Assembly (NCBI GenBank): GCA_963749155.1
Contig: CAVVLO010000002.1
Coordinates: 1,504,001 to 1,568,000 of the forward strand
Length of the DNA stretch: 64,000 nt
Direction: 5' to 3'
Source of the DNA: an uncultured Armatimonadia bacterium
GTDB taxonomy: Bacteria > Armatimonadota > Zipacnadia > CAVVLO01
Made by a program: the position numbers and the translations under genes. The notes below the pieces were generated by a model. It searched no databases and had not been told where the DNA came from. It was given only the letters and a program-made list of their open reading frames with translations. Position 1 is the stretch's first letter, and the number at the start of each line of letters is the position of its first letter. Positions 1-64,000 of this stretch are shown here, piece after piece.

Positions 1-6
1 GAAGAG

Positions 7-525
7 ATGGAAGAACAGGACGGCGAGACCGAACAAGGGGCCGAGGCGATTGTCGCCGAGTTGAATACTGCTGTGCAAGAACTCGAAAGCAAGTATCTGC
101 GCGCGCTGGCGGACCTCGAAAACTTGAAACGGCGTTCTCGCGACCGGCAGGAAGAGTCCGTGGCCCAGGCCAAAGCCGACCTGCTGCGCCGACTGCTGCC
201 GGTGCTGGACAATTTTGAGCGCGCTTTGGAATTCAAAGAAGCAAGCAGCGACCAGGAAGCTTTCACGCGAGGGATGGAACTAATCCACCAGCAACTCTGT
301 GAGGCAGTCTCATGCGCCGGCTGCCAGGCAATGGACACGATGGGGCAGGATTTTGATCCTGAACTCCATGAGGCAGTTGCGGCTGCGCCAGTGCATGAAG
401 TGCCTGAGGGACGCATTATCTCTGAGGCTCGCAAAGGCTATCTGCTTGAAGGTAAAGTGCTGAGGCCCGCAGCCGTGGTGGTCGCGCGGCGTCCGGACAA
501 GGCTGGGCAGGAAGACTCTGAATAA
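7..525 (+). CDS. grpE: Nucleotide exchange factor GrpE (N-terminus may extend beyond the window)
   Basis: YLRALADLENLKRR, LLPVLDNFERAL, FDPELHEAV and KGYLLEGKVLRPAAVVV are GrpE signature segments. Confidence 0.95.
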   Translation: MEEQDGETEQGAEAIVAELNTAVQELESKYLRALADLENLKRRSRDRQEESVAQAKADLLRRLLPVLDNFERALEFKEASSDQEAFTRGMELIHQQLCEAVSCAGCQAMDTMGQDFDPELHEAVAAAPVHEVPEGRIISEARKGYLLEGKVLRPAAVVVARRPDKAGQEDSE

Positions 526-547
526 CTAGTGAACTTTTTGTTACGAA

Positions 548-574
548 GCAGGAAGCCGGTAAGGGGTAACGAAG
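548..574 (+). promoter_or_regulatory. SigH-like promoter upstream of ftsZ
   Basis: GCAGGA-N16-CGAAG, with the same spacing as six other intergenic copies in the window. Confidence 0.55.
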
Positions 575-577
575 CCT

Positions 578-606
578 TTGACCGATACCCGTCACCTCAG
601 TATACT
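578..606 (+). promoter_or_regulatory. Sigma70-type promoter for ftsZ
   Basis: TTGACC-17 nt-TATACT. Confidence 0.6.
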
Positions 607-685
607 TAGCATCCTTGACTGAGTGGGCCCTAACAATCAGGCGGGGCGCGCTGCAAGGCCGGATCAGCAGGAAGGGGGAGCTGCA

Positions 686-1775
686 ATGCCGAGTAAAGAC
701 ACTCGCATAAAAGTTGTTGGGGTTGGCGGGGGCGGCAATAACGCAGTCGCGCGGATGATGGAAGAAGGCGTCCGTGGCGTTGAGTTCATTGCTATCAATA
801 CAGACGTCCAGGTCCTTGAAGAAAATCCCGCTGACAAGCGCATCCAGATCGGCGAAGAGCTGACCTCTGGACGCGGTTCAGGTGGCAATCCCGAGATAGG
901 TCGCGCTGCCGCCGAAGAAAGCAAATCCGACATCAAGAACTCGCTCGAAGGCGCCGAGATGATCTTCGTGACCGCCGGTATGGGGGGCGGCACAGGTACT
1001 GGCAGCGCTCCGATGGTGGCCGAAGTTGCCAAAGCTCTGGGCGCGCTGACTGTGGCAGTCGTCACAAGGCCTTTCAGTTTTGAGGGCCCCAGGCGCAAGC
1101 AGCTCTCGGATGAAGGCATCGCAGGAGCTACGCAGTCGCGTTGACACGCTCATTGTGATCCCGAATGACCGGTTGCTGGAGACCGTCGAACGCCGCGCCA
1201 GCCTTATGGACGCCTTCAAGCTGGCTGACAAGATACTGTGGCAGGGCGTTCAGGGTATCTCCGATATCATCCAGACCACCGGCCTCATCAACGTGGACTT
1301 CTCCGACGTGAAGACTGTTCTCACCGATGCAGGTACCGCGCTGATGGGAATCGGCCTGGCCAGTGGCGATAGTCGGGCTACCCAGGCTGCGGAGATGGCC
1401 GCGCAGAGTCCCTTGCTCGAGTCGTCCCTTGCGGGCGCAACCAACCTGCTTATCAACATCGTTGGCCCTGCCGACCTGGCACTGTCCGAAGTGGACGATG
1501 CCGTGGAGATAATCAGGCAGGCCTGTGGCACCGAGCCCAATATTATGCTGGGCGCCGCTATCGATCCCAAGCTGGACGATTCCATCAGGCTGACGATTCT
1601 TGCGACAGGATATGGCGCAAGTGGCGCTCCGACGCCGGGCCTGGGCAGAGGCGCGCGCAGAGAAGAACCTCAGCGCGAGCCGGAGCGGAAGAAGAGCCTC
1701 GTCGAGCAGTTGCTGGCGGAGGACACCCAGGAGGAAGAGGACAACCTCGACCTGCCGCCTTTCCTCAGGCAATAA
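686..1775 (+). CDS. ftsZ: Cell division protein FtsZ (split by a +1 indel near 1121, probably a sequencing error)
   Basis: [23 protein letters not shown] tubulin motif, [13 protein letters not shown] and C-terminal DLPPFLR; the two ORFs join if one G at ~1121 is removed. Confidence 0.97.
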
Positions 1776-1795
1776 CTGACTGACCCTGAAATCTT

Positions 1796-1828
1796 GAAGC
1801 CGCCGGCGCCTAAAGCCCGGCGGCTTTT
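1796..1828. terminator. Likely bidirectional intrinsic terminator between converging genes
   Basis: AAGCCGCCGG...CCGGCGGCTTTT hairpin. Confidence 0.55.
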
Positions 1829-2765
1829 AGTTGGTCGAGGAATCCGAGCAGCAGTTGAGTGTTCGCAAGCGCGAAGTCCGGTCCAACATAAGGCGCGCCG
1901 GCAAGGAAATGCTTGATGGAGGCGTCCAGAAAATCCGGCCCCCAGACCTCTTCCTGCTGCCGGGCGAGTATGGCCCGGAAGACGCCAGAGGTGTCACTGC
2001 GCCCCTGATATTCCCATACCAGCCCATCAAAGCCGAACTGGCGCCTGGGTTTACTTTCGACGGTCGCCAGCTCGAAGCTAACCGCGCAAGCCGGCTGGCA
2101 GGGACATACCCAGTCAAAATCCAGACGCAGTCTGGGAGGCTCGCCTTTCAGGCGCAGGCTGCCCTCGGCAACCTCTCCCCCAGGGGCCAGCGCCTGCAAC
2201 AGGGCAAGCTGATGGGGGCCAAGGTCAATCCACACTGCGGCGAAATCATCAGGGGCGCGAGAAGGCTTTACCGATTCGAAGAGGAACTCGAACCGCTGCA
2301 TCTCGGGCGCCTTGCCCATCCGGTCACGATAGAGGTCCAGCAGCCAGTCGGCGGCAGCTACATATTGCAGGCTGAGCCCAAAGACAGAATCAGCTTCGCG
2401 CGCGCGGCTCATACTTGTTTCGGCTTCGGCGACAAGTTGGGCTGAGGAAGTGCCTTCCCTGAAGTGCAGCGGTTTCTCGCACCAGACATCCAGCCCGCGC
2501 TCGAGCGCCAAATCTACATAGCCAAGATGATATTGGGGCGGACAGGTGATGGCCAGGTGTCGGGCTTCGCTTCCGCAAGCAAGGTATCCAGGTCGTGATA
2601 GGCTTTGCCGCAAAAAGGAAATAACCCTCCAAGCGCTTCTGCGGCGGCCTGGGCCGTGTCAGGGCAGGTGCCCAGGCAAGCGACGACCTCGGCTCCCGAG
2701 TGATGAAACCACTTGGCGTGATGCTTGCCGATGCCTCGCGCGCCCAGGAGGGCTACTCTGGCCAT
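1810..2765 (-). CDS. Gfo/Idh/MocA family oxidoreductase (frameshift near 2557)
   Basis: Rossmann start VALLGARGIGKHH in ORF 2514-2765; ITCPPQYH, VWCEKP and DLGPH in ORF 1810-2613. Confidence 0.85.
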
Positions 2766-2779
2766 CGCTCTCCCTCCCT

Positions 2780-3862
2780 CTAGTCAGGCAGGATTACGAC
2801 CTTGAAGGCGCCTGTCTCGTGCTTGCGCAGCGCGCAGTCGAAGGCCTTGTCGACCTCTGACAGCGGGAACCGGTGGGTTATCATAGGCTCCACGACCACC
2901 TCGCCACACTGCATAAGCTGCAGCCCGGTGTAGAAGTCCTCATACTGGAAGTTGGCGCATGAAGTGATGGTCTTCTCGGCGAAGAAGTTATCTGGCCGCA
3001 GTTCCAGCGGGCCGAACAATCCCGCTACCAGCCCGACTGTGCCGCCTCGTCTGGTCATCTCGACCGCCTGACGCGGGCCCTCAACAGTCGCGGTGGTCTC
3101 GAAGACCACATCAGCGCCCTTCCCCTCGGTCCTCGCCATCGTGTGAGCGACCACATCGTCTTCGCGGGCATCGAGCCGGTAGTCAATGCCGACCTCTTCG
3201 GCAATCTCAAGCGCCTTGTCATACACGTCGGCGCAGGCGACGGCGCGCGCGCCACTGGCGATGGCTACCTGGGCAATCAACAGCCCAATCGGGCCAGCGC
3301 CCAGCACTACAACATAGTCTCCCTGCCTGACCTTCGAGTGTTTGACCGCGTGCACGGCGACGCCCAGGCCATCGAGAAAGACGCCTTGCTCCGCGGTGAT
3401 CTCCTCCGGCAGTTCGTAAGCGAACTCCTGCCAGATGCGACAGAAATCGGCCATCCCGCCAGGATTGTATTCGCCACCCTCATCCCAGCCTGCGCTGTGA
3501 CCGGTGTGCCGGGTAAAAGCGCACAGATGCTCTTTGCCTGTGCGGCAGTCGTAGCAACGCCCGCAGCCTTTGAAGGGCAGCATTGCAATCAGTTTGCCTT
3601 CCAGTGCGGGATCGGCTTCAGGCGAAAGCTCTACTACTTTGCCCGTTACCTCATGTCCCAGCACCATATTGGCAGGATTGGGCTTGTCGTAGCCCATCGT
3701 ATGGTGGGACCAGGGGTTCTCTCCGACATAATAACGCAGGTCAGAGCCACATACCCCGCACGCGGAGACCTCTACAAGCACCTCTCCAGCCCAGGGTTCG
3801 GGTTTTTCGATGGTCTTTACTTCCAGCTTGCGAGGGCCTGTCAGCACGGCAGCTTTCATCAA
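2780..3862 (-). CDS. Zinc-dependent alcohol/polyol dehydrogenase (MDR family)
   Basis: CGVCGSD, LGHE, structural Zn site CGRCYDC...C and GAGPIG. Confidence 0.93.
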   Translation of the reverse strand: MMKAAVLTGPRKLEVKTIEKPEPWAGEVLVEVSACGVCGSDLRYYVGENPWSHHTMGYDKPNPANMVLGHEVTGKVVELSPEADPALEGKLIAMLPFKGCGRCYDCRTGKEHLCAFTRHTGHSAGWDEGGEYNPGGMADFCRIWQEFAYELPEEITAEQGVFLDGLGVAVHAVKHSKVRQGDYVVVLGAGPIGLLIAQVAIASGARAVACADVYDKALEIAEEVGIDYRLDAREDDVVAHTMARTEGKGADVVFETTATVEGPRQAVEMTRRGGTVGLVAGLFGPLELRPDNFFAEKTITSCANFQYEDFYTGLQLMQCGEVVVEPMITHRFPLSEVDKAFDCALRKHETGAFKVVILPD

Positions 3863-5322
3863 CGGATCACCTTGGGGTCAAATTCGGCGCGCGAGAGACG
3901 AATGACCGCGGCTTCGAGTCGTCGCCGTCCTCCGCTAACGCCTGCGCTTTCGGTCTTGAGCGAAATATCTACGGTGTGAAGAAAAAGCAGCGCCAGCGCG
4001 GTCTGCTCGAGGCTGAAGCGCTGGGCCTGGTTCAGAGTTTTGTAAACGACGAAATCGTGCTGTTTGAGCAGGTTGAGTTTGACATCGGAAGGCAAGGCTT
4101 CGGCATAACGCTTGAGCTCGGGTAGCAAACCAGAACGAAAACGCGGATATGGCGTGCCCTGGGGCAGCTTTTTGCCAGCCTCTTTAAGCAGAAGTCGCGC
4201 CTGAAGCAGCAGCCGGAACTGGCGCACGATGAGCGAGAAGATCATCATCGGCTCCAACTCGGCATCGAACATCCGCTCGAGCAGCCCCAGCGCCTTGTGA
4301 GTGTCGCGTTCGCCCAGGGCGTCGGTTAGCTCGAAGACGGTAACCTCGGCCGACTCGGGCACGACCTGGCGCACATCGTCGGCAGTGATGGCTTTACGAT
4401 CGCCCACATAAAGCGAAAGCAGGCTGACCGCCTGTTGAAGCTGGGCGGCGTTGCTGCCACAGCGTAGCTGCAGTTCGGCCTGGGCCTCATCGGCCAGCAA
4501 CTTGCCCTGACGACGCAGCATCGAGCCGATAAACTCCCACAGGTCTTCCTTGTCGGTAAGCTGGGTGAAGCCGAGGATGACCCCACCGCCTTCTTTGGCG
4601 GCTTTGGTCAGCGAGTTGTTCGCGGCAAGTTGGCCCTCGACCACGACAAGCAAGGTCTTGCCCTCGACAGGGGATTTACAGAAAACTTCCAGGGGATTCT
4701 CATGCGAATCATCGCCCGGTGAGAAGCTCTGAAGTAGCTCCGGCGTCACCGCAAGGGCAGCGAAATCTCCAAGTTCGCGGTCAGAGACTTCGACCTCCTC
4801 ACTCTGGGCGGCGTCCAGGGCTTCAGAGGGCAGTTCAGGTTGGCGACCAGTCTCGTGGAACTCCTTCACGGCGGCTGCAAAGGCTTTGGCAAAAGCAGGT
4901 GAGGTAGAGCGGGCCCGGGCAATCTCGGAGCGCAGACTCCGGTTATCGGGCGCCTCGAGAGCGTTCTTCACGGCTCTGACAAAGGCTTCAGCATCGGTGC
5001 GACGGGCCGAGGTCGGCGGATTTTTTACGATAATCAGGTCGCTCTGGGTGTCGAAAAAACCAAGCGTAGCGCTTTGCAGCGCCTCCCTCAGGCGATCTTC
5101 GTTATAGGAATCCGGATCTTCGCCATCGAAGTTGGTAATAGCCGTGGCCCGCTGTTCTTCGGGCACCAGCAGGCGGGTGAGTTGCTCCCTGGCGGCGCGC
5201 AGAAACTGGGGCTCATCGCCCCAAAGCAGGTAGACAGGAGCGCGCTCGCCGGCCTTGGCGGCCACGAGTACTTTTTTAAGAGCTTCGCGCTGTGCAATGT
5301 ATTGAGATCCCGAGCCAGGCAA
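3859..5322 (-). CDS. holA: DNA polymerase III delta subunit with a large internal insertion
   Basis: PVYLLWGDE, ITADDVRQVV, VFELTDAL, LIVRQFRLLLQ and VDISLKT; 487 aa is longer than a typical HolA. Confidence 0.8.
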   Translation of the reverse strand: MPGSGSQYIAQREALKKVLVAAKAGERAPVYLLWGDEPQFLRAAREQLTRLLVPEEQRATAITNFDGEDPDSYNEDRLREALQSATLGFFDTQSDLIIVKNPPTSARRTDAEAFVRAVKNALEAPDNRSLRSEIARARSTSPAFAKAFAAAVKEFHETGRQPELPSEALDAAQSEEVEVSDRELGDFAALAVTPELLQSFSPGDDSHENPLEVFCKSPVEGKTLLVVVEGQLAANNSLTKAAKEGGGVILGFTQLTDKEDLWEFIGSMLRRQGKLLADEAQAELQLRCGSNAAQLQQAVSLLSLYVGDRKAITADDVRQVVPESAEVTVFELTDALGERDTHKALGLLERMFDAELEPMMIFSLIVRQFRLLLQARLLLKEAGKKLPQGTPYPRFRSGLLPELKRYAEALPSDVKLNLLKQHDFVVYKTLNQAQRFSLEQTALALLFLHTVDISLKTESAGVSGGRRRLEAAVIRLSRAEFDPKVIR

Positions 5323-5459
5323 GCCAGGCCTCCAGAGGCGCGATTGTGTCCCCTAATGCTATAGCTGGAAGTGAGACGCGTCAACTGGCCGGGAGAGCCT
5401 ATTCCCACTTGGTGATATGTTATACTTGCCCCAGGGTCGGACTGCCTGACCTGCCAAAG

Positions 5460-6770
5460 ATGAGCGATACATACTTACGCGTAGCTTTAATTGCTGCTTT
5501 GATTGTCTGCTCGGCGACTTTTACCGCCGCCGAGATGGGCCTGGTTGCCGTTGGCAGGCTGAAACTGCGCAAGCTGGCTGCTGATGGTTCAGGTCGAGCT
5601 GACTCCGCCCTGCGCTTGCTGGACAATCCCACCCTGGTCTTCTCGACGGTGCTAATCACCATCACGACGGCCAATTTCGTGGCGGAATCTCTGGCGGCCA
5701 ATCTCTTCCACGATGCCTTTGGTGAACACGGCTATCTGCTTTCCTTCATCACGATGACCGTTGTGGTGCTTGTTTTCGCCGAGCTTACTCCTGTGCTATA
5801 CGCGGTCAGTCATCCCTCGCGTGTGGCACTTGGCGCCTCAGGCCTGGTGAGAGGGACAACCTGGCTGCTTTATCCCCTCTCCTGGACGCTGACAGGACTT
5901 GCGCGTGTCGTGCTTTGGCTGATGGGGATTCGCGATTTCACGGGCTTCCCTGCCGGGGTCAGCCGAGGCGCTCTGGAAGCCTCGGTCGAATCAGGCGCCA
6001 TCCGGGAAGAAGAAAAAGAACTGCTCTCCAATGTCTTCGAGTTCAAGGACACCCTGGCGCGCGAGATAATGCGTCCCCGCGTAGACATCATCGCCCTGCC
6101 CGCTTATGAGCTGGTCGTCGACGCCCTCGAAAAAGTGTTGAAATCGGGTCACTCGCGCCTGCCGGTATACGAAGGGGACATAGACAATATCGTTGGCATC
6201 CTCTTCGGGAAGGATCTTATCCCCTACACGCGCACTCACGAGGAGGAACTGGGGCGCAAGCAGATTACCGAGCTGATGAGGCCGGCTTTCTTCGTGCCCG
6301 AGACAGAGCATATTGGCCAGTTGCTGCGCGATATGCGAACGCGCAGGCAACTCCTGGCAATTGTTGTGGACGAATTCGGCGGCACAGCGGGCGTCGTCAC
6401 CATCGAGGATGTACTCGAAGAGATAGTCGGCGATATCCAGGATGAGTTCGACGAGCAGGAAGTCGCCCAGCTTAAAGAGATAGCCCCTGGCGTCTGGACG
6501 GCTGATGGCTTGCTTCCACTTCACGAGCTGCGTCGCCAGACGGACATCACGCTACCTGAAACTTCGGTTGAGACAGTTGGTGGTTTTGTTGCTGACCAGC
6601 TTCAACGGGTGCCCGAGCAGGGAGATGTGGTCGAATATCGCAGTTACAGGTTCGAAGTACTGCTGATGGACGGCCGACGAGTCGCGCGCGTGCAACTTGT
6701 GTTGCTGCCAGAGGAAGACGACAAGACCGGGCCGGAGTCGGACGACCTGGACGAGTTGGGCTTCGACTAG
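5460..6770 (+). CDS. Hemolysin family/CNNM protein (DUF21 + CBS pair + CorC_HlyC)
   Basis: FTAAEMGL, AREIMRPRVDI, HSRLPVY, IVVDEFGGTAGVVTIEDVLEEIVGDIQDE and ETVGGF. Confidence 0.93.
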   Translation: MSDTYLRVALIAALIVCSATFTAAEMGLVAVGRLKLRKLAADGSGRADSALRLLDNPTLVFSTVLITITTANFVAESLAANLFHDAFGEHGYLLSFITMTVVVLVFAELTPVLYAVSHPSRVALGASGLVRGTTWLLYPLSWTLTGLARVVLWLMGIRDFTGFPAGVSRGALEASVESGAIREEEKELLSNVFEFKDTLAREIMRPRVDIIALPAYELVVDALEKVLKSGHSRLPVYEGDIDNIVGILFGKDLIPYTRTHEEELGRKQITELMRPAFFVPETEHIGQLLRDMRTRRQLLAIVVDEFGGTAGVVTIEDVLEEIVGDIQDEFDEQEVAQLKEIAPGVWTADGLLPLHELRRQTDITLPETSVETVGGFVADQLQRVPEQGDVVEYRSYRFEVLLMDGRRVARVQLVLLPEEDDKTGPESDDLDELGFD

Positions 6771-6773
6771 CGC

Positions 6774-7922
6774 CTAACGAGCGACCAGCTCGATTGCCCC
6801 CATCGGGCAGAGTTCGACGCACAGGCCGCAACCAGCGCACCGCTCGGGATTTATAAAAGAGGCTTTCTCCCCAAGCACTGGCGCAAAGTAGATGCACACC
6901 CGCTCGCACTTGCCGCACCGGATGCACTTTGCCGAATCCACCTGGGCTCTGTAATGCCACTCGCGGTCAACCTGGTCGCCGGTTACAAGCCGGGGTATGA
7001 CCTTGCCGCGGAAGTCAGCCAGACAAGAGTAGTGCTTCTGCTGCATAAATTCGGTCAGCTCTCGCTTTATGCGGCCAATGACCTGATAACCCTCCACCAC
7101 AATTGCGGTGCAGAGCTGGACGGTGGTCGCGCCAGCAAGGATAAGCTTCGCCACGTCCTTGCCGTCCACTACGCCCCCGCTTGCGCTGATTGGGATAGCA
7201 AGCTGGGGAGCCGCTTCGGTCAGCCAGCGCAGCACGAACTGCAGCGCCCACGGCCCGCCGTGACCCGCATAGCCCCCGTGCATTATCGGGCGTTCGGTTT
7301 CGAGGTCGATCTCCAGGCCCGTAAACCTGTTGAACAACACCACACCTGCTGCGCCTGCCTGCTGGACCTTGAGGGCGCTCGCGGGGGGGTAGGCGTCCTG
7401 GCCTGAAAGTTTGGCCGTAACGGGAATCGAGACCGCACTCTTCACCAGCGAGGTGATCCGGGCAACTTCCGAGCCGATGTCAGCGCCAGCCATCGCGAAG
7501 AAGCCATGCGGGCAGGAGGCGTTGAGTTCGATAGCATCCGCGCCGGCCTGCTCTACCTGCTTCGCGTAGCTGATCCAGCCCTCATCCGTATAGCAGTTGA
7601 TGCTGGCAAAAATCGGCAGTCCAGTCGCTTGCTTGATGGCCGCAAGCTCGGCGCAATATTCCTCGGGACCAAATTCGGAGGCCTGCTCGTAACTATAGAG
7701 GGTGGTCGAAACGAAAGCGCCCGCGCCGCGCCGGATGACTTTGAAATGGGGGGTAGGGGCCTTGCGGGAGAACTCCTGCTCAAAGAGACTCTTCAGCACC
7801 AGCGCGCCGATGCCTTGTTCTGCGCACTTAAGACAGCGCTCCCGCGTGCCAGTCGTGCCAGCGGGAGCGGCGATAAGCGGATTAGCGAGTCTCAGCCCGC
7901 CATACTCACAGGAAAGGTCCAT
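6774..7922 (-). CDS. Dihydroorotate/dihydropyrimidine dehydrogenase-like flavoprotein with C-terminal 2x[4Fe-4S] domain (PreA-like)
   Basis: LANPLIAA, ELNASCPH, ISASGGV, GATTVQLCT and two CxxCxxCxxxC motifs. Confidence 0.85.
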   Translation of the reverse strand: MDLSCEYGGLRLANPLIAAPAGTTGTRERCLKCAEQGIGALVLKSLFEQEFSRKAPTPHFKVIRRGAGAFVSTTLYSYEQASEFGPEEYCAELAAIKQATGLPIFASINCYTDEGWISYAKQVEQAGADAIELNASCPHGFFAMAGADIGSEVARITSLVKSAVSIPVTAKLSGQDAYPPASALKVQQAGAAGVVLFNRFTGLEIDLETERPIMHGGYAGHGGPWALQFVLRWLTEAAPQLAIPISASGGVVDGKDVAKLILAGATTVQLCTAIVVEGYQVIGRIKRELTEFMQQKHYSCLADFRGKVIPRLVTGDQVDREWHYRAQVDSAKCIRCGKCERVCIYFAPVLGEKASFINPERCAGCGLCVELCPMGAIELVAR

Positions 7923-7943
7923 CCGGGGCCTCCCTCGGCTGGT

Positions 7944-8700
7944 TTACTCCGACTGCAACTCCTGCATCAACTCGTCGGGGATGTCAAAGTTGGCGTAGAC
8001 ATTGCTGACATCCTCCAAATCTTCAAGTAATTCCATAAGATTCAGAGTCTTGCGAGCGCGCTCCAGGTCGAGGGGCACGACATTCTTGGGGATCATGGTG
8101 AGCGAGGCGTCCTGAATCTTGTAGCCGGCTTCCTCAAGGGCTGTTCTCACCAGGTAGAGTTGCTGCGGGTCAGTCTGGATCTCGATGGTGTCGCCGTCTT
8201 CCGTGACGTCTTCGGCGCCGCATTCGATTGCCGCGAGCATTACTTCCTCAGTGTCGGCTGAACCCGGCTCGAGCAGGATGATGCCCTTTTGCTCGAACAT
8301 CCAGGCAACGCAGCCGGCCTCGCCGAGGTTGCCCCCGTGTTTGGTGAGAGTGCTGCGCACCTCGCCTGCGGTGCGGTTGCGGTTGTCGGTCATCGTCTCG
8401 ATAATCAGCGCAACGCCGCCAGGGCCATACCCCTCGTAAACGACCTCTACAAGCTGGTTGCCGCCGTCGAGTTCGCCACTGCCCTTCTTTACTGCGCGAT
8501 CGATGTTGGCGACGGGCATACTGACTTCTTTGGCTTTCTCGATGGCGGTTTTGAGGCGCACGTTCATCGAAGAATCGCTGCCGCCCTGGCTGGCCGCGAC
8601 CATTATCTCTCGCGACAGCTTCGCGAATAACTTGCCTCGCTTGGCGTCCTGAGCGCCTTTGCGGATTTTTATGTTATGCCATTTTGAATGACCTGGACAT
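7944..8700 (-). CDS. yebC: YebC/PmpR family protein (extra base directly after the start codon)
   Basis: GGAGG RBS then ATG TC(C)A GGT CAT = MSGHSKWHNIK; YEGYGPGGVA, TDNRNRT and DVSNVYAN. Confidence 0.95.
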
Positions 8701-8822
8701 ACGAGCCTCCCGAGCTGTGGATTCGCCCTGATTATAACATAAGCGGGCTGCTTGCCACCGAGGGCAGGTATTGAGCGCCTGGCCGTGGAAGTTCTACCTA
8801 ACGACTGGACGAGGTGAGCTAA

Positions 8823-10804
8823 ATGCGTGGTTCGAACCTGCTGCTTGTGGTGATGTTGATGATGGTAACGATTACAGGGCTTGGCTGTGCGGCCCAGGTT
8901 ACTCTGACTGGCACTGTAACCTCTGCCGCGACGGGAGAACCGCTGCACAAGGTCGAAGTCTGCGCGCTGCAGCTCGAAGGCGCAAGCGGCTTGCTGCTTC
9001 AGCCTTCCGCTACGGCTCGCACGGACAGCCAGGGGCATTTCACACTCAAGCTTGACGTTGCAGAACCTGCCCCAGGCAGTGTGGCGGTCTGGACGCGCAG
9101 CCTGCTCTACGCTAATGAGCTGTCCACTGGTACCAGGCTGGCCGCGAATATCGGCCCCACCCTTAACGAGGCCAGGCAAGCCGCGATCGACCTCGCCAAT
9201 CCTCCGAGCGAACTGACCTTTGCATTGGAGACTCGCTTCGGAGAAGAACATATCGTGATGCTGCCGATGGCTGACGGCACGAAGCTGGCCACCGATTACA
9301 TAACTCCGAAGGGAGAAGGCCCCTTCCCCAGCATCTTGCAGCGCACTCCGTACGGGCGCAGCCTCGAGGATGGTCTCTCGACCGGCCTGCTGGAGCAGGG
9401 CTATGCCATCATCTGCCAGGATCATCGCGGCCGGTTCGACAGCGAGGGCATCGGCCTGGCTTTCAAGGCCTGCGGTTGGGGCGAACACCAGGATGGCTAC
9501 GATACGGTGGAATGGATTGCCGCACAGCCCTGGTCCAATGGCAAAGTCGGCACTTTCGGCGCCTCGGCGGGTGGGATTACGCAAAACCTGATGGCAGGCG
9601 CGGCGCCGCCCCATCTCACCTGTCAGGTAGTCCTCGTCGCTTCGGCCAATTTCTATGAGGATACGGCTTATCCGGGCGGCGCTTTCCGCAAGCAGATGGT
9701 CGAAGGCTGGCTCGCGGGCAACAATTTCCCCCCGAGACGCTGCAGGAGATGCTGGATCATCCTAACGAAGACGAGTATTGGGACGCCTACAACGTCGAGA
9801 AGCGCGCCCCCGAGATCACCGTGCCAAGCCTGCAACTTGGAGGCTGGTTCGATTGCTTCGAAAGCGGGCCAATCCGCAGCTTCCTCAGCCGACAGACGAA
9901 GGGTGGAGAAGGCGCCAGGGGCAACCAGCTCCTCATAATGGGTCCCTGGACTCACGGGGGGATGTTCGCCGCCAAGCAGGGCGAGTTGGAGTTCCCAGCT
10001 GCCGCCGTGGCCAGAGTCGACCTGATGCAACGCCTCAAGGACTTCTTCGCCTTCTGGCTGAAGGGCGAGCAGAACGACGTTATGGAAGCCTCCGTAACCT
10101 ATTACCAGATGGGCGCTTGTGGCGAGCCGGGCGCGCCCGGCCACGTGTGGCAGACCTCGCCCACCTGGCCTCCTCCCGCGCGCAGTCAGCGGTTCTTCCT
10201 CACGCCCGCGGGCGGATTAAGCAAAGAAGCGCCGACGGCGGAGGAGGCGCAGCTTTCGTATGTCTGTGACCCTGGCAACCCGGTGCCCAACCACGGGGGC
10301 CACAACCTGATACTGCCGGCAGGCTCTTTCGACCAGCGCGAGATCGAAGCGAGGGACGATGTCCTCTCCTTCACCACCGAGCCGCTGACCGAGCCGCTCA
10401 ACCTGACCGGGCAAGCGATCGCGAGGCTGTACGTGGCCTCGACCGCGGTGGATACTGACTTCGTGGTCAAGCTGTGCGATGTCTATCCCGACGGGCGTTC
10501 TATGCTCATCAGCGAGGGCGTGCTGCGGGCGCGCTACCGGGGCAGTTTCCAGTCGCCAGAGCTGCTGACTCCAGGGCAGGTCTATGAGCTGGAAGTGCCA
10601 CTCTGGGACACGAGCCTCGTCTTCAACACGGGGCACCGGATCAGGCTGGACGTGCAGAGCAGCGACTATCCGCGCTACGACGCCAACACTCAGACGGGCC
10701 TCCCCTATGGTCAGCCTGCGGAGCCGGTCGTCGCGACCAATACGGTCTTCTTCAACGCCGAACAGGCCTCGTGTCTGGACCTACCGGTGATGCTGGAGGA
10801 GTAA
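8823..10804 (+). CDS. Secreted CocE/NonD family hydrolase (frameshift in the C-run at ~9730)
   Basis: Signal peptide; RTPYG, QDHRGRFDSEG, GASAGG nucleophile motif, GGWFD, GPWTHG and C-terminal PepX_C-like DVQSSDYPRY. Confidence 0.9.
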
Positions 10805-10838
10805 GGACGCCTCAACGCCTCACATACAGGTGAGTGCA

Positions 10839-11820
10839 GTGAGCGAAAAAGACCAAGAGACCTCCTCGCCGCCGCTGGAGCGACCTCTCGCCCTGGGTGA
10901 GAGTGCCGGTTGGGTATGGGGCGGGGCTAGGGACGATCGCGCTGCTCTTCCTGCTGGCGGTGGCGATCGCCCGAACGCTGCCGATCCAACAAGGTCCAGT
11001 GCCAGGTGCATATCCGACGATGCGCGACACATACCTGGCCCAGTTGGCTCAGTTCATCGCGGTGCTGGGCCTGACGATCGGGTGCTTCAGCGGCGCCACC
11101 ATCGTGATGGCGCTTACGCACGAGCGCCGGTCGTTGCCCACGTTGCTGTTCGGAGCGCTCTTCCTGACGGTGGGCTTCGCGTACGCGGTCACCAGGCCCC
11201 AGCAACCCTATGGGCACCCCCTCGGCGTGCTGTGGACGGTGGAGCTGACCGCCCTGACGGCTTGGGTGCTGTTCGGCGTGGGCTCGAAGGTCTGGGCCGA
11301 ACGCCAAGAGGCCCGGCTACAGGCTCCTCCACGTTGGCGCTGGTTGCCGGGCTGGATGCGCATGGTCCTCGGCTACTTGGTCGGCTTGGCGCTGATAATA
11401 CCCGCGATCTACCTTGATGCCCTTCTGGCGTTGGGGCCAGGTCACGCCCTGTCAACCGCAGGATTCGGGCTGGTGAAGGCGGACCAGCCTGCTGGGTACC
11501 TGCTGGTCGGGTTAGGCCTAATTCTGCCACGGCTGCTGGTGGCGCCCCTCCTGGCCGCGATCGTCGCGCTGATCGCCGGTGGGCGGGGCGCGCTGCACGG
11601 CTTGCTGTTCGGGCTGATCCCCGCGAGCAATGCATACCCGGGCCTGGTCGGTTACGGCGTAGTTCGCTCCATCGGATCGGCCAAACTGCTGGGGCTCATC
11701 CTGGCCGCCCAGCCGCTAGTTCTGCTGCTCGCCTGCTGGGCCGGCGGCGCGCTGGCGGCGTGGCTTTTTACGAAGCGGAAGGCCAAGGCCGTTCCTGTTG
11801 AAGGTGACACTGATGACTGA
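10839..11820 (+). CDS. Multi-pass membrane protein, tandem paralog 1 (+1 indel near 10860)
   Basis: About 8 hydrophobic segments; 5' end nearly identical to the gene at 11813 except for one extra A; AGGTGA RBS before the GTG. Confidence 0.7.
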
Positions 11821-12754
11821 AACGCAACAAGAGCCTCCTCGCCGCCGTTGGAGCGACCTCTCGCCCTGGGTGAGGGTGCCGGTGGGGTATGGGGCGGCGC
11901 TAGGGACGATCGCGCTACTCTTCCTGCTGGCCGTGGCGATCGCCCGGGCGTTGCAGAGCAATAAGGGTGCAATGCCAGGGGCCTACCTGACGTCTCACGA
12001 CGTCTGGCAAGTGGCCCAGTTCGTGCTGGCGCTCGGACTAGCGGCAGGCTGCTTCGCCGGCGCCGCCGTGGTGCTGAGCCTCGCGGGGGGGCGCTGGTGG
12101 GTGCCCACGCTGGTGTTTGGGGCGGTATTCCTGATAGTGGGCTTTGTGTACGCAGTCACCAGGCCCTCTGAGGTCTACGTGGCCACACAGGTCGGAGGCT
12201 CCACGCGGCTCGCTTGGGACCCCCTCGCCGTGTTATGGGCGGTGGAACTGACCGCTCTGTCCGCCTGGCTGCTGTTCGGCGTGGCCGCGAAGACCTGGGC
12301 GGGGCGAGGCGCCGCGCGGCCACAGACTCCTCCGCGTTGGCGCTGGCTACCCGGCTGGGCACGGGTGGCGTTGGGCTACCTGGTGGGACTGGCGCTGATA
12401 ACACCCGCGATCGGCCCGGTGGCGCTGCTGGTTGCGGGGCTCGGGGACGCGCTGGTTGAGGTAGGTGCGATTCTGCCCAACCTGCTGGTGGCGTCTCTCC
12501 TGGCCGCGATCGTCGCCTGGGTCGCAGGTACAAACGGCGCGGTGCACGGACTGCTCTTCGGCCTGCTCCCGGCGAGCGCCGTGGGGCGGGGGCTGGCAGG
12601 CTACGAGGTAGGCTTCCCCCTGGGGTGGTCGGTCAGCGCCCTGGGACTGATCTTTGCCGCGGAACCGCTGCTCGTGCTGCTGGCCTGCTGGGCCGGCGGC
12701 GCGCTGGCGGCGTGGCTGGCAGGGCGTAAGCAGCTAAAGCCTGCTTCAGGCTAG
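11813..12754 (+). CDS. Multi-pass membrane protein, tandem paralog 2
   Basis: Shares WSDLSPWVRVPVGYG, VLWxVELTAL, PPRWRWLPGW and LLACWAGGALAAWL with the upstream gene. Confidence 0.75.
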   Translation: MTETQQEPPRRRWSDLSPWVRVPVGYGAALGTIALLFLLAVAIARALQSNKGAMPGAYLTSHDVWQVAQFVLALGLAAGCFAGAAVVLSLAGGRWWVPTLVFGAVFLIVGFVYAVTRPSEVYVATQVGGSTRLAWDPLAVLWAVELTALSAWLLFGVAAKTWAGRGAARPQTPPRWRWLPGWARVALGYLVGLALITPAIGPVALLVAGLGDALVEVGAILPNLLVASLLAAIVAWVAGTNGAVHGLLFGLLPASAVGRGLAGYEVGFPLGWSVSALGLIFAAEPLLVLLACWAGGALAAWLAGRKQLKPASG

Positions 12755-12822
12755 TAGTGGCCCTTCGAGGTGGCTTAATATACTGTTGCTCATTATTAAT
12801 AATATTTAACCTTGCAAAGCTA

Positions 12823-12870
12823 GTGACAAAGCTGGGGCGGGGGGGATAGACTGTTAAGTGAAGCAAAGTT
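12823..12870 (+). promoter_or_regulatory. Putative promoter of pilin cassette 1 with a G7 tract in the spacer
   Basis: GTGACA-18 nt (G7 at 12839-12845)-TAGACT, followed by TGTTAAGTGAAGCAAAGTT shared with cassette 2. Confidence 0.5.
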
Positions 12871-12893
12871 CTGGCAGTGTTGGAGGTCGCACG

Positions 12894-13522
12894 ATGACCC
12901 AAGCCCAGAGTCTTTGGAAAGAACGCCTCCCCCTGTGGCGATTCAGCCTGCTGCTCGCTCTGCTTATTGTTTCTCTCATCGTATTCGCGCGCGTCTCCAA
13001 GGCCACTCCAGTGAACCCCCTGTTCAAGCTTAAGCAATTCGTGCTGGAGCAGCAGCAGCAGCACCAGCAGAAGCTGGACCTCGAGCGCGACCCCCTTCCT
13101 GGCCAGCCAAGGCCCGAAGGCCTGACCCAGTGGCTCGCGCAGCAGGGGCTCGCGGGCAAGCCGCTGGCGCTGCTGATGACAGGCTCCTGCAGCGAGTGCG
13201 CCACAAGCTATCTCAAGGCCTGGAGCGACTTCGCAGCGCTGCCCGGGCGCCGGCTGTGGTGGTCTTCGCGGCCAGTGAAGAAGCCCAGGTCGAGGTTTTC
13301 CTCGCAAAACACCCTGAGATCAACCTGAAGCTGAAGGCGGCGCCATATCCGGGGCTGGAGAAGGAGCTCAACGCCCTCTTCCGGCCCCGCGCCTACTACT
13401 ACGGGGCAGATGGCGCGCTGGGGTGGCTTCAGGGCGACCACACCGACCCCTGGGCGACGCTGGCAGAACTGAAGGAACGGCTCGGACTGGCCGGGGAGGG
13501 CAAGACTAATGCGCAGAATTAG
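12894..13522 (+). CDS. Membrane-anchored thioredoxin-fold (CSEC) protein, cassette 1 (frameshift near 13250)
   Basis: N-terminal TM, GSCSECA and LFRPRAYYY (cis-Pro-like); the intact paralog at 17380 defines the correct frame. Confidence 0.65.
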
Positions 13523-14215
13523 AGGTTTCACCCTTATCGAATTGTTAATCGTGATGGCCATCCTGACCCTGCTGGCGGGCATCCTGTTCACCGTCTTCGC
13601 CGGCGCGAAGGAGAAAGCCCGTCAGACCCACTGTATGAATAACCTCAAGCAGCTCGGGGCCGCGATACTGCTATATAGGCAGGATTATGATGGGGGCTGG
13701 CCGGACGATGCGAAGGCCGTCTACCCGGCCATGTTTCAAGCAAAGAGGTCTTCGCGTGCCCCGACGATGGGGCAACTCGCAGTTTGCGACAGACAGCGGA
13801 GACTATTGGGGGGGTGTATTCGTCCTACGGCAGGTGTGGGGGAGACTTTCTGGGAATACTCTCGGGACGAAGCTTGCGAGTCGCTGCCACACCAGCTCTA
13901 GACTGTGTTGCTCGCGCCTGTTTCCTCGCAGAGAGGCATTTTGCTGACAGGTACCCGTTACTGCGCTGCTACAACCACCTCTTCCCGGGGAGTGATTGCG
14001 GCTCGAGGGAATTCGACAGGTTACGTGAAGCAACCGAACCGAGTGGGATTGTGCCCACTCTCCTACAAGATGGCAGTGTAAAGTTTGAGATAGCACCCTC
14101 ACCCTACGGATCCAATCCCCTGGCGGGACACGTGGCAGCCCACATTACATCAAAAGAGTGGCTCGATGTACTGGACTATTACAAGCAGCAGCTTGGGTGT
14201 GAAGAGGAGGATTGA
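13509..14215 (+). CDS. Prepilin-type N-terminal cleavage/methylation domain protein A (frameshift near 13730)
   Basis: RG|FTLIELL class III signal, KARQTHCMNNLKQLG, CPDD, HLFPG, QDGSV and C-terminal KQQLGCEEED. Confidence 0.85.
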
Positions 14216-14216
14216 G

Positions 14217-14921
14217 ATGGCAAAGCGAGGTTTCACCCTTATTGAGCTGCTGATAGTGATGGCCATCTTGACCCTGCTGGCGGGCATACTGTTCACTGTC
14301 TTCGCCGGCGCGAAGGAGAAAGCCCGCCAGACCCACTGTATGAACAACCTCAAGCAGCTTGGGGCAGCCATCCTGCTGTATAAGCAGGATTACGACGGGG
14401 GGTGGCCGGAGATCGCATGGCAGACCTATCCTCAGTATGTTAGCGACAAAGCGCTCTTTGTCTGCCCAGATGACGGCACAGCATCCAGCATCCGGAAGTC
14501 CTTCGAAACTCGGTATGGCGCCTATGAATCGTATGCAAGAGGTGGCGGTGATTTCCTCTACATACTCTCCGGAAGGGGTCTCCGGTCAGCGGCCATCCCA
14601 GGAACGAGCTGCTCATCACAGGCCATATTCTTGGCCGAGTGGCATTTTCGTGACAGATACCCGGTGCTCAGGTGTTTGAGTCATCTCTTCCCGGGTAGTG
14701 ACTGTGACTCGCGTGCGTTCGACAAGCTGATGGACGCAGCGGAAGTACGGGGCGTGATACCGACGCTTGCGCAGGATGGGAGCGTTGCATTGGAAGTCGT
14801 GCCGTCTGGCTATGGGCCGAACCCGCTGGCAGGGCATGCAGCCGCGCACCTGATGACCAAGGAATGGGCGGATGTGCTGAGAAGCTACAAGAAGCAGCTT
14901 GGGTGTGAAGAGGAGGATTGA
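14217..14921 (+). CDS. Prepilin-type protein B (intact)
   Basis: MAKRG|FTLIELL with the same motif series as A; GAGGAGG RBS inside the end of A. Confidence 0.9.
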   Translation: MAKRGFTLIELLIVMAILTLLAGILFTVFAGAKEKARQTHCMNNLKQLGAAILLYKQDYDGGWPEIAWQTYPQYVSDKALFVCPDDGTASSIRKSFETRYGAYESYARGGGDFLYILSGRGLRSAAIPGTSCSSQAIFLAEWHFRDRYPVLRCLSHLFPGSDCDSRAFDKLMDAAEVRGVIPTLAQDGSVALEVVPSGYGPNPLAGHAAAHLMTKEWADVLRSYKKQLGCEEED

Positions 14922-14922
14922 G

Positions 14923-15631
14923 ATGGCAAAGCGAGGTTTCACCCTTATCGAGTTGCTGATTGTGATGGCCATCTTGACCCTGCTGGCGGGCATCTCTGTT
15001 CACTGTCTTCGCTGGCGCGAAGGAGAAAGCCCGCCAGACCCACTGTATGAATAACCTGAAACAGCTCGGCGCGGCGATATTGCTATATAAGCAGGACTAC
15101 GATGGGGGGTGGCCTAAGGATCTGGCCCGGATATACCCGCATTATGTGAACAGCTCTGCAGTGTTCGTATGCCCTGACGCGGTTGCGACTGCTGAGGAGC
15201 GAGAAGCTGCCCACCGCAGGAAGGGACTCTTCGTGTCGTATGAGCGCCTTGGGGGCTCCGCCTTGGGTGCGCTGTCCGGCGAGCAACTTGACCGGGTTCT
15301 TCGAACTCCTCAGTCGAGCTGTCTGGACAAGGTCGTCGCCTATGTGACGAACGATGTCGCCAGCAGGCTCCCGGTCCTGTGGTGCGTGGATCACCTGCTC
15401 CCTGGCGAGAACTGCATGCGCACAGGCTTCAGGGAGCGCGTGCTCGAGAACAACATGCGGGGGGTGATGCCGACACTTGAGCAGGATGGGAGCGTGATAG
15501 TAGTGGCAGTGCCGACGCGGTACGATCCCAACCCCTTCGCGTTCAACGCGATGGCTAGAATGACAGGGCACGAGTGGCAGCGCTTAGTCGACTCGTGGAA
15601 AAAGCAGCTTGGTTGTGAGGACGAGCAGTAA
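14923..15631 (+). CDS. Prepilin-type protein C (+1 indel near 14995)
   Basis: 5' end nearly identical to B; continues as ORF 15047-15631 with CPD, HLLPG, QDGSV and KQLGC. Confidence 0.85.
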
Positions 15632-15655
15632 GCTTGCGAATTGGAGGTGAGACAA

Positions 15656-15994
15656 GTGAGAAGACTGTCTGTTGCAATAATGCTGTGGTTAGTCCTTCTG
15701 GCGCTGGTGTTGGGCGTGCTCGCGCAGCTTGTGCTTGCGGACGACTGCAGCGGCGAGCATCAGTACTGCGGATCCTGGTACGACACGTGCTGCGCGAGGG
15801 GCTGCACGGACGTGACACTGGGAGCATGGCAGTGGGACTATTGTTACGAGCTATACATCCAGGTCGGCCCGATGTGGTATCCAGGCGCCTGCACCAGGTA
15901 CAAGAAAACCGCGGAATACTACAACTGCCCGGACGGTGAGCCGCCCTGCACTCTCACAAAGTGGGAGTTCGAGATCTGGGGAGAGTGCGACTGA
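15656..15994 (+). CDS. Small secreted Cys-rich protein (10 Cys in the predicted mature part)
   Basis: GGAGGTGA RBS and GTG start; signal peptide ending VLA|DDC; rich in Cys, Trp and Tyr. Confidence 0.7.
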   Translation: MRRLSVAIMLWLVLLALVLGVLAQLVLADDCSGEHQYCGSWYDTCCARGCTDVTLGAWQWDYCYELYIQVGPMWYPGACTRYKKTAEYYNCPDGEPPCTLTKWEFEIWGECD

Positions 15995-16008
15995 GCCTCA
16001 AAACAAGA

Positions 16009-16035
16009 GCAGGGGCAAGTTGCCCCTGCACCCCC
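16009..16035 (-). repeat. GC-rich palindromic REP-like element, may also act as a terminator
   Basis: Minus strand GGGGGTGCAGGGGCAACTTGCCCCTGC with a perfect 10-bp stem; related copy at 25160. Confidence 0.45.
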
Positions 16036-16062
16036 GGAAGGTCGAACTGACTCAGCTTGGTA

Positions 16063-17124
16063 CTAAGTCTCCCCGAACTGTTTGAGGCCCGCGTAGCGCT
16101 TCTTGATATGTCCAAGGCGCTCGCGGATGGGCAGGTTGTAGGGGCATTTCTCCTCGCACTGGCCGCAGTCGGAGCAGTCCTCGGCTTTCTTCTCCAGCGC
16201 CCCGTATTCGCTCAGGAAGTAGGGCCACTCGTAGCCGTAGGCCCGGATGCGGTCGTAGAGCTGCATAATCGCGGCCACGTCCAGCCCCTCGGGGCAGTCA
16301 CGGCAATAGCCGCAGTTGCGGCAGATGGTCTCGCCCATCCAGGTGGCGCGGTCGAGGGCTTCTTTCAGCTCTTCCTCGGTGAGCTTGCGGAAGGTGTTGG
16401 AGGCCTCGAGGGCCTGATCGATGTCACGTTTGCAGTTGGCGCCCGCGAGCGCCACGTTGATATTCTTGTTGGCCAGCACAAACCACCAGGCATGCAGAGG
16501 ACTGACCGCGTGGTCCGCATCGCGGAAGAACATCCCGCCTGAGAGCGGCTTCATCGCGATGAAGGCCATATCGCGCTTGCGCGCCTCGGGGATAACTTCC
16601 AGCTCCGCGTCGTGGATGGCGAGGTTGTAGGTCGCCAGCACCGAGGAGAACTCTTCCAGCCGGATGCACTTGAGGAGGGTGGCGTTATCGTGGCCCGTCA
16701 CGCCCAGGTGCCGCACGACGCCCTGGTCCTTCATCCGCCTGAAAGCCGCCATCGCGCCGTTTGCGGCGGTGACCATCGAGAAGCGCTCGGGCGTCGAGAT
16801 ATCATGAAGCTGCCAGACGTCTAGATAATCGGTATTGAGGGCCGTAAGGCTCTCCTGCAGCTCGCGCATCGCCCCGTCATAGTCGCGGGCCATCGTTTTA
16901 GTGGCCAGCACGACTCGGCCCCTGCGACCTTCGATGGCAGCGCCGATCTTGGCCTCGCTGTCCCCGTAGGCGCGCGCGGTGTCGAGATACTCGATTCCCT
17001 TGTCCAGGGCGTAACTGACCACCTCGACGGCCTCATCGAAGCCCATCTGGATGATCGGGATGCCCCCGAAGCCAATCTCCGCCAGGTATTTGCCGGTCGG
17101 TTCGTGAACACGTTGCTTGAGCAA
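16063..17124 (-). CDS. Aldo/keto reductase with C-terminal Fe-S dicluster domain
   Basis: IGFGGIPI, LDTARAYGDSE, LATKT, DYLDVWQLH, AMKPLSGG, CRNCGYC..CP and CSDCGQCEEKCP. Confidence 0.92.
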   Translation of the reverse strand: MLKQRVHEPTGKYLAEIGFGGIPIIQMGFDEAVEVVSYALDKGIEYLDTARAYGDSEAKIGAAIEGRRGRVVLATKTMARDYDGAMRELQESLTALNTDYLDVWQLHDISTPERFSMVTAANGAMAAFRRMKDQGVVRHLGVTGHDNATLLKCIRLEEFSSVLATYNLAIHDAELEVIPEARKRDMAFIAMKPLSGGMFFRDADHAVSPLHAWWFVLANKNINVALAGANCKRDIDQALEASNTFRKLTEEELKEALDRATWMGETICRNCGYCRDCPEGLDVAAIMQLYDRIRAYGYEWPYFLSEYGALEKKAEDCSDCGQCEEKCPYNLPIRERLGHIKKRYAGLKQFGET

Positions 17125-17171
17125 GGTCGCTCCCCCCCAGAGGCTGCGCGAATCTTCCAGGTCACATCTTC

Positions 17172-17194
17172 TGCCTGGGAAGAGGGCTTCCTGC
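17172..17194 (+). repeat. 23-bp direct repeat, left boundary of cassette 2 (overlaps a SigH-like promoter of the AKR gene on the minus strand)
   Basis: TGCCTGGGAAGAGGGCTTCCTGC versus TGCCCGGGAAGAGGGCTTCCTGC at 20567-20589. Confidence 0.75.
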
Positions 17195-17308
17195 TAGTGA
17201 AATAGAGGACCTTGTCGGCAGTGGGAAGGGGCTTTCGATGGCCAGGTATTGGTTCGAGTGTTAATATGGATTTAGCGGGTATTGATGCCACTCAACCTCC
17301 TTAAGGGC

Positions 17309-17357
17309 TTGACAAAGTTGGGAGGGGGGGGGCTATATTGTTAAGTGAAGCAAAGTT
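17309..17357 (+). promoter_or_regulatory. Putative promoter of pilin cassette 2 with a G9 tract in the spacer
   Basis: TTGACA-19 nt (G9 at 17324-17332)-TATATT, then the 19-nt leader block shared with cassette 1. Confidence 0.6.
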
Positions 17358-17379
17358 TCTCAGCTTTGGAGGTCGCACG

Positions 17380-18093
17380 ATGACCAGGTTCCAGGGCCTT
17401 TGGAAGCCAAGCATCCCCGTCTGGCGATTCAGCCTGCTGCTCGTGCTGTTCCTGCTCTCCTTCATCATTTTTACGAACGTTTCGCAAGCTAACCCCACCA
17501 ACCCCGTCGCGAAGCTCAAGCTGCTGCTGGGCGACAGGTACGAGCAAAACCGGATAGAAGCCCGACTCGCGGAGGATCCCAAGACCGGCCAAAAAGCGCC
17601 GCTGCAGCTCACCAAGTGGCTGGAAAAGCAGGGACTGGCGGGTAAGCCCGTGGCTGTGCTGATGATCGGCGCTTGCAGCGAGTGCGCCGCAAGTTACCTC
17701 AAGGCCTGGAGCGACTTCGCCGCGAAGCCGGGCGCGCCGGCGGTGGTAGTGTTCACACTTGGGGAGGAAGCCCAGGTGAAGGCCTTCCGCGCCAGGCATC
17801 CGGAAGTGAAGCTGACGCTGGCCCCCGAGCCTGAGGGCTATGTCCCTGACCCCAGTGCTGCGTTTGCTGCGCGCTTGGGGGCCAAGCCTTTCACCTGGAA
17901 ACCGCGCATCCAGCCCTATCAGGGAATCGGCAAGGACCTAAACGCGGTGTTCAGGCCACGCCTCTATTATTATGAGACAGACCGGGCGCTCGAGTGGCTT
18001 CAGCCGCGACAGGAAGCCCCCCAAGTGACGCTTGAGGGCTTCGAGCAGCACCTTGGGCTGGGTAAGGAGGGAGCGGCAGATGCGCAAGATTAG
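17380..18093 (+). CDS. Membrane-anchored thioredoxin-fold (CSEC) protein, cassette 2
   Basis: GGAGG RBS, TM segment, GACSECAASYLKAWSDF and VFRPRLYYY; paralog of 12894. Confidence 0.7.
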   Translation: MTRFQGLWKPSIPVWRFSLLLVLFLLSFIIFTNVSQANPTNPVAKLKLLLGDRYEQNRIEARLAEDPKTGQKAPLQLTKWLEKQGLAGKPVAVLMIGACSECAASYLKAWSDFAAKPGAPAVVVFTLGEEAQVKAFRARHPEVKLTLAPEPEGYVPDPSAAFAARLGAKPFTWKPRIQPYQGIGKDLNAVFRPRLYYYETDRALEWLQPRQEAPQVTLEGFEQHLGLGKEGAADAQD

Positions 18094-18799
18094 AGGATTC
18101 ACCTTGGTTGAGTTGCTTATCGTGATAGGCATCCTCGCGTTGCTGGCGGGCATCCTGTTCAGCGTCTTTGGCGGGGCCAAGGAGAAAGCCCGTCAGGCCC
18201 AGTGCCTCAGCAACCTCAAGCAGATCGGTATGGCGGCGTTGCTCTACAAGCAGGATTTCGACGGCGAGTTCCCCCTCCGGATGGAGGCGCTCTTCCCCTC
18301 CTATGTCTCGTCCGCGGCGGTCTTCGTCTGCCCTGACGATGCCTCGTCGGGGGAGTGGCGCGAGAAGCTGGCCAAGGTACGCGGGGTTTACACCTCCTAT
18401 ACCCAGTTCGTGGACCCGCTGTATCAGATGAGCGGCCAAATCAGGCTGCGGCCAGAGGCGACCTGCAGCGAGCTCGCCTTCCAGTCGGCCCTCCGCAAGC
18501 TGTGGCCGAAGCTGCCGATCGCCACCTGCTGGGGCCACCTGCTGCCTGGGCGCTATTACGACGCCTATGGACCCGGGATGTTCGAGTTCCAGCAGGCTCT
18601 GCTGTTAAACGACACACCGTCGGTAATGCCCAGAGTTGAGCAGGATGGCAGTTGCAGGTTTATGAAGGTGCCGCAGGAGTGCGCCTATATTGATGTCATC
18701 ACCCCGTACGGCATCGCAGGGGTCACCTTTCACGACTTTAGGGTGCTGGTGCGGGAAGAGACTGCGGCGTTATGTGACGGCGAAAGCGATGGCGGTTAA
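18080..18799 (+). CDS. Prepilin-type protein D (intact)
   Basis: MRKIRG|FTLVELL, KARQAQCLSNLKQIG, CPDD, CWGHLLPG and EQDGSC. Confidence 0.9.
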   Translation: MRKIRGFTLVELLIVIGILALLAGILFSVFGGAKEKARQAQCLSNLKQIGMAALLYKQDFDGEFPLRMEALFPSYVSSAAVFVCPDDASSGEWREKLAKVRGVYTSYTQFVDPLYQMSGQIRLRPEATCSELAFQSALRKLWPKLPIATCWGHLLPGRYYDAYGPGMFEFQQALLLNDTPSVMPRVEQDGSCRFMKVPQECAYIDVITPYGIAGVTFHDFRVLVREETAALCDGESDGG

Positions 18800-19544
18800 A
18801 GGCGGACGGACCGGCCTGGCCCTGGTCGAGTGGCTGTTAGTGGTTGCCCTTCTCGTGCTGCTGGTCGGCACAGTCTACAGCCTGGCTGGTGGCGCCAGGG
18901 AGAAGCGCGCGCCAGTCGCAGTGCCTCGGCAACCTGGGGCAGATCGGCGCCGCGGCGCTGCTCTACAAAGCGGACTGGGATGGCCATCTGCCAGCTCAAC
19001 TGGAGGCACTCTTTCCGCAGTATGTCGCCTCGGAGTCAGTGTTCGTCTGCCCCAGCGATGTCGCGCCAGAGGGCTGGCGAACCGAGCTCCGGGAAGTGCG
19101 AGGCGTCTACACTTCCTATACCCAGTTTTCAGATGAGCGTTTCTGTCTAGGGGAGGGTGTGCGCATCTCACCAAGCATGCCCTATCAGCAGCTTGCCCAG
19201 GATTATGCTGTACAAGAGATCATGCCCAGGCTACCCATCGCCACCTGTTGGAGCCACCTGCTGCCGGGGCGCTATTACAACCCCTACGACCTAAAGCTGC
19301 AGACCTTCCAGAGAACACTATGGCGCTGCCGAACCCCTTCGGTTATGCCACGAGTGGATCAGGACGGGAGTTGCCGGTCTGATGAGGGTCCCCGAGGAAT
19401 GCCAGTATACCGCTGTCGTTGCGCTCTATGGCTGGGCGGAGATGGACCACCTGGCGTTTGACGCCTTGGTGAGGGAGAAGGTCAAGAACAGGGTCAAGTC
19501 TGGCGCGCGGACCGAGTCGGACCACAAGGGAGGTGATAACTTAA
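18789..19544 (+). CDS. Prepilin-like protein E (three apparent +1 frameshifts; possible pseudogene)
   Basis: RTG|LALVEWL, QSQCLGNLGQIG, CPSD, CWSHLLPG and DQDGSC; breaks at ~18906, ~19379 and ~19499; corrected stop abuts the next ATG. Confidence 0.7.
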
Positions 19545-19847
19545 ATGAGACTAGTGAACAGGAAGAGATACCTGTCGCTGTGCCTTGCGCTGGCAGTTGT
19601 CGCGGTTGTGGCATTGGGGCTACTAGGCGTCGCAGCCATAGTTTGGGCGGACGTTTGTCCACCGTTCGAGAGCGACTGTGCGGAGCGAGACTGCACGGTG
19701 CTACTCAACCCGCCGCCACTACTCTGGGAAACGTTCTGTGAGGATCAGGTTAGGTCTCTCTGCACTCGCCTTCGCTCGACGTGTATACACAGCCTTGGGA
19801 GATATGTATGCGAAGTAAGGCCGACTTGGCCCTGGTCGAGTGGCTAG
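19545..19847 (+). CDS. Small secreted Cys-rich protein (7 Cys in the predicted mature part)
   Basis: GGAGGTGA RBS; basic N-region and hydrophobic core ending VWA|DVC. Confidence 0.65.
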   Translation: MRLVNRKRYLSLCLALAVVAVVALGLLGVAAIVWADVCPPFESDCAERDCTVLLNPPPLLWETFCEDQVRSLCTRLRSTCIHSLGRYVCEVRPTWPWSSG

Positions 19848-20544
19848 TTGTCATTGCCATCCTCGTGCTACTGGCCGGCACGGTCTACAGCCTGGCCGGG
19901 GGCGCGAGGGAGAAGCGCGCGCCAGTCGCAGTGCCTCGGCAACCTGGGGCAGATCGGCGCTGCGGCGCTGCTCTACAAGGCGGACTGGGACGGCCATCTG
20001 CCGGTCCAACTGGAGGCGCTCTTTCCCCAGTATGTCGCCTCGGAGTCGGTCTTCCTCTGCCCCAGCGATGCCGCGCCAGAGGGCTGGCGAACCGAGCTCC
20101 AGGGACGTGCGAGGCGTCTACACTTCCTATACCCAGTTTTCAGATGAGCGTTTCTGTCTAGGGGAGGGTGTGGTGGTCCCACCGAGCTATCCGTATGAGC
20201 AGCTTGCTCTGGATTATGCCGTACAAGAGATCTCTCCGAGACTCCCGATCGCGACCTGTTGGTGCCACCTGCTGCCGGGGCGCTACTACAACCCGTATGA
20301 CCTGAAGCTCAGAGCTTTCCAGAGGGCGCTTTGCGTTGCGATACCTCCTCGGTGATGCCGCGAGTGGATCAGGACGGCAGTTGCCGGCTGATGCGGATCA
20401 GCGAGGAGCGCGAGTTCACTGCTGTCGTTGCGCTCTATGGCTGGGCGGGGATGGACTTGGTCGAGTTTAACGCGCTGAGTGCGAGAGAAGGCCAAGATCA
20501 CGGTCAAGCTTGACCGGAAGAACGATAAAGGCAAGACGCCGTAA
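19808..20544 (+). CDS. Prepilin-like protein F, recent duplicate of E (four apparent frameshifts; possible pseudogene)
   Basis: MRSKAD|LALVEWL; long near-identical DNA blocks shared with E; breaks at ~19916, ~20101, ~20333 and ~20478. Confidence 0.65.
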
Positions 20545-20566
20545 GGACTTGCGGCCCGCTGGCCTT

Positions 20567-20589
20567 TGCCCGGGAAGAGGGCTTCCTGC
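20567..20589 (+). repeat. 23-bp direct repeat, right boundary of cassette 2
   Basis: One mismatch to 17172-17194. Confidence 0.75.
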
Positions 20590-20634
20590 CCGAGTGGCTT
20601 GCGCTTCTCGTGATTGCAGCTTAGACTGCCTGTT

Positions 20635-21450
20635 ATGGAAGCAGCCCAGGAGCAACCTCGCGCGCAGACTACTGGCAGCCAGTGGGCGATACTGGCGACA
20701 GTTGGATACGGAGTTTACAGCCTGCTGGCGGGTCAGCTCGCGCCGGCGCCGGTCGTCGGCGGATTGCTCTACAATCCCGCAGCCTCGATTGTCACCCTGA
20801 TGCTGGTGCTGATTGGCTTCTCCTTCTGGCGGACGTCGTGGGGACTTGAGATCGGCCTCACCCTGGCGGCGACTGCGCTGGTGGTGCTTGCGTCGGTTAA
20901 AGGAGCGCCTCCAGCCGGCGATGCGGCACTGGTGGTAGCCGCGGCCAGTTTCGGCAAGCTGCTCGCGCGGCTCTTCCGCGAACCCAACATCATACTGCCG
21001 GCCGTGATGGTTGCGGCGACAGTTGACCTCCTCAGCGTCTACTTCGGCCCGACCGGGCATATCGTGAGGCATATGCCCGGCCTGCTTGCGGCAGGCACGA
21101 CGATGGCAGGGCAGGCAGGGGCCACAATTGGCTCCGGGGCGGGGAAGATCGTCCTCTCGCCGGTCAATGTTGGCGCGGGCGACCTCGTGTTTATGGGGAT
21201 GTTCCTGGGGGTTGCGATACGCCTGTCACTCGACGTCCCAGCGACGGTGCTGGCCTTGTTCCTGGCCGCCTCGACAGGTATAATCCTGGCGGCGGTGCAG
21301 CCAATCCCGATACCTGGACTGGTGCTCATCGGCAGCGCGGCGCTCATCGCCAATCGCAGTTTTATCAAGCTCTCTGGAGAAGAGAAGCGTTCCGTGATGG
21401 TGCTTGGGATTGTGCTCGCACTCCTTCTAGCCTGGGCCCTGCTGCGCTAA
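20635..21450 (+). CDS. Membrane protein with GxGD intramembrane aspartyl protease motifs (presenilin/SPP-like)
   Basis: Multiple TMs; TVDLLSV (first Asp), NVGAGDLVF and PIPGL (PAL-like) occur in presenilin order. Confidence 0.6.
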   Translation: MEAAQEQPRAQTTGSQWAILATVGYGVYSLLAGQLAPAPVVGGLLYNPAASIVTLMLVLIGFSFWRTSWGLEIGLTLAATALVVLASVKGAPPAGDAALVVAAASFGKLLARLFREPNIILPAVMVAATVDLLSVYFGPTGHIVRHMPGLLAAGTTMAGQAGATIGSGAGKIVLSPVNVGAGDLVFMGMFLGVAIRLSLDVPATVLALFLAASTGIILAAVQPIPIPGLVLIGSAALIANRSFIKLSGEEKRSVMVLGIVLALLLAWALLR

Positions 21451-21518
21451 AGGCGCCAGGGCTCCGCCTCAGGCTGAATCAGTTTTTCCCGGTGGGTTTT
21501 TCGTTGGAGGGATAGCTC

Positions 21519-24009
21519 GTGGATGACCGGTATGAGCCGCAAATTATAGAACCCAAATGGCAGCAGCGCTGGCAAGAGTGGGGCCTGTTCCGCGTGGGCG
21601 AGGAAGTGCCCGTCGAGAGCAAGTTCTACTACCTGGATATGTTCCCCTATCCCAGCGGCAAGATGCATATGGGCCATGTGCGCAACTACATCATCGGCGA
21701 TGTGGTCGCGCGTTATCATCGGATGAAGGGCCAAAATGTGCTGCATCCGATGGGCTGGGATGCCTTCGGATTGCCCGCGGAGAACGCGGCTATCAAGCAC
21801 AATACTCATCCCTCGGACTGGACGCGCCAGTGCATCACCGAGATGCGCGCGCAGTTCAACCGGCTGGGCATCAGCTTCGACTGGGAGCGCGAGGTAACGA
21901 CCTGCGAGCCGGACTACTACAAGTGGACGGAGTGGATGTTCGTCCAGTTTTTCAAGGCTGGCCTGGCTTACAAGAAAGAAGCGCCGGTCAACTGGTGTCC
22001 CGACTGCCAGACCGTGCTCGCCAACGAGCAGGTCGTGGGCGGGGCTTGCGAGCGGTGCGATGCCGTCGTCGAGAAGAAGAACCTTTCGCAGTGGTTCTTC
22101 AAGATAACCGATTACGCCGACAGGCTGCTGGCCGACCTGGCCAAACTTGCCGACTGGCCCGAGCGCGTGAAAGTGATGCAAGAGGCCTGGATTGGGCGCA
22201 GCACGGGCGTCGAGATCCTTTTCCGCCTCGCCGAGACAGGCGAGGAGCTGCCTGTCTTCACCACCCGGGTGGATACCATCTTCGGCGCCACCTATGTGGT
22301 GCTGGCAGTAGAACATCCCTGGGCTGACCGACTGGTTACGGCGGACCGCAAGTCAGAGGCGGAAGCCTTTACCAACGACGTGAAAGCCCAGACCGACTTC
22401 GAGCGCGTCGCAAGCGACAAGGACAAGCGCGGCTTCTTCACCGGCAGCTATGCCATCAATCCGGTGAACGGCGAAGAGATACCGATCTACCTGGCCGATT
22501 ATGTGTTGATGGAATATGGCACCGGCGCAATTATGGCGGTGCCCACCCACGATGAGCGAGACTTCGTCTTTGCGCGCAAGTATGGGCTGCCGCTGCGAGT
22601 GGTCATCCAGCCTGAGTGCGAAGTGCTGGATCCCTCCTCGATGGAAGGCGCTTACACCGGCGAGGGGCTGCAGATCAACTCCGGTCAGTTCGATGGGCTC
22701 TCCAACGAACAGGGCAAGGTCCAAATCGCCGACTGGATGGAAGCCGAAGGCATCGGGCGACGCAAAGTAAACTATCGCCTGCGCGACTGGTGTATCTCTC
22801 GCCAGCGCTATTGGGGCGCGCCAATCCCCATTATCTACTGTGACAAATGTGGCACTGTGCCAGTGCCGGAGGAGCAGCTTCCTGTTGTGCTGCCGCGCGA
22901 TGTGGCCTTCACCGGGGAAGGAGGCTCGCCTCTTGCGAAAGTGGAGAGCTTCGTAAACACCACCTGCCCGACCTGTGGCGGCCCGGCGAAGCGCGAGACC
23001 GACACGATGGACACCTTCGTGTGCAGCTCGTGGTACTTCCTGCGTTATGCCGACCCCAAAAACACCGAAGCGGCTTTCGATCGCGCCAAAGTGGATTACT
23101 GGCTGCCCGTAGACCAGTACGTCGGCGGCATCGAGCATGCGACGATGCACCTGCTTGTATGCGCGTTTCTTCACGAAGGTGCTGCACGATTTGGGGTATC
23201 TCGGTTTCGATGAGCCTTTCACCCGGCTGTATACCCAGGGGATGATCTACAAGGACGGCGCCAAGATGTCCAAGTCGAAGGGCAACGTGGTGACGCCCGA
23301 GGTCATCCAGGACAGATATGGCGCTGATACGGGCCGGATGTATATCCTGTTCGTGGGGCCGGCCGACCAGGACGCCGAGTGGAACGACAAGGGCGTAGAA
23401 GGCATCGCCCGGTTCCTCAGGCGGCTGTGGCGCACCTATAGTCTGCATGTGGGCAAGTTCGACAAAGACTGGTCAGGCAAACTGGCAGGGGCTGAAGTCT
23501 CCGAAGGCGCGCTGGCGGTCAGGCGCAAGCTGCATCAGACGCTGGCCAAAGTGAACGATGACATCCAGAGCTTCCACTTCAACACCTCGGTGGCGGCGCA
23601 GATGGAATTGTTGAATGTGCTTCAGCCCTGGGCCGATGGACTCACCGAGCCGACTGAAGTTGACCTGGCGGTGCTTTCCGAGGCGCTTGAGCAGTTCGCA
23701 CGGTTGCTGTCGGTGTTCGTGCCGCACCTGGCGGACGAGTTGTGGGAGACTCTTGGCTTCGAAGGCAGCCTGCTCGAGCAGGCCTTCCCGATGGCTGATC
23801 CGGCCCTTCTGGTACTGGACACGGTCGAGGTGCCAGTTCAGATAAATGGCAAGGTGCGCGGCGTGGTAACCGTGCCTGCTGGCGCCAGCGCCGAGGAGAT
23901 GCAGGCCATCGCTCTGGCGGACGAGAAACTGAAGGACCGGTTCGAAGGCGTGACCATCGTCAAGGCCTTCGCGAAGCCCGGCCAGATGGTGAGTTTCGTT
24001 GTGAAGTAA
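21519..24009 (+). CDS. leuS: Leucine--tRNA ligase (+1 indel near 23157)
   Basis: [19 protein letters not shown] editing domain, [26 protein letters not shown] and KMSKSKGN. Confidence 0.98.
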
Positions 24010-24036
24010 GGTCACAGATTGATTTCTGGAGCTTCC

Positions 24037-24072
24037 AGGCCTCTTCCGGCGACCCGGGGGAGGCTTGTTTTT
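24037..24072 (+). terminator. Intrinsic terminator after leuS
   Basis: GCCTCTTCCGG...CCGGGGGAGGC stem followed by TTGTTTTTT. Confidence 0.65.
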
Positions 24073-24096
24073 TCGGGCAGTGGTACACTGGATATT

Positions 24097-25053
24097 ATGA
24101 GCGACCATCATCATCAGGAGTCTGCTGAAACTGCAACCTGGGACGCGATCAGCCTGGACCGCCGACTGGTCTTCAGCATATTGCTCAACGCGCTCATCGT
24201 CGTCGTCCAGTTGATTGGCGGTATGCTTTCGGGCAGCCTGGCGCTGCTGTCAGATGCCGTCCACAACGCGAGCGATGTCGCGGCGCTGACTGCTGCTCTC
24301 ATAGCGCGCAGGCTGTCGCGCAGACCTCCCACTCCAAGCCATACTTACGGGCTGCGCCGGATTGAGCTTGTCGTTGCGCTTGCCAATGGGGCGACACTGC
24401 TCGTGGCCAGCACCCTGATAGTGCGCGAGGCGGTTCGGCGTTTCGCCGCGCCCGAGCCGGTGCGGGCAGATATGATGCTTTTTGTCGCGGCGATCGGCCT
24501 GGTGGCAAATCTGGTCTCCGTGCTGCTGCTGCGCGGCCACGGGCACAGCGACCTAAATATGCGGGCTGCTTTCCTCCACCTGCTTCAGGATACGGGTAGT
24601 TCGCTGGTAGTCGTGCTGGCAGCGGTACTGGTGCTGTCAGGCTGGGAAGGCGCGTTGCTGGCTGACCCGATCGCCTCCCTTGTGGTCGCAGTCGCGGTGT
24701 TGTTTAGTGGCTGGCAGCTGTTGAAGGCTACTCTCAACGTGCTGCTCGAAGCGACTCCACCTGGGATGGACCTCGAGGAGCTGCAGCGTCAGTTCGAGGC
24801 GGCCTTCCCCGATATGACCTTGCATCATCTGCATGTCTGGCAGGTCGTACCAGGACGGATTTATCTCACAAGCCATGTGCGCCTCTCTGACAGGTCGCTT
24901 GCCGAGGCTGAGACGGCTTGTCAGGCAGCCGCTGAATGGCTCGAACACGAGTGGGGAATCGCCCATGCTACCCTCCAGCCCGAGGTCGAGGTTTGTGAGG
25001 ATGACTCGCTAATCAGAGGCAGTGACAAACCCAAACCTTCCCCTCCTGATTAA
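24097..25053 (+). CDS. Cation diffusion facilitator (CzcD/ZitB-like)
   Basis: SLALLSDAVHNASD, HTYGLRRIE, NMRAAFLHLLQD, HHLHVW and HATLQPE. Confidence 0.93.
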   Translation: MSDHHHQESAETATWDAISLDRRLVFSILLNALIVVVQLIGGMLSGSLALLSDAVHNASDVAALTAALIARRLSRRPPTPSHTYGLRRIELVVALANGATLLVASTLIVREAVRRFAAPEPVRADMMLFVAAIGLVANLVSVLLLRGHGHSDLNMRAAFLHLLQDTGSSLVVVLAAVLVLSGWEGALLADPIASLVVAVAVLFSGWQLLKATLNVLLEATPPGMDLEELQRQFEAAFPDMTLHHLHVWQVVPGRIYLTSHVRLSDRSLAEAETACQAAAEWLEHEWGIAHATLQPEVEVCEDDSLIRGSDKPKPSPPD

Positions 25054-25159
25054 GCCCGCAAGGTCGTTCTGCCATCTTCCACCCTCCAGCGTTATTCGGG
25101 AATCTCCTTCTCAAGACCAGCTCGGCGCCAGAATCAACCCTCACCTTCCCAAACTGGCA

Positions 25160-25185
25160 GGGGTGTGGGGGCACTGCCCCCTCGC
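25160..25185 (+). repeat. GC-rich palindromic REP-like element
   Basis: GGGGTGTGGGGGCACTGCCCCCTCGC, related to 16009-16035. Confidence 0.4.
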
Positions 25186-25271
25186 AGTTCCTGGGCTTGA
25201 GCGTTTCTGAACCGTAAATTCTTGGTAAATAGTCAGGTAATTCTGCTCCAGCTTGCTCCAAACTCGCCACT

Positions 25272-25288
25272 TTGGCACGTTTCTTGCC
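25272..25288 (+). promoter_or_regulatory. Sigma54 (-24/-12) promoter consensus
   Basis: TTGGCACGTTTCTTGC matches TGGCAC-N5-TTGC in an intergenic region. Confidence 0.6.
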
Positions 25289-25498
25289 TTATGGAAACCC
25301 CGGGTGGGAGGGGGTTTGGGATGGGATTTGGGGGGTTTTGGAAAAGCGAGACTCTCCAGACCAACTTCGGTAACCTGGGATTTACAACGCTTGGCTAGCA
25401 CCAGATTTACTTCCAGGCCCTCGGGGAAGAAGAGCCAAAAGGCCAGTGTCAGGAATCTCAAAGCCACTTGGGATTTCTGGATTGTAAGCCAGGGCTTG

Positions 25499-25525
25499 AC
25501 AGGAGAAACCTGCCGGAGGCCGAAT
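25499..25525 (+). promoter_or_regulatory. SigH-like promoter upstream of the GH127-like gene
   Basis: ACAGGA-N16-CGAAT, 20 nt before the ATG. Confidence 0.55.
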
Positions 25526-25544
25526 AGAGCAGGCGTTCGCCAAT

Positions 25545-27323
25545 ATGCCTCTGGAGGCGCCCGAAATGGCCGAGAGATTCCGCCTGGAGCGTTTTGCCCG
25601 TCGCAATGCCAACTACCTCGAACAGATGGTCGATTCTCACGGCCTGCCCTACTTCAACACCTTCTGGACCGACCCAGCCGAGTGTGTCCATGACTGGCCC
25701 GACTACGGCGACGTCAACAGCCGCCAACTCGAAGCCGCCGTTATGTCGCGTTATATGACAGGCGTGCCTGTTCGGAGCGAGCCGACAATGCGCGCGACCG
25801 CCAGGCAGTATCTCAAGCTGGGCGGTGATGGGCTGCTTTGGCGGCCGGAGACCCCCTATACGCGCCTGGGCGCCGACCTCGGCGACAACACGATGACCCT
25901 CGGCGCCTTCACAGCCCTCACACAAGATGAGCCCGGCAGCGAGTGGCGCGGCATCGGGCAGGCCTTGGTCGATCGTCTCTGGGAGCTGGCCACCAAACGC
26001 GACGATTATGCCTTCTTCTCCGGTAACTACTGGTCGCCCGAAGGCTGGACCAGCCACGGCGATCAGCCTGGCGGCTACTGGGAGTTCTTCTTCGTGCAGC
26101 CGCTGCTCAACTGGGCCGAGGCGACAGGGAGCGAAGTGGCGATTGACCTGGGCCGGCGTCTCGCAATCGCGAGCCTTGAGCATACCACCAGCTTCTCGCC
26201 TGAGGGCCGCTTCGTCGGTCATGTGCACGGTCATCTGCGCGGACTGGCGGGGTTCGCTCATCTGGGACTGCTGGACAACCGGCCCGAGTTGCTGCAGATT
26301 GCGGCCAACGGGATAGACTTCATAAACCGCCAGAGCACCAATTTCGGCTTCGTACCGGAGCTTTCGGAGCGCAAAGACGACCTTATCGGCTGCGAGACCT
26401 GCATCCTGATGGATTATCTCGACACGATGATAATCCTCGGGCTGAACGGTTATCCCCAGTACTTCGAACTGGTCGAACGCACGGTGCGTAACCATCTGGC
26501 CGAGAGCCAGGCCACCGACTTGTCCTGGCTGGTAGAGGATAACAACCGCGAGGATACCGACCAGATAACCTGGCGCAATCTGCGGAGCCGGCTTTCCGGT
26601 TGTTACGCGGGTTGGAGCTCGCCCAACCATATCCTCGCCTATCGCGAAGATTTGCCCTTCACCTGGACGAAGCATATCGACCAGCATCCAATCTACATCG
26701 GCAAGACGCGCGCTTTCCAGCACTGCTGCGGCGGGTCGGGCACCAAGGCCTTCTACGAGGCGTGGCTTGCAATCGCTACCTTCGAGGAGGGGCTGCTCTC
26801 GGTCAACCTGCATTTCGATCGTGAGACGCCCGAGGCCAGCATCCGGTGTGACAAGCCTTACAAGGGCGAGACCCGGGTGACGCTGAAGCAGGCCTGTTCA
26901 GTAAGGTTGCGCCTGCCCGAGTGCGCAAGCGAAGTCAGCCTGACTGTCGAGGGCGAGCCTGCCAACTGGCATCGAGAAGGCCTCTGGGCGGTGCTCGAAG
27001 GCCAACTACCCGCCGGGGCGCGTATCGTGATGAGCCATCCTCTGCCCGCAAAGACCGAAACCATCTTCATCGGCAATGAAGGCTTCAAGCAATATGAATA
27101 CGAAGTGACCTGGAAGGGCGATACGGTGGTGGCCTGCCTCGGCAAGACCGAGCACAAGCGCGGCTACACCGCCCTGATGGACGCCGAGGTCGAGCTTTTT
27201 TATGGAGAGGACGGCCCAGGGCCACTCTACCAGCGGCAGGAAGTCGTCGAGACTTCCGAAGCACCGGCTTCCGACCCGCTGCCTTTTGTCGAGACCAGCC
27301 CTGTCAAGCTTTACTGGAGGTAA
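25545..27323 (+). CDS. GH127/GH146-like glycoside hydrolase (Zn-Cys type)
   Basis: GCETC and FQHCC match the ETC and CC zinc ligands of GH127; C-terminal PY.GE...LRLPE beta domain. Confidence 0.65.
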   Translation: MPLEAPEMAERFRLERFARRNANYLEQMVDSHGLPYFNTFWTDPAECVHDWPDYGDVNSRQLEAAVMSRYMTGVPVRSEPTMRATARQYLKLGGDGLLWRPETPYTRLGADLGDNTMTLGAFTALTQDEPGSEWRGIGQALVDRLWELATKRDDYAFFSGNYWSPEGWTSHGDQPGGYWEFFFVQPLLNWAEATGSEVAIDLGRRLAIASLEHTTSFSPEGRFVGHVHGHLRGLAGFAHLGLLDNRPELLQIAANGIDFINRQSTNFGFVPELSERKDDLIGCETCILMDYLDTMIILGLNGYPQYFELVERTVRNHLAESQATDLSWLVEDNNREDTDQITWRNLRSRLSGCYAGWSSPNHILAYREDLPFTWTKHIDQHPIYIGKTRAFQHCCGGSGTKAFYEAWLAIATFEEGLLSVNLHFDRETPEASIRCDKPYKGETRVTLKQACSVRLRLPECASEVSLTVEGEPANWHREGLWAVLEGQLPAGARIVMSHPLPAKTETIFIGNEGFKQYEYEVTWKGDTVVACLGKTEHKRGYTALMDAEVELFYGEDGPGPLYQRQEVVETSEAPASDPLPFVETSPVKLYWR

Positions 27324-27327
27324 CAAG

Positions 27328-28128
27328 ATGACTGACAAGCAAGTTACCAGAGAAAGTTTCCTCAAGAACGGCCTGCTGGCCGTATTCGGGCTGGTGGCGG
27401 GCGCACAGCTTGTGGCTTCGGCCGCTGAAGAGCCGGCAGCCAATCCGCAGGACTATCCCAAGCCGGAGGACCTGGTGCCCTTCCGTTTTGTGCAGGGCGC
27501 ACCTGATATTCCGCCGCTGGATACACCAATCATCTGGGCGCGCGAGCAGCTTAATCCCCAGTTCTGCACCCATGAGCTGCTGTCACTGGTGATGGAAGAG
27601 CGCCATGAAAACAGTTTTCCCTGGGTGCAGTATAACCAGCTCACCACCAGCCACACTGGCGGTGATGCGGTGGTGTTCTATTCGCGCCTCCACAAAGAAG
27701 GGCCTGGCTGGTCCTGCGGCAACCACAGCGAGGTGTTCTCCACCAACTGGGGCGTCGGCATCGGGGTGAACATCGAGGTCAGCAACAATTACGAGGGCGA
27801 CGAGGGCTTTAATGGTATCTATGGCGCAGTCATCCAGGGCTTCGGCAAGCGCCAGCCCAAGTCGGGAGTGCTGATTACTGGCGAGCTTGGGTTCGTCAAC
27901 GGCATCGAGCTGGACGCAAAGCATGGCACTGGTATCAACCTGGACTGCGAGACTGACGTCGGCATCAATCTGCATGACAACCGGCTGCGTCTGAATGAAG
28001 GCGCCTGGCTGGACCTCGACGCCGAAGGGCAGGTCCGGCTGCGCTATTTCGAGGGCAATCTCGAGTTCTGGAACGGCGAAGCTCGCGTCGCGCATCTGCC
28101 AATGGCCGGCGAAGATCACGCCCTGTAG
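27328..28128 (+). CDS. Exported hypothetical protein with a Tat-like leader
   Basis: GGAGG RBS; TRESFLK followed by a hydrophobic core and ASA cleavage site. Confidence 0.7.
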   Translation: MTDKQVTRESFLKNGLLAVFGLVAGAQLVASAAEEPAANPQDYPKPEDLVPFRFVQGAPDIPPLDTPIIWAREQLNPQFCTHELLSLVMEERHENSFPWVQYNQLTTSHTGGDAVVFYSRLHKEGPGWSCGNHSEVFSTNWGVGIGVNIEVSNNYEGDEGFNGIYGAVIQGFGKRQPKSGVLITGELGFVNGIELDAKHGTGINLDCETDVGINLHDNRLRLNEGAWLDLDAEGQVRLRYFEGNLEFWNGEARVAHLPMAGEDHAL

Positions 28129-28138
28129 GAGGCCCCTT

Positions 28139-28357
28139 ATGGAAGAAAAACAGCTTTCAGCAGCCCAGATCGACTTCTTGCGCAAGCTCTACTCGGAGTT
28201 CTCGGCGGCTCAGAAAGCCCTCAACGAGTTCACCCGGTATCTGCTTGAGGAACATGGCCTGACTGGTGAACAAGCCAGATGGCAACTGGCCCCGAGTCTC
28301 GACCGGTTTGTGATGCTGCCCGACCAGTCAGCCGAGGAGGATCCAACACCTTTCTAA
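28139..28357 (+). CDS. Small hypothetical helical protein
   Basis: AGGAGG RBS, 72 aa, in-operon position. Confidence 0.6.
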   Translation: MEEKQLSAAQIDFLRKLYSEFSAAQKALNEFTRYLLEEHGLTGEQARWQLAPSLDRFVMLPDQSAEEDPTPF

Positions 28358-28378
28358 TAGTCTCCTGGAGGTCCAAAG

Positions 28379-30905
28379 ATGAAACTCATCCTGCTGCTTG
28401 CCGTGACGCTCTGGCTCACGGCTTCTCTTGCTCACGCTGATAATCTGCCTAGTAAAGGGAGACTTTTCTGCTGCAGGGCAAGAAGGTGGCTTGCCCGACG
28501 CCTGGCAGTTCACGATTGGCAACCAGGCTGATGCCACAGCGACCCTCACTACTGATCCCGCAAGGCCTGAGCTTGGTTGTGTCAAGCTGACGAACACCAC
28601 AGCTTTTGCGCCTCACACTTATGGCACTTTCTACTCAGCCGAGACCCCTGTGAAACCTGACACCGACTACTGCCTGTCGCTGTGGGCCAGGGGTGAGGCC
28701 ACCAGCGCGTGCTGGTTTGGCGGCGGGTATGAATGGCTGTGCAGGAAGGGCATGCCAACGGGTGACTTCGGCTGGGAGCGATATTCTGTCTTCTATCATA
28801 CGCGGCCCGACGAGACGATTTTTACCTTCCGCATCAACGTGGATGGGCCGACGAAGGCCCTCTACATCGCCCAGGCTCAGCTTGTTGAAGGCCTGGCGCA
28901 TGAGCCGCCGACCAATCCCGATTTGCTGGAAGCTCTAGCCGAGGCGGCTCTCGAGCGCGGCAACCTGCTGGCTAATGGGGGTTTCGAGCAGAAGCAGGGC
29001 CAGACCGAGCTACCTGCGAGCTGGAACTTCTGGCCAGGTGGCGAAGCCCAGGCTGAGGCGATACTGGAAGGGGGAGAGGCTTTCACCGGATTTCGCTGTG
29101 TCAGGCTCACCAACGCCTCGGAATACTACCCCAACCGGTTCGGCGGTTTTTCGGCCAAAAACGTCCCCGTTAAGCCTGACACTGATTATTGTCTTTCACT
29201 GGTCGCCAAGGGTCAGAAGACAAGCGCCTGCTGGTTTGGCGGAGGCGAAGGCTGGAGCTGCCGGTATGCGCTCCCAGAGGGCGATTTCGACTGGCAGCAA
29301 TTTACGATTACCTACCACACGGGGCCGGATGAGAAGACCTTCGGCTTTCGAGTGAATGTAGATGGCCCAACCGGGGCACTTTGGGTGGATGAGGCCCAGC
29401 TTGTCGAGGGAACGCAATCACTGCCTGGGGTCTATTCTCCTTCTCCGGGAGCGGTGGAAGTGCCGACCAGCCTCTTGCTGCGTAAAGAACCTCTAATTGT
29501 GACCGCTCTTGTTGGGGCCGAGGCTGCGCGCGAGCAGATTTTATCCTGGCAACTCCTGGACGCTGAAGGCAGGCCGAGTTACCACGGGCAGATCCCTGTC
29601 ACCTTTGAGGCAGAGGGCATAACAGTGAAGCAGGTAGAACTCGGACTTTTCGAGCCCGGCTATTATCTCGTGAAGGCGCAACTGGCAGAGGGAGTGGAAT
29701 ATTCGGCCAGCCTGGTCATCGTCCCGCGCGAGCAGCTTGCCCCCACGCTGGATGAAGCCTCACCTTTCGGCGTCAATCCGCATGGCTTTGGCAACGAAGC
29801 ATATGCCAGGCCTATGCAGTATCTGGGCGCAGGCGTGGTGCGCGGCGATTATCTGGAATGGCGCGGGGTGGAGCCTGAGCAAGGCAAGTTCGACTGGAGT
29901 TCTCCAGAGCGCGAGCTTCAACTCGCGAATCGGGCCGGCGCTCATCTGCTGGGGCTGCTTACCTATGTGCCAGTCTGGGCCAGCAGCAAGCCGGATAGTG
30001 AAGATCCAACTCACGAGGTGCCCCGCGATGTGACCGAATGGGCCGACTTCGTGCGGGCAGCGGTTTCCGCCTTTGACGGCCGGATGCCCTGGTTCGAGTT
30101 ATACAACGAACCTAATATCGGCTTCTTCAAAGGCACCGTCGATCAATTCTGGCCCCTGCTGAGGGAAGGTTATACAGCCGCCAAGCAGGTCGCGCCCGAT
30201 ACCCCAGTCGTCTTCCCAGGCGCCGCAGGGGTGCCACTGGACTGGATAGAGGCGCTCTACAAGCTGGGCGCGGCGGACTACTTCGATATTATGAACGTCC
30301 ACCCCTATCGTCACCCGAGCGCGCCTGAAGCTACCCCTTCCTTGCCAGAGGTTATCGCTAATCTGCGAGCCTTGATGGAGCGTTATGGCGACGGCGACAA
30401 GCCCATCTGGATGACCGAAGTCGGCTACTACAAGCAGGCAGCGGAAGAAGTCCACACCATTCCGGCAACCCCTGAGGCGCTTGATGCTTGTTATCTGGTG
30501 CGCACCTATGTGCTGGCGCTTTCTGCAGGGGTCAGTAAAGTGTTCTGGTACGAGTACCGGGGCGATTCCTTCGGCCTTATGAGGTCGGATGGATCACCCA
30601 GGCCTGCCTTCGGAGCTTACGCGACAATGACCTGGCTGCTCGAAGGCAAGTCCTATGTCGGAAAACTGGCATCACCAGAAGGGCTCGAACTTCGCGTCTT
30701 TGCGAGCGGGGAGGAAGCGATTGTCGTAGCCTGGGCGCCGAAGGAAGCGGTGGACTATCTGTTGGACTTCACTCCTGTCGAGGCGTGGACTCTTTATGGG
30801 GCGGCGCTGGCCTTGCCAGCCCAGGGAGAACCAATACAACTGGACGGGGCGCCAGTCTATCTCAAGTGCAAACTGGCCGATGTGACAAGCCTTCTGCTGA
30901 AGTAA
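28379..30905 (+). CDS. Secreted clan-A glycoside hydrolase (GH39/GH5-like) with two CBM4/9-like modules (+1 indel near 28448)
   Basis: MKLILLLAV signal peptide; duplicated VKPDTDYCLSL...ACWFGGG...FRxNVDGPT modules; YNEPN, NVHPY and IWMTEVG. Confidence 0.85.
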
Positions 30906-30931
30906 GAAGCTTGCCAAATCCCTCGAAAGAG

Positions 30932-30967
30932 AACGGCGCGGTCCGAAGACCGCGCCGCTTCTACTTT
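30932..30967. terminator. Terminator hairpin between converging genes
   Basis: CGGCGCGGTC-CGAA-GACCGCGCCG. Confidence 0.65.
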
Positions 30968-30989
30968 GGAGAGTCCAGGGGGTGAGTAT

Positions 30990-32264
30990 TTAGGTGCCAG
31001 CCAGCGTCTTGCCGCCAGCGTGACCCCATTGGGCTATATGTCCCTTGTCAATTGTCTCGGTAGCGCCCTTGGGCACGGCGATAAAGATGTAGTTGCCTGT
31101 ACCCCTTGTGAAGGTAAGCGTGGCAAAGGAAGGCATATTGTACATTGCCATTGCTCCGACCACCGCTGCCTGCGCGCCGGTATCCGCGTTGAGCGCATAG
31201 ATCTTGCAGGTGGTGCTGTAGAAATACGGCAACGGTTGGGCCAGGGTATAACTCACGCTGGCGCCCATCGAGGTCCAGGTTGGCGTCATCGAAGAGGGAT
31301 ACGACACCCCATAGTTCCAACAATGGAAGTTCTTCTCTTTACCTATCCACCTGAGTTCTATCTGGAAAGCATAGAAGCCCTTGGCTAACTGCCCGGCTGT
31401 GCCATAGTTTCCATCGAAGGTGTAGGTGTAAGTGCCATCTCCCTCAGTCGACATCCATAAGCCAATCTCGTCAGAAGTGTAGCCGGGAGACGTAAAGGGC
31501 GGCGGATATGCGGTGACGGGATAAGCCCACAGTGCGACATAAGCGCCATCAACGATGCTGGAAGGCAGGTCGGGCCCGTCGATTGTTACACTGAAATCGA
31601 CCGAGTCGTTGTTGGGGTCGGCTGGATCAAAATAGAAGAACGACGGCCACTGCTGGGCGACGGTCTTCGCGTCAGTGATAATGGGATCACAGCCGATATA
31701 GTCTTCATAGTAGGTGAAGTTTTGTGGCAGCCACGGCCCCATATCCTGCAGAGTATAGGTAAACGTGAAGCGCCAGGGGCCTCTGTGATAATCACTGGAG
31801 GGGAACGAATACGTGCGCCGGACGTGACGATCGTTCATCGCGACCCAGGGCGCTGTAGTGTAGCTGATATTCTGACCAGTGTGATTGGCAATCTCTTTGC
31901 AGTTGAGCACGCAGTTGGACATTGCCATCTGTGGCCAGGCGCCCCAGTCGACGTCAACCCGGACATAAGGGTCGAAGCAGGACTTGTTGTCCAGAGGATC
32001 AACGAAGGTCAGGACATCGCCATAGAGGATCATATCGTTAGGATCCTGGGCCAGGAGGATACCTTTCCAAAGACTGATATTTGTCTCCACCGAATCGTAG
32101 CGCGGGGCATCGCCTGTACCATCGCCATCATCATCGCCCGGAATGGGTGGTGGGGCCATATTTGTTGGTGGTGGTGGCGGAGGTACCTGGGCCCAGGCAC
32201 CAGCGCAGATAAACACGAAAAGCGCCAGTATCACAAGCAGAATAACAAATCCCTGAAGTCTCAC
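30990..32264 (-). CDS. Secreted hypothetical protein with Pro-rich N-terminus and FlgD-Ig-like segment
   Basis: AAGGAGG RBS and GTG start; signal peptide ending AWA|Q; PPPPPP; GTYTYTFDG...GQLAKGFY. Confidence 0.65.
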   Translation of the reverse strand: MRLQGFVILLVILALFVFICAGAWAQVPPPPPPTNMAPPPIPGDDDGDGTGDAPRYDSVETNISLWKGILLAQDPNDMILYGDVLTFVDPLDNKSCFDPYVRVDVDWGAWPQMAMSNCVLNCKEIANHTGQNISYTTAPWVAMNDRHVRRTYSFPSSDYHRGPWRFTFTYTLQDMGPWLPQNFTYYEDYIGCDPIITDAKTVAQQWPSFFYFDPADPNNDSVDFSVTIDGPDLPSSIVDGAYVALWAYPVTAYPPPFTSPGYTSDEIGLWMSTEGDGTYTYTFDGNYGTAGQLAKGFYAFQIELRWIGKEKNFHCWNYGVSYPSSMTPTWTSMGASVSYTLAQPLPYFYSTTCKIYALNADTGAQAAVVGAMAMYNMPSFATLTFTRGTGNYIFIAVPKGATETIDKGHIAQWGHAGGKTLAGT

Positions 32265-32640
32265 TTTTGGTTCCTCCTTGAAAAGCCCGGACAGCCAACT
32301 TGTTGTAGTGACTTTTTCAAAAGCCAACAAACCTTGCCGTCAAGCCCACCGGCGCTTTGCGCCCCTTTTAGCAATTTTCAATATACCACTCCGGCAAGAG
32401 CCTTCCGGAGAGTTGCACGATAATTGAACAGAATTTTATCCTTTGTGACCTCAAATATATCGATTTGTGACCACCAAAAGGCCCCTTCTTAAGGCACAAA
32501 CGGCGTTGTTACGGGGATTGCACGCCTTGGAAACGCTTGGAAGCCGAAAAGGCAGAAAAAGGCAGTGAAAAACGACTTGTCCGACAAGGCTACAACCGGC
32601 CTGGCAAGGCCAGGCTAAGTATTTAGAATATCCAATTGTC

Positions 32641-32675
32641 AAAGAAAAGCCCCCGCCAAAAGACGAGGGCTTTTC
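32641..32675 (-). terminator. Intrinsic terminator downstream of the GH38 gene
   Basis: GAAAAGCCC...GGGCTTTTC stem with a U-tract on the minus strand. Confidence 0.65.
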
Positions 32676-32701
32676 GTGTCATATTCTGCTAACGAAACAG
32701 G

Positions 32702-35302
32702 CTAGCAAGTTAGCCGCAAGGTCACAATTTGCTTCGGTCCCGCGTTCAGAGTGACTGTTTTCCCGGTTATCGCCAGGTCTTCGCCAGGGGTCTCATCAAG
32801 AGCAGCAAGCCTCACTGTAGAAAAGTCCTTGCCAAGTCCCAGGCTGGTTTGAACGGCCGTGGGCAGGGGATTGAATAGGCGCACAACAAGATCGCCGCTA
32901 CCATCTTCGGCCTGCTTGACTGCCGTGAGCAGCAGAGGGCAAGGCTCCAGCTCGAGCCAACTCTTGCTGGAAGGACTAGTGCCCGCACCCTGGGCCGTGT
33001 GAAGAGCAAGAGGCGGCGCCAGGAAGGCATCGGCTTCGGCTGCAGTGGGAGTCCAGTCACCAGAGAAAGGCAACAACGAGTATTCGAACTCATAGTCGCC
33101 GATACATTGACCGCCCTCGTCCAGGATCTCGCCTTCGCCTGCGGCGCCCAGCCGGGCGAGGGCGCCGGTACAGCGCAGTAGCGTTATCGCCAGAGAGCGC
33201 CCCGCGTCATCGTAGAGTTCGTATTCACAGAGACCCTTGCTTGCCACCATAAGGCCGCGCACCCCATCTGTGGCCGCGCACCAGCCATACTGGGCGCGCG
33301 AGGGGTCGGAGGGTATCCTGCCCCACTCCGGAGGATTGCCGATTGGGCGGGTCACGACATCATACTGGCCGAGAGCGAAGCTCTCCTCGGTCGCGGCGCC
33401 CGTGCGGAAACAGGCGCGCAGCCTGTGGTCGCGCGCCCGGTTGTCGATGAAAGTGCGCACATCGACGCGCGGCAGCCCTGAGTAAAGAGAGACTTCGCAG
33501 CGGACAGGACAAACAATTGTCAATTCATCGCGCGACTCTACATTGGAAGTCCTTGGCAACTCCAGGTCATATTCCAGGCAGTAAGTCACCGAAGCAGGGC
33601 CCGAGGCTACCAGGCTCAGGCGCTTGCAGGCGACGCGAGAGTCCACCAGAGTGTCTTTCCGGGGGGCGCGATACTGGTACTCGTCGCCGAAATCGCCCCC
33701 GTCAATCAACACATTGAGGTCAGGATAGACCTCTCCGCTTGCCTTGTCGGTGATGGTTAGAGTGCCGTCCTGGGCAAGTTGGAGCTGCAAGAACTCGTTT
33801 TCGGCCTTTAGTCCATCTACCAAAAGGAGCCGCTCTTTACGACAGCTTTCGTTTACAGGGCGGACGCAGAAGCTGGAATAGCCAAGCGCAGGCAGGTCGG
33901 CGAGGAAGCTGATCTGATATTTTTTGGTCGGATAACGGCGAGGCAGCTCAATCGGGTTGTGGACTACCTTAAGCGCATCTTCAACCTTATTAACAGTGTA
34001 AGGCACTAGCGCGCCAGTCGAATCGAGCAGCTCGAACTCCAGCTTGCCAGTCGCCTTCACGAGTTCGAGTTCGGCGGTAACCAGCGCCTTCCGGGCAAAG
34101 GCCGAGGGATTGAAGACCAGCAACTGGGAATCGCCTTCCACCGCAAAGTCGGATTTCACCTGGGTGGCCAGATAGGTGAGGGACCGGTCGTTCATCATCT
34201 CGGCGACCTGCCTGGTATGCCTGAACCTGGGGAACATATCGGCGTGAGTCTCCTCCACCGAGCAGCCACAGATCGAATCGTGGGGATGATTCTTGAGTAA
34301 GGTCTTCCAGGCATAAAGCAGATAATCGTCATCGTAGGCGAAGTTCTTATCACTGATGAAGCTTGCCAGAGGTTCGGTATAGCGAGTCAGCAACAGTTCA
34401 TCTTCGAAGTTGCGCTGCTTCAAGTCTACCCAACTGGAAAGAGTGCCCACCAGGCAGGCGCCGCCCCAGTCTTCGCGCAGTTCGCCTTCCCACACCTCAA
34501 GGTCTGCTGGGGCTTCCTGTTTCACCGCGGCGATGAAATCGGGCAAAGTCGAGTGGACGATGGTGTCTGGTTTCAAGGCCTCGGATAGCTCTGCAAGGAT
34601 AGGTGAAAGATTTTCTTGCGCTTCCAGGTGGTCTACGCCATTCATAAAAAGCAGTTGGCTGGTAGCCACACAACCTGCGAGCTGGTTGCGCGCGCGCTGG
34701 GCATAGGCGAGGGCTTCCTCGGGTGGCTCAGGGAAACGCTGGGCATTGTTGTACCAGAAGGCCATATGGACTGACAGCACCTGGCTGCCGTCTGGGCCCT
34801 TCCACTGGAACTCGCAGGTGCGGCCTGGCCGATTTGCCCTGCCACGCCCGAAGATAACATTGTCGATACCGAAGCCCCGGAATATTTGAGGCATCTGGCC
34901 GATATTGCCGAACTGGTCAGGCAGATAACCGATCATCATCCGGCTGCCATAATCTTCGCAGATGCGCTTGCCGACCAGCAGATTGCGGACGCTGGACTCG
35001 CCACAAGTCAAATAAAGGTCGTTGAGCAGGTACCAGGGGCCTATCAATAACCTGCCATCCTCTATAAACTTGCGGACACGAGCCGCGGCATGGGGCCGGA
35101 CTTCCAGATAATCTTCAAGCACGATGGTCTGGCCGTCCAGATGAAAGTATTTGAAATTCGGGTCGGTCTCGAGAAGCTCGAGCAGGTGATCCATCAAATC
35201 AACCAGCCGCATACGAAATTTTTCGAAGGGCAGGTACCATTCGCGATCCCAATGGGTATGAGAGATAACGTGCATTGTGTAAGTACGTTCTGAGGTTGCC
35301 AT
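32702..35302 (-). CDS. GH38 alpha-mannosidase (MngB-like)
   Basis: SHTHWDREWY, HLDGQT, GYLPDQFG, MNGVDH, HPHDSICGCS and DHRLR. Confidence 0.95.
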   Translation of the reverse strand: MATSERTYTMHVISHTHWDREWYLPFEKFRMRLVDLMDHLLELLETDPNFKYFHLDGQTIVLEDYLEVRPHAAARVRKFIEDGRLLIGPWYLLNDLYLTCGESSVRNLLVGKRICEDYGSRMMIGYLPDQFGNIGQMPQIFRGFGIDNVIFGRGRANRPGRTCEFQWKGPDGSQVLSVHMAFWYNNAQRFPEPPEEALAYAQRARNQLAGCVATSQLLFMNGVDHLEAQENLSPILAELSEALKPDTIVHSTLPDFIAAVKQEAPADLEVWEGELREDWGGACLVGTLSSWVDLKQRNFEDELLLTRYTEPLASFISDKNFAYDDDYLLYAWKTLLKNHPHDSICGCSVEETHADMFPRFRHTRQVAEMMNDRSLTYLATQVKSDFAVEGDSQLLVFNPSAFARKALVTAELELVKATGKLEFELLDSTGALVPYTVNKVEDALKVVHNPIELPRRYPTKKYQISFLADLPALGYSSFCVRPVNESCRKERLLLVDGLKAENEFLQLQLAQDGTLTITDKASGEVYPDLNVLIDGGDFGDEYQYRAPRKDTLVDSRVACKRLSLVASGPASVTYCLEYDLELPRTSNVESRDELTIVCPVRCEVSLYSGLPRVDVRTFIDNRARDHRLRACFRTGAATEESFALGQYDVVTRPIGNPPEWGRIPSDPSRAQYGWCAATDGVRGLMVASKGLCEYELYDDAGRSLAITLLRCTGALARLGAAGEGEILDEGGQCIGDYEFEYSLLPFSGDWTPTAAEADAFLAPPLALHTAQGAGTSPSSKSWLELEPCPLLLTAVKQAEDGSGDLVVRLFNPLPTAVQTSLGLGKDFSTVRLAALDETPGEDLAITGKTVTLNAGPKQIVTLRLTC

Positions 35303-35331
35303 TTTCAATCTCCTCCTGTTGTGGAGGGGAG

Positions 35332-35403
35332 ATTCGCGCGTGAAAGAGGGTATCCTTCCTTTTGTTCGAAGCTAGTGGAGGAAGTTGGAGGAGGGTGGCG
35401 AAT
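35332..35403. promoter_or_regulatory. Back-to-back SigH-like promoters for the GH38 gene (minus) and the RidA gene (plus)
   Basis: Minus strand GAAGGA-N16-CGAAT (35358-35332); plus strand GGAGGA-N16-CGAAT (35377-35403). Confidence 0.6.
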
Positions 35404-35468
35404 CCTTCTTGGACGACAACCCAGCAGCAGTGTTGGATTGGCGTCGGCAGGCAGTTGGAGGAGTAAAG

Positions 35469-35888
35469 ATGGGCGCTTTCGATAAGGAAGTACTTTTCGC
35501 TCGTGGAGCCAGTCCGGACCTGCCTTATGCGCCGGCAGTGGCTTCAGGGCCGTTTGTGTTTTCCTCTGGCCAGATCGGAAAAAATGTGGAAACTGGCGAG
35601 ATGGCGCCCGATTTCGCCACTCAGGCGCGTCAAGCGCTGGAAAATCTGCGCGAACTTATGGCGCGCTCGCACGTATTGCAGGATAATATACTTAAGGTGA
35701 CTGTCTACCTGGTAAATGAGGAAGACTACGCCAAGCTGAACGAGTTATTCGTGGAGTTCTTCCCGAGGAAGAAACCCGCGCGAACTACCGTGGTAGTAAA
35801 GGCCCTGCCCTTTGGGGCCTTGATAGAGGTTGAGGCAATGGGCACTCGTATTTACGAGCCCCCCTCGACCGGAAGCTATGTAACGTAG
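35469..35888 (+). CDS. RidA family protein
   Basis: PYAPAV, VFSSGQIG, QALENL, KVTVYL and PARTTVVVKALPFGALIEVE. Confidence 0.92.
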   Translation: MGAFDKEVLFARGASPDLPYAPAVASGPFVFSSGQIGKNVETGEMAPDFATQARQALENLRELMARSHVLQDNILKVTVYLVNEEDYAKLNELFVEFFPRKKPARTTVVVKALPFGALIEVEAMGTRIYEPPSTGSYVT

Positions 35889-35900
35889 GCGTTCTTCAAG

Positions 35901-35930
35901 TTGACACCCGTTTTTAGGCCGTCGTATAAT
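35901..35930 (+). promoter_or_regulatory. Consensus sigma70 promoter for the TPR/PQQ/LapA operon
   Basis: TTGACA-18 nt-TATAAT. Confidence 0.75.
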
Positions 35931-36035
35931 GCCAGCGGGCGCGTACCGGCGGGGAAATATCTCGGCGGGCATCGTCTTGTGGGACAAGTGAAGAGACCTA
36001 TCCGTACGGCGGAATTTCACGGCACAGGGGGACTC

Positions 36036-38150
36036 GTGGTGAAAAACGACCGCAGGGGTTCATTATTGCTTGTCACCTGCCTTCTGCTGGGCGTAATGGT
36101 GGGCATCCTGGCTTATCCGCAGGTCACCTCGCCCTCCTGGCAGAATGCGCTTGAGGCTGTCGCTGATCGCGACTGGCAGGATGCAGTGGACCAACTGAAG
36201 CAAGTACAGCAGCAGTACCCGGACTTTGCCCCCGCCAGTTATTTCCTCGGCAGGGCTTATATGGGGCTCGAGCGCTATACCGAAGCGGTGGACGCTTTCG
36301 ATAAAGCGCTTGGCATAGCGCCGCTTGCCGCCGATATCAATTTCTACAAGGGCCAGGCCCTCGTAGAAAGAGGCGACATACTCAGCGCGATGGGCAGTCT
36401 CAATGATGAGCTGGCCGTCCGCAGGGGCGCGCGCTGGCCCGAGGTGCTCATCGAACTGGCTGAGGCCAATATGATGACTGGCCGCCTCGACAACGCCCGC
36501 TCGTTGCTCGAGCAGGTCATCAGCATGGAGCCCAGGATGCCAAGAGGCCACTACGACCTCGGGCTTATCTACCTGGCCACCGGGAAAGCCAGACGGGCAC
36601 TTGAGTCGCTCGGTGAGGCCCTCTCGCTGATGAATGAGTATGACCGCTCAAATCGCGTTCGCGACGAACAGCGCAACCCGATGGGCGTCACCGCAGTCAG
36701 GCGCAACCAGGTTGTGGCTGAAGCCGAGTTGCTGCGTATCATCCGCGATGAGGATTTCGTCCAGAAGTATTCCTGGGCTATCTCCTTCGAGCAGGAGGGC
36801 TACTGGCCTTATCTTTATGAGGCTGTGGGCCGCGCTCAGACCGCTATTGGCGAGTACAGTGAGGCTCGCACTACTCTCAGGAAACTGCTGCGCGGTGACC
36901 TGCGAGATCATGCGCCTTACACCGTGTTTGTATATCCCAACCATTCTCCCCTGGTTCACAATATGATAGGTGTCGCTTTCCTCGAAGATGAGAAAGCTCG
37001 CCTGGCCAAGGGATTGCGCGTTGAATACATCGTGCTCGAAGGGCCCAAAGATCCCTATACGACCGATCCCCTGACTGGCGAACGCGTCAAGCGCCCGCCC
37101 AGTTCGGCGAAAGAAGAATTCGAGCTTGCCATCAAGCAGTCGCCAACTTACGCCGAGCCTTATGTCAACCTGGGTCGGATGTACGAGTTCTACGTGGACA
37201 GCTGGAGCGATCCCCAGAAGGCTCCGCCTTATGATTACGAAGACGCCATCGAGCAGTACGAGCAGGCCTTGAAGTACAAGCCTGACTACCAGCCTGCCCT
37301 TGCCCAGCTTGGTTCCTGTTATTTCAAGCAGGGTAAATACAATCAGGCGATGGCTTACCTGCAGGACGCGCTCAAGTTGGATGCGACCGACCCCATCGTA
37401 CACAAGTATCTGGGTATGACGAAGCTCTCCCAGGTGCCTGACCAGGCCGCTGACGTGAATTCGGTAGTGGCGCAGACGAAGGACGCCATCGCTTCCCTCG
37501 AGCATTCGCTGGCGCTGGATGCAAATCAGGCTGATTTGCACAATGCGCTGGGTCGCGCTTACGAGCGGCTCGGAGCGGTCACCGGGGACGAGGCGCTTTC
37601 TTACCAGGCGATGGCTTCTTATCAGGACGCCATTAACCTCAATCCGCGTCTGGTGGCAGCCTATATAAATCTGGGCCGTGCCCGCCTTACCAGAGAGTGG
37701 ACTCGGGCTGGGGCGCCGCTGCAGCAAGCGTTGAACATTCTGCCCGAGAGCGATGCGCCTTCGGTCAAGCGCCAGAGAGCCGAGTTGCACTATCTGCTTG
37801 GCGAAGTGGCTGTGCGTCAAGGGCGCAAGGCGGATGCGGAGACAGAGTTCAAGAAGTCGCTCGCATTGAAGGCAGATCTGGTGCCGGCTCAGCTTGCGCT
37901 GGCCAGTGTATATGTGGTCAGCAACAAGCCACTGGCTGCTGAAGAAGCTTACAAGCAGGCTTTGGATATTGCTTCGGATACGCTCGATCTGGCAAACGTG
38001 CATTTCTTGTATGGCAAGTTCCTGGAATCACCGGACCACAGGCGGCCTTTCGACGCCATAGCCGAGTATTCGGCCGCCTTGTCACTTGATCCGTCGAACG
38101 AGCAGGCGAAGCAGGCGCTCGACCAGTTGCTGGCTTCCACAGGAAGCTAG
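36036..38150 (+). CDS. Membrane-anchored tetratricopeptide repeat protein
   Basis: N-terminal TM followed by many TPRs (YFLGRAY, HYDLGLIY, YVNLG, HNALG, HYLLG). Confidence 0.88.
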   Translation: MVKNDRRGSLLLVTCLLLGVMVGILAYPQVTSPSWQNALEAVADRDWQDAVDQLKQVQQQYPDFAPASYFLGRAYMGLERYTEAVDAFDKALGIAPLAADINFYKGQALVERGDILSAMGSLNDELAVRRGARWPEVLIELAEANMMTGRLDNARSLLEQVISMEPRMPRGHYDLGLIYLATGKARRALESLGEALSLMNEYDRSNRVRDEQRNPMGVTAVRRNQVVAEAELLRIIRDEDFVQKYSWAISFEQEGYWPYLYEAVGRAQTAIGEYSEARTTLRKLLRGDLRDHAPYTVFVYPNHSPLVHNMIGVAFLEDEKARLAKGLRVEYIVLEGPKDPYTTDPLTGERVKRPPSSAKEEFELAIKQSPTYAEPYVNLGRMYEFYVDSWSDPQKAPPYDYEDAIEQYEQALKYKPDYQPALAQLGSCYFKQGKYNQAMAYLQDALKLDATDPIVHKYLGMTKLSQVPDQAADVNSVVAQTKDAIASLEHSLALDANQADLHNALGRAYERLGAVTGDEALSYQAMASYQDAINLNPRLVAAYINLGRARLTREWTRAGAPLQQALNILPESDAPSVKRQRAELHYLLGEVAVRQGRKADAETEFKKSLALKADLVPAQLALASVYVVSNKPLAAEEAYKQALDIASDTLDLANVHFLYGKFLESPDHRRPFDAIAEYSAALSLDPSNEQAKQALDQLLASTGS

Positions 38151-38207
38151 CCGAGGCAGACTGTCACTGCTTTCAGGGTCCGTATGGGCCCCTATGAGGT
38201 GAAGAGG

Positions 38208-40598
38208 ATGCGCAATCATCTAGTTGCCCTTTGTCTGGCTGCCTTGATGCTGGTGGTGTTAGCCAGCCTGGGTTTTGCTCAGACATGGCCCTTCTTTAGA
38301 GGCAATGTTGAGGGTACGGGAGTGGCTGGTGTTGAACTGACCCCGCCTTTCGCCTTGCAGTGGAAGTATGAATCCGGCGCAGCAATGCCTTCTTCAGGCT
38401 CGATGCCCGCCGAGATGACCTCAACCCCTGCCAGCGACGGCAAGAATGTCTATTTCGGCAGCGGCAACAAGGTTTATGCTTGCGAGCTGGACTCGGGCGC
38501 CAAGTTGTGGGATTACACCACAGACGGCCTCGTGCAGGGCGCGCTGGCAGTCTCGGGGGACCTGGTGCTGTTCGGCACTGCGCCAAGCGGCGTTGATACC
38601 CGCGCTGGGATAGGCGGCAGTGTCTATGCCATCACCGCTTCCGGCGGCAAGGTAAAGTGGCAGATGCGCAGGACGGAGGCAGGTTTTCGCTCCTCGCCGG
38701 TTGTAGCCGACGGCAAGGTCTTCATCGGGTCAGACGATTCCAATATCTACTGCCTGGACCTGGCCACTGGCCGGGTGCTGTGGCAGCAGTCAACCGGAGG
38801 CTGCGTGCTTAGCGCTCCCTCTATTGATAATGATGTGCTCTTCGTAACCTCGACGAGTGGACAGCTTCAATGCATGGAAATCGATACCGGCCAGCCTCTT
38901 TGGTCGACCGGCCTCGCCTCGCGCAAGGCCGTATCATCACCTTGCATCGGCGCAAAGTATGTCTTCATCGGCGCCGGGCAAACTATGTCGGCTTTTAGCA
39001 AGCGCAGTGGCGGGCTGCTTTGGTCAGTCCCAACCAAGGAAGTCGTCGCCTGCACCGCCGCGGTTGCTGATGGTGTTGTCTACTTCGGAGATGAATCTGG
39101 CGAGCTATACGCTGTGACCGAAGCTTCGGGCGACCCGGTCTGGAAGATCGACATAAAAACCAAAATCGAAAGCTCTCCCGCCATCCTTGGTAAATATCTG
39201 CTGGTGCGGGGCGCTCACGGTGTAGTCGTTATGGTCGACCGGGTAAAGGCCGAGACCGAGCTTATGCGGGGCGAGTCGCGCCTGGTCTGGTCGTATCGCA
39301 CCTCCCCGTCTTACTACGAACTGGTAGGCTATGCGACCCTCTCAGGTATGGGGAGCCAGTTTATGGGCTCCAGCGGTATGGGCTTCGGCGCTGGGCCGAT
39401 GGGAAGTTCCGGCTTCGGCGGTAACATCGCGGCTGGCGTATTGAACGCTGGTGGCGCTGGCGCAGGCCCGGGCAGTTTCCAGGCCAGCAACTGGCGTCAG
39501 GGGAATGTTGAGACTCTCACCGGGGCCTCGGGCACCAGTCTTGAACAGCGCGGACAGCGCGCTGGAGCCTTGGCTGGCCAGGGAGCTTTCGGTGGTATGT
39601 TCGGGCAGTCCTGGGGCACTGGCGCGATGGGCGTTCAGGGTGGCTTGCAAGGACTGACCGGCGCCGGCGCGCCGATGGGCGGTATGCCGGGTGGTATGGG
39701 CGCCCCTGGTATGGGCGGAATGGGAATGGCCGGCGGCATGGCAGGTGGTATGGGGATGGCCGGTGGCATGGGCACAGGCAGCATGGTGCCAGCCAGGCTG
39801 ACGCTTGAGGAAGAGATCCTGCTACGCCGTACCATCGATGGTCAGAACTCCGCGTCGGTGCGGGCCTCGCTCACCACTAGCGGCCAGGATCCCGACGACA
39901 CGCTGCAGAGCGCGTCTTTCACCAAGCATGTGCGTCCCTCGGTCGTCGTAGCCAACGGGATGGTACTTGTCTGGGGCGATGATGGCGCTTTGTACTCGCT
40001 CAAGCCCAATTACGTGGACAATGAGGCACCGTCGATTGTCGCGCCGCAGCTTGCAATCGCAACTGCCAATCCAGAATACATCGCCACCTATATGGTGCCC
40101 GACCCAACTCCGCAGCAGCAGCTCGTGGGCATCGCCGCGAAGCTTGCGCCTCTGCCGGGCCGGCCGCCGCTGACGCTGTCGGCGGTAGTCTTCGATGAGG
40201 GCAGCGGTATCAATGCGAGCGCCTTGCGCGTGTCGCTCGATGGCAAGCCTTACGATGATTACAAGTGGGATCCCCAGACCCGCGAAGTGCAAATAACTTA
40301 CGAGCCGAAAGAGACTCTTGAGGCTCTGGCTGATGGCTCGCATACCTTCTCGGTGGTCGCCAGTGACTGGGCCGGCAACCTGGCCCGGAAAGACTGGACC
40401 TTCCAAATCGACAACAGTGTCTCACCGCCCGAAGGCCCCGCGGTTAGCACCACCGGTATGGGTGGTATGAGCGGCGGAATGATGCCCGGCGGTATGGGTA
40501 TGCCTGGTGGCATGGGCGGTATGGGCGGTATCGGCGGCGCCGCTGGTGGCGCAGCGGGTGGCAGAGCCGGTTTCCGTATGGGTAGTGGGATGCGCTAA
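38208..40598 (+). CDS. Secreted PQQ-like beta-propeller (BamB-like) protein with Gly/Met-rich regions and a C-terminal Ig-like domain
   Basis: Signal peptide, WPFFRG, repeated SSPVVADGKVFIGS...G..LW blades, two GGM tracts and DGSHTFSVVASDWAGN. Confidence 0.85.
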   Translation: MRNHLVALCLAALMLVVLASLGFAQTWPFFRGNVEGTGVAGVELTPPFALQWKYESGAAMPSSGSMPAEMTSTPASDGKNVYFGSGNKVYACELDSGAKLWDYTTDGLVQGALAVSGDLVLFGTAPSGVDTRAGIGGSVYAITASGGKVKWQMRRTEAGFRSSPVVADGKVFIGSDDSNIYCLDLATGRVLWQQSTGGCVLSAPSIDNDVLFVTSTSGQLQCMEIDTGQPLWSTGLASRKAVSSPCIGAKYVFIGAGQTMSAFSKRSGGLLWSVPTKEVVACTAAVADGVVYFGDESGELYAVTEASGDPVWKIDIKTKIESSPAILGKYLLVRGAHGVVVMVDRVKAETELMRGESRLVWSYRTSPSYYELVGYATLSGMGSQFMGSSGMGFGAGPMGSSGFGGNIAAGVLNAGGAGAGPGSFQASNWRQGNVETLTGASGTSLEQRGQRAGALAGQGAFGGMFGQSWGTGAMGVQGGLQGLTGAGAPMGGMPGGMGAPGMGGMGMAGGMAGGMGMAGGMGTGSMVPARLTLEEEILLRRTIDGQNSASVRASLTTSGQDPDDTLQSASFTKHVRPSVVVANGMVLVWGDDGALYSLKPNYVDNEAPSIVAPQLAIATANPEYIATYMVPDPTPQQQLVGIAAKLAPLPGRPPLTLSAVVFDEGSGINASALRVSLDGKPYDDYKWDPQTREVQITYEPKETLEALADGSHTFSVVASDWAGNLARKDWTFQIDNSVSPPEGPAVSTTGMGGMSGGMMPGGMGMPGGMGGMGGIGGAAGGAAGGRAGFRMGSGMR

Positions 40599-40623
40599 AG
40601 CCACACCACGCGAGGTGCCTTGA

Positions 40624-41010
40624 ATGGTCTTTGTCTGGTTGATGCTCGCGGCGGTAGTCGGGATTGCCTTCACGTTCTTCGCGCAGGTTAATACGGCCTC
40701 GGTAAGCCTGGTGCTACCGGTCGAACCGCTTGGGCTGGAGAATATCTACATCACGACGTCTACCTGGGAGCTTATCGCCCTGGTGTTCGTGTTCGGCATT
40801 GCCCTGACTGCCCTGGTGGCCGTGTTCGGTGGAATAATGCGGGGCTCGGAAGCAGGCAAGCTGAAGAGCGAACTTGGCGCTTGCCAGCAGAAGTCAAAGA
40901 AGCTGGCTGAGCGCGTCCAGCAACTCGAGGCGGAACTGGCCCAGACCAAAGTAGAAGCTGAAGTCGTAATACCCGACAGCAAACCCGGCGAAGAGCCCAA
41001 GTCAGACTAG
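40624..41010 (+). CDS. LapA/DUF1049-like small membrane protein with coiled coil
   Basis: TM, then F..N...VSL, a second TM and a coiled-coil tail. Confidence 0.6.
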   Translation: MVFVWLMLAAVVGIAFTFFAQVNTASVSLVLPVEPLGLENIYITTSTWELIALVFVFGIALTALVAVFGGIMRGSEAGKLKSELGACQQKSKKLAERVQQLEAELAQTKVEAEVVIPDSKPGEEPKSD

Positions 41011-41087
41011 GCCACGAGTGCTATTTCTGGACCTTACGAGGGGTCGCGATGGCGCGGCCCCTCGCTTCTTGTACGGAGTTTTTCGCC

Positions 41088-41116
41088 TTGACTGAGGGGG
41101 CGTCAATTTATATACT
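41088..41116 (+). promoter_or_regulatory. Sigma70-type promoter for the tadA-tRNA-ffs cluster
   Basis: TTGACT-17 nt-TATACT. Confidence 0.6.
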
Positions 41117-41133
41117 GCAGCTTGCCCAAAGGT

Positions 41134-41640
41134 ATGGAGCGCGTTCACTTTATGGAGATGGCGCTGGCCCAGGCGAAGCGCGCCGCCGAGCTTGGAGAGG
41201 TGCCTGTCGGTTGCGTGGTGACTCGCGGCGAGGAAGTTCTCGCGGCGACTCATAACCTTACCGAGACCCTCCAGGAGCCGTCCGCTCACGCCGAATTGCT
41301 GGCGCTGAGACAGGCCGCGCGCAAGGTGGGCAGTTGGCGGCTTGAAGGCTGTGACCTGTATGTCACCCTCGAGCCTTGCCTGATGTGCTGCGGGGCACTG
41401 GTACTCGCGCGCATCCAGACTCTGATATACGCCGCGACCGATCCCAAGGCCGGGGCGGTTACGAGCAAGTTTGAGACGCTTGCGCCAGGCCGGCTCAACC
41501 ACGAGGTTCAGGTGGAAGCCGGCTGTTTGAAGGAGGAGGCCTCCCTCCTGTTGAAGTCGTTTTTCAAGCGACTTCGAGGCCAGAAGCAACGCGGAGAGAT
41601 GGCTGAGCTGGACGAAGGCGCTCGACTCGAAATCGAGTAG
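41134..41640 (+). CDS. tadA: tRNA adenosine(34) deaminase
   Basis: GEVPVGCVV, AHAE, LYVTLEPCLMCCGA, DPKAGA and FFKRLR; stop codon lies inside the tRNA-Ser gene. Confidence 0.95.
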   Translation: MERVHFMEMALAQAKRAAELGEVPVGCVVTRGEEVLAATHNLTETLQEPSAHAELLALRQAARKVGSWRLEGCDLYVTLEPCLMCCGALVLARIQTLIYAATDPKAGAVTSKFETLAPGRLNHEVQVEAGCLKEEASLLLKSFFKRLRGQKQRGEMAELDEGARLEIE

Positions 41641-41688
41641 CGGGGTTAACAGCCCCGCTCGTGGGTTCGAATCCCACTCTCTCCGCCA
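41593..41688 (+). tRNA. tRNA-Ser(CGA)
   Basis: GGAGAGA/TCTCTCC acceptor stem, G discriminator and CCA; CTCGA-CT CGA AA-TCGAG anticodon arm; long variable arm; GGTTCGAATCC. Confidence 0.96.
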
Positions 41689-41726
41689 CTTGTTGTCTGT
41701 TACAATGAACTGGTTGTTGTACACGC

Positions 41727-41822
41727 GGAGAGATGTCCGAGCTGGCCGAAGGAGCGCCCCTGGAAAGGGCGTAGGGGGAGCGAACCTCTCCCTCGTGGGT
41801 TCAAATCCCACTCTCTCCGCCA
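41727..41822 (+). tRNA. tRNA-Ser(GGA)
   Basis: GGAGAGA acceptor; CGCCC-CT GGA AA-GGGCG anticodon arm; long variable arm; GGTTCAAATCC; GCCA end. Confidence 0.96.
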
Positions 41823-41841
41823 TTTATTGCAGTACTCGGTT

Positions 41842-42107
41842 TGGTGCTAGGCGGGGCGCTAGCGGTGCCCTGAACCCGAAATCCGCTCTATGCGGGGCTG
41901 AATCCCCACCCGAGGCTCAAGATCGGCAGGTCTGCCCCAGGCAAGTAGTGTTGAAGATTGGGTCGCACGCGACGCCGGCCCGCCCAACTCCGCCAGGACC
42001 GGAAGGTAGCAACGGCAAGTGGGTTCAGGCGAGTGCCGTGCCTACGCCTGATCCGAGCTGGCTGTCTGGGTAACGCTGTACGAATTGGGTCGACGGTGGG
42101 TGCACCA
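41842..42107 (+). ncRNA. ffs: Large (Alu-containing) signal recognition particle RNA
   Basis: 5' GTGCTAGGCGGGG..TAGCGGTGCCCTG..AATCCGCTCTA resembles Bacillus scRNA; helix 8 CCAGGACCGGAAGGTAGCAAC; TGGTGC/GCACCA termini; located before dnaX. Confidence 0.92.
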
Positions 42108-42130
42108 TTTAAAAGTTCCGAGGAGACTTG

Positions 42131-43903
42131 ATGTCCACGCAGAGCCACCAGTCTCTCTACTTGAAGTACAGGCCCCAGGATTTCACTTCCCTGGTGGGTC
42201 AGAAGCATGTGAGAGAAACCCTGCGCAATGCGGTAAGGGCCGAGCAGATATCGCATGCCTATCTGTTTTGTGGCCCGCGTGGCACCGGCAAGACCAGCAC
42301 GGCGCGTATCCTGGCCAGGGCAATCAACTGCCTCGGGCCGGTGGACGGCGAGCCTTGCGGCGTCTGCGAAAACTGTCTGCTTATCCTCAGCGGGCGCTCA
42401 ATGGATATTATCGAGCTTGATGCCGCGTCCAACCGGCGCATCGATGACATCCGCGATCTGAGGGAGAAGATCCGCGTCGCCCCCTCTCAGCTTCCCAAGA
42501 AGGTCTACATCATTGACGAGGTGCATCAACTCGTCTCCGAGGCCTTCAACGCCCTGCTCAAGACACTGGAAGAACCGCCCGATTTCGCCCACCTGGTGCT
42601 GGCCACCACCGAGCCTCAAAAAGTGCCCGAGACCATCCGCTCGCGCTGTCAGCGGTTCGATTTCCGCCGCGTGGCGACCGAAGACCTGGCTGAGCGACTG
42701 CGTTATGTGGTCGGCGAGGAAGGTATGGGCTTCGAAGAAGCTGCCCTTTACGCCATCGCGCGCGCGGCCGACGGTGGGATGCGCGATGGGCTCTCGATGC
42801 TCGAACAGGTGGCCGCCTATTCGCGCGGTCAGATATCACTCGAGGCGGTCGGCGCGGTGCTTGGGACGGTGGATACGGACTTCCTGCTTACCCTTTCCGA
42901 AGCGCTTGGGGCCAGGCAGACCGAGCGCGTGATGCTGCTGATTCGCCAGGCGGTGGAAGAAGGCAAAGACATCGCCCAGTTGCTGGGAGAATTGATTGGT
43001 CACTTCCGCGACTTGCTGCTGTTGAAATCGGGCACCAGTTTCGAGGCCATGCACTTGCCGACGGCTTATGAGCATCGTTTCGAAGCGGCTGTGGCGGGTT
43101 TCTCGGTGGCTCATCTGCTGGCCTTGCTAGAGCTGCTGGCTGAGACTGAGAAGGATCTGCGGTGGAGCACCCAGCATGCCCTGCTGCTTGAGGTAGCCCT
43201 GGTGCGGGCACTTTATCTGCTGCAATATGGCGGAGCGCCAACTCTGGTGGCTGCTCCTGTTTCCACGACCGCGGACGCCCCCAGGCCCAGGCCTCAGGCG
43301 CAAGCCGCCCCGAAGCCTTCCGAACAGGAAGAGAGTTCCGAGGCAGCCACCGCGACTGAGCCACTAAAAGTGGCTAAGCCAGTGCCCGAACCAGAGGCCG
43401 AACCAGCCCCGGAGGCGCCCGCCGACCCAAGGCCTGCTACAAGCCAGAATCTGATTGAGATCTTGCGCGCGCGCCTGGAGAAAGAGGGCGAGGTGTCGCT
43501 TGCTACTATGGTGTGCCAGCTCTGGGTAGAGGAAGATTCGCCTGCGAAACTGGTGCTGGCGACCGATTATGCCTTTTGTTATGAGCGTCTGAAGACCGGC
43601 GACAAGTGGGATGTGCTCGAAAGCCAGGCCAAGGCGCTTCTGGGCGCGGAAAAGCAGATCGATTTCGTGCTGAGAGAAAAAAAAAGCCTAAATCCTGAGC
43701 CTGTAACAACCGAAGCTTCGACCGAACCGGTCGCTGCGCTTACAGTGACCAGCGTAGTGCAAGACATACTGGCGCGTTTCCCCGAGGCCCAAATCGTGGA
43801 CGCGCCTCCAGAAGGTGAACCGGATGAACCTGAACAAGCAGATGCTGCAGATGGCCAAGCAGATGCAGCAGAAGATGACCCAGATGCAGGAGGAACTGGC
43901 TGA
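42131..43903 (+). CDS. dnaX: DNA polymerase III subunit gamma/tau
   Basis: KYRPQDF, GPRGTGKT, CGVCENC, ELDAAS, IIDEVH, TIRSRC and GGMRD; A9 run at 43677-43685; 3' end overlaps ybaB by 80 nt. Confidence 0.97.
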   Translation: MSTQSHQSLYLKYRPQDFTSLVGQKHVRETLRNAVRAEQISHAYLFCGPRGTGKTSTARILARAINCLGPVDGEPCGVCENCLLILSGRSMDIIELDAASNRRIDDIRDLREKIRVAPSQLPKKVYIIDEVHQLVSEAFNALLKTLEEPPDFAHLVLATTEPQKVPETIRSRCQRFDFRRVATEDLAERLRYVVGEEGMGFEEAALYAIARAADGGMRDGLSMLEQVAAYSRGQISLEAVGAVLGTVDTDFLLTLSEALGARQTERVMLLIRQAVEEGKDIAQLLGELIGHFRDLLLLKSGTSFEAMHLPTAYEHRFEAAVAGFSVAHLLALLELLAETEKDLRWSTQHALLLEVALVRALYLLQYGGAPTLVAAPVSTTADAPRPRPQAQAAPKPSEQEESSEAATATEPLKVAKPVPEPEAEPAPEAPADPRPATSQNLIEILRARLEKEGEVSLATMVCQLWVEEDSPAKLVLATDYAFCYERLKTGDKWDVLESQAKALLGAEKQIDFVLREKKSLNPEPVTTEASTEPVAALTVTSVVQDILARFPEAQIVDAPPEGEPDEPEQADAADGQADAAEDDPDAGGTG

Positions 43904-44141
43904 GACCGAAGTCGAGGGCAGTTCTGGCGGTGGGATGGTAAAAGCCTGGGCGACCGGCCTGGGAGAGTTCCTGAGGATTGAGATATCTCCCGAGGTCATA
44001 GATCCCGAGGATAAGGAGATGCTCGAGGATCTCGTCACGACCGCCGTGCGCGACGCACTCGAGAAGGGCAAGGCGCTTCACGCCGAGAAGATGGGCGCGA
44101 TTATGCCCGGCGGTATGGGCGGAATGCCCGGACTGTTCTAG
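43824..44141 (+). CDS. ybaB: YbaB/EbfC nucleoid-associated protein
   Basis: QMQQKM..MQEEL...VEGSSGGGMV and DPEDKEMLEDLV; follows dnaX. Confidence 0.93.
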   Translation: MNLNKQMLQMAKQMQQKMTQMQEELAETEVEGSSGGGMVKAWATGLGEFLRIEISPEVIDPEDKEMLEDLVTTAVRDALEKGKALHAEKMGAIMPGGMGGMPGLF

Positions 44142-44212
44142 GCCAGTCATACAAGCCACCGCCGGCTTCTGGGCGCTGCCTGGTGGCCGGCTCTAGTGCG
44201 GGAGGGACCGCA

Positions 44213-45475
44213 ATGGGTTCACGCGAGGAGTTCTTCGCGGCGGTTGATGCGCTGCCGGTAATTGACACCCACGAGCATCTCGAGACCGAACAGGACCGCA
44301 ACAAGGCGCCTCTCGACTTCTTCCACTGGTTCTCTCACTATGCCTCCTCAGACCTTATAAGCGCGGGGATGCCGGGGGCCGACCTCGATTATTGTCGTGG
44401 GAGCGAGAATCCCCTCGAAGAGCGCTGGAACCGGTTCGAGCACTGGTGGGAGCGCACCAGGAACACCGCCTACTGCAAGGCGCTGGAGCTGGCCGCGCGC
44501 GACCTGTTCGGCGTCGAGGAGATAACCCGCGCCACGGTAGGGACGCTGTCCGAGCGCCTAGAAGCCACCCGCCAGCCTGGCTGGTACAAGGTAGTGATGC
44601 GGGAGAAGTGCAATATCCGCAAAGCCATCTTCTGCGGCGACCACCCTCATCTCGATCGCGAACTTTTCACGCCCGTCTACCACGTCGATGGGCTTATCTC
44701 GCCCTTGGGCAAGCAGCAGCTTGATTGGTTCGGCCACCAGTTTGAGGTAAGTGTGCACAGCCTGCGCGACATGCTTGTCTTGTACGACAAGGTGATGGAA
44801 CGCACGGCTCAGGGCTTCTGCGGCTACAAGCTGGCGATCGCCTATCAGCGGACGCTCTCCTTCCCCAGGACGAATCAGGAAGATGCGGAACGAGTCTTCA
44901 ACCGGCTCTTCCAGGCGCCCGGTAACGCTATCAGCCCGCTGGAAGCGCTGCCCCTGCAGAACTGGCTGCTGCACGAGTTGCTTGCGCGAATCGAAGCGAC
45001 CGGCAAGCCACTGCAGGTGCACACCGGCCTGCAGGAGGGCAACGGCAACTACATCACCAACAGCAAAGCCAGCCATCTGGCCAATCTGTTCGCCGACTTC
45101 CCAAAGCTCAAATTCGATATCTTCCACGGCAGCTACCCTTATATGGGAGAGCTTGGGACGCTGGCGAAAAACTTCCCCAACGTGTTCATTGATATGTGCT
45201 GGATGCACGTCATTTCGCCGTATGCCTCTCGCGTGGCGCTTCGAGAGTGGCTCGAAACAGTACCAGCGACCAAGATTAGCGCCTTCGGGGGCGACTATAT
45301 CTTCATCGAAGGAACTTATGCCCATTGCAAGCTGGCCAAGGCGGATGTTGCGGAAGTGCTCTGGCAACGCATCGAAGAGGGGCAGGATGATGAGGCTTCG
45401 GCCCTGGCGCTGGCCAGGCGGCTGCTCTTTGACAACCCCAGAGAACTCTTCGGGCTAGAGGTAGACGGCGGGTGA
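44213..45475 (+). CDS. Amidohydrolase_2 family protein, paralog 1
   Basis: IDTHEH, GYKLA, QVHTG, IFHGSYPY and FGGD. Confidence 0.88.
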   Translation: MGSREEFFAAVDALPVIDTHEHLETEQDRNKAPLDFFHWFSHYASSDLISAGMPGADLDYCRGSENPLEERWNRFEHWWERTRNTAYCKALELAARDLFGVEEITRATVGTLSERLEATRQPGWYKVVMREKCNIRKAIFCGDHPHLDRELFTPVYHVDGLISPLGKQQLDWFGHQFEVSVHSLRDMLVLYDKVMERTAQGFCGYKLAIAYQRTLSFPRTNQEDAERVFNRLFQAPGNAISPLEALPLQNWLLHELLARIEATGKPLQVHTGLQEGNGNYITNSKASHLANLFADFPKLKFDIFHGSYPYMGELGTLAKNFPNVFIDMCWMHVISPYASRVALREWLETVPATKISAFGGDYIFIEGTYAHCKLAKADVAEVLWQRIEEGQDDEASALALARRLLFDNPRELFGLEVDGG

Positions 45476-46759
45476 AGCGACAGGACGCGCTAACCGAGCT
45501 GCGTGAATACATCGCAGGTCTTTGGATCGTAGACACGCACGAGCACCTCGTGCCCGAGACCGAGCGTTGCGCGACCCAGCGTGATTTCTCGGAGCTTTTC
45601 CGCACCTACACCGGCAATATGCTCCTCTCCGCGGGGATGTCGCCGGTCGATTTCAACGAGTTTATGCGCCCGCACACCGACCAGGCCCGCAAGTGGGCGC
45701 TTGTTGCGCCCTGGCTCCCGCACGTAAAACGGCTTGGATACTGGCAGGCAATCCAAATCGCCCTACGAGACCTGTTTGATATACATGAGTTCACCGAGGC
45801 CAGCGCGCAGGCGCTTTCCGAGCGACTCCAGGCAGCAAATAAACCAGGCTGGTATGCCGAGGTGTTTGCCAAGGCGCGCATCGCCCGCTGCGTGTGGGAT
45901 CGAACCTGGGCAGGGACAGGCCTCGACTCTGACCGCGCAGCTGTTCGCTCCGGTGGTGCGTTACGACCGGTTCGTGATGCTCAGCAGCGCAGGCGAGGTG
46001 GCCCGACTCGAGGCGGAGCTTGAAGTTTCAATCCACTCACTTGCCGACCTGGAGCTTGCACTCGAGCGACGCTTCGAGCTGGACCTTGCCGCCGGGATGG
46101 TCGGGGTGAAGTCTGGCCTGGCCTATGCGCGCACTCTTGATTTCGCCAAACCGACCTTCCAGGAAGCCGATCGAGTTTTCTCTCGCTTCAGCGCGCAGCC
46201 TGGGCAAGCAGTCAGCCTGGCTGAAGGCAAGCCCCTGCAGGACTGGTTGATGCACCGGGTGCTGCAACTCGTCGAGGAGGCAGGCTTGCCGATTCAGTTC
46301 CACACAGGCTTGCTGTCGGGCAACAGCTATGCGCCCGAAAAGGCGCGCCCAACCCACCTGGCCAATTTGCTGGCTGAATATCCCAAGGTGCGCTTTGCGC
46401 TATTGCATCTCGGCTGGCCAGATGGGGGCGAGTGTATTACACTGGCGAAGAACTTCCCGAACGCGCATGCGGATATGGCCTGGGTCTGGGCAATCTCTCC
46501 CCCTGGGGGCAGAGCCGTCCTGAGGGAACTGCTCGAGACAGTGCCAGCGAGCAAGCTCCACGCTTTTGGGGGCGACTGGCATGAGGTCGAAGGGGCCTAT
46601 GGCCACGCCCAGCTTGCGCGAGAGGGAGTGGCCCAGGTGCTGGCTGACCGAGTCGCCGAAGGCACTGATTCGATACAAGAGGCCAGGCGGCTTGCCAGGA
46701 TGATATTGTTCGAAGCGCCCAGGGCGCTGTATTGTCCAGAACTGGAATATCCAGAATGA
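45472..46759 (+). CDS. Amidohydrolase_2 family protein, paralog 2 (+1 indel near 45937)
   Basis: VDTHEH, GVKSG, QFHTG, LLHLGWP and FGGD; colinear with paralog 1. Confidence 0.85.
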
Positions 46760-46838
46760 TTTACTGATATGGGAACGTCTGGCGTCCTTATTCCGTTGTT
46801 TCTGTATGGCAATCTTGGATTCGAGGTGAGCGCTTCAG

Positions 46839-47261
46839 ATGGGCGTCAAAGGATATTGGGGAGCCGGAGTTTTTCTGGTGGTACTTTTCGCGATGGTGCT
46901 TAGTGCTATCTTGATCCCAGAAAGACAGGAAGAAAAAGATACGGGCTTGCCCTCCAGCGCAGACGAGCTTATTGCTGCAGCCAAAACGCTGTCAGTTGGC
47001 GCGCCTGAGTCAACTATCCTGGCAGTTATGGGAGAGCCAAAAGGCAAGCAAGAACTGATGCCTGGCCTGGTCCGCTGGAGCTGGGGCGACGTTACCATCT
47101 CTGTCTACAAGGGCAAGATCTGCGGGATGGAAGGCTGCAACCTGATGACCAGGGGAGAGATGATCCCCGCCGAGTTGCAGACACCCGAGAATCTGAAACC
47201 GAAACCGCTCTCACCCGCAGGCAAGTCGCCGGCCGAATCTGCGGCCAGCGCTGGCGAATAA
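46839..47261 (+). CDS. Small membrane-anchored hypothetical protein (BamE/SmpA-like motif)
   Basis: N-terminal TM; LSVGAPESTILAVMGEP...WSW. Confidence 0.55.
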   Translation: MGVKGYWGAGVFLVVLFAMVLSAILIPERQEEKDTGLPSSADELIAAAKTLSVGAPESTILAVMGEPKGKQELMPGLVRWSWGDVTISVYKGKICGMEGCNLMTRGEMIPAELQTPENLKPKPLSPAGKSPAESAASAGE

Positions 47262-47327
47262 CTAGCCGCGGCGCCTTGTCGCCTGGTGAGAACTGGGCGA
47301 TGGGGAAACTGCTTTGCAGCGCTCTAA

Positions 47328-47366
47328 GAACGCCTGTTTGCATTTTTCGGTAAGGCAGCTTATAAT
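47328..47366 (+). promoter_or_regulatory. lexA promoter with overlapping Cheo-type SOS box
   Basis: GAAC-GCCT-GTTT (47328-47339) overlaps TTGCAT-17 nt-TATAAT. Confidence 0.65.
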
Positions 47367-47395
47367 AGCTCTGAAGACCACCCAGGGGAGGAGCT

Positions 47396-48040
47396 ATGAA
47401 AGGGCCTTCAGAGCGCCAACTCGATTTGCTGAGATTTACCGACACCTTTACCTTGCAACACGGTTATCCGCCCTCAGTCAGAGAACTTGGCGAAGGGGTC
47501 GGACTTAACTCCAGTTGCACCGTCCAACGTCATCTCAATGCCCTCGAACGAGCTGGTTTTATTCGTCGGCAAGACCGAAAATCGCGCACCCTCGAGCTTA
47601 CCGAGTCAGGCAAGCGCGCGATTGGCCTGATGGAGCCAGAATCCGCCCTTCTTGATGAGCCCAACTGGCTGTCGGTGCCGCTGCTTGGCGCCATCGCAGC
47701 AGGCTCGCCCATCCTGGCGGAAGAGCATGTCGAAGATCACCTGCGAATCGAGGCTGGACTCCTGGGAGGCGGGGCGCACTTTGCGCTGCGCGTCCAGGGC
47801 GACAGTATGACAGGCGCGGGTATCCTCGAGGGCGATGTCGTCGTCATACGGCAGCAGGCGAGCGCCGAAAACGGCGAGCTGGTCGCCGCCCTGCTCGAGG
47901 ACAGCGCCACCGTAAAACGCTTCTTCCGGCGCAATTCGCATATAGAACTGCGTCCCGAGAATCCCGCTTACAAGCCGATTGTCAGCACCGAGGCAAAAGT
48001 GCTCGGAAAAGTCGTGCTTGTGCTGAGAAGCTATTCCTAA
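47396..48040 (+). CDS. lexA: SOS repressor LexA
   Basis: GYPPSVRE, SSCTVQRHL, Ala-Gly site IAAGSP, GDSM and ATVKRF. Confidence 0.97.
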   Translation: MKGPSERQLDLLRFTDTFTLQHGYPPSVRELGEGVGLNSSCTVQRHLNALERAGFIRRQDRKSRTLELTESGKRAIGLMEPESALLDEPNWLSVPLLGAIAAGSPILAEEHVEDHLRIEAGLLGGGAHFALRVQGDSMTGAGILEGDVVVIRQQASAENGELVAALLEDSATVKRFFRRNSHIELRPENPAYKPIVSTEAKVLGKVVLVLRSYS

Positions 48041-48055
48041 GGGCTCCCAGTCAAG

Positions 48056-48706
48056 ATGACAAAAATTGCGCCCTCACTGATTGCGCTCGATTTCACCCGA
48101 CTGGGTGAAGAACTGGCCTTGCTTGAACAGGCGGGCGCCGATTTTCTTCATCTGGATGTGATGGACGGGTGCCTCGTGCCCAATATCACCTTTGGTCCGC
48201 TGGTGGTAGCCGCTTGCAAGCGCGCGACCAGGCTACCCCTGCAGACTCACTTGATGATTATTCAGCCGGACAAATACCTCGAAGCCTTTGCCGAAGCAGG
48301 CGCTAGCGCCTTGTGGGTCCATGCGGAGGCCAGGGGCGATGTGATGGCCAACCTGAAGCGTATCCGGGAGCTAGGCTGTTCTCCAGGGCTTGCGATTGAT
48401 CCGCCAACCGGCGTCGAAGGGCTGGAAGAACTGCTTCCGCTGGTGGATACCGTGCTGGTAATGACCGTGCCGGCGGGATTTGGGGGACAGGCTTTCAGGG
48501 AAGACTGTCTGGCCAAAGTACCCCCCCTGGTCAAGCTGAGAGAGCAGCTTGGGCTGAGTTTCGAGATTGCTGTAGATGGTGGAGTGAAACTCTCAAATGC
48601 CTCTCATGTACGCGAGGCTGGCGTTGATATTATTATCTCTGGCACAGGCCTTACAAAGGCAGGACTTCCTTACCAGGAAGCAATTGCCGCGATGCGAAGC
48701 GCTTAG
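48056..48706 (+). CDS. rpe: Ribulose-phosphate 3-epimerase
   Basis: KIAPSL, HLDVMDG..VPNITFG, MTVPAGFGGQ and VDGGV. Confidence 0.95.
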   Translation: MTKIAPSLIALDFTRLGEELALLEQAGADFLHLDVMDGCLVPNITFGPLVVAACKRATRLPLQTHLMIIQPDKYLEAFAEAGASALWVHAEARGDVMANLKRIRELGCSPGLAIDPPTGVEGLEELLPLVDTVLVMTVPAGFGGQAFREDCLAKVPPLVKLREQLGLSFEIAVDGGVKLSNASHVREAGVDIIISGTGLTKAGLPYQEAIAAMRSA

Positions 48707-48718
48707 GAGGAACTCCCA

Positions 48719-49993
48719 ATGCCTGCCTGGCTTGCCGCGATTCTGGTGCTGCTCGTGCTAGCTTGTTCAGCCAATGCCTCACCCTGGCGCACCGATCCCC
48801 GGAGTGTTACGGTCAAGGATCGCCTGGGGGTCTCGACCCATTTCGCCCAGGGGCAACCTGTCGAATTTCTGGATTACCTTCAAGACCTGGGCATTACGTG
48901 GCTGCGCGAAGAAGCCCCCTGGCAGGCTTTCGAGCCTGAGAAGGGCAGATATACCGTGCCCGAAAAATATGCCGAACTGGCACAGGGCGCGCGCCAGCGC
49001 GGATTGAAGCAGATTTGGATGCTCGGTTACGGCAACCCGATATACGAAAATCCACTTGATCCCGAGGCTTATGCAGCTTGGTCGGCCTGGATGGCGAAGC
49101 AGTTCGAAGGCGAGGCTATCTGGTGGGAGCTTTGGAACGAACCCCACAACTTTCAGGTGCTGCAGCAGTATGGCGGCAACTGGGATGGCTCTCCGCCCTC
49201 GCCCTGGGTAGGGAAGTTTCTCGAACTGGTCGGCGGGGCTGCGAAGGCGATGAAGGAAGTCAGCCCTGACTCCGAACGCGCTACCGGCGATGATGTCTGG
49301 TTCAACCTTAATCGGTTCCTGGAAGAGGGGCTTTCCTCAGACATCACGACCTTGACGATGCACCCTTATACCCATTCGTGGACTGCCCCAGAGCTTTCAG
49401 GCCTGGATGGTTCTTATGTCGTGACGGTGCGCAAGCTGGCGGAGTTGGCAGAGCAGAAGCTGGGCCATCCGGTTGACCTGTGGGTTACTGAATGGGGTTA
49501 TGGGCCTGCGTGGGAAGGGGGCAGTTTTGAGGACGCCGCAGTTTTCCTCGCGCGTCTTTATCTGGCCAACCTGGCTACCGGCACGCGGGTCATCTGCTGG
49601 CATACCTTGATGGACTGGGGAGATGGCCCCTGGGGCCTGCTGGACAATGATCATAACAAGCGGCCGGCCTATTTTGCGCTGAAGACGCTCGCGAATACGC
49701 TGGGCGAGTATAAGTTCCGCCGGCAGGTGGTCGGCACCCCGCTGCTCAACGAAGGGGCGCTGGGATTGCTCTTCTCCGCGGAGGAGCCACGCCGCTGGGC
49801 GCTTGCGCTTTGGCGGATGGAGGGCAAGTCGTCCTTCAGACTGACTGAGCTTGAGGGCGCTGTGACCAGGACTGACTACCTGGGAGAAAGTGCCGAACTC
49901 ACGCCCGTAGCTGGCGGTCTTTCAATTGAAGTTGGCGAGGCGCCTGTCTATCTGACTGGCCTTGGAGCAACGCCCCAAGTCACGGCAGACTAA
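48719..49993 (+). CDS. Secreted clan-A glycoside hydrolase (GH39/GH5-like)
   Basis: Signal peptide; WELWNEP, MHPY and LWVTEWG; C-terminus related to the 28379 protein. Confidence 0.8.
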   Translation: MPAWLAAILVLLVLACSANASPWRTDPRSVTVKDRLGVSTHFAQGQPVEFLDYLQDLGITWLREEAPWQAFEPEKGRYTVPEKYAELAQGARQRGLKQIWMLGYGNPIYENPLDPEAYAAWSAWMAKQFEGEAIWWELWNEPHNFQVLQQYGGNWDGSPPSPWVGKFLELVGGAAKAMKEVSPDSERATGDDVWFNLNRFLEEGLSSDITTLTMHPYTHSWTAPELSGLDGSYVVTVRKLAELAEQKLGHPVDLWVTEWGYGPAWEGGSFEDAAVFLARLYLANLATGTRVICWHTLMDWGDGPWGLLDNDHNKRPAYFALKTLANTLGEYKFRRQVVGTPLLNEGALGLLFSAEEPRRWALALWRMEGKSSFRLTELEGAVTRTDYLGESAELTPVAGGLSIEVGEAPVYLTGLGATPQVTAD

Positions 49994-51000
49994 GGGCCAT
50001 AACCGGTCGGCATCAGGATGACTGGGTCATCTGCGCTGCCGACATGCCGTTCGCCACTTTTTACGTAGACACCCGGCGCCACCAGGCAGTTGACCAGTTC
50101 GCAGGCGGTCTCGAGATAAGCGTCGCCAAGGATTGCGCAGTTCACCAGTTTGCAGCCTGATTCGACTTCGGTTTTGCCCGCGATGGAGACAATCCCCTCG
50201 AAATGACAAGCCCCGACTTCGGCCTGGGCGCCAATATGCACCAGCGCCATCGGATCAGGCCTGGAGACCAGGCTCATATCGTGGCGCATCGCCTGTCCAT
50301 CCGTCAGCAGCACTTGCTGCGGCCTGCCCAGGTCTGACCAAACCCCTGTCAGGGGTGTCGCATAGACAGGCCGCCCCTCGCCAATCATCTGGTTGAAGGC
50401 GTCGGGCAGCTCGTATTCTCCGCGCGGCGAGGGGGTCAGGGCGTCGAGATAATCGAAAAGCACTGGCTGGGCACAAAATAACCCCGCGTTCATCCAGTTG
50501 GTAGCGCTGGTGCCTGGGGCGGGCTTCTCGATGACCTTCTCAACCCGGCCCTCGGTCTCATACACCGCAGCGCCGTGACAGGGATCATCCACTTCATAGA
50601 CGGTTAGCATCAGGTCAGGCTGGCCGAAGCGCTCATAAGCCGAAAGCAGGCTCGGATAGTTTTCGGGAGAGATATACAGGTCAGCAAAACCCAGGAAGAA
50701 AGTCGAGTCACCAACGAAGTCTCTGGCAATCCGGGTCGCAGCTCCGGTGCCTTTCTCAGGGCCCTGAGTCAGATAGCTGAGGCTGACGCCGTATTGGCTG
50801 CCATCGCCCAGGTACTGCTTGAGGGTGTCCTCCATATATTTCGTCACAATGAGGAAGTCGCGTACCCCTGAGGCGGCAAGCTGGGTGATGGTTTCGACGA
50901 TAAGAGGCGTCGAGAGGACAGGCACCAAAGGTTTGGGCATTACATAAGTAAGTGGGCGGAGCCTGGTGCCTTCGCCAGCGGCTAAAATGACGGCTTTCAC
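49990..51000 (-). CDS. Sugar-phosphate nucleotidyltransferase
   Basis: KAVILAAGEGTRLRPLT..PKPL, EKP, SPRGEYELPDA and WSDLG. Confidence 0.92.
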   Translation of the reverse strand: MKAVILAAGEGTRLRPLTYVMPKPLVPVLSTPLIVETITQLAASGVRDFLIVTKYMEDTLKQYLGDGSQYGVSLSYLTQGPEKGTGAATRIARDFVGDSTFFLGFADLYISPENYPSLLSAYERFGQPDLMLTVYEVDDPCHGAAVYETEGRVEKVIEKPAPGTSATNWMNAGLFCAQPVLFDYLDALTPSPRGEYELPDAFNQMIGEGRPVYATPLTGVWSDLGRPQQVLLTDGQAMRHDMSLVSRPDPMALVHIGAQAEVGACHFEGIVSIAGKTEVESGCKLVNCAILGDAYLETACELVNCLVAPGVYVKSGERHVGSADDPVILMPTGYGP

Positions 51001-51131
51001 GGAGGTCCTCTCAGGATGACGGGCCAGTGGCCACGCGAATTGATGACCCTCAGTATAGCACAGTCTTCTTTGGAATCTCGGTGCCGTGATACTATGAAAG
51101 TCAGAGGCGAGGACTGTCGAGGAGGTTGACA

Positions 51132-53498
51132 ATGGGCTACCAATTTCAGCTCACAGGTATGCACTGCGCCGGATGCGCCGAAGGAGTGAAACGCTCCCTC
51201 GAAGCGCTGCCCGAAGTTGCTGCTGCCGATGTGAGTTATACGAGCGAACTGGCCTGGGTGGAGCTTGTCGACGAGTCCAAAGGCTTGCCCAAAGTTATAG
51301 AGCAGATCCGGGGTATGGGCTATGACGTGGTCAGCGAGAAGGTTTTGCTCGCTATCGAAGGGATGCACTGCGCCGCCTGCACAGGCGCCGTTGAGCGCGG
51401 TTTGATGAAGGTGCCGGGGGTCTTGTCAGCCCAGGTCAGCCTGCCTGCGAAATCAGCCCAGGTAACCGTATTGCAAGGTGTCGTGACCTTGAAACAGTTG
51501 ATCGCGGCGGTCGAGAAGGCAGGCTATGAGGCCAGCCCCCTCGTGGAGGGCGAGGCAATTGAACGCGCCACCAAAGGCGCCTGGCTCCGCCTCGCGCTGG
51601 TTATCTACGGCCTGGTAACCTTTGCAGTCCTGATGGCGCTGGCGATGGATATGACTTCTCTTGAGCCCTCTGCTGCCGCTTTCCTCAGCCTGGTTATCGC
51701 AACGCCGGCCCAGTTGCTGGTCGGGTGGGAGTTCTATCGAAGCGCTTTCAAAGCTGCGCTGAGCCGGACTTCGAATATGGACACGCTGGTCGCGCTGGGC
51801 GCCACTGCGGCCTATCTCTATTCCGTCTGGGCGGTCTGGGCAGGAGAGCAGCAGCTCTATTTCGATGGCGCAATCGGCGTGATGTCTATCGTGCTGGTAG
51901 GCAGGACGCTTGAAGCTTTTGCAACTGGCAGGGCAAGTGGCGCGCTCAAAGCCTTGATGAAGCTTGCGCCCAAGCAGGCCAGCCTGCTTACCGCCGAGGG
52001 AGAACAGGTGGTTGCGGCAGAGCTGCTCGAGCCTGGTCAGCGAGTTCGTCTGCGGCCTGGGGAGACCGTGCCAGTAGATAGTCGCGTGGTCGAGGGCGAG
52101 AGCACGGTGGACGAATCGAGCCTCACTGGCGAATCCATACCCATCTCTAAGGTACCCGGCGATGAGGTGCTGGCAGGTACACTCAACCAGACAGGCGCCC
52201 TGGTGCTGGAAGTCATGCGTCCGGCAAGTGAGTCTTTCATCAGCCAGATGCAACGACTTGTACGCGAGGCCCAGAGCTCCAAACCGCCCATCCAGCGACT
52301 GGCAGACCGCGTGGCAGCCGTTTTCGTGCCGGTGATGCTTGCAATCGCAGCGGTCACTTTTCTCGCCTGGGTTGGTTATGGGAGGTTAACCGGAGCCGAA
52401 GCTATATTGCGCGTGGCGCTTATCAACGCGGTCTCGGTTTTGGTGGTCGCCTGTCCTTGCGCTTTGGGGCTTGCCACGCCTGTTGCCGTGGTGGTCGCTC
52501 TTGGCAACGCGGCCAGGATGGGCCTGCTGCTGCGCGATGCAGGTGTGATCGAACGCACAGTCGCGCTGAACGCTATCGCCTTCGACAAGACAGGCACCTT
52601 GACCGTCGGTCATCCCACCTTGCAGGAGATCGTCCCCTTCGGGGCTGAGCGAGTCGAGGCGCTTGCCGTGGCAGCCGCGCTTGAAGTGAATTCTGAACAT
52701 CCTCTTGCGAAGGCTGTGGTTGAGCAAGCCAGGCGCGAAGAGGTCGCTTTCAAGCCATCAAAAGAATTCGAGGCGCTTAGTGGTCGCGGGGCGAAGGCCA
52801 AACTCGAGGGAACCGAGTTGTTGGTCGGCAGCCTCAGGTTGCTTGGCGAGCAAGGAGTGGAAGGCCTTGAAGGAGCAAAGGCAGCTTATGAGCGGCTTGC
52901 TTTGGAAGGGATGAGCGTTGCGGGGCTTGCCCGAGGGGGCCAACTGCTCGCGCTGCTTGGATTTCGTGATGAGTTGAAGCCCGAGGCGCCGGAGGTCCTT
53001 TCTGCCTTGCGCGCCAGAGGCCTTGCAACCTATATGCTGACTGGAGATAGCGAAGCCACAGGGATTGCACTCGGGCAGGCGGCAGGCGTAGACCAGGTGA
53101 TGGCCCGGCTGCTGCCCGAGGAGAAAGTCCAGCGGATTGCCGAGTTGCAGGCCGAAGGCAAACGGGTCGCAATGGTTGGCGATGGAGTTAACGACGCCGC
53201 GGCACTTGCCCAGGCAGACCTGGGGATTGCCGTGGCCACTGGCACCGAAGTCGCCATTGAAGCGGCGCAGGTTACGCTGATCGCAAAAAGCCTCGAACCC
53301 GTCGAAAAGCTCTTCTCGCTTGCCGAAGTGACACTCAGAATCATAAAGCAGAACCTGTTCTGGGCCTTTGGCTATAACCTCGTGCTGGTGCCTGCCGCCG
53401 CTTTTGGGGTACTTACCCCGATGCTGGCTGCAACCTTTATGGCGCTCAGCTCTCTGGTAGTAGTGGGGAACGCCTTGCGATTGAAAGGCTGGAAGTAG
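51132..53498 (+). CDS. copA: Copper-translocating P1B-type ATPase
   Basis: Two GMHCxxC domains, TGES, CPC, DKTGT, SEHP, GDGVND, YN and MALSS. Confidence 0.95.
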   Translation: MGYQFQLTGMHCAGCAEGVKRSLEALPEVAAADVSYTSELAWVELVDESKGLPKVIEQIRGMGYDVVSEKVLLAIEGMHCAACTGAVERGLMKVPGVLSAQVSLPAKSAQVTVLQGVVTLKQLIAAVEKAGYEASPLVEGEAIERATKGAWLRLALVIYGLVTFAVLMALAMDMTSLEPSAAAFLSLVIATPAQLLVGWEFYRSAFKAALSRTSNMDTLVALGATAAYLYSVWAVWAGEQQLYFDGAIGVMSIVLVGRTLEAFATGRASGALKALMKLAPKQASLLTAEGEQVVAAELLEPGQRVRLRPGETVPVDSRVVEGESTVDESSLTGESIPISKVPGDEVLAGTLNQTGALVLEVMRPASESFISQMQRLVREAQSSKPPIQRLADRVAAVFVPVMLAIAAVTFLAWVGYGRLTGAEAILRVALINAVSVLVVACPCALGLATPVAVVVALGNAARMGLLLRDAGVIERTVALNAIAFDKTGTLTVGHPTLQEIVPFGAERVEALAVAAALEVNSEHPLAKAVVEQARREEVAFKPSKEFEALSGRGAKAKLEGTELLVGSLRLLGEQGVEGLEGAKAAYERLALEGMSVAGLARGGQLLALLGFRDELKPEAPEVLSALRARGLATYMLTGDSEATGIALGQAAGVDQVMARLLPEEKVQRIAELQAEGKRVAMVGDGVNDAAALAQADLGIAVATGTEVAIEAAQVTLIAKSLEPVEKLFSLAEVTLRIIKQNLFWAFGYNLVLVPAAAFGVLTPMLAATFMALSSLVVVGNALRLKGWK

Positions 53499-53524
53499 CA
53501 GGGCTACCTTCCGAGGACGCGAAG
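53498..53524 (+). promoter_or_regulatory. SigH-like promoter
   Basis: GCAGGG-N16-CGAAG upstream of the 53553 gene. Confidence 0.45.
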
Positions 53525-53552
53525 TCCATCTCACCAAACAAAGGGGACGCCC

Positions 53553-55473
53553 GTGAAGAGGCTGATTCTGGTGGCACTCGTATTTCTTGCGACCTATTCT
53601 GTGGCTGGCGCGGCTGCAGAGCAAGGCAAACCGCCCACTGTGCTGATGGGCAACCTCAGTGTGGGTTATCTCCAGTGGGTGGTCGCAGGCCGGCAAGGCG
53701 ATCCGCCCCCGCTCGATTATGCGACTCCAGAAGCCCTGGCCGAACTCAAAGCAGCCGGCGTGACCTCCATCGAGGATTACATCACCTTCCTGGCCGCCTC
53801 ACCCATCGAAGAGCGCCTCGATTTCGGCTATTACCGGCGCAATGCCGAGGTGCTCGAGGCCGCGGGGATGGAATACACTGTCTATCCCTGGCTGCATTTC
53901 GTGCCCCCCTGGTTCGAGACTTCGGGCAAGTATTTCCCCTATGAGTGCCTTGAGCATAACGAGGCGACTTTCTCGACCAGCATCTGGGCGCCTCAGACCC
54001 TTGATTTATGGGACTGGTTTTACAGTGAACTCGCTCGCCAGCTCGGAAGCCACATCAAAGGTGTCTACCTGGGGATGCCGGCCGATTATGGCGAGGTCGG
54101 GATGCCCGTCGGGATGACCGACTGGCTAGTGCCGGAAAGGCATTTCCACAGGGGTTTCTGGTGCGGAGACCGGTACGCAAGGCGCGCCTGGGTAAAGTGG
54201 CTCGAAACCACCTACGAGGAAGTTGCAGTCTTGAATGAAGCCTGGGGCGAGGACTTTATCGACTTCAACGAGGTCGAGTATCCAGGCTCTCCTGAAGAGG
54301 GCCGGCAGCGCTGGCTCGATTTCATCTCCTTCTATATGGACAGCGAACTGGACTTTTTGACCCAGGCAACTGGCGTGGTGCGCAAGCATTTTGGGAAGGA
54401 GTTGCCTCTCCAGATCAAGCTGGGGTATGGAGGCGAGTTCGTAGAGTATGGCGTGGACAATGGCGCCACTTGCAAGCTGGCTGCCCAGCTCGGCATCACC
54501 GTGCGTTCGACCCATGGCAAGCTGCCTTACTATTTCGCAAAGCGCATCTCGACCCCATGCAAGTTTTATCAGGCGGAATACCTGACCGAGCCACCTTCCA
54601 ACGTTGACAGGCGAGAGGAGGTCTGGCGGCTCTTCTCGGACGCCTCAACAGGCGCCAGGGTGTATTTCGATTATCCTCAGAACATCAAACCTGCGGCAGA
54701 CCTGCTTGCCGAGTATGGCTTCCTGCTGACTGGAGAACAGCCACTTGTCTCTGTTGCGGTGCTCTTCCCGACCACCGACCACCGCCTGAAGCCCGACCAG
54801 GCCAATCCGCCCAAACTGCTAGAGGTCGCCAATGGGCTACGCGAATTCGTGGACTGGGATGTCGTGGACGAGCAGCTGGTGCTCGACGGCGCGCTTGAGA
54901 ACTATCAAGGTACTGGTCTGGCCCGAGGGCAAGGTGATACAGGTAGAGGCGCAAGAGAAAATTGCCAAGTGGCTGCGTAGTGGGGGCATCCTGCTTAAAG
55001 GCTTCGAAGAGCCCGCTGAAGCTGTCAGCGGTGATGCTCACACCTGGAATATAGTCGAGTCGGCCATCTCAACCGAGGTAGAGCTGCCCGGTTTCAAGGT
55101 CGTCATCAAGCCCTATGGCAAAGGTGCGACGGTGGTTCTGCCTTCAACGGGCGAAGCCGCGACCCAGGTTCTCCTCGCCCTCGAGGAAGGCCGACTGGGA
55201 TCGTTTGCCGCGCGCCCTGTGATGCTGGACCATCAGGCTGATAGAGTGCTGGTGACACTGTTCGCTGACCGAGTGCTGCTGTACAACGCAAGCGATGCGC
55301 CCGTAGTCAAGCACCTGGAGCTTGAACAAACGCGCCTGAAGGCCCTCGGAGTCAAGTCGCCGGGGAAGAGACTGCCTGGTGAAGTGACACTGGCGCCTCA
55401 TTCCATGGCGCTTGTATACTTGAATAAGGGCGATATCTTCTCAGGCAAGAGCGCTGATATGGGAGGGAGCTAA
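53553..55473 (+). CDS. Secreted GH42/GH14-like glycoside hydrolase (+1 indel near 54906)
   Basis: Signal peptide; WLETTY....LNEAWG..F.DF.EV, WLDF and VAVLFP segments typical of GH42-like proteins. Confidence 0.65.
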
Positions 55474-55475
55474 TA

Positions 55476-56336
55476 GTGAGCCTTCACCTTTCGTTTATGG
55501 CAGAGGCCTATATCGGCAACCGCGAGCTAATCCTTACAATAAAGCGACATTTTGATGAGGCTTTCGACAACTGGTCCTTGATACTGGAAGCCGACCAGCC
55601 TCCGATGAAACGCTGGGAAGATTTTTTGGATACGGCTGCCTGGCTTGAGAAGGAGGGCATACGCTTCCTGCTCGATGGGCTGCAATATTCAAAGCCCCGG
55701 GGCACTCGTGACTATGAACTCCTGGTCTCCTCACAGCTTGCCCAACTGCGGGAAGCAGCCCCGAAAAGCTGGCTGGGACTGCGCGCGTATACTCCCCTCG
55801 ATACTCGCCTCAGCGCCCCCGAATACTTTGTTGAGGCTTTCGAATACTGCAACCGCGAGCAGTTGGCAGTCCACGTGGTACTTCATCGGCATGCTTTTTT
55901 TGCCGAGGGCTGGCGCGAAGCTCTACTGCTTTATATGACCGATAATTGGGCAGTGCTTCACGAGGGGATGGAAGGCAACTACCTGTTCGAGGATTCGGCT
56001 GATTATCTGGCCGAATTCGCCAAAGAACAGTCGCTAAAACACTGGGGCCAGTCCCTGGTCGCCCACCAGGTGGAGCTCAGATGGGAGACCGCCAAGCTGG
56101 ATATTGAAACCTGGCTCAGTGTTGAGTTAGCCGAGGGCGCCTCGGTCTTCCATTTTGTTCCGCTGTCCGCTTTCGTTACGGGGGATGAGTTGAAGCCTCT
56201 GCCGACAGACCTTCATGGTTGGCCAAAACTCGATTTCGAGAAGCTCTACAAGCCAGGTTCGGAGCTGCGCCTTTCTCCACTTGGCAAGGTACTGGCCAGC
56301 AGTAAAAGCCGTCGAACCCGAACCAATCCACGTTAA
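55476..56336 (+). CDS. Hypothetical protein
   Basis: 286-aa ORF in the operon with a GGGAG RBS; no motif recognised. Confidence 0.55.
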   Translation: MSLHLSFMAEAYIGNRELILTIKRHFDEAFDNWSLILEADQPPMKRWEDFLDTAAWLEKEGIRFLLDGLQYSKPRGTRDYELLVSSQLAQLREAAPKSWLGLRAYTPLDTRLSAPEYFVEAFEYCNREQLAVHVVLHRHAFFAEGWREALLLYMTDNWAVLHEGMEGNYLFEDSADYLAEFAKEQSLKHWGQSLVAHQVELRWETAKLDIETWLSVELAEGASVFHFVPLSAFVTGDELKPLPTDLHGWPKLDFEKLYKPGSELRLSPLGKVLASSKSRRTRTNPR

Positions 56337-56357
56337 GACTAGCTGGGAGGAATCTGT

Positions 56358-57638
56358 ATGCGTTATCTGGTACTTGTAGTCTCGCTTTTGATTTGCTTTT
56401 CAATGACGTCCTGGGCTCAGGGGGGAACCAATTTGACACAGGCAGGCCAAACCGTTTGGAACGCTTTCGACTTTGGCGCCATACCCGACGGTAAGACTGA
56501 CGCAACGCCGGCCATCCAGGCCGCGCTGGACGCTTGCGCGGCAGCAGGAGGAGGCCAGGTGGTGCTGCCGGCTGGCACCTATTTCACCACAGGGACGCTA
56601 AAAGTCGCCCCTCATGTCGAGTTCGTCGGCGCGGCGCGGATCCTCGATGGCGCAGGCGAAGGCACCATCCTGCTGGTTACGAACCGGGAGGCGCCTTTTG
56701 TCACGCTCAACTCCAGATGCGCGGTCGAGTATATGGAGTTCCGTTATCCGGAGCAGCCCGAGGCGCCCCCTTATATCGAATACCCCTGGACCATCGACTG
56801 CAAGGGAGATAACTGCCAGGTTATCGGTATCTCACTGCCCAACTCCTACGATGGCATCCAGCTTGTTGGCGCTGGCAGGCATCTGGTGCGCGATGTGCAC
56901 GGTTGCCCCCACCATATTGGTATCTACGTGGACCAGATTTACGATGTGGGGCGGATAGAGAACGTCCATTTCTGGCCTTTTGCGGGAGTATTCCGTCCCG
57001 AAGAACCGCGCTGGCAGTGGATTAGCGAGCATGGCGAGGCCTTCATCATTGGCCGGACCGACTGGCAGTATATCTACAACTGTTTCGTCTTCGGCTACAA
57101 CGTTGGTTACCACTTCATAAAGACCGAAGCTGGCGCCTGCAATGGCAACTTCGTAGGGCTCGGAGCCGATTACAGCCGGACCGCGGCGGTGCTGGTGGAC
57201 GATTGCTGGATGTATGGACTGTTGTTCATAAACGGGCAGTTTGTAGCCGTACCTGGCGACGATCCGACAGCGGTCAAAGTCAGCGCGACCAATACCGGCA
57301 CGGTCAACTTCACCAACTGCGCCTCCTGGGGTTCTTTCAACCAGATTGCAAACATCGAAGGGAAGGGCTTCGTCTCTTTCAACAACTGCAACTTTATGCA
57401 CTGGGACAAGAATAAGCGTAACAGGGCAGCTATTCGCGTGGCAGGGGGGAATCTCACGGTCACAGGGTGCCAGTTTATGATGCCGATGAGGAAGAACTCT
57501 CCCCAGGTGAGCATCGAGCAGGGCGCCCAGGCTGTGACGATTGGACTGAACACTTCCGAGACACCCTGGAACATAAAGAACACGAGCGATATCGAGCCTG
57601 AAGTCGGGCTCAACAGCGCTCGCAAGCCAGCCGAGTAA
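56358..57638 (+). CDS. Secreted pectin-lyase-fold (beta-helix) protein, paralog 1
   Basis: WNAFDFGAIPDGKTDATPAIQAALD...GGQVVLPAGTY; DVGRIENVHFWPF and GRTDWQY. Confidence 0.85.
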   Translation: MRYLVLVVSLLICFSMTSWAQGGTNLTQAGQTVWNAFDFGAIPDGKTDATPAIQAALDACAAAGGGQVVLPAGTYFTTGTLKVAPHVEFVGAARILDGAGEGTILLVTNREAPFVTLNSRCAVEYMEFRYPEQPEAPPYIEYPWTIDCKGDNCQVIGISLPNSYDGIQLVGAGRHLVRDVHGCPHHIGIYVDQIYDVGRIENVHFWPFAGVFRPEEPRWQWISEHGEAFIIGRTDWQYIYNCFVFGYNVGYHFIKTEAGACNGNFVGLGADYSRTAAVLVDDCWMYGLLFINGQFVAVPGDDPTAVKVSATNTGTVNFTNCASWGSFNQIANIEGKGFVSFNNCNFMHWDKNKRNRAAIRVAGGNLTVTGCQFMMPMRKNSPQVSIEQGAQAVTIGLNTSETPWNIKNTSDIEPEVGLNSARKPAE

Positions 57639-57674
57639 GGCAATAAAATAAAAAGTGAGAAGGGAGGGACCTCC

Positions 57675-58937
57675 GTGCGCTTTATAAGTGCAGGGATTGC
57701 GCTGCTGATTGCCTTGTCAGCGTTAGTCCTGGCTCAGGGAGAAACCGAAATGCCACAGACCGGCCAGACAGTATGGAATGTTTCCGATTTCGGCGCCATG
57801 CCCGATGGGAAAACTGACTCAACTGCGGCCATCCAGGCCGCACTGGACGCTTGCGCGGCAGCAGGCGGGGGCAAGGTGGTACTGCCGGCAGGCAGTTACT
57901 TCACCTCGGGAACACTGAAAGTCGCCCCTCATGTCCAGTTTTCCGGCGCAGCGCGCATTCTCGATGGCGCAGGAGAAAGCTCTGTCCTGCTGGTTACGAA
58001 CAAAGCAGAGCCCTTCCTCACCCTCAACTCCAGGTGCTCGGTCGAGTATATGGAGTTCAGGTATCCCGAGCAGTCAGACAAGCCCCCTTTCACCGAATAT
58101 CCCTGGGCTATCGACTGCAAGGGCGATAACTGCCAGATAATCGGGTTGTCGTTATTCAATCCATACGATGCTATCCGCCTGGTAGGCGCGGGCAGGCATC
58201 TGGTGCGCGATGTACACGGCAGCCCCCACCATATAGGCATCTACGTGGACCAGATCTACGATGTGGGGCGGATAGAGAACGTCCATTTCTGGCCTTTCTC
58301 CCCTGGCCCTTACGGCCAGGACTCTTACAGCGCGGCCTTCGTATTTGGCCGGACCGACTGGCAGTATGTGGCCAACTGCTTTTCCTGGGGCTACAACATC
58401 GGTTACCACTTTATCCGGACCGAGTCAGGCGGCTGCAACGGCAACTTCGTAGGGCTGGGCGCCGACTGGTGCCGGACAGCTGTGCAAATTGATGACTGCG
58501 CGCCTTACGGCCTGTTGTTTTTAAACGGGCAATTCGTGGCGGTGCCGGGCGATGATCCCACGGCGATCAAGATCGGCAAGGCGAATACTGGGACTGTAAG
58601 CTTCGTTAACTGCTCGGCATGGGGGGCTTTCAACCACGTCGCAGAGGTTGAGGGTACGGGATTTGTTTCCTTCAACAACTTCAACTTTAGCTGCTGGGAC
58701 AGAGAAACGAAGGGGCTCGCGGCGGTCAGGGCGGCTGGCGGCAATGTGCAGGTGACAGGTTGCCAGTTCAGGTCGCCAAATCCCACAGCGCCTCAGGTCA
58801 GCATCGAACCAGGCGCGCAGGCAGTGACTGTTGGATTGAACACCTCGGACACCCCCTGGAACATCCAGAACACGAGCGCCATCGTGCCTGAAGTCGGGCT
58901 CAACAGCGCGCGAATACCTGCCCCTCAGCCAGACTAG
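57675..58937 (+). CDS. Secreted pectin-lyase-fold protein, paralog 2
   Basis: Colinear with and highly similar to paralog 1. Confidence 0.85.
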   Translation: MRFISAGIALLIALSALVLAQGETEMPQTGQTVWNVSDFGAMPDGKTDSTAAIQAALDACAAAGGGKVVLPAGSYFTSGTLKVAPHVQFSGAARILDGAGESSVLLVTNKAEPFLTLNSRCSVEYMEFRYPEQSDKPPFTEYPWAIDCKGDNCQIIGLSLFNPYDAIRLVGAGRHLVRDVHGSPHHIGIYVDQIYDVGRIENVHFWPFSPGPYGQDSYSAAFVFGRTDWQYVANCFSWGYNIGYHFIRTESGGCNGNFVGLGADWCRTAVQIDDCAPYGLLFLNGQFVAVPGDDPTAIKIGKANTGTVSFVNCSAWGAFNHVAEVEGTGFVSFNNFNFSCWDRETKGLAAVRAAGGNVQVTGCQFRSPNPTAPQVSIEPGAQAVTVGLNTSDTPWNIQNTSAIVPEVGLNSARIPAPQPD

Positions 58938-58945
58938 CCTGGACA

Positions 58946-58980
58946 CGGAGCCAGGTCAGTTTTCCTATGGCCTGGCTCCG
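58946..58980. terminator. Hairpin after paralog 2
   Basis: CGGAGCCAGG...CCTGGCTCCG, no clear U-tract. Confidence 0.4.
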
Positions 58981-59055
58981 CCTACAAAAATATTTCGGAA
59001 AGCCTTCTCAAAAGGAACAAAAGGGGTTGCCTTCCTGTTGGCAATTTAGTAATAT

Positions 59056-59077
59056 ATACCCATACGGGTATGGGTAT
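59056..59077. promoter_or_regulatory. CsoR/CstR-family operator-like palindrome
   Basis: ATACCCATAC-GG-GTATGGGTAT perfect inverted repeat containing TACCC-N4-GGGTA. Confidence 0.65.
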
Positions 59078-59110
59078 GTGTTAATGACACTGGCTCGGGG
59101 AGGAGTCCTG

Positions 59111-60809
59111 ATGTCCGCTGACCATGACGCTAACAAAGTGAAAGAAACCGAAGTCCTCATCATCGGGGGAGTAGCCGCTGGCACGAAGGCCTGCGCCAAA
59201 GCCAAGCGTCAGAAGCCAGAACTCGATATCACCCTGGTCACCGAGGACACGCATATCTCCTATGCGGGCTGCGGACTGGCTTATTACATCGGCAACCTTA
59301 TTGACGATGCGAGCAAGCTGATGGTCAGGACGCCCGAGACTTTCGAGGAAGACACCGGCGTCAACGTGCTCACACGCAATCGTGTCACCGCGCTTGACCT
59401 GGACGCCAAACTGGCCACCGTGCTGGACCTCAAGCATGATGAGACTTATCAGATTCACTATGACAAACTGGTAATCGCAACTGGCGCCAGGCCCATAATG
59501 CCGCCTCTTCCAGGTATCAACCTGGACGGAGTCTCACCTCTGCGTACTCTGATGGACGCAATGAAAGTGCGGCAGGCGCTGGATGAAGGCAAAATCAAGA
59601 AAGCCGTCGTTATCGGCGGCGGTTATATAGGCGTCGAAGTGGCCGAGAACCTCGTCCACAGGGGCGTTGAGACAGTCCTCGTAGAGCTTATGCCCCACGT
59701 GCTTCCCAACTTTGATGACGATGTCGCGATGATGGTGCAGCGTGAGATGGAAGACCAGGGGGTAAAGGTCTTCTGCAACACGAAAGCCGAGGCCATACTG
59801 GGCAATGAGAAAGGCCATGCCACAGGAGTAAAGACTACCGCAGGCGAGTTCGAAGCCGACTTGGTCATCGTCGCTGTTGGGGTTCGCCCCAATGTGCAGC
59901 TTGCGAAAGAGGCTGGCCTCGAGCTGGGGCCAACCGGCGCAATCAAGGTAAACGACCGGATGGAGACCAGCGCGCCAGGCGTTTTTGCTGCTGGCGACTG
60001 TGCGGAAAGCACGCATAGTCTCACAGGGCAGGCTTTCTGGGCGCCGCTTGGATCGGTCGCCAACAAACAGGGTCGCACTGTCGGCATCAATCTGGCTGGC
60101 GGCGATGACAGGCAGCCCGGAGTGCTCGGTTCGATGATTGTGAAAGTGTTTGATTTCAACTGCGGACGCACCGGGCTTTCAGTAGAGCAAGCGGCTGAAG
60201 TCGGCATTGAAGCCGTCAGTGTTACCGTCCCAACTCACGATATCGCGCATTATTATCCAGGCTCTCACGATATCATCATCCGCCTGACGGCCGAGAAAGC
60301 AACGGGCAGGCTGCTTGGCGCCTATGTGATTGGTCAGGGCGTGGTGGACAAGACACTGGATACGATAATCACCGCAATCAGCCTGGGCGCCACAACAGAG
60401 CAACTTGCGAAACTCGACCTCGCCTACGCGCCGCCCTATTCAATGGCCATCAGCGCTCCTCTGGTGGCTGCCAATGTGATGCAACGCAAGCTGGAGGGCG
60501 GCATCGAAGGGATTACGGCGCATCAACTGCAAAACAAACTGCAATCCGATCCGGACAATTTCTGCCTGATTGATGTGCGCGACGAGCTGTCCAATATGGT
60601 CAGGAGCATCCCCGGTTCGGTGTGCATCCCGCTGGAGGAGCTGCCTGAGCGACTGAGTGAGCTACCAGCCGACAAGGGAGCTAGTGGTTAGCTGTAATAT
60701 CGGGTACAAGTCCACCAAGGCCTGCGCGCTGCTGCGCAGCAAGCAAATCGGTACAAGCGTGAAATCTCTCGACGGCGGCATCAACGCCTGGCCGTACGAG
60801 ACCGAATAG
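59111..60809 (+). CDS. CoA-disulfide/persulfide reductase fused to a rhodanese domain (+1 indel near 60678)
   Basis: IIGGVAAG, SYAGC, GGGYIG, AAGDC and YAPP; corrected tail IDVR...VVSCNIGYKS...LDGGINAW. Confidence 0.9.
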
Positions 60810-60820
60810 GAGTGAGGGAG

Positions 60821-61045
60821 ATGGCAGAGCAGAAGCTGGATTGTAGAGGAATGCAGTGCCCAGGTCCGATTATGGCGGTAGCCAAGGCCCTGAAAGAGGC
60901 TGCGGTCGGCGATGAACTGGTAGTCGAGGTCACCGAGAAGTCGTTCGCCAAGGATGTAGAGTCACTGTGCAAGAAGCTGGGGCAAGAACTTGTCTCACTC
61001 GATAAGGGCGACACCGTTGTGGCCCGCATTAAAAAAGTGAAGTGA
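60821..61045 (+). CDS. TusA family sulfur carrier
   Basis: LDCRGMQCPGP. Confidence 0.92.
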   Translation: MAEQKLDCRGMQCPGPIMAVAKALKEAAVGDELVVEVTEKSFAKDVESLCKKLGQELVSLDKGDTVVARIKKVK

Positions 61046-61050
61046 TAGAG

Positions 61051-61527
61051 ATGGAAGGCCAAAAAAACACTATCGTCGTGTTCAGCGGCGATATGGACAA
61101 AGTTATGGCGGCTTTGGTCATAGGCTCGACTTCGGCTGCAATGGGCGATGAGGTGGTGCTCTTCTTCACCTTCTGGGGCATAAACGCCTTGCGCAAGGAG
61201 AAGCCGCCCAGGCTGCACAAGAAGCTGCTGCATAAAATGTTTGGCTGGATGATGCCACGCGGCATCAAGAAGCTGGCTCTCTCCAAGATGCAGATGCTGG
61301 GGATGGGTAAAGCCTTTATGAACCGCGCAATGGCGATGGCCGGCGTGGACACCCCTGCCCAGATGCTCGAACAGGCCCAGGCTGCCGGCGTGAAGCTTTA
61401 TGCCTGCGAGATGTCTATGCAAGTTATGGGCATCCAGCCGGAGGAGCTAATCGACGGGGTTGAGCTGGCTGGAGCTGCGACCTATCTGTTCGAAGCCTCC
61501 GAAGGCCGAATCAACCTTTTCGTGTAA
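61051..61527 (+). CDS. DsrE/DsrF/DrsH-like family protein
   Basis: FSGDMDK, FFTFWG, LSKMQMLGMG and YACEMSMQVMG. Confidence 0.92.
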   Translation: MEGQKNTIVVFSGDMDKVMAALVIGSTSAAMGDEVVLFFTFWGINALRKEKPPRLHKKLLHKMFGWMMPRGIKKLALSKMQMLGMGKAFMNRAMAMAGVDTPAQMLEQAQAAGVKLYACEMSMQVMGIQPEELIDGVELAGAATYLFEASEGRINLFV

Positions 61528-61549
61528 GTAACCAAGTATAAAGTTCTGT

Positions 61550-61586
61550 AAAAAGCCCGGCGCAAAGGCGCTGGGCTTTTTCTTTT
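61550..61586 (+). terminator. Intrinsic terminator of the sulfur operon
   Basis: AAAAAGCCCGGCGC-AAAG-GCGCTGGGCTTTTT. Confidence 0.8.
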
Positions 61587-61613
61587 GCAGGGATGAGGCG
61601 CAAGCTTGCGAAC
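61587..61613 (+). promoter_or_regulatory. SigH-like promoter
   Basis: GCAGGG-N16-CGAAC upstream of the 61643 gene. Confidence 0.45.
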
Positions 61614-61642
61614 TAGCCGCCAGAACTAAAGGAGGGAGCTCA

Positions 61643-62948
61643 ATGAAAGCTTTGGCTCTAATAATAAGTCTGGCCGTGGCGTTAATGGCACTGCCTGCGC
61701 TCGCGGCAGAAGGGGGAGTCCCTGTGCAGGAAGGTATGTTCCCAGTTACCAATTATGGCGCGGTGGGAGATGGGGTGTTCGACTGCACCGAAGCTTTTCA
61801 GGACGCCGTCAATGCCGCCTCGGTTCAACGGGGGTATTGTCTGGGTGCCTGGCGGGCACTGGTTAATCAGCGGTTCTATTATGGTGAAGCCAGGCGTTGC
61901 CATCTGCGGGGTGAACCAGGCGCCTATGGCGATTGACGCGCTGGTCGGCTCGGTCATCTTCGCAACCGGCGGCCGTGACCTGGAAGAGGGGCCGGCCCTT
62001 TTCGAGATGGGTCATAGCTCAACGGTCAAGGGAATCAGCGTCTTCTATCCGGCGCAGAGCCCGACCGATATCCACCCCTACCCCTGGACCTTCCATATGC
62101 AAGGCTTCGATAACACGGTCGAATATGTGACTCTGTATAACAGCTATCAGGGTATCAAGGTCGGCCCTGAGCCCAATGTGCGGCATCGCATCTTCCATGT
62201 ATACGGTTGCGTGCTGAAGACGGGCATCTTCGTGGACGCCGTGACCGACATCGGGCGCATCGACAACGTGCAGTTCCACTGCCACTGGTGGTCTTCACCC
62301 CAGATTGGCGGTAATTGGGAGCCGGTCTTCAAGTATATGACCGACAACTGCGAGGCCTTCGTATTCGGCCGCACCGACTGGCAGTATGTAACCAACACCT
62401 TCGTCTTCCCAGCCAAGGTCGGCTACAAATTCGTCCAGACCGAGAAGGGCGTGTGCAATGGCAACTTCACCGGCATCGGCGCCGATGCGACTCAGCGAGG
62501 TATCCTGGTCGAGAACTGCGCCCCCTTCGGCGTGCTGGTGACGAATGGAGAGTTCGTGGCTTTCGGCGGGGATGATCCAGTGGCCATCGAGGTTGAGGAG
62601 ACCAATGGAGGCAATCTCACCCTGACCAACTGCGCGGTGTGGGGGCCTGCCAGGCAAGTCGCAAGACTCGCTGGGGGACGCACCTCGATGAACAACTGCA
62701 ACTTTATGCACTGGTCGGCAGGCGAGGAACTTCTGCCGGCAATAGACGTGAGTGGCGGCAACTTCACAATGTCAGGTTGCCAGCTCTTCGCGGCTGGCAA
62801 GCCCGATGCCCCTTATGTAAGGCTGAACAAGGGCACCCGCGCGGCAGTTATCTTCGGCAACACGACCGACAGGCCGCTGGATGTAATCAACGAGAGCGGC
62901 ATCGAGGCGCAGATCGGCCTCAACGCCACCGAAGTCAAACCGCAGTAA
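61643..62948 (+). CDS. Secreted pectin-lyase-fold protein, paralog 3 (+1 indel near 61823)
   Basis: YGAVGDGVFDCTEAFQDA, DIGRIDNVQF, GRTDWQY and CNGNF shared with paralogs 1 and 2. Confidence 0.82.
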
Positions 62949-62960
62949 CAGCCACTCGGG

Positions 62961-63000
62961 CAAAAAAAGAGCCTGGCGGCCTTGCGCCGTCAGGCTCTTG
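62961..63000. terminator. Bidirectional terminator
   Basis: AAAAAAAGAGCCTGGCGGC...GCCGTCAGGCTCTT between converging genes. Confidence 0.75.
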
Positions 63001-63022
63001 TGCTAACCGGGGAAAGACTGCG

Positions 63023-63883
63023 CTAGACGAAATCGTTGTGCAATTTGTAGGCATCCAGTGTATTGGAGAGCAACTCGGCGCGGGTCATAGGGCCAACTCC
63101 GCCGGGCACGGGGGTAATCAGCCCTGCGATATCTACTACGCTTGCGAAATCCACATCGCCTGCCAGCCCGGCTTCGGTGCGGCTGATACCGACATCTATA
63201 ACCGTCGCTCCGCGTTTTACATAATCGGCGTCAACCATCCCCGCCCGGCCGATTGCGACGATGAGGACGTCCGCCTGCCGGCAGACACCTGGCAGGTCCA
63301 CCGTGCGAGAATGACACATCGTGACCGTCGCGTGGCGCGCAAGCAGCAACTGGGCGATTGGCTTGCCGACGATTGTGCTGCGGCCGACAACGACAGCGTT
63401 TGCACCCTTAAGAGGCACCTGATACTCATCCAGCAACCGCATAACGCCTTTCGGGGTGCAGGGGGCGAATTTGGGGGCGGCGCTAATCAGCAACTCGCCC
63501 ATATTCATCGGATGGAAACCATCTACGTCTTTATTTGGATCGAGTTCCTGGATGACCTTGGCGGTGTTGATTTGCTCGGGCAGGGGTAGCTGCACGAGAA
63601 TGCCGTCCACCTTCGGGTCGAAGTTGAGCTCGCTGATCAGAGCCAGCAGCTCGGATTCGCTGGTATCCACAGCCAGCTTGTGGGTGTGAGAATCGAAGCC
63701 AACCTCGATGGCGTCCTTCTCCTTATTGCGCACATAAACCTGGCTTGCGGGATCTTCGCCAACCAGGATTACGTGCAAACCTGGCGGGCGTCCGATGCGC
63801 TGGGCAAGCTGACCGGTCTCATCTGCTATCTCAACCCTGAGCCTGGCGGCCGAGGCCTTGCCATCAATTAGCGTCGCTGGCAT
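63023..63883 (-). CDS. folD: Bifunctional methylenetetrahydrofolate dehydrogenase/cyclohydrolase
   Basis: YVRNK, GILVQLPLP, KDVDGFHP, PCTP, GRSTIVGKP and TPVPGGVGPMT. Confidence 0.98.
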   Translation of the reverse strand: MPATLIDGKASAARLRVEIADETGQLAQRIGRPPGLHVILVGEDPASQVYVRNKEKDAIEVGFDSHTHKLAVDTSESELLALISELNFDPKVDGILVQLPLPEQINTAKVIQELDPNKDVDGFHPMNMGELLISAAPKFAPCTPKGVMRLLDEYQVPLKGANAVVVGRSTIVGKPIAQLLLARHATVTMCHSRTVDLPGVCRQADVLIVAIGRAGMVDADYVKRGATVIDVGISRTEAGLAGDVDFASVVDIAGLITPVPGGVGPMTRAELLSNTLDAYKLHNDFV

Positions 63884-64000
63884 TGCTCTTTCCCTCCACT
63901 TGAAGCTTGCCGGAAGCTATCTCATCTTTGAGATTCCCCAGCAAACCATTTACGAAACTGGCCGACTTTTCATCTCCGTATTCGCGCGCAAGACCAACCG
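63864..64000 (-). CDS. nusB: Transcription antitermination factor NusB, 3' end only (not in the ORF track)
   Basis: Manual translation gives VGLAREYGDEKSASFVNGLLG...*; nusB-folD order is conserved in many bacteria. Confidence 0.85.
   Translation of the reverse strand, partial: VGLAREYGDEKSASFVNGLLGNLKDEIASGKLQVEGKSNASDAN

Follow-up and report, generated by a model that had tools for sequence, protein, structure and literature searches.

The 64,000-nucleotide stretch of DNA analysed here (the window), from an uncultured Armatimonadota bacterium, contains two expanded copies of a phylum-wide module that consists of a membrane-anchored thioredoxin-like enzyme (redoxin), pilin-like proteins and a small Cys-rich protein with an export signal (miniprotein). 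The copies in this Armatimonadota host are expanded and vary between strains. The initial annotation did not recognise the architecture as a described system, and the literature we searched, with subscription papers mostly uncovered and supplements outside its scope, likewise holds no description of the module. It ties one branch of the DUF1559 pilins to a defined partner and a putative folding enzyme, so that a role becomes testable with three small genes, and it hints at many more bacterial disulfide-rich miniproteins, a large and so far unexplored supply whose Cys frameworks are very diverse. The host genome also shows how the repertoire of miniproteins and pilins gets rearranged between loci and strains.

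Organization of the cassettes

Both cassettes lie on the forward strand, among ordinary genes on one 1.6-Mb contig. Cassette 1 opens with a promoter-like site, GTGACA and TAGACT separated by an 18-nt spacer with a G-run (12823–12852), followed by a leader that carries a GGAGG ribosome site; this region (12823–12893) was delimited by promoter scan, alignment and sequence. It is followed by redoxin 1 (12894–13522), a TM-anchored TlpA/ResA-type CxxC protein, by the DUF1559-type prepilin genes for pilin A (13509–14215), pilin B (14217–14921; intact, 234 aa, 6 Cys) and pilin C (14923–15631), and by miniprotein 1 (15656–15994), which has a Sec-type signal peptide of 28 aa and an 84-aa mature part with 10 Cys. 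A terminator-like hairpin (16009–16029) separates miniprotein 1 from a convergent aldo/keto reductase gene. Cassette 2 opens with TTGACA and TATATT around a 19-nt spacer containing a run of nine Gs (17309–17339) and a leader, the whole region (17309–17379) being defined by sequence and alignment; the promoter scan admits spacers of 16–18 nt, so this site was read from the sequence and was not called by the scan. Then come redoxin 2 (17380–18093; intact, 237 aa, longer than redoxin 1 by a 28-aa insertion), pilin D (18080–18799; intact, 239 aa, 7 Cys), pilin E (18789–19543, the 3′ end being approximate), miniprotein 2 (19545–19847; a signal peptide and a 65-aa mature part with 7 Cys) and pilin F (19808–20544).

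Most of what the initial annotation had said of this arrangement held. Alignment of the two upstream regions bears out a homologous promoter and leader, the overlap between the end of the redoxin gene and the start of the first pilin gene is exactly 14 nt in each cassette, and both contain a redoxin, three genes of pilin type and a single Cys-rich gene with a signal peptide. A TM-anchored CSEC protein is indeed present in both, redoxins 1 and 2 being 56% identical. The cassette was described as occurring twice, but a third, larger array lies on another contig (C1:702160–709690). The gene order differs between the two window copies: cassette 1 reads redoxin–A–B–C–peptide (R-P-P-P-C) and cassette 2 redoxin–D–E–peptide–F (R-P-P-C-P). 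The ratio of three pilins to one peptide is true of the window, but elsewhere the usual unit is one pilin and one peptide, so that the ratio reflects a local expansion.

Five of the ten cassette genes are frame-broken: redoxin 1 (once, near 13246), pilin A (once, near 13730), pilin C (once, near 14995), pilin E (at least twice) and pilin F (four times). The other five (redoxin 2, pilin B, pilin D and both peptide ORFs) are open. These breaks are probably assembly errors. Contigs of relatives, from four runs that cover part of the stretch (but neither the pilin C and pilin E frames nor the place where miniprotein 2 ends), compensate five of them: the redoxin 1 frame is restored in three of the four runs, the pilin A frame is restored in run X1, and three of the four breaks in pilin F are compensated. 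Other assemblies contain open copies of redoxin 1 (209 aa; P0002, P0003), of pilins B and D and of miniprotein 1, and leuS and a CocE-type hydrolase gene in the same window are likewise split. The relatives' contigs also skip miniprotein 2 and one pilin, so that content differs between strains; together with traces of recombination, these differences support the earlier description of the system as modular and polymorphic.

Other genes nearby were set aside. The GxGD/signal-peptide-peptidase-like gene at 20635–21450 is single-copy in all 41 good genomes of the class and was found in none of the cassette loci compared, the duplicated membrane genes at 10897–12754 have no homologue in other loci, and the aldo/keto reductase gene between the cassettes was also rejected as a part of the module. 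There is no Rfam match within 10500–21600.

Redoxin and pilin families

A hydrophobic helix at residues 14–37 forms the N-terminal membrane anchor of the redoxin, the Pro of its FRPR motif aligns with the cis-Pro position of the family, and CxxC is invariant in all 25 rows of the family alignment. A profile built from 116 redoxin sequences matches the solved ResA, StoA and MPT53 as well as a thioredoxin-like protein (best E 5.6e-8), which bears out the predicted thioredoxin fold; 67 of the 116 members match AhpC-TSA (PF00578) and 57 match Redoxin. Searched singly, the window redoxins match no Pfam family, and single-sequence searches with redoxin 2 found near relatives only (four proteins), none in 40 relatives from the class and none in the PDB. 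Its structure prediction, from an alignment of eight rows, has a pLDDT of 43 and is too low to use. Neither redoxin 2 nor a miniprotein allele, used as queries against metagenomes, turned up any locus. With ResA, StoA, MPT53 (DsbE) and TlpA the module redoxins share the N-terminal TM anchor, the CxxC, in most members a Pro at the cis-Pro position, and the profile matches to solved structures. They differ in forming a distinct subfamily, marked by GxCxxC, NAxWxPRAY and no Trp before the first Cys, and in being tied to pilin and miniprotein genes instead of cytochrome c maturation or sporulation. The host genome encodes a DsbD/CcdA-type protein and contains no match to DsbB or VKOR.

By their class III signal and a long N-terminal helix lying on a β-sheet head, as read from sequence and one structural model, the window pilins belong to the type IV pilin/pseudopilin superfamily. 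Pilins A–D carry the class III signal, scoring above cut-off with PF07963 and TIGR02532. Pilins E and F, tandem duplicates with 85.5% DNA identity, do not have the GFTLxE start: E begins atypically with GLALVE and keeps the Gly and Glu5, not the Phe, and F begins with DLALVE, with Asp in place of the cleavage-site Gly. The model of pilin C (pLDDT 93) predicts a type IV pilin fold, and every one of the top five structures it matches is a type IV pilin or pseudopilin (Z 5.1–6.6, rmsd 2.6–3.9, 86–103 aligned), among them PilA4 (Z 6.6, rmsd 3.3, 103 aligned) and EpsG (Z 6.3, rmsd 2.6, 90 aligned), these Z-scores being middling by the comparison tool's own scale. A Foldseek search of the model against the PDB gave no match at E ≤ 0.001. 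A complex prediction for the pilin C head with mature miniprotein 1 scored 0.01, with the fold of the partner uncertain and the controls unfolded.

Among families of unknown function, the DUF1559-type prepilins rank with the most expanded in several bacterial phyla, and sequence comparison places the window pilins in a branch of this known family, not in a new one. The class III signal and the PF07596 start are common to them and to DUF1559/SBP_bac_10 (PF07596). Specifically, pilins A, B and D score 28–30 bits (gathering score 23.3), at profile positions 3–34 only, so that the match covers just the first ~30 of 268 positions. Unlike other DUF1559 pilins, the array pilins group in a clade apart (SH-aLRT 100 in a quick tree), have a C-terminal helix with one additional Cys, and are partnered by a Cys-rich miniprotein and a private redoxin. 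The H-X9-DG pattern found in most other pilins of the genome is absent from the intact array pilins, which keep the His and the DG about 30 residues apart; the TIGR04294 HMM missed all three window pilin heads, with all three controls also below cut-off. Across 90 pilins, the first position of a C-x-x-H motif is a Cys in 65 cases and an Asp in 23, and the His is present in 84. A profile of the C-terminal part found no real relatives outside the host genome. Planctomycetes have expanded sets of DUF1559 genes, which often have signal-peptide genes beside them (PMC8567305). None of the models TIGR02596–TIGR02600 matched the window pilins above cut-off, the weak N-terminal matches reaching 18.3 bits against a cut-off of 70. 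These models describe the Verru_Chthon cassettes, in which prepilin-type genes are repeated in one lineage; to our knowledge they include neither a redoxin nor a miniprotein.

Linkage and miniprotein diversity across the phylum

The linkage of redoxin, pilin and miniprotein is far above chance. The order redoxin–pilin–Cys miniprotein recurs, as the initial annotation had expected, at 53 of the 80 strong redoxin loci (55 other genomes) compared with 1 of 20 weak loci, and a pilin directly follows the redoxin at 60 of 80 strong and 3 of 20 weak loci. A signal-peptide Cys ORF stands behind 66 of the 82 full pilins with room downstream; for the host's pilin genes outside the arrays, none of 24 has a Cys-miniprotein neighbour. 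Phylum-wide the 1:1 unit of pilin and miniprotein dominates, and one redoxin can be followed by repeats of the whole pair (L074, L085, L092 and L108, with four pairs in L109). Close pilins in different genomes go together with the same Cys pattern (e.g., L069, L077 and L109), and miniprotein identity climbs with pilin identity, from 0.12 to 0.59 across bins. Elsewhere a fourth, membrane-anchored gene follows the miniprotein in 46 of 68 units, in 33 of these 46 from one conserved family; no such gene was found in the host genome.

The mature parts have an even Cys count in 58 of 68 cases (binomial p 2e-9, related loci not being independent). Miniprotein 1 has the framework C-6-C-6-CC-3-C-12-C-15-C-11-C-6-C-12-C, and independent assemblies keep both this Cys frame and the 112-codon reading frame. 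The protein is acidic, not cationic. It has no sequence relation to miniprotein 2, whose mature Cys count is odd and which shares its final 40 nt with the beginning of the pilin F gene, so that the end of this second peptide may have been remodelled or truncated. The miniproteins match no Pfam toxin family, and the ESM Atlas gave no usable match for miniprotein 1. Among six alleles of miniprotein 1, 19 of the 23 positions within residues 23–45 are variable, and the N-terminal part is the most conserved, with 6 of 22 positions variable. Across the phylum the N-terminal third is not more conserved than the rest (0.34 vs 0.39 and 0.38, for 24 pairs), and a conserved N-terminal export segment like that of TcpF was rejected as a phylum-wide rule.

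Possible roles of the module

The reading we prefer, to which we give an even chance, is that pili display or export the disulfide-rich miniproteins, served by a private isomerase and by DUF1559-type pilins as minor-pilin adaptors. Its basis in the data consists of the gene families, the gene order, the even Cys counts, the modelled pilin fold, and the exchange, gain and loss of units. The miniprotein would cross the inner membrane by Sec, and the TlpA/ResA-type redoxin, supplied with electrons by the DsbD/CcdA-like protein of the genome, would correct its disulfide bonds as an isomerase or reductase. The single prepilin peptidase would process the pilins, which would then join a pilus or pseudopilus whose genes lie elsewhere in the genome; neither window cassette nor the C1 array has assembly genes for type IV pili, and the machinery of the host (two ATPases of the PilB type, six matches to secretins and the prepilin peptidase) is encoded outside the cassettes. 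On such a filament the DUF1559-type pilins would carry the miniprotein to the cell surface, each pilin type serving a matching miniprotein type, and the variable miniprotein would be the working end, as an adhesin, a receptor-binding tip or a released effector.

There is precedent for parts of this scheme. TcpB–TcpF of V. cholerae and CofB–CofJ of ETEC each combine a pilin gene with one Sec-exported protein (PMC10120004), and a pilin gene travelling with one such protein is also what we propose for the module. However, we saw no sequence or structural match to TcpB or CofB, the cassettes are without type IVb assembly genes (ATPases and secretins lie elsewhere), there are many paralogues per genome with a Cys-rich cargo of 65–140 aa, and in contrast to TcpF no N-terminal export segment is conserved across the phylum. 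For the enzyme, the precedents are BdbA/BdbB beside sublancin and DsbA for ComGC (PMC6606811).

Several observations count against the preferred reading. Matching of pilin and miniprotein could reflect co-inheritance of neighbours through linkage alone. The pairing is not strict, since a majority of the host's array pilins lack a miniprotein partner (4 of 13 array rows have one), and since pilin C and an intact copy on contig C1, with bodies 98% identical in DNA, precede miniproteins only 54% alike (DNA, most of the mature part). Without DsbB or VKOR in the genome the source of oxidation is unaccounted for, and the middling Z-scores, the lack of extra conservation in the N-terminal third of the miniproteins across the phylum, the frame breaks in half of the genes and the missing fourth gene weigh on the same side. 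A wider version, to which we lean somewhat less and which we hold only tentatively, is that of a phylum-wide class of pilus-delivered miniproteins, in which each DUF1559-type pilin would be a dedicated adaptor for one miniprotein type, the private redoxin would fold dozens of unrelated scaffolds with 8–18 Cys, and recombination between arrays, possibly with phase variation at the promoter G-runs, would reshuffle the repertoire. If true, part of the huge DUF1559 family would for the first time have a cargo rule, and bacterial disulfide scaffolds would be available as a new natural library.

Two other readings are both unlikely in our estimate. The miniprotein could be a periplasmic or surface structural partner (a chaperone, cap or subunit) of the pilin, and the pilin head the truly variable element, which duplication and recombination would diversify so that a surface filament varies, e.g., against phage or grazers. 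The three-to-one excess of pilins over miniproteins here fits this, as does a genome in which six such pilins surround redoxins with no miniprotein detected (L112, L119). The first 60 residues of the pilins are near-identical between copies while the heads differ, with blocks of 90% DNA identity, a pattern that favours recombination. Phylum-wide, however, divergence is faster in the miniprotein than in the pilin, and most units are 1:1. An unlikely role, too, is that of a polymorphic competition module, in which the miniprotein would be a secreted, disulfide-rich antibacterial or anti-protist peptide, the redoxin its maturation enzyme, the pilin a means of aiming or exporting it, and the fourth gene its immunity. 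Disulfide bacteriocins do have dedicated oxidoreductases alongside, the operons of sublancin (BdbA/BdbB) and enterocin F4-9 being cases of a disulfide peptide beside its own oxidoreductase (PMC6606811). The fast-varying mature region of miniprotein 1, an orphan copy of its 3′ end (94.6% identical) that closes the C1 array, and the membrane-anchored gene behind most miniproteins all fit this role. But that gene mostly comes from one family behind unrelated miniproteins, unlike cognate immunity genes, and the host, which keeps at least one intact miniprotein, appears to do without it. The acidic charge of miniprotein 1 and the lack of Pfam toxin matches also argue against a toxin. In contrast to disulfide bacteriocin and RiPP clusters, the module has a Sec signal peptide instead of a double-glycine leader and a pilin gene as a constant member, and the window cassettes have no ABC exporter, modifying enzyme or immunity gene.

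We consider it improbable that the module scavenges metals or cofactors, with the redoxin keeping Cys reduced, the miniprotein acting as a metallothionein-like chelator and the pilin binding metal through [C/D]-x-x-H...[D/N]-G. The exchange of Cys for Asp beside a nearly constant His in the pilins does fit a ligand better than a disulfide, and a DsbD/CcdA-type donor is present with no DsbB or VKOR match in the genome. Yet the even Cys counts and the long variable loops between Cys fit disulfide folds, hypervariable sequence is unexpected of a chelator, and no metal transporter or regulator came to notice beside the window cassettes. Finally, the arrays of this host could be decaying or partly mis-assembled clusters of paralogues, the module working elsewhere and not here. 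At least nine frame breaks in 7.7 kb, compared with one split gene among six housekeeping genes (a small control), a pilin F without the cleavage Gly, and 5.9% contamination of the genome point in this direction. We nevertheless think it improbable too: five breaks are compensated in the relatives' contigs, open versions exist in other assemblies, leuS and the CocE-type hydrolase gene are split as well, and the cassettes have ordinary genes around them on the 1.6-Mb contig.

Cassette organisation and the redoxin

The genome under study (G000; 4.17 Mb in 7 contigs, with its closest compared relatives at class level) carries two plus-strand cassettes in the window. It is provisionally assigned to Armatimonadota, the phylum in which Atlas clusters of a core gene beside the cassettes occur most often. 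Cassette 1 (12823-15994) encodes a membrane-anchored redoxin with the CxxC motif CSEC, the prepilins A, B and C, and miniprotein 1, a Cys-rich product with a signal peptide; cassette 2 (17309-20544) encodes another membrane-anchored CSEC redoxin, pilins D and E, miniprotein 2 and pilin F, and an aldo/keto reductase gene lies between the two on the opposite strand. As the initial annotation had described, each starts with a promoter-like site and a leader homologous to those of the other, and in both the redoxin stop and the first pilin start overlap by 14 nt. Its account of a cassette occurring twice holds for the window, where both copies are real, but a third array lies on contig C1 (G000:C1:702160-709690, within locus L001 at 6158-13690), with seven pilin-type genes, of which one has an anchor that looks non-cleavable, two redoxins with the motifs CTDC and CSEC, and two miniproteins.

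The spacer between the -35 and -10 elements contains a G-run and measures 18 nt in cassette 1 (12829-12846), 19 nt in cassette 2 (17315-17333) and 16 nt in the third array (L001, about 9140-9160); the cassette 1 spacer is one letter shorter in contigs from two sequencing runs. Either phase variation or homopolymer error may account for these differences. Immediately 5' of cassette 1, on the plus strand, are tandem paralogous multi-TM proteins (10897-11820 and 11813-12754) that are 58% identical to each other, match neither Pfam nor NCBIfam families and occur nowhere else in the genome.

Alone, the redoxin matches no Pfam or NCBIfam family. A profile from 8 close sequences led to 133 representatives, and the 116-sequence alignment built from these matches solved structures of the thioredoxin fold, ResA, StoA and MPT53 among them (best E 5.6e-8), bearing out the expected fold; AhpC-TSA is matched by 67 of the 116 members. 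By sequence, the redoxin belongs to a subfamily of TlpA/ResA type. Because a whole-genome search found a DsbD/CcdA-type protein and no match to DsbB or VKOR, a reducing or isomerising role would suit it better than that of an oxidase. The genome is rich in Cys-bearing exported pilin-like proteins.

Conservation of gene order across the phylum

The module is real and conserved, and is built from known protein classes. Searched against 400 other genomes of the phylum, the 8-sequence profile found a match in 32, and of the 29 loci it yielded most had the same gene order. With the 116-sequence profile 256 of 401 genomes gave a match, but in many of them the protein hit was an ordinary TlpA. From 150 listed matches of this larger profile (471 more were unlisted) we drew 80 regions at strong matches in 55 genomes, picked from the top and leaving aside own-genome rows and some regions at contig edges or already included, and compared them with 20 regions at weaker matches. 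A pilin lies directly 3' of the redoxin in 60/80 strong regions versus 3/20 weaker ones, and the order redoxin, pilin, Cys-rich ORF, whose recurrence the initial annotation had proposed to check, is found in 53/80 versus 1/20. A signal-peptide Cys-rich ORF follows 66 of the 82 full-length pilins with room downstream, and the Cys count is even in 58 of 68 ORFs of this kind; in G000, by contrast, the 24 pilin genes outside the arrays all lack such a neighbour. Since related genomes are not independent, the figures are to be read as counts and not as tests of significance.

Distribution is patchy: among the matches listed, the host's own class gave only weak ones, and the sole own-class region retrieved (L134) is without a pilin. 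In other genomes a single pilin paired with a single miniprotein makes up the unit, and as many as four such pairs follow one redoxin. A fourth gene, for an N-terminally anchored membrane protein of about 200 aa, usually accompanies them: it follows the miniprotein in 46/68 cases (loci L056-L129), in families of 33 (no Pfam match), 5 and 4 members, none found in G000. Similar pilins are accompanied by similar Cys patterns across genomes, as linkage alone could produce. Two loci of another genome (L112 and L119 of G210) have redoxins flanked by six pilins, all from a single clade, and no detected Cys-rich ORF; they may represent a variant that lacks the miniprotein.

Pilins, miniproteins and strain variation

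Pilins A-D match DUF1559 over its initial part and have a class III signal; E and F are duplicates (85.5% identical) with atypical starts. Two Cys of the heads are nearly invariant, present in 85 and 87 of 90 rows of the pilin alignment (A10). Pilin C was modelled with confidence (pLDDT 93), and its best five structural matches are all pilins or pseudopilins at middling Z of 5.1-6.6. In a quick tree, six intact array pilins group together as a clade that excludes most of the genome's other pilin-like genes. Genes for assembly ATPases, for secretins and for a single prepilin peptidase lie elsewhere in the genome.

Miniprotein 1 has 10 mature Cys and miniprotein 2, which overlaps pilin F, has 7. 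In six alleles of miniprotein 1 (112 aa) the reading frame and almost every Cys are conserved, yet 19 of 23 positions of a central segment vary; these alleles therefore support a real, diversifying gene.

In G000 the module takes an unusually expanded, rearranging form. Blocks that are 90-96% identical recur in the third array and cassette 1, but they are ordered differently. Between pilin C and its counterpart on C1 the body is 98% identical; the miniproteins behind the two have signals that are 98% identical and a common Cys frame, with most mature DNA only 54% identical, and the C1 array ends in an orphan 92-nt piece from the 3' end of miniprotein 1. Relatives' contigs from three runs join 18729 to 19819, 19127 to 20240 and 19447 to 20479, skipping miniprotein 2 and one E/F duplicate, so these relatives carry a shorter cassette 2.

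Possible function and rival readings

At least nine breaks put five of the ten cassette genes out of frame in this assembly. At least five (13246, in three of four runs, 13730, 19916, 20330 and 20477) are compensated in relatives' contigs, redoxin 1 is open in other assemblies, and leuS (21519-24009) and a CocE/S15-type hydrolase gene (8823-10804) are each split by a frame break, a sign of indel errors. Assembly error is on these grounds the likelier cause. Because break density exceeds that of a small housekeeping control (one of six genes split), some cassette genes may have decayed; that local decay of the arrays is the explanation seems highly improbable.

In the leading functional model, about as probable as its negation, miniproteins would be exported by Sec, have their disulfides corrected by the anchored redoxin, and be picked up by a pilin, which would carry them on a type IV filament and there display or release them. 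It draws on TcpB-TcpF and CofB-CofJ, a precedent for pilin-carried proteins (PMC10120004), and on the dedicated oxidoreductases that serve sublancin and ComGC (PMC6606811). Loose pilin-miniprotein pairing in G000 counts against this model, as do the lack of a conserved N-terminal export segment in miniproteins across the phylum and of any oxidising pathway found in G000. The miniprotein could instead be a structural partner, pilin variation being the point, which we consider unlikely: across the phylum, miniproteins diverge faster than pilins. A toxin-immunity module is also doubtful. Metal binding is very unlikely as the main role. The heads do keep a [C/D]-x-x-H...[D/N]-G motif, spaced wider than H-X9-DG, with Cys (65 rows) or Asp (23) at its first position and the His in 84/90; this alternation suggests a metal or ligand site common to the H-X9-DG motif.

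In Planctomycetes, DUF1559 prepilins are expanded and often have signal-peptide genes beside them (PMC8567305). No cassette that combines a redoxin, a pilin and a Cys-rich miniprotein is described in the literature covered, mostly open-access papers, and the module is apparently undescribed.

Elsewhere in the window, several long ORFs (within 25545-30905, 48719-49993, 53553-56336 and 61755-63589) have no Pfam match at E 1e-8. An unannotated polytopic membrane protein (20635-21450, plus strand) has Asp motifs ATVD and GAGD and a PIPG motif, resembles GxGD signal-peptide-peptidase-type proteases (a confident Atlas lead to PF04258), and its gene is single-copy in 41/41 good genomes of the class.
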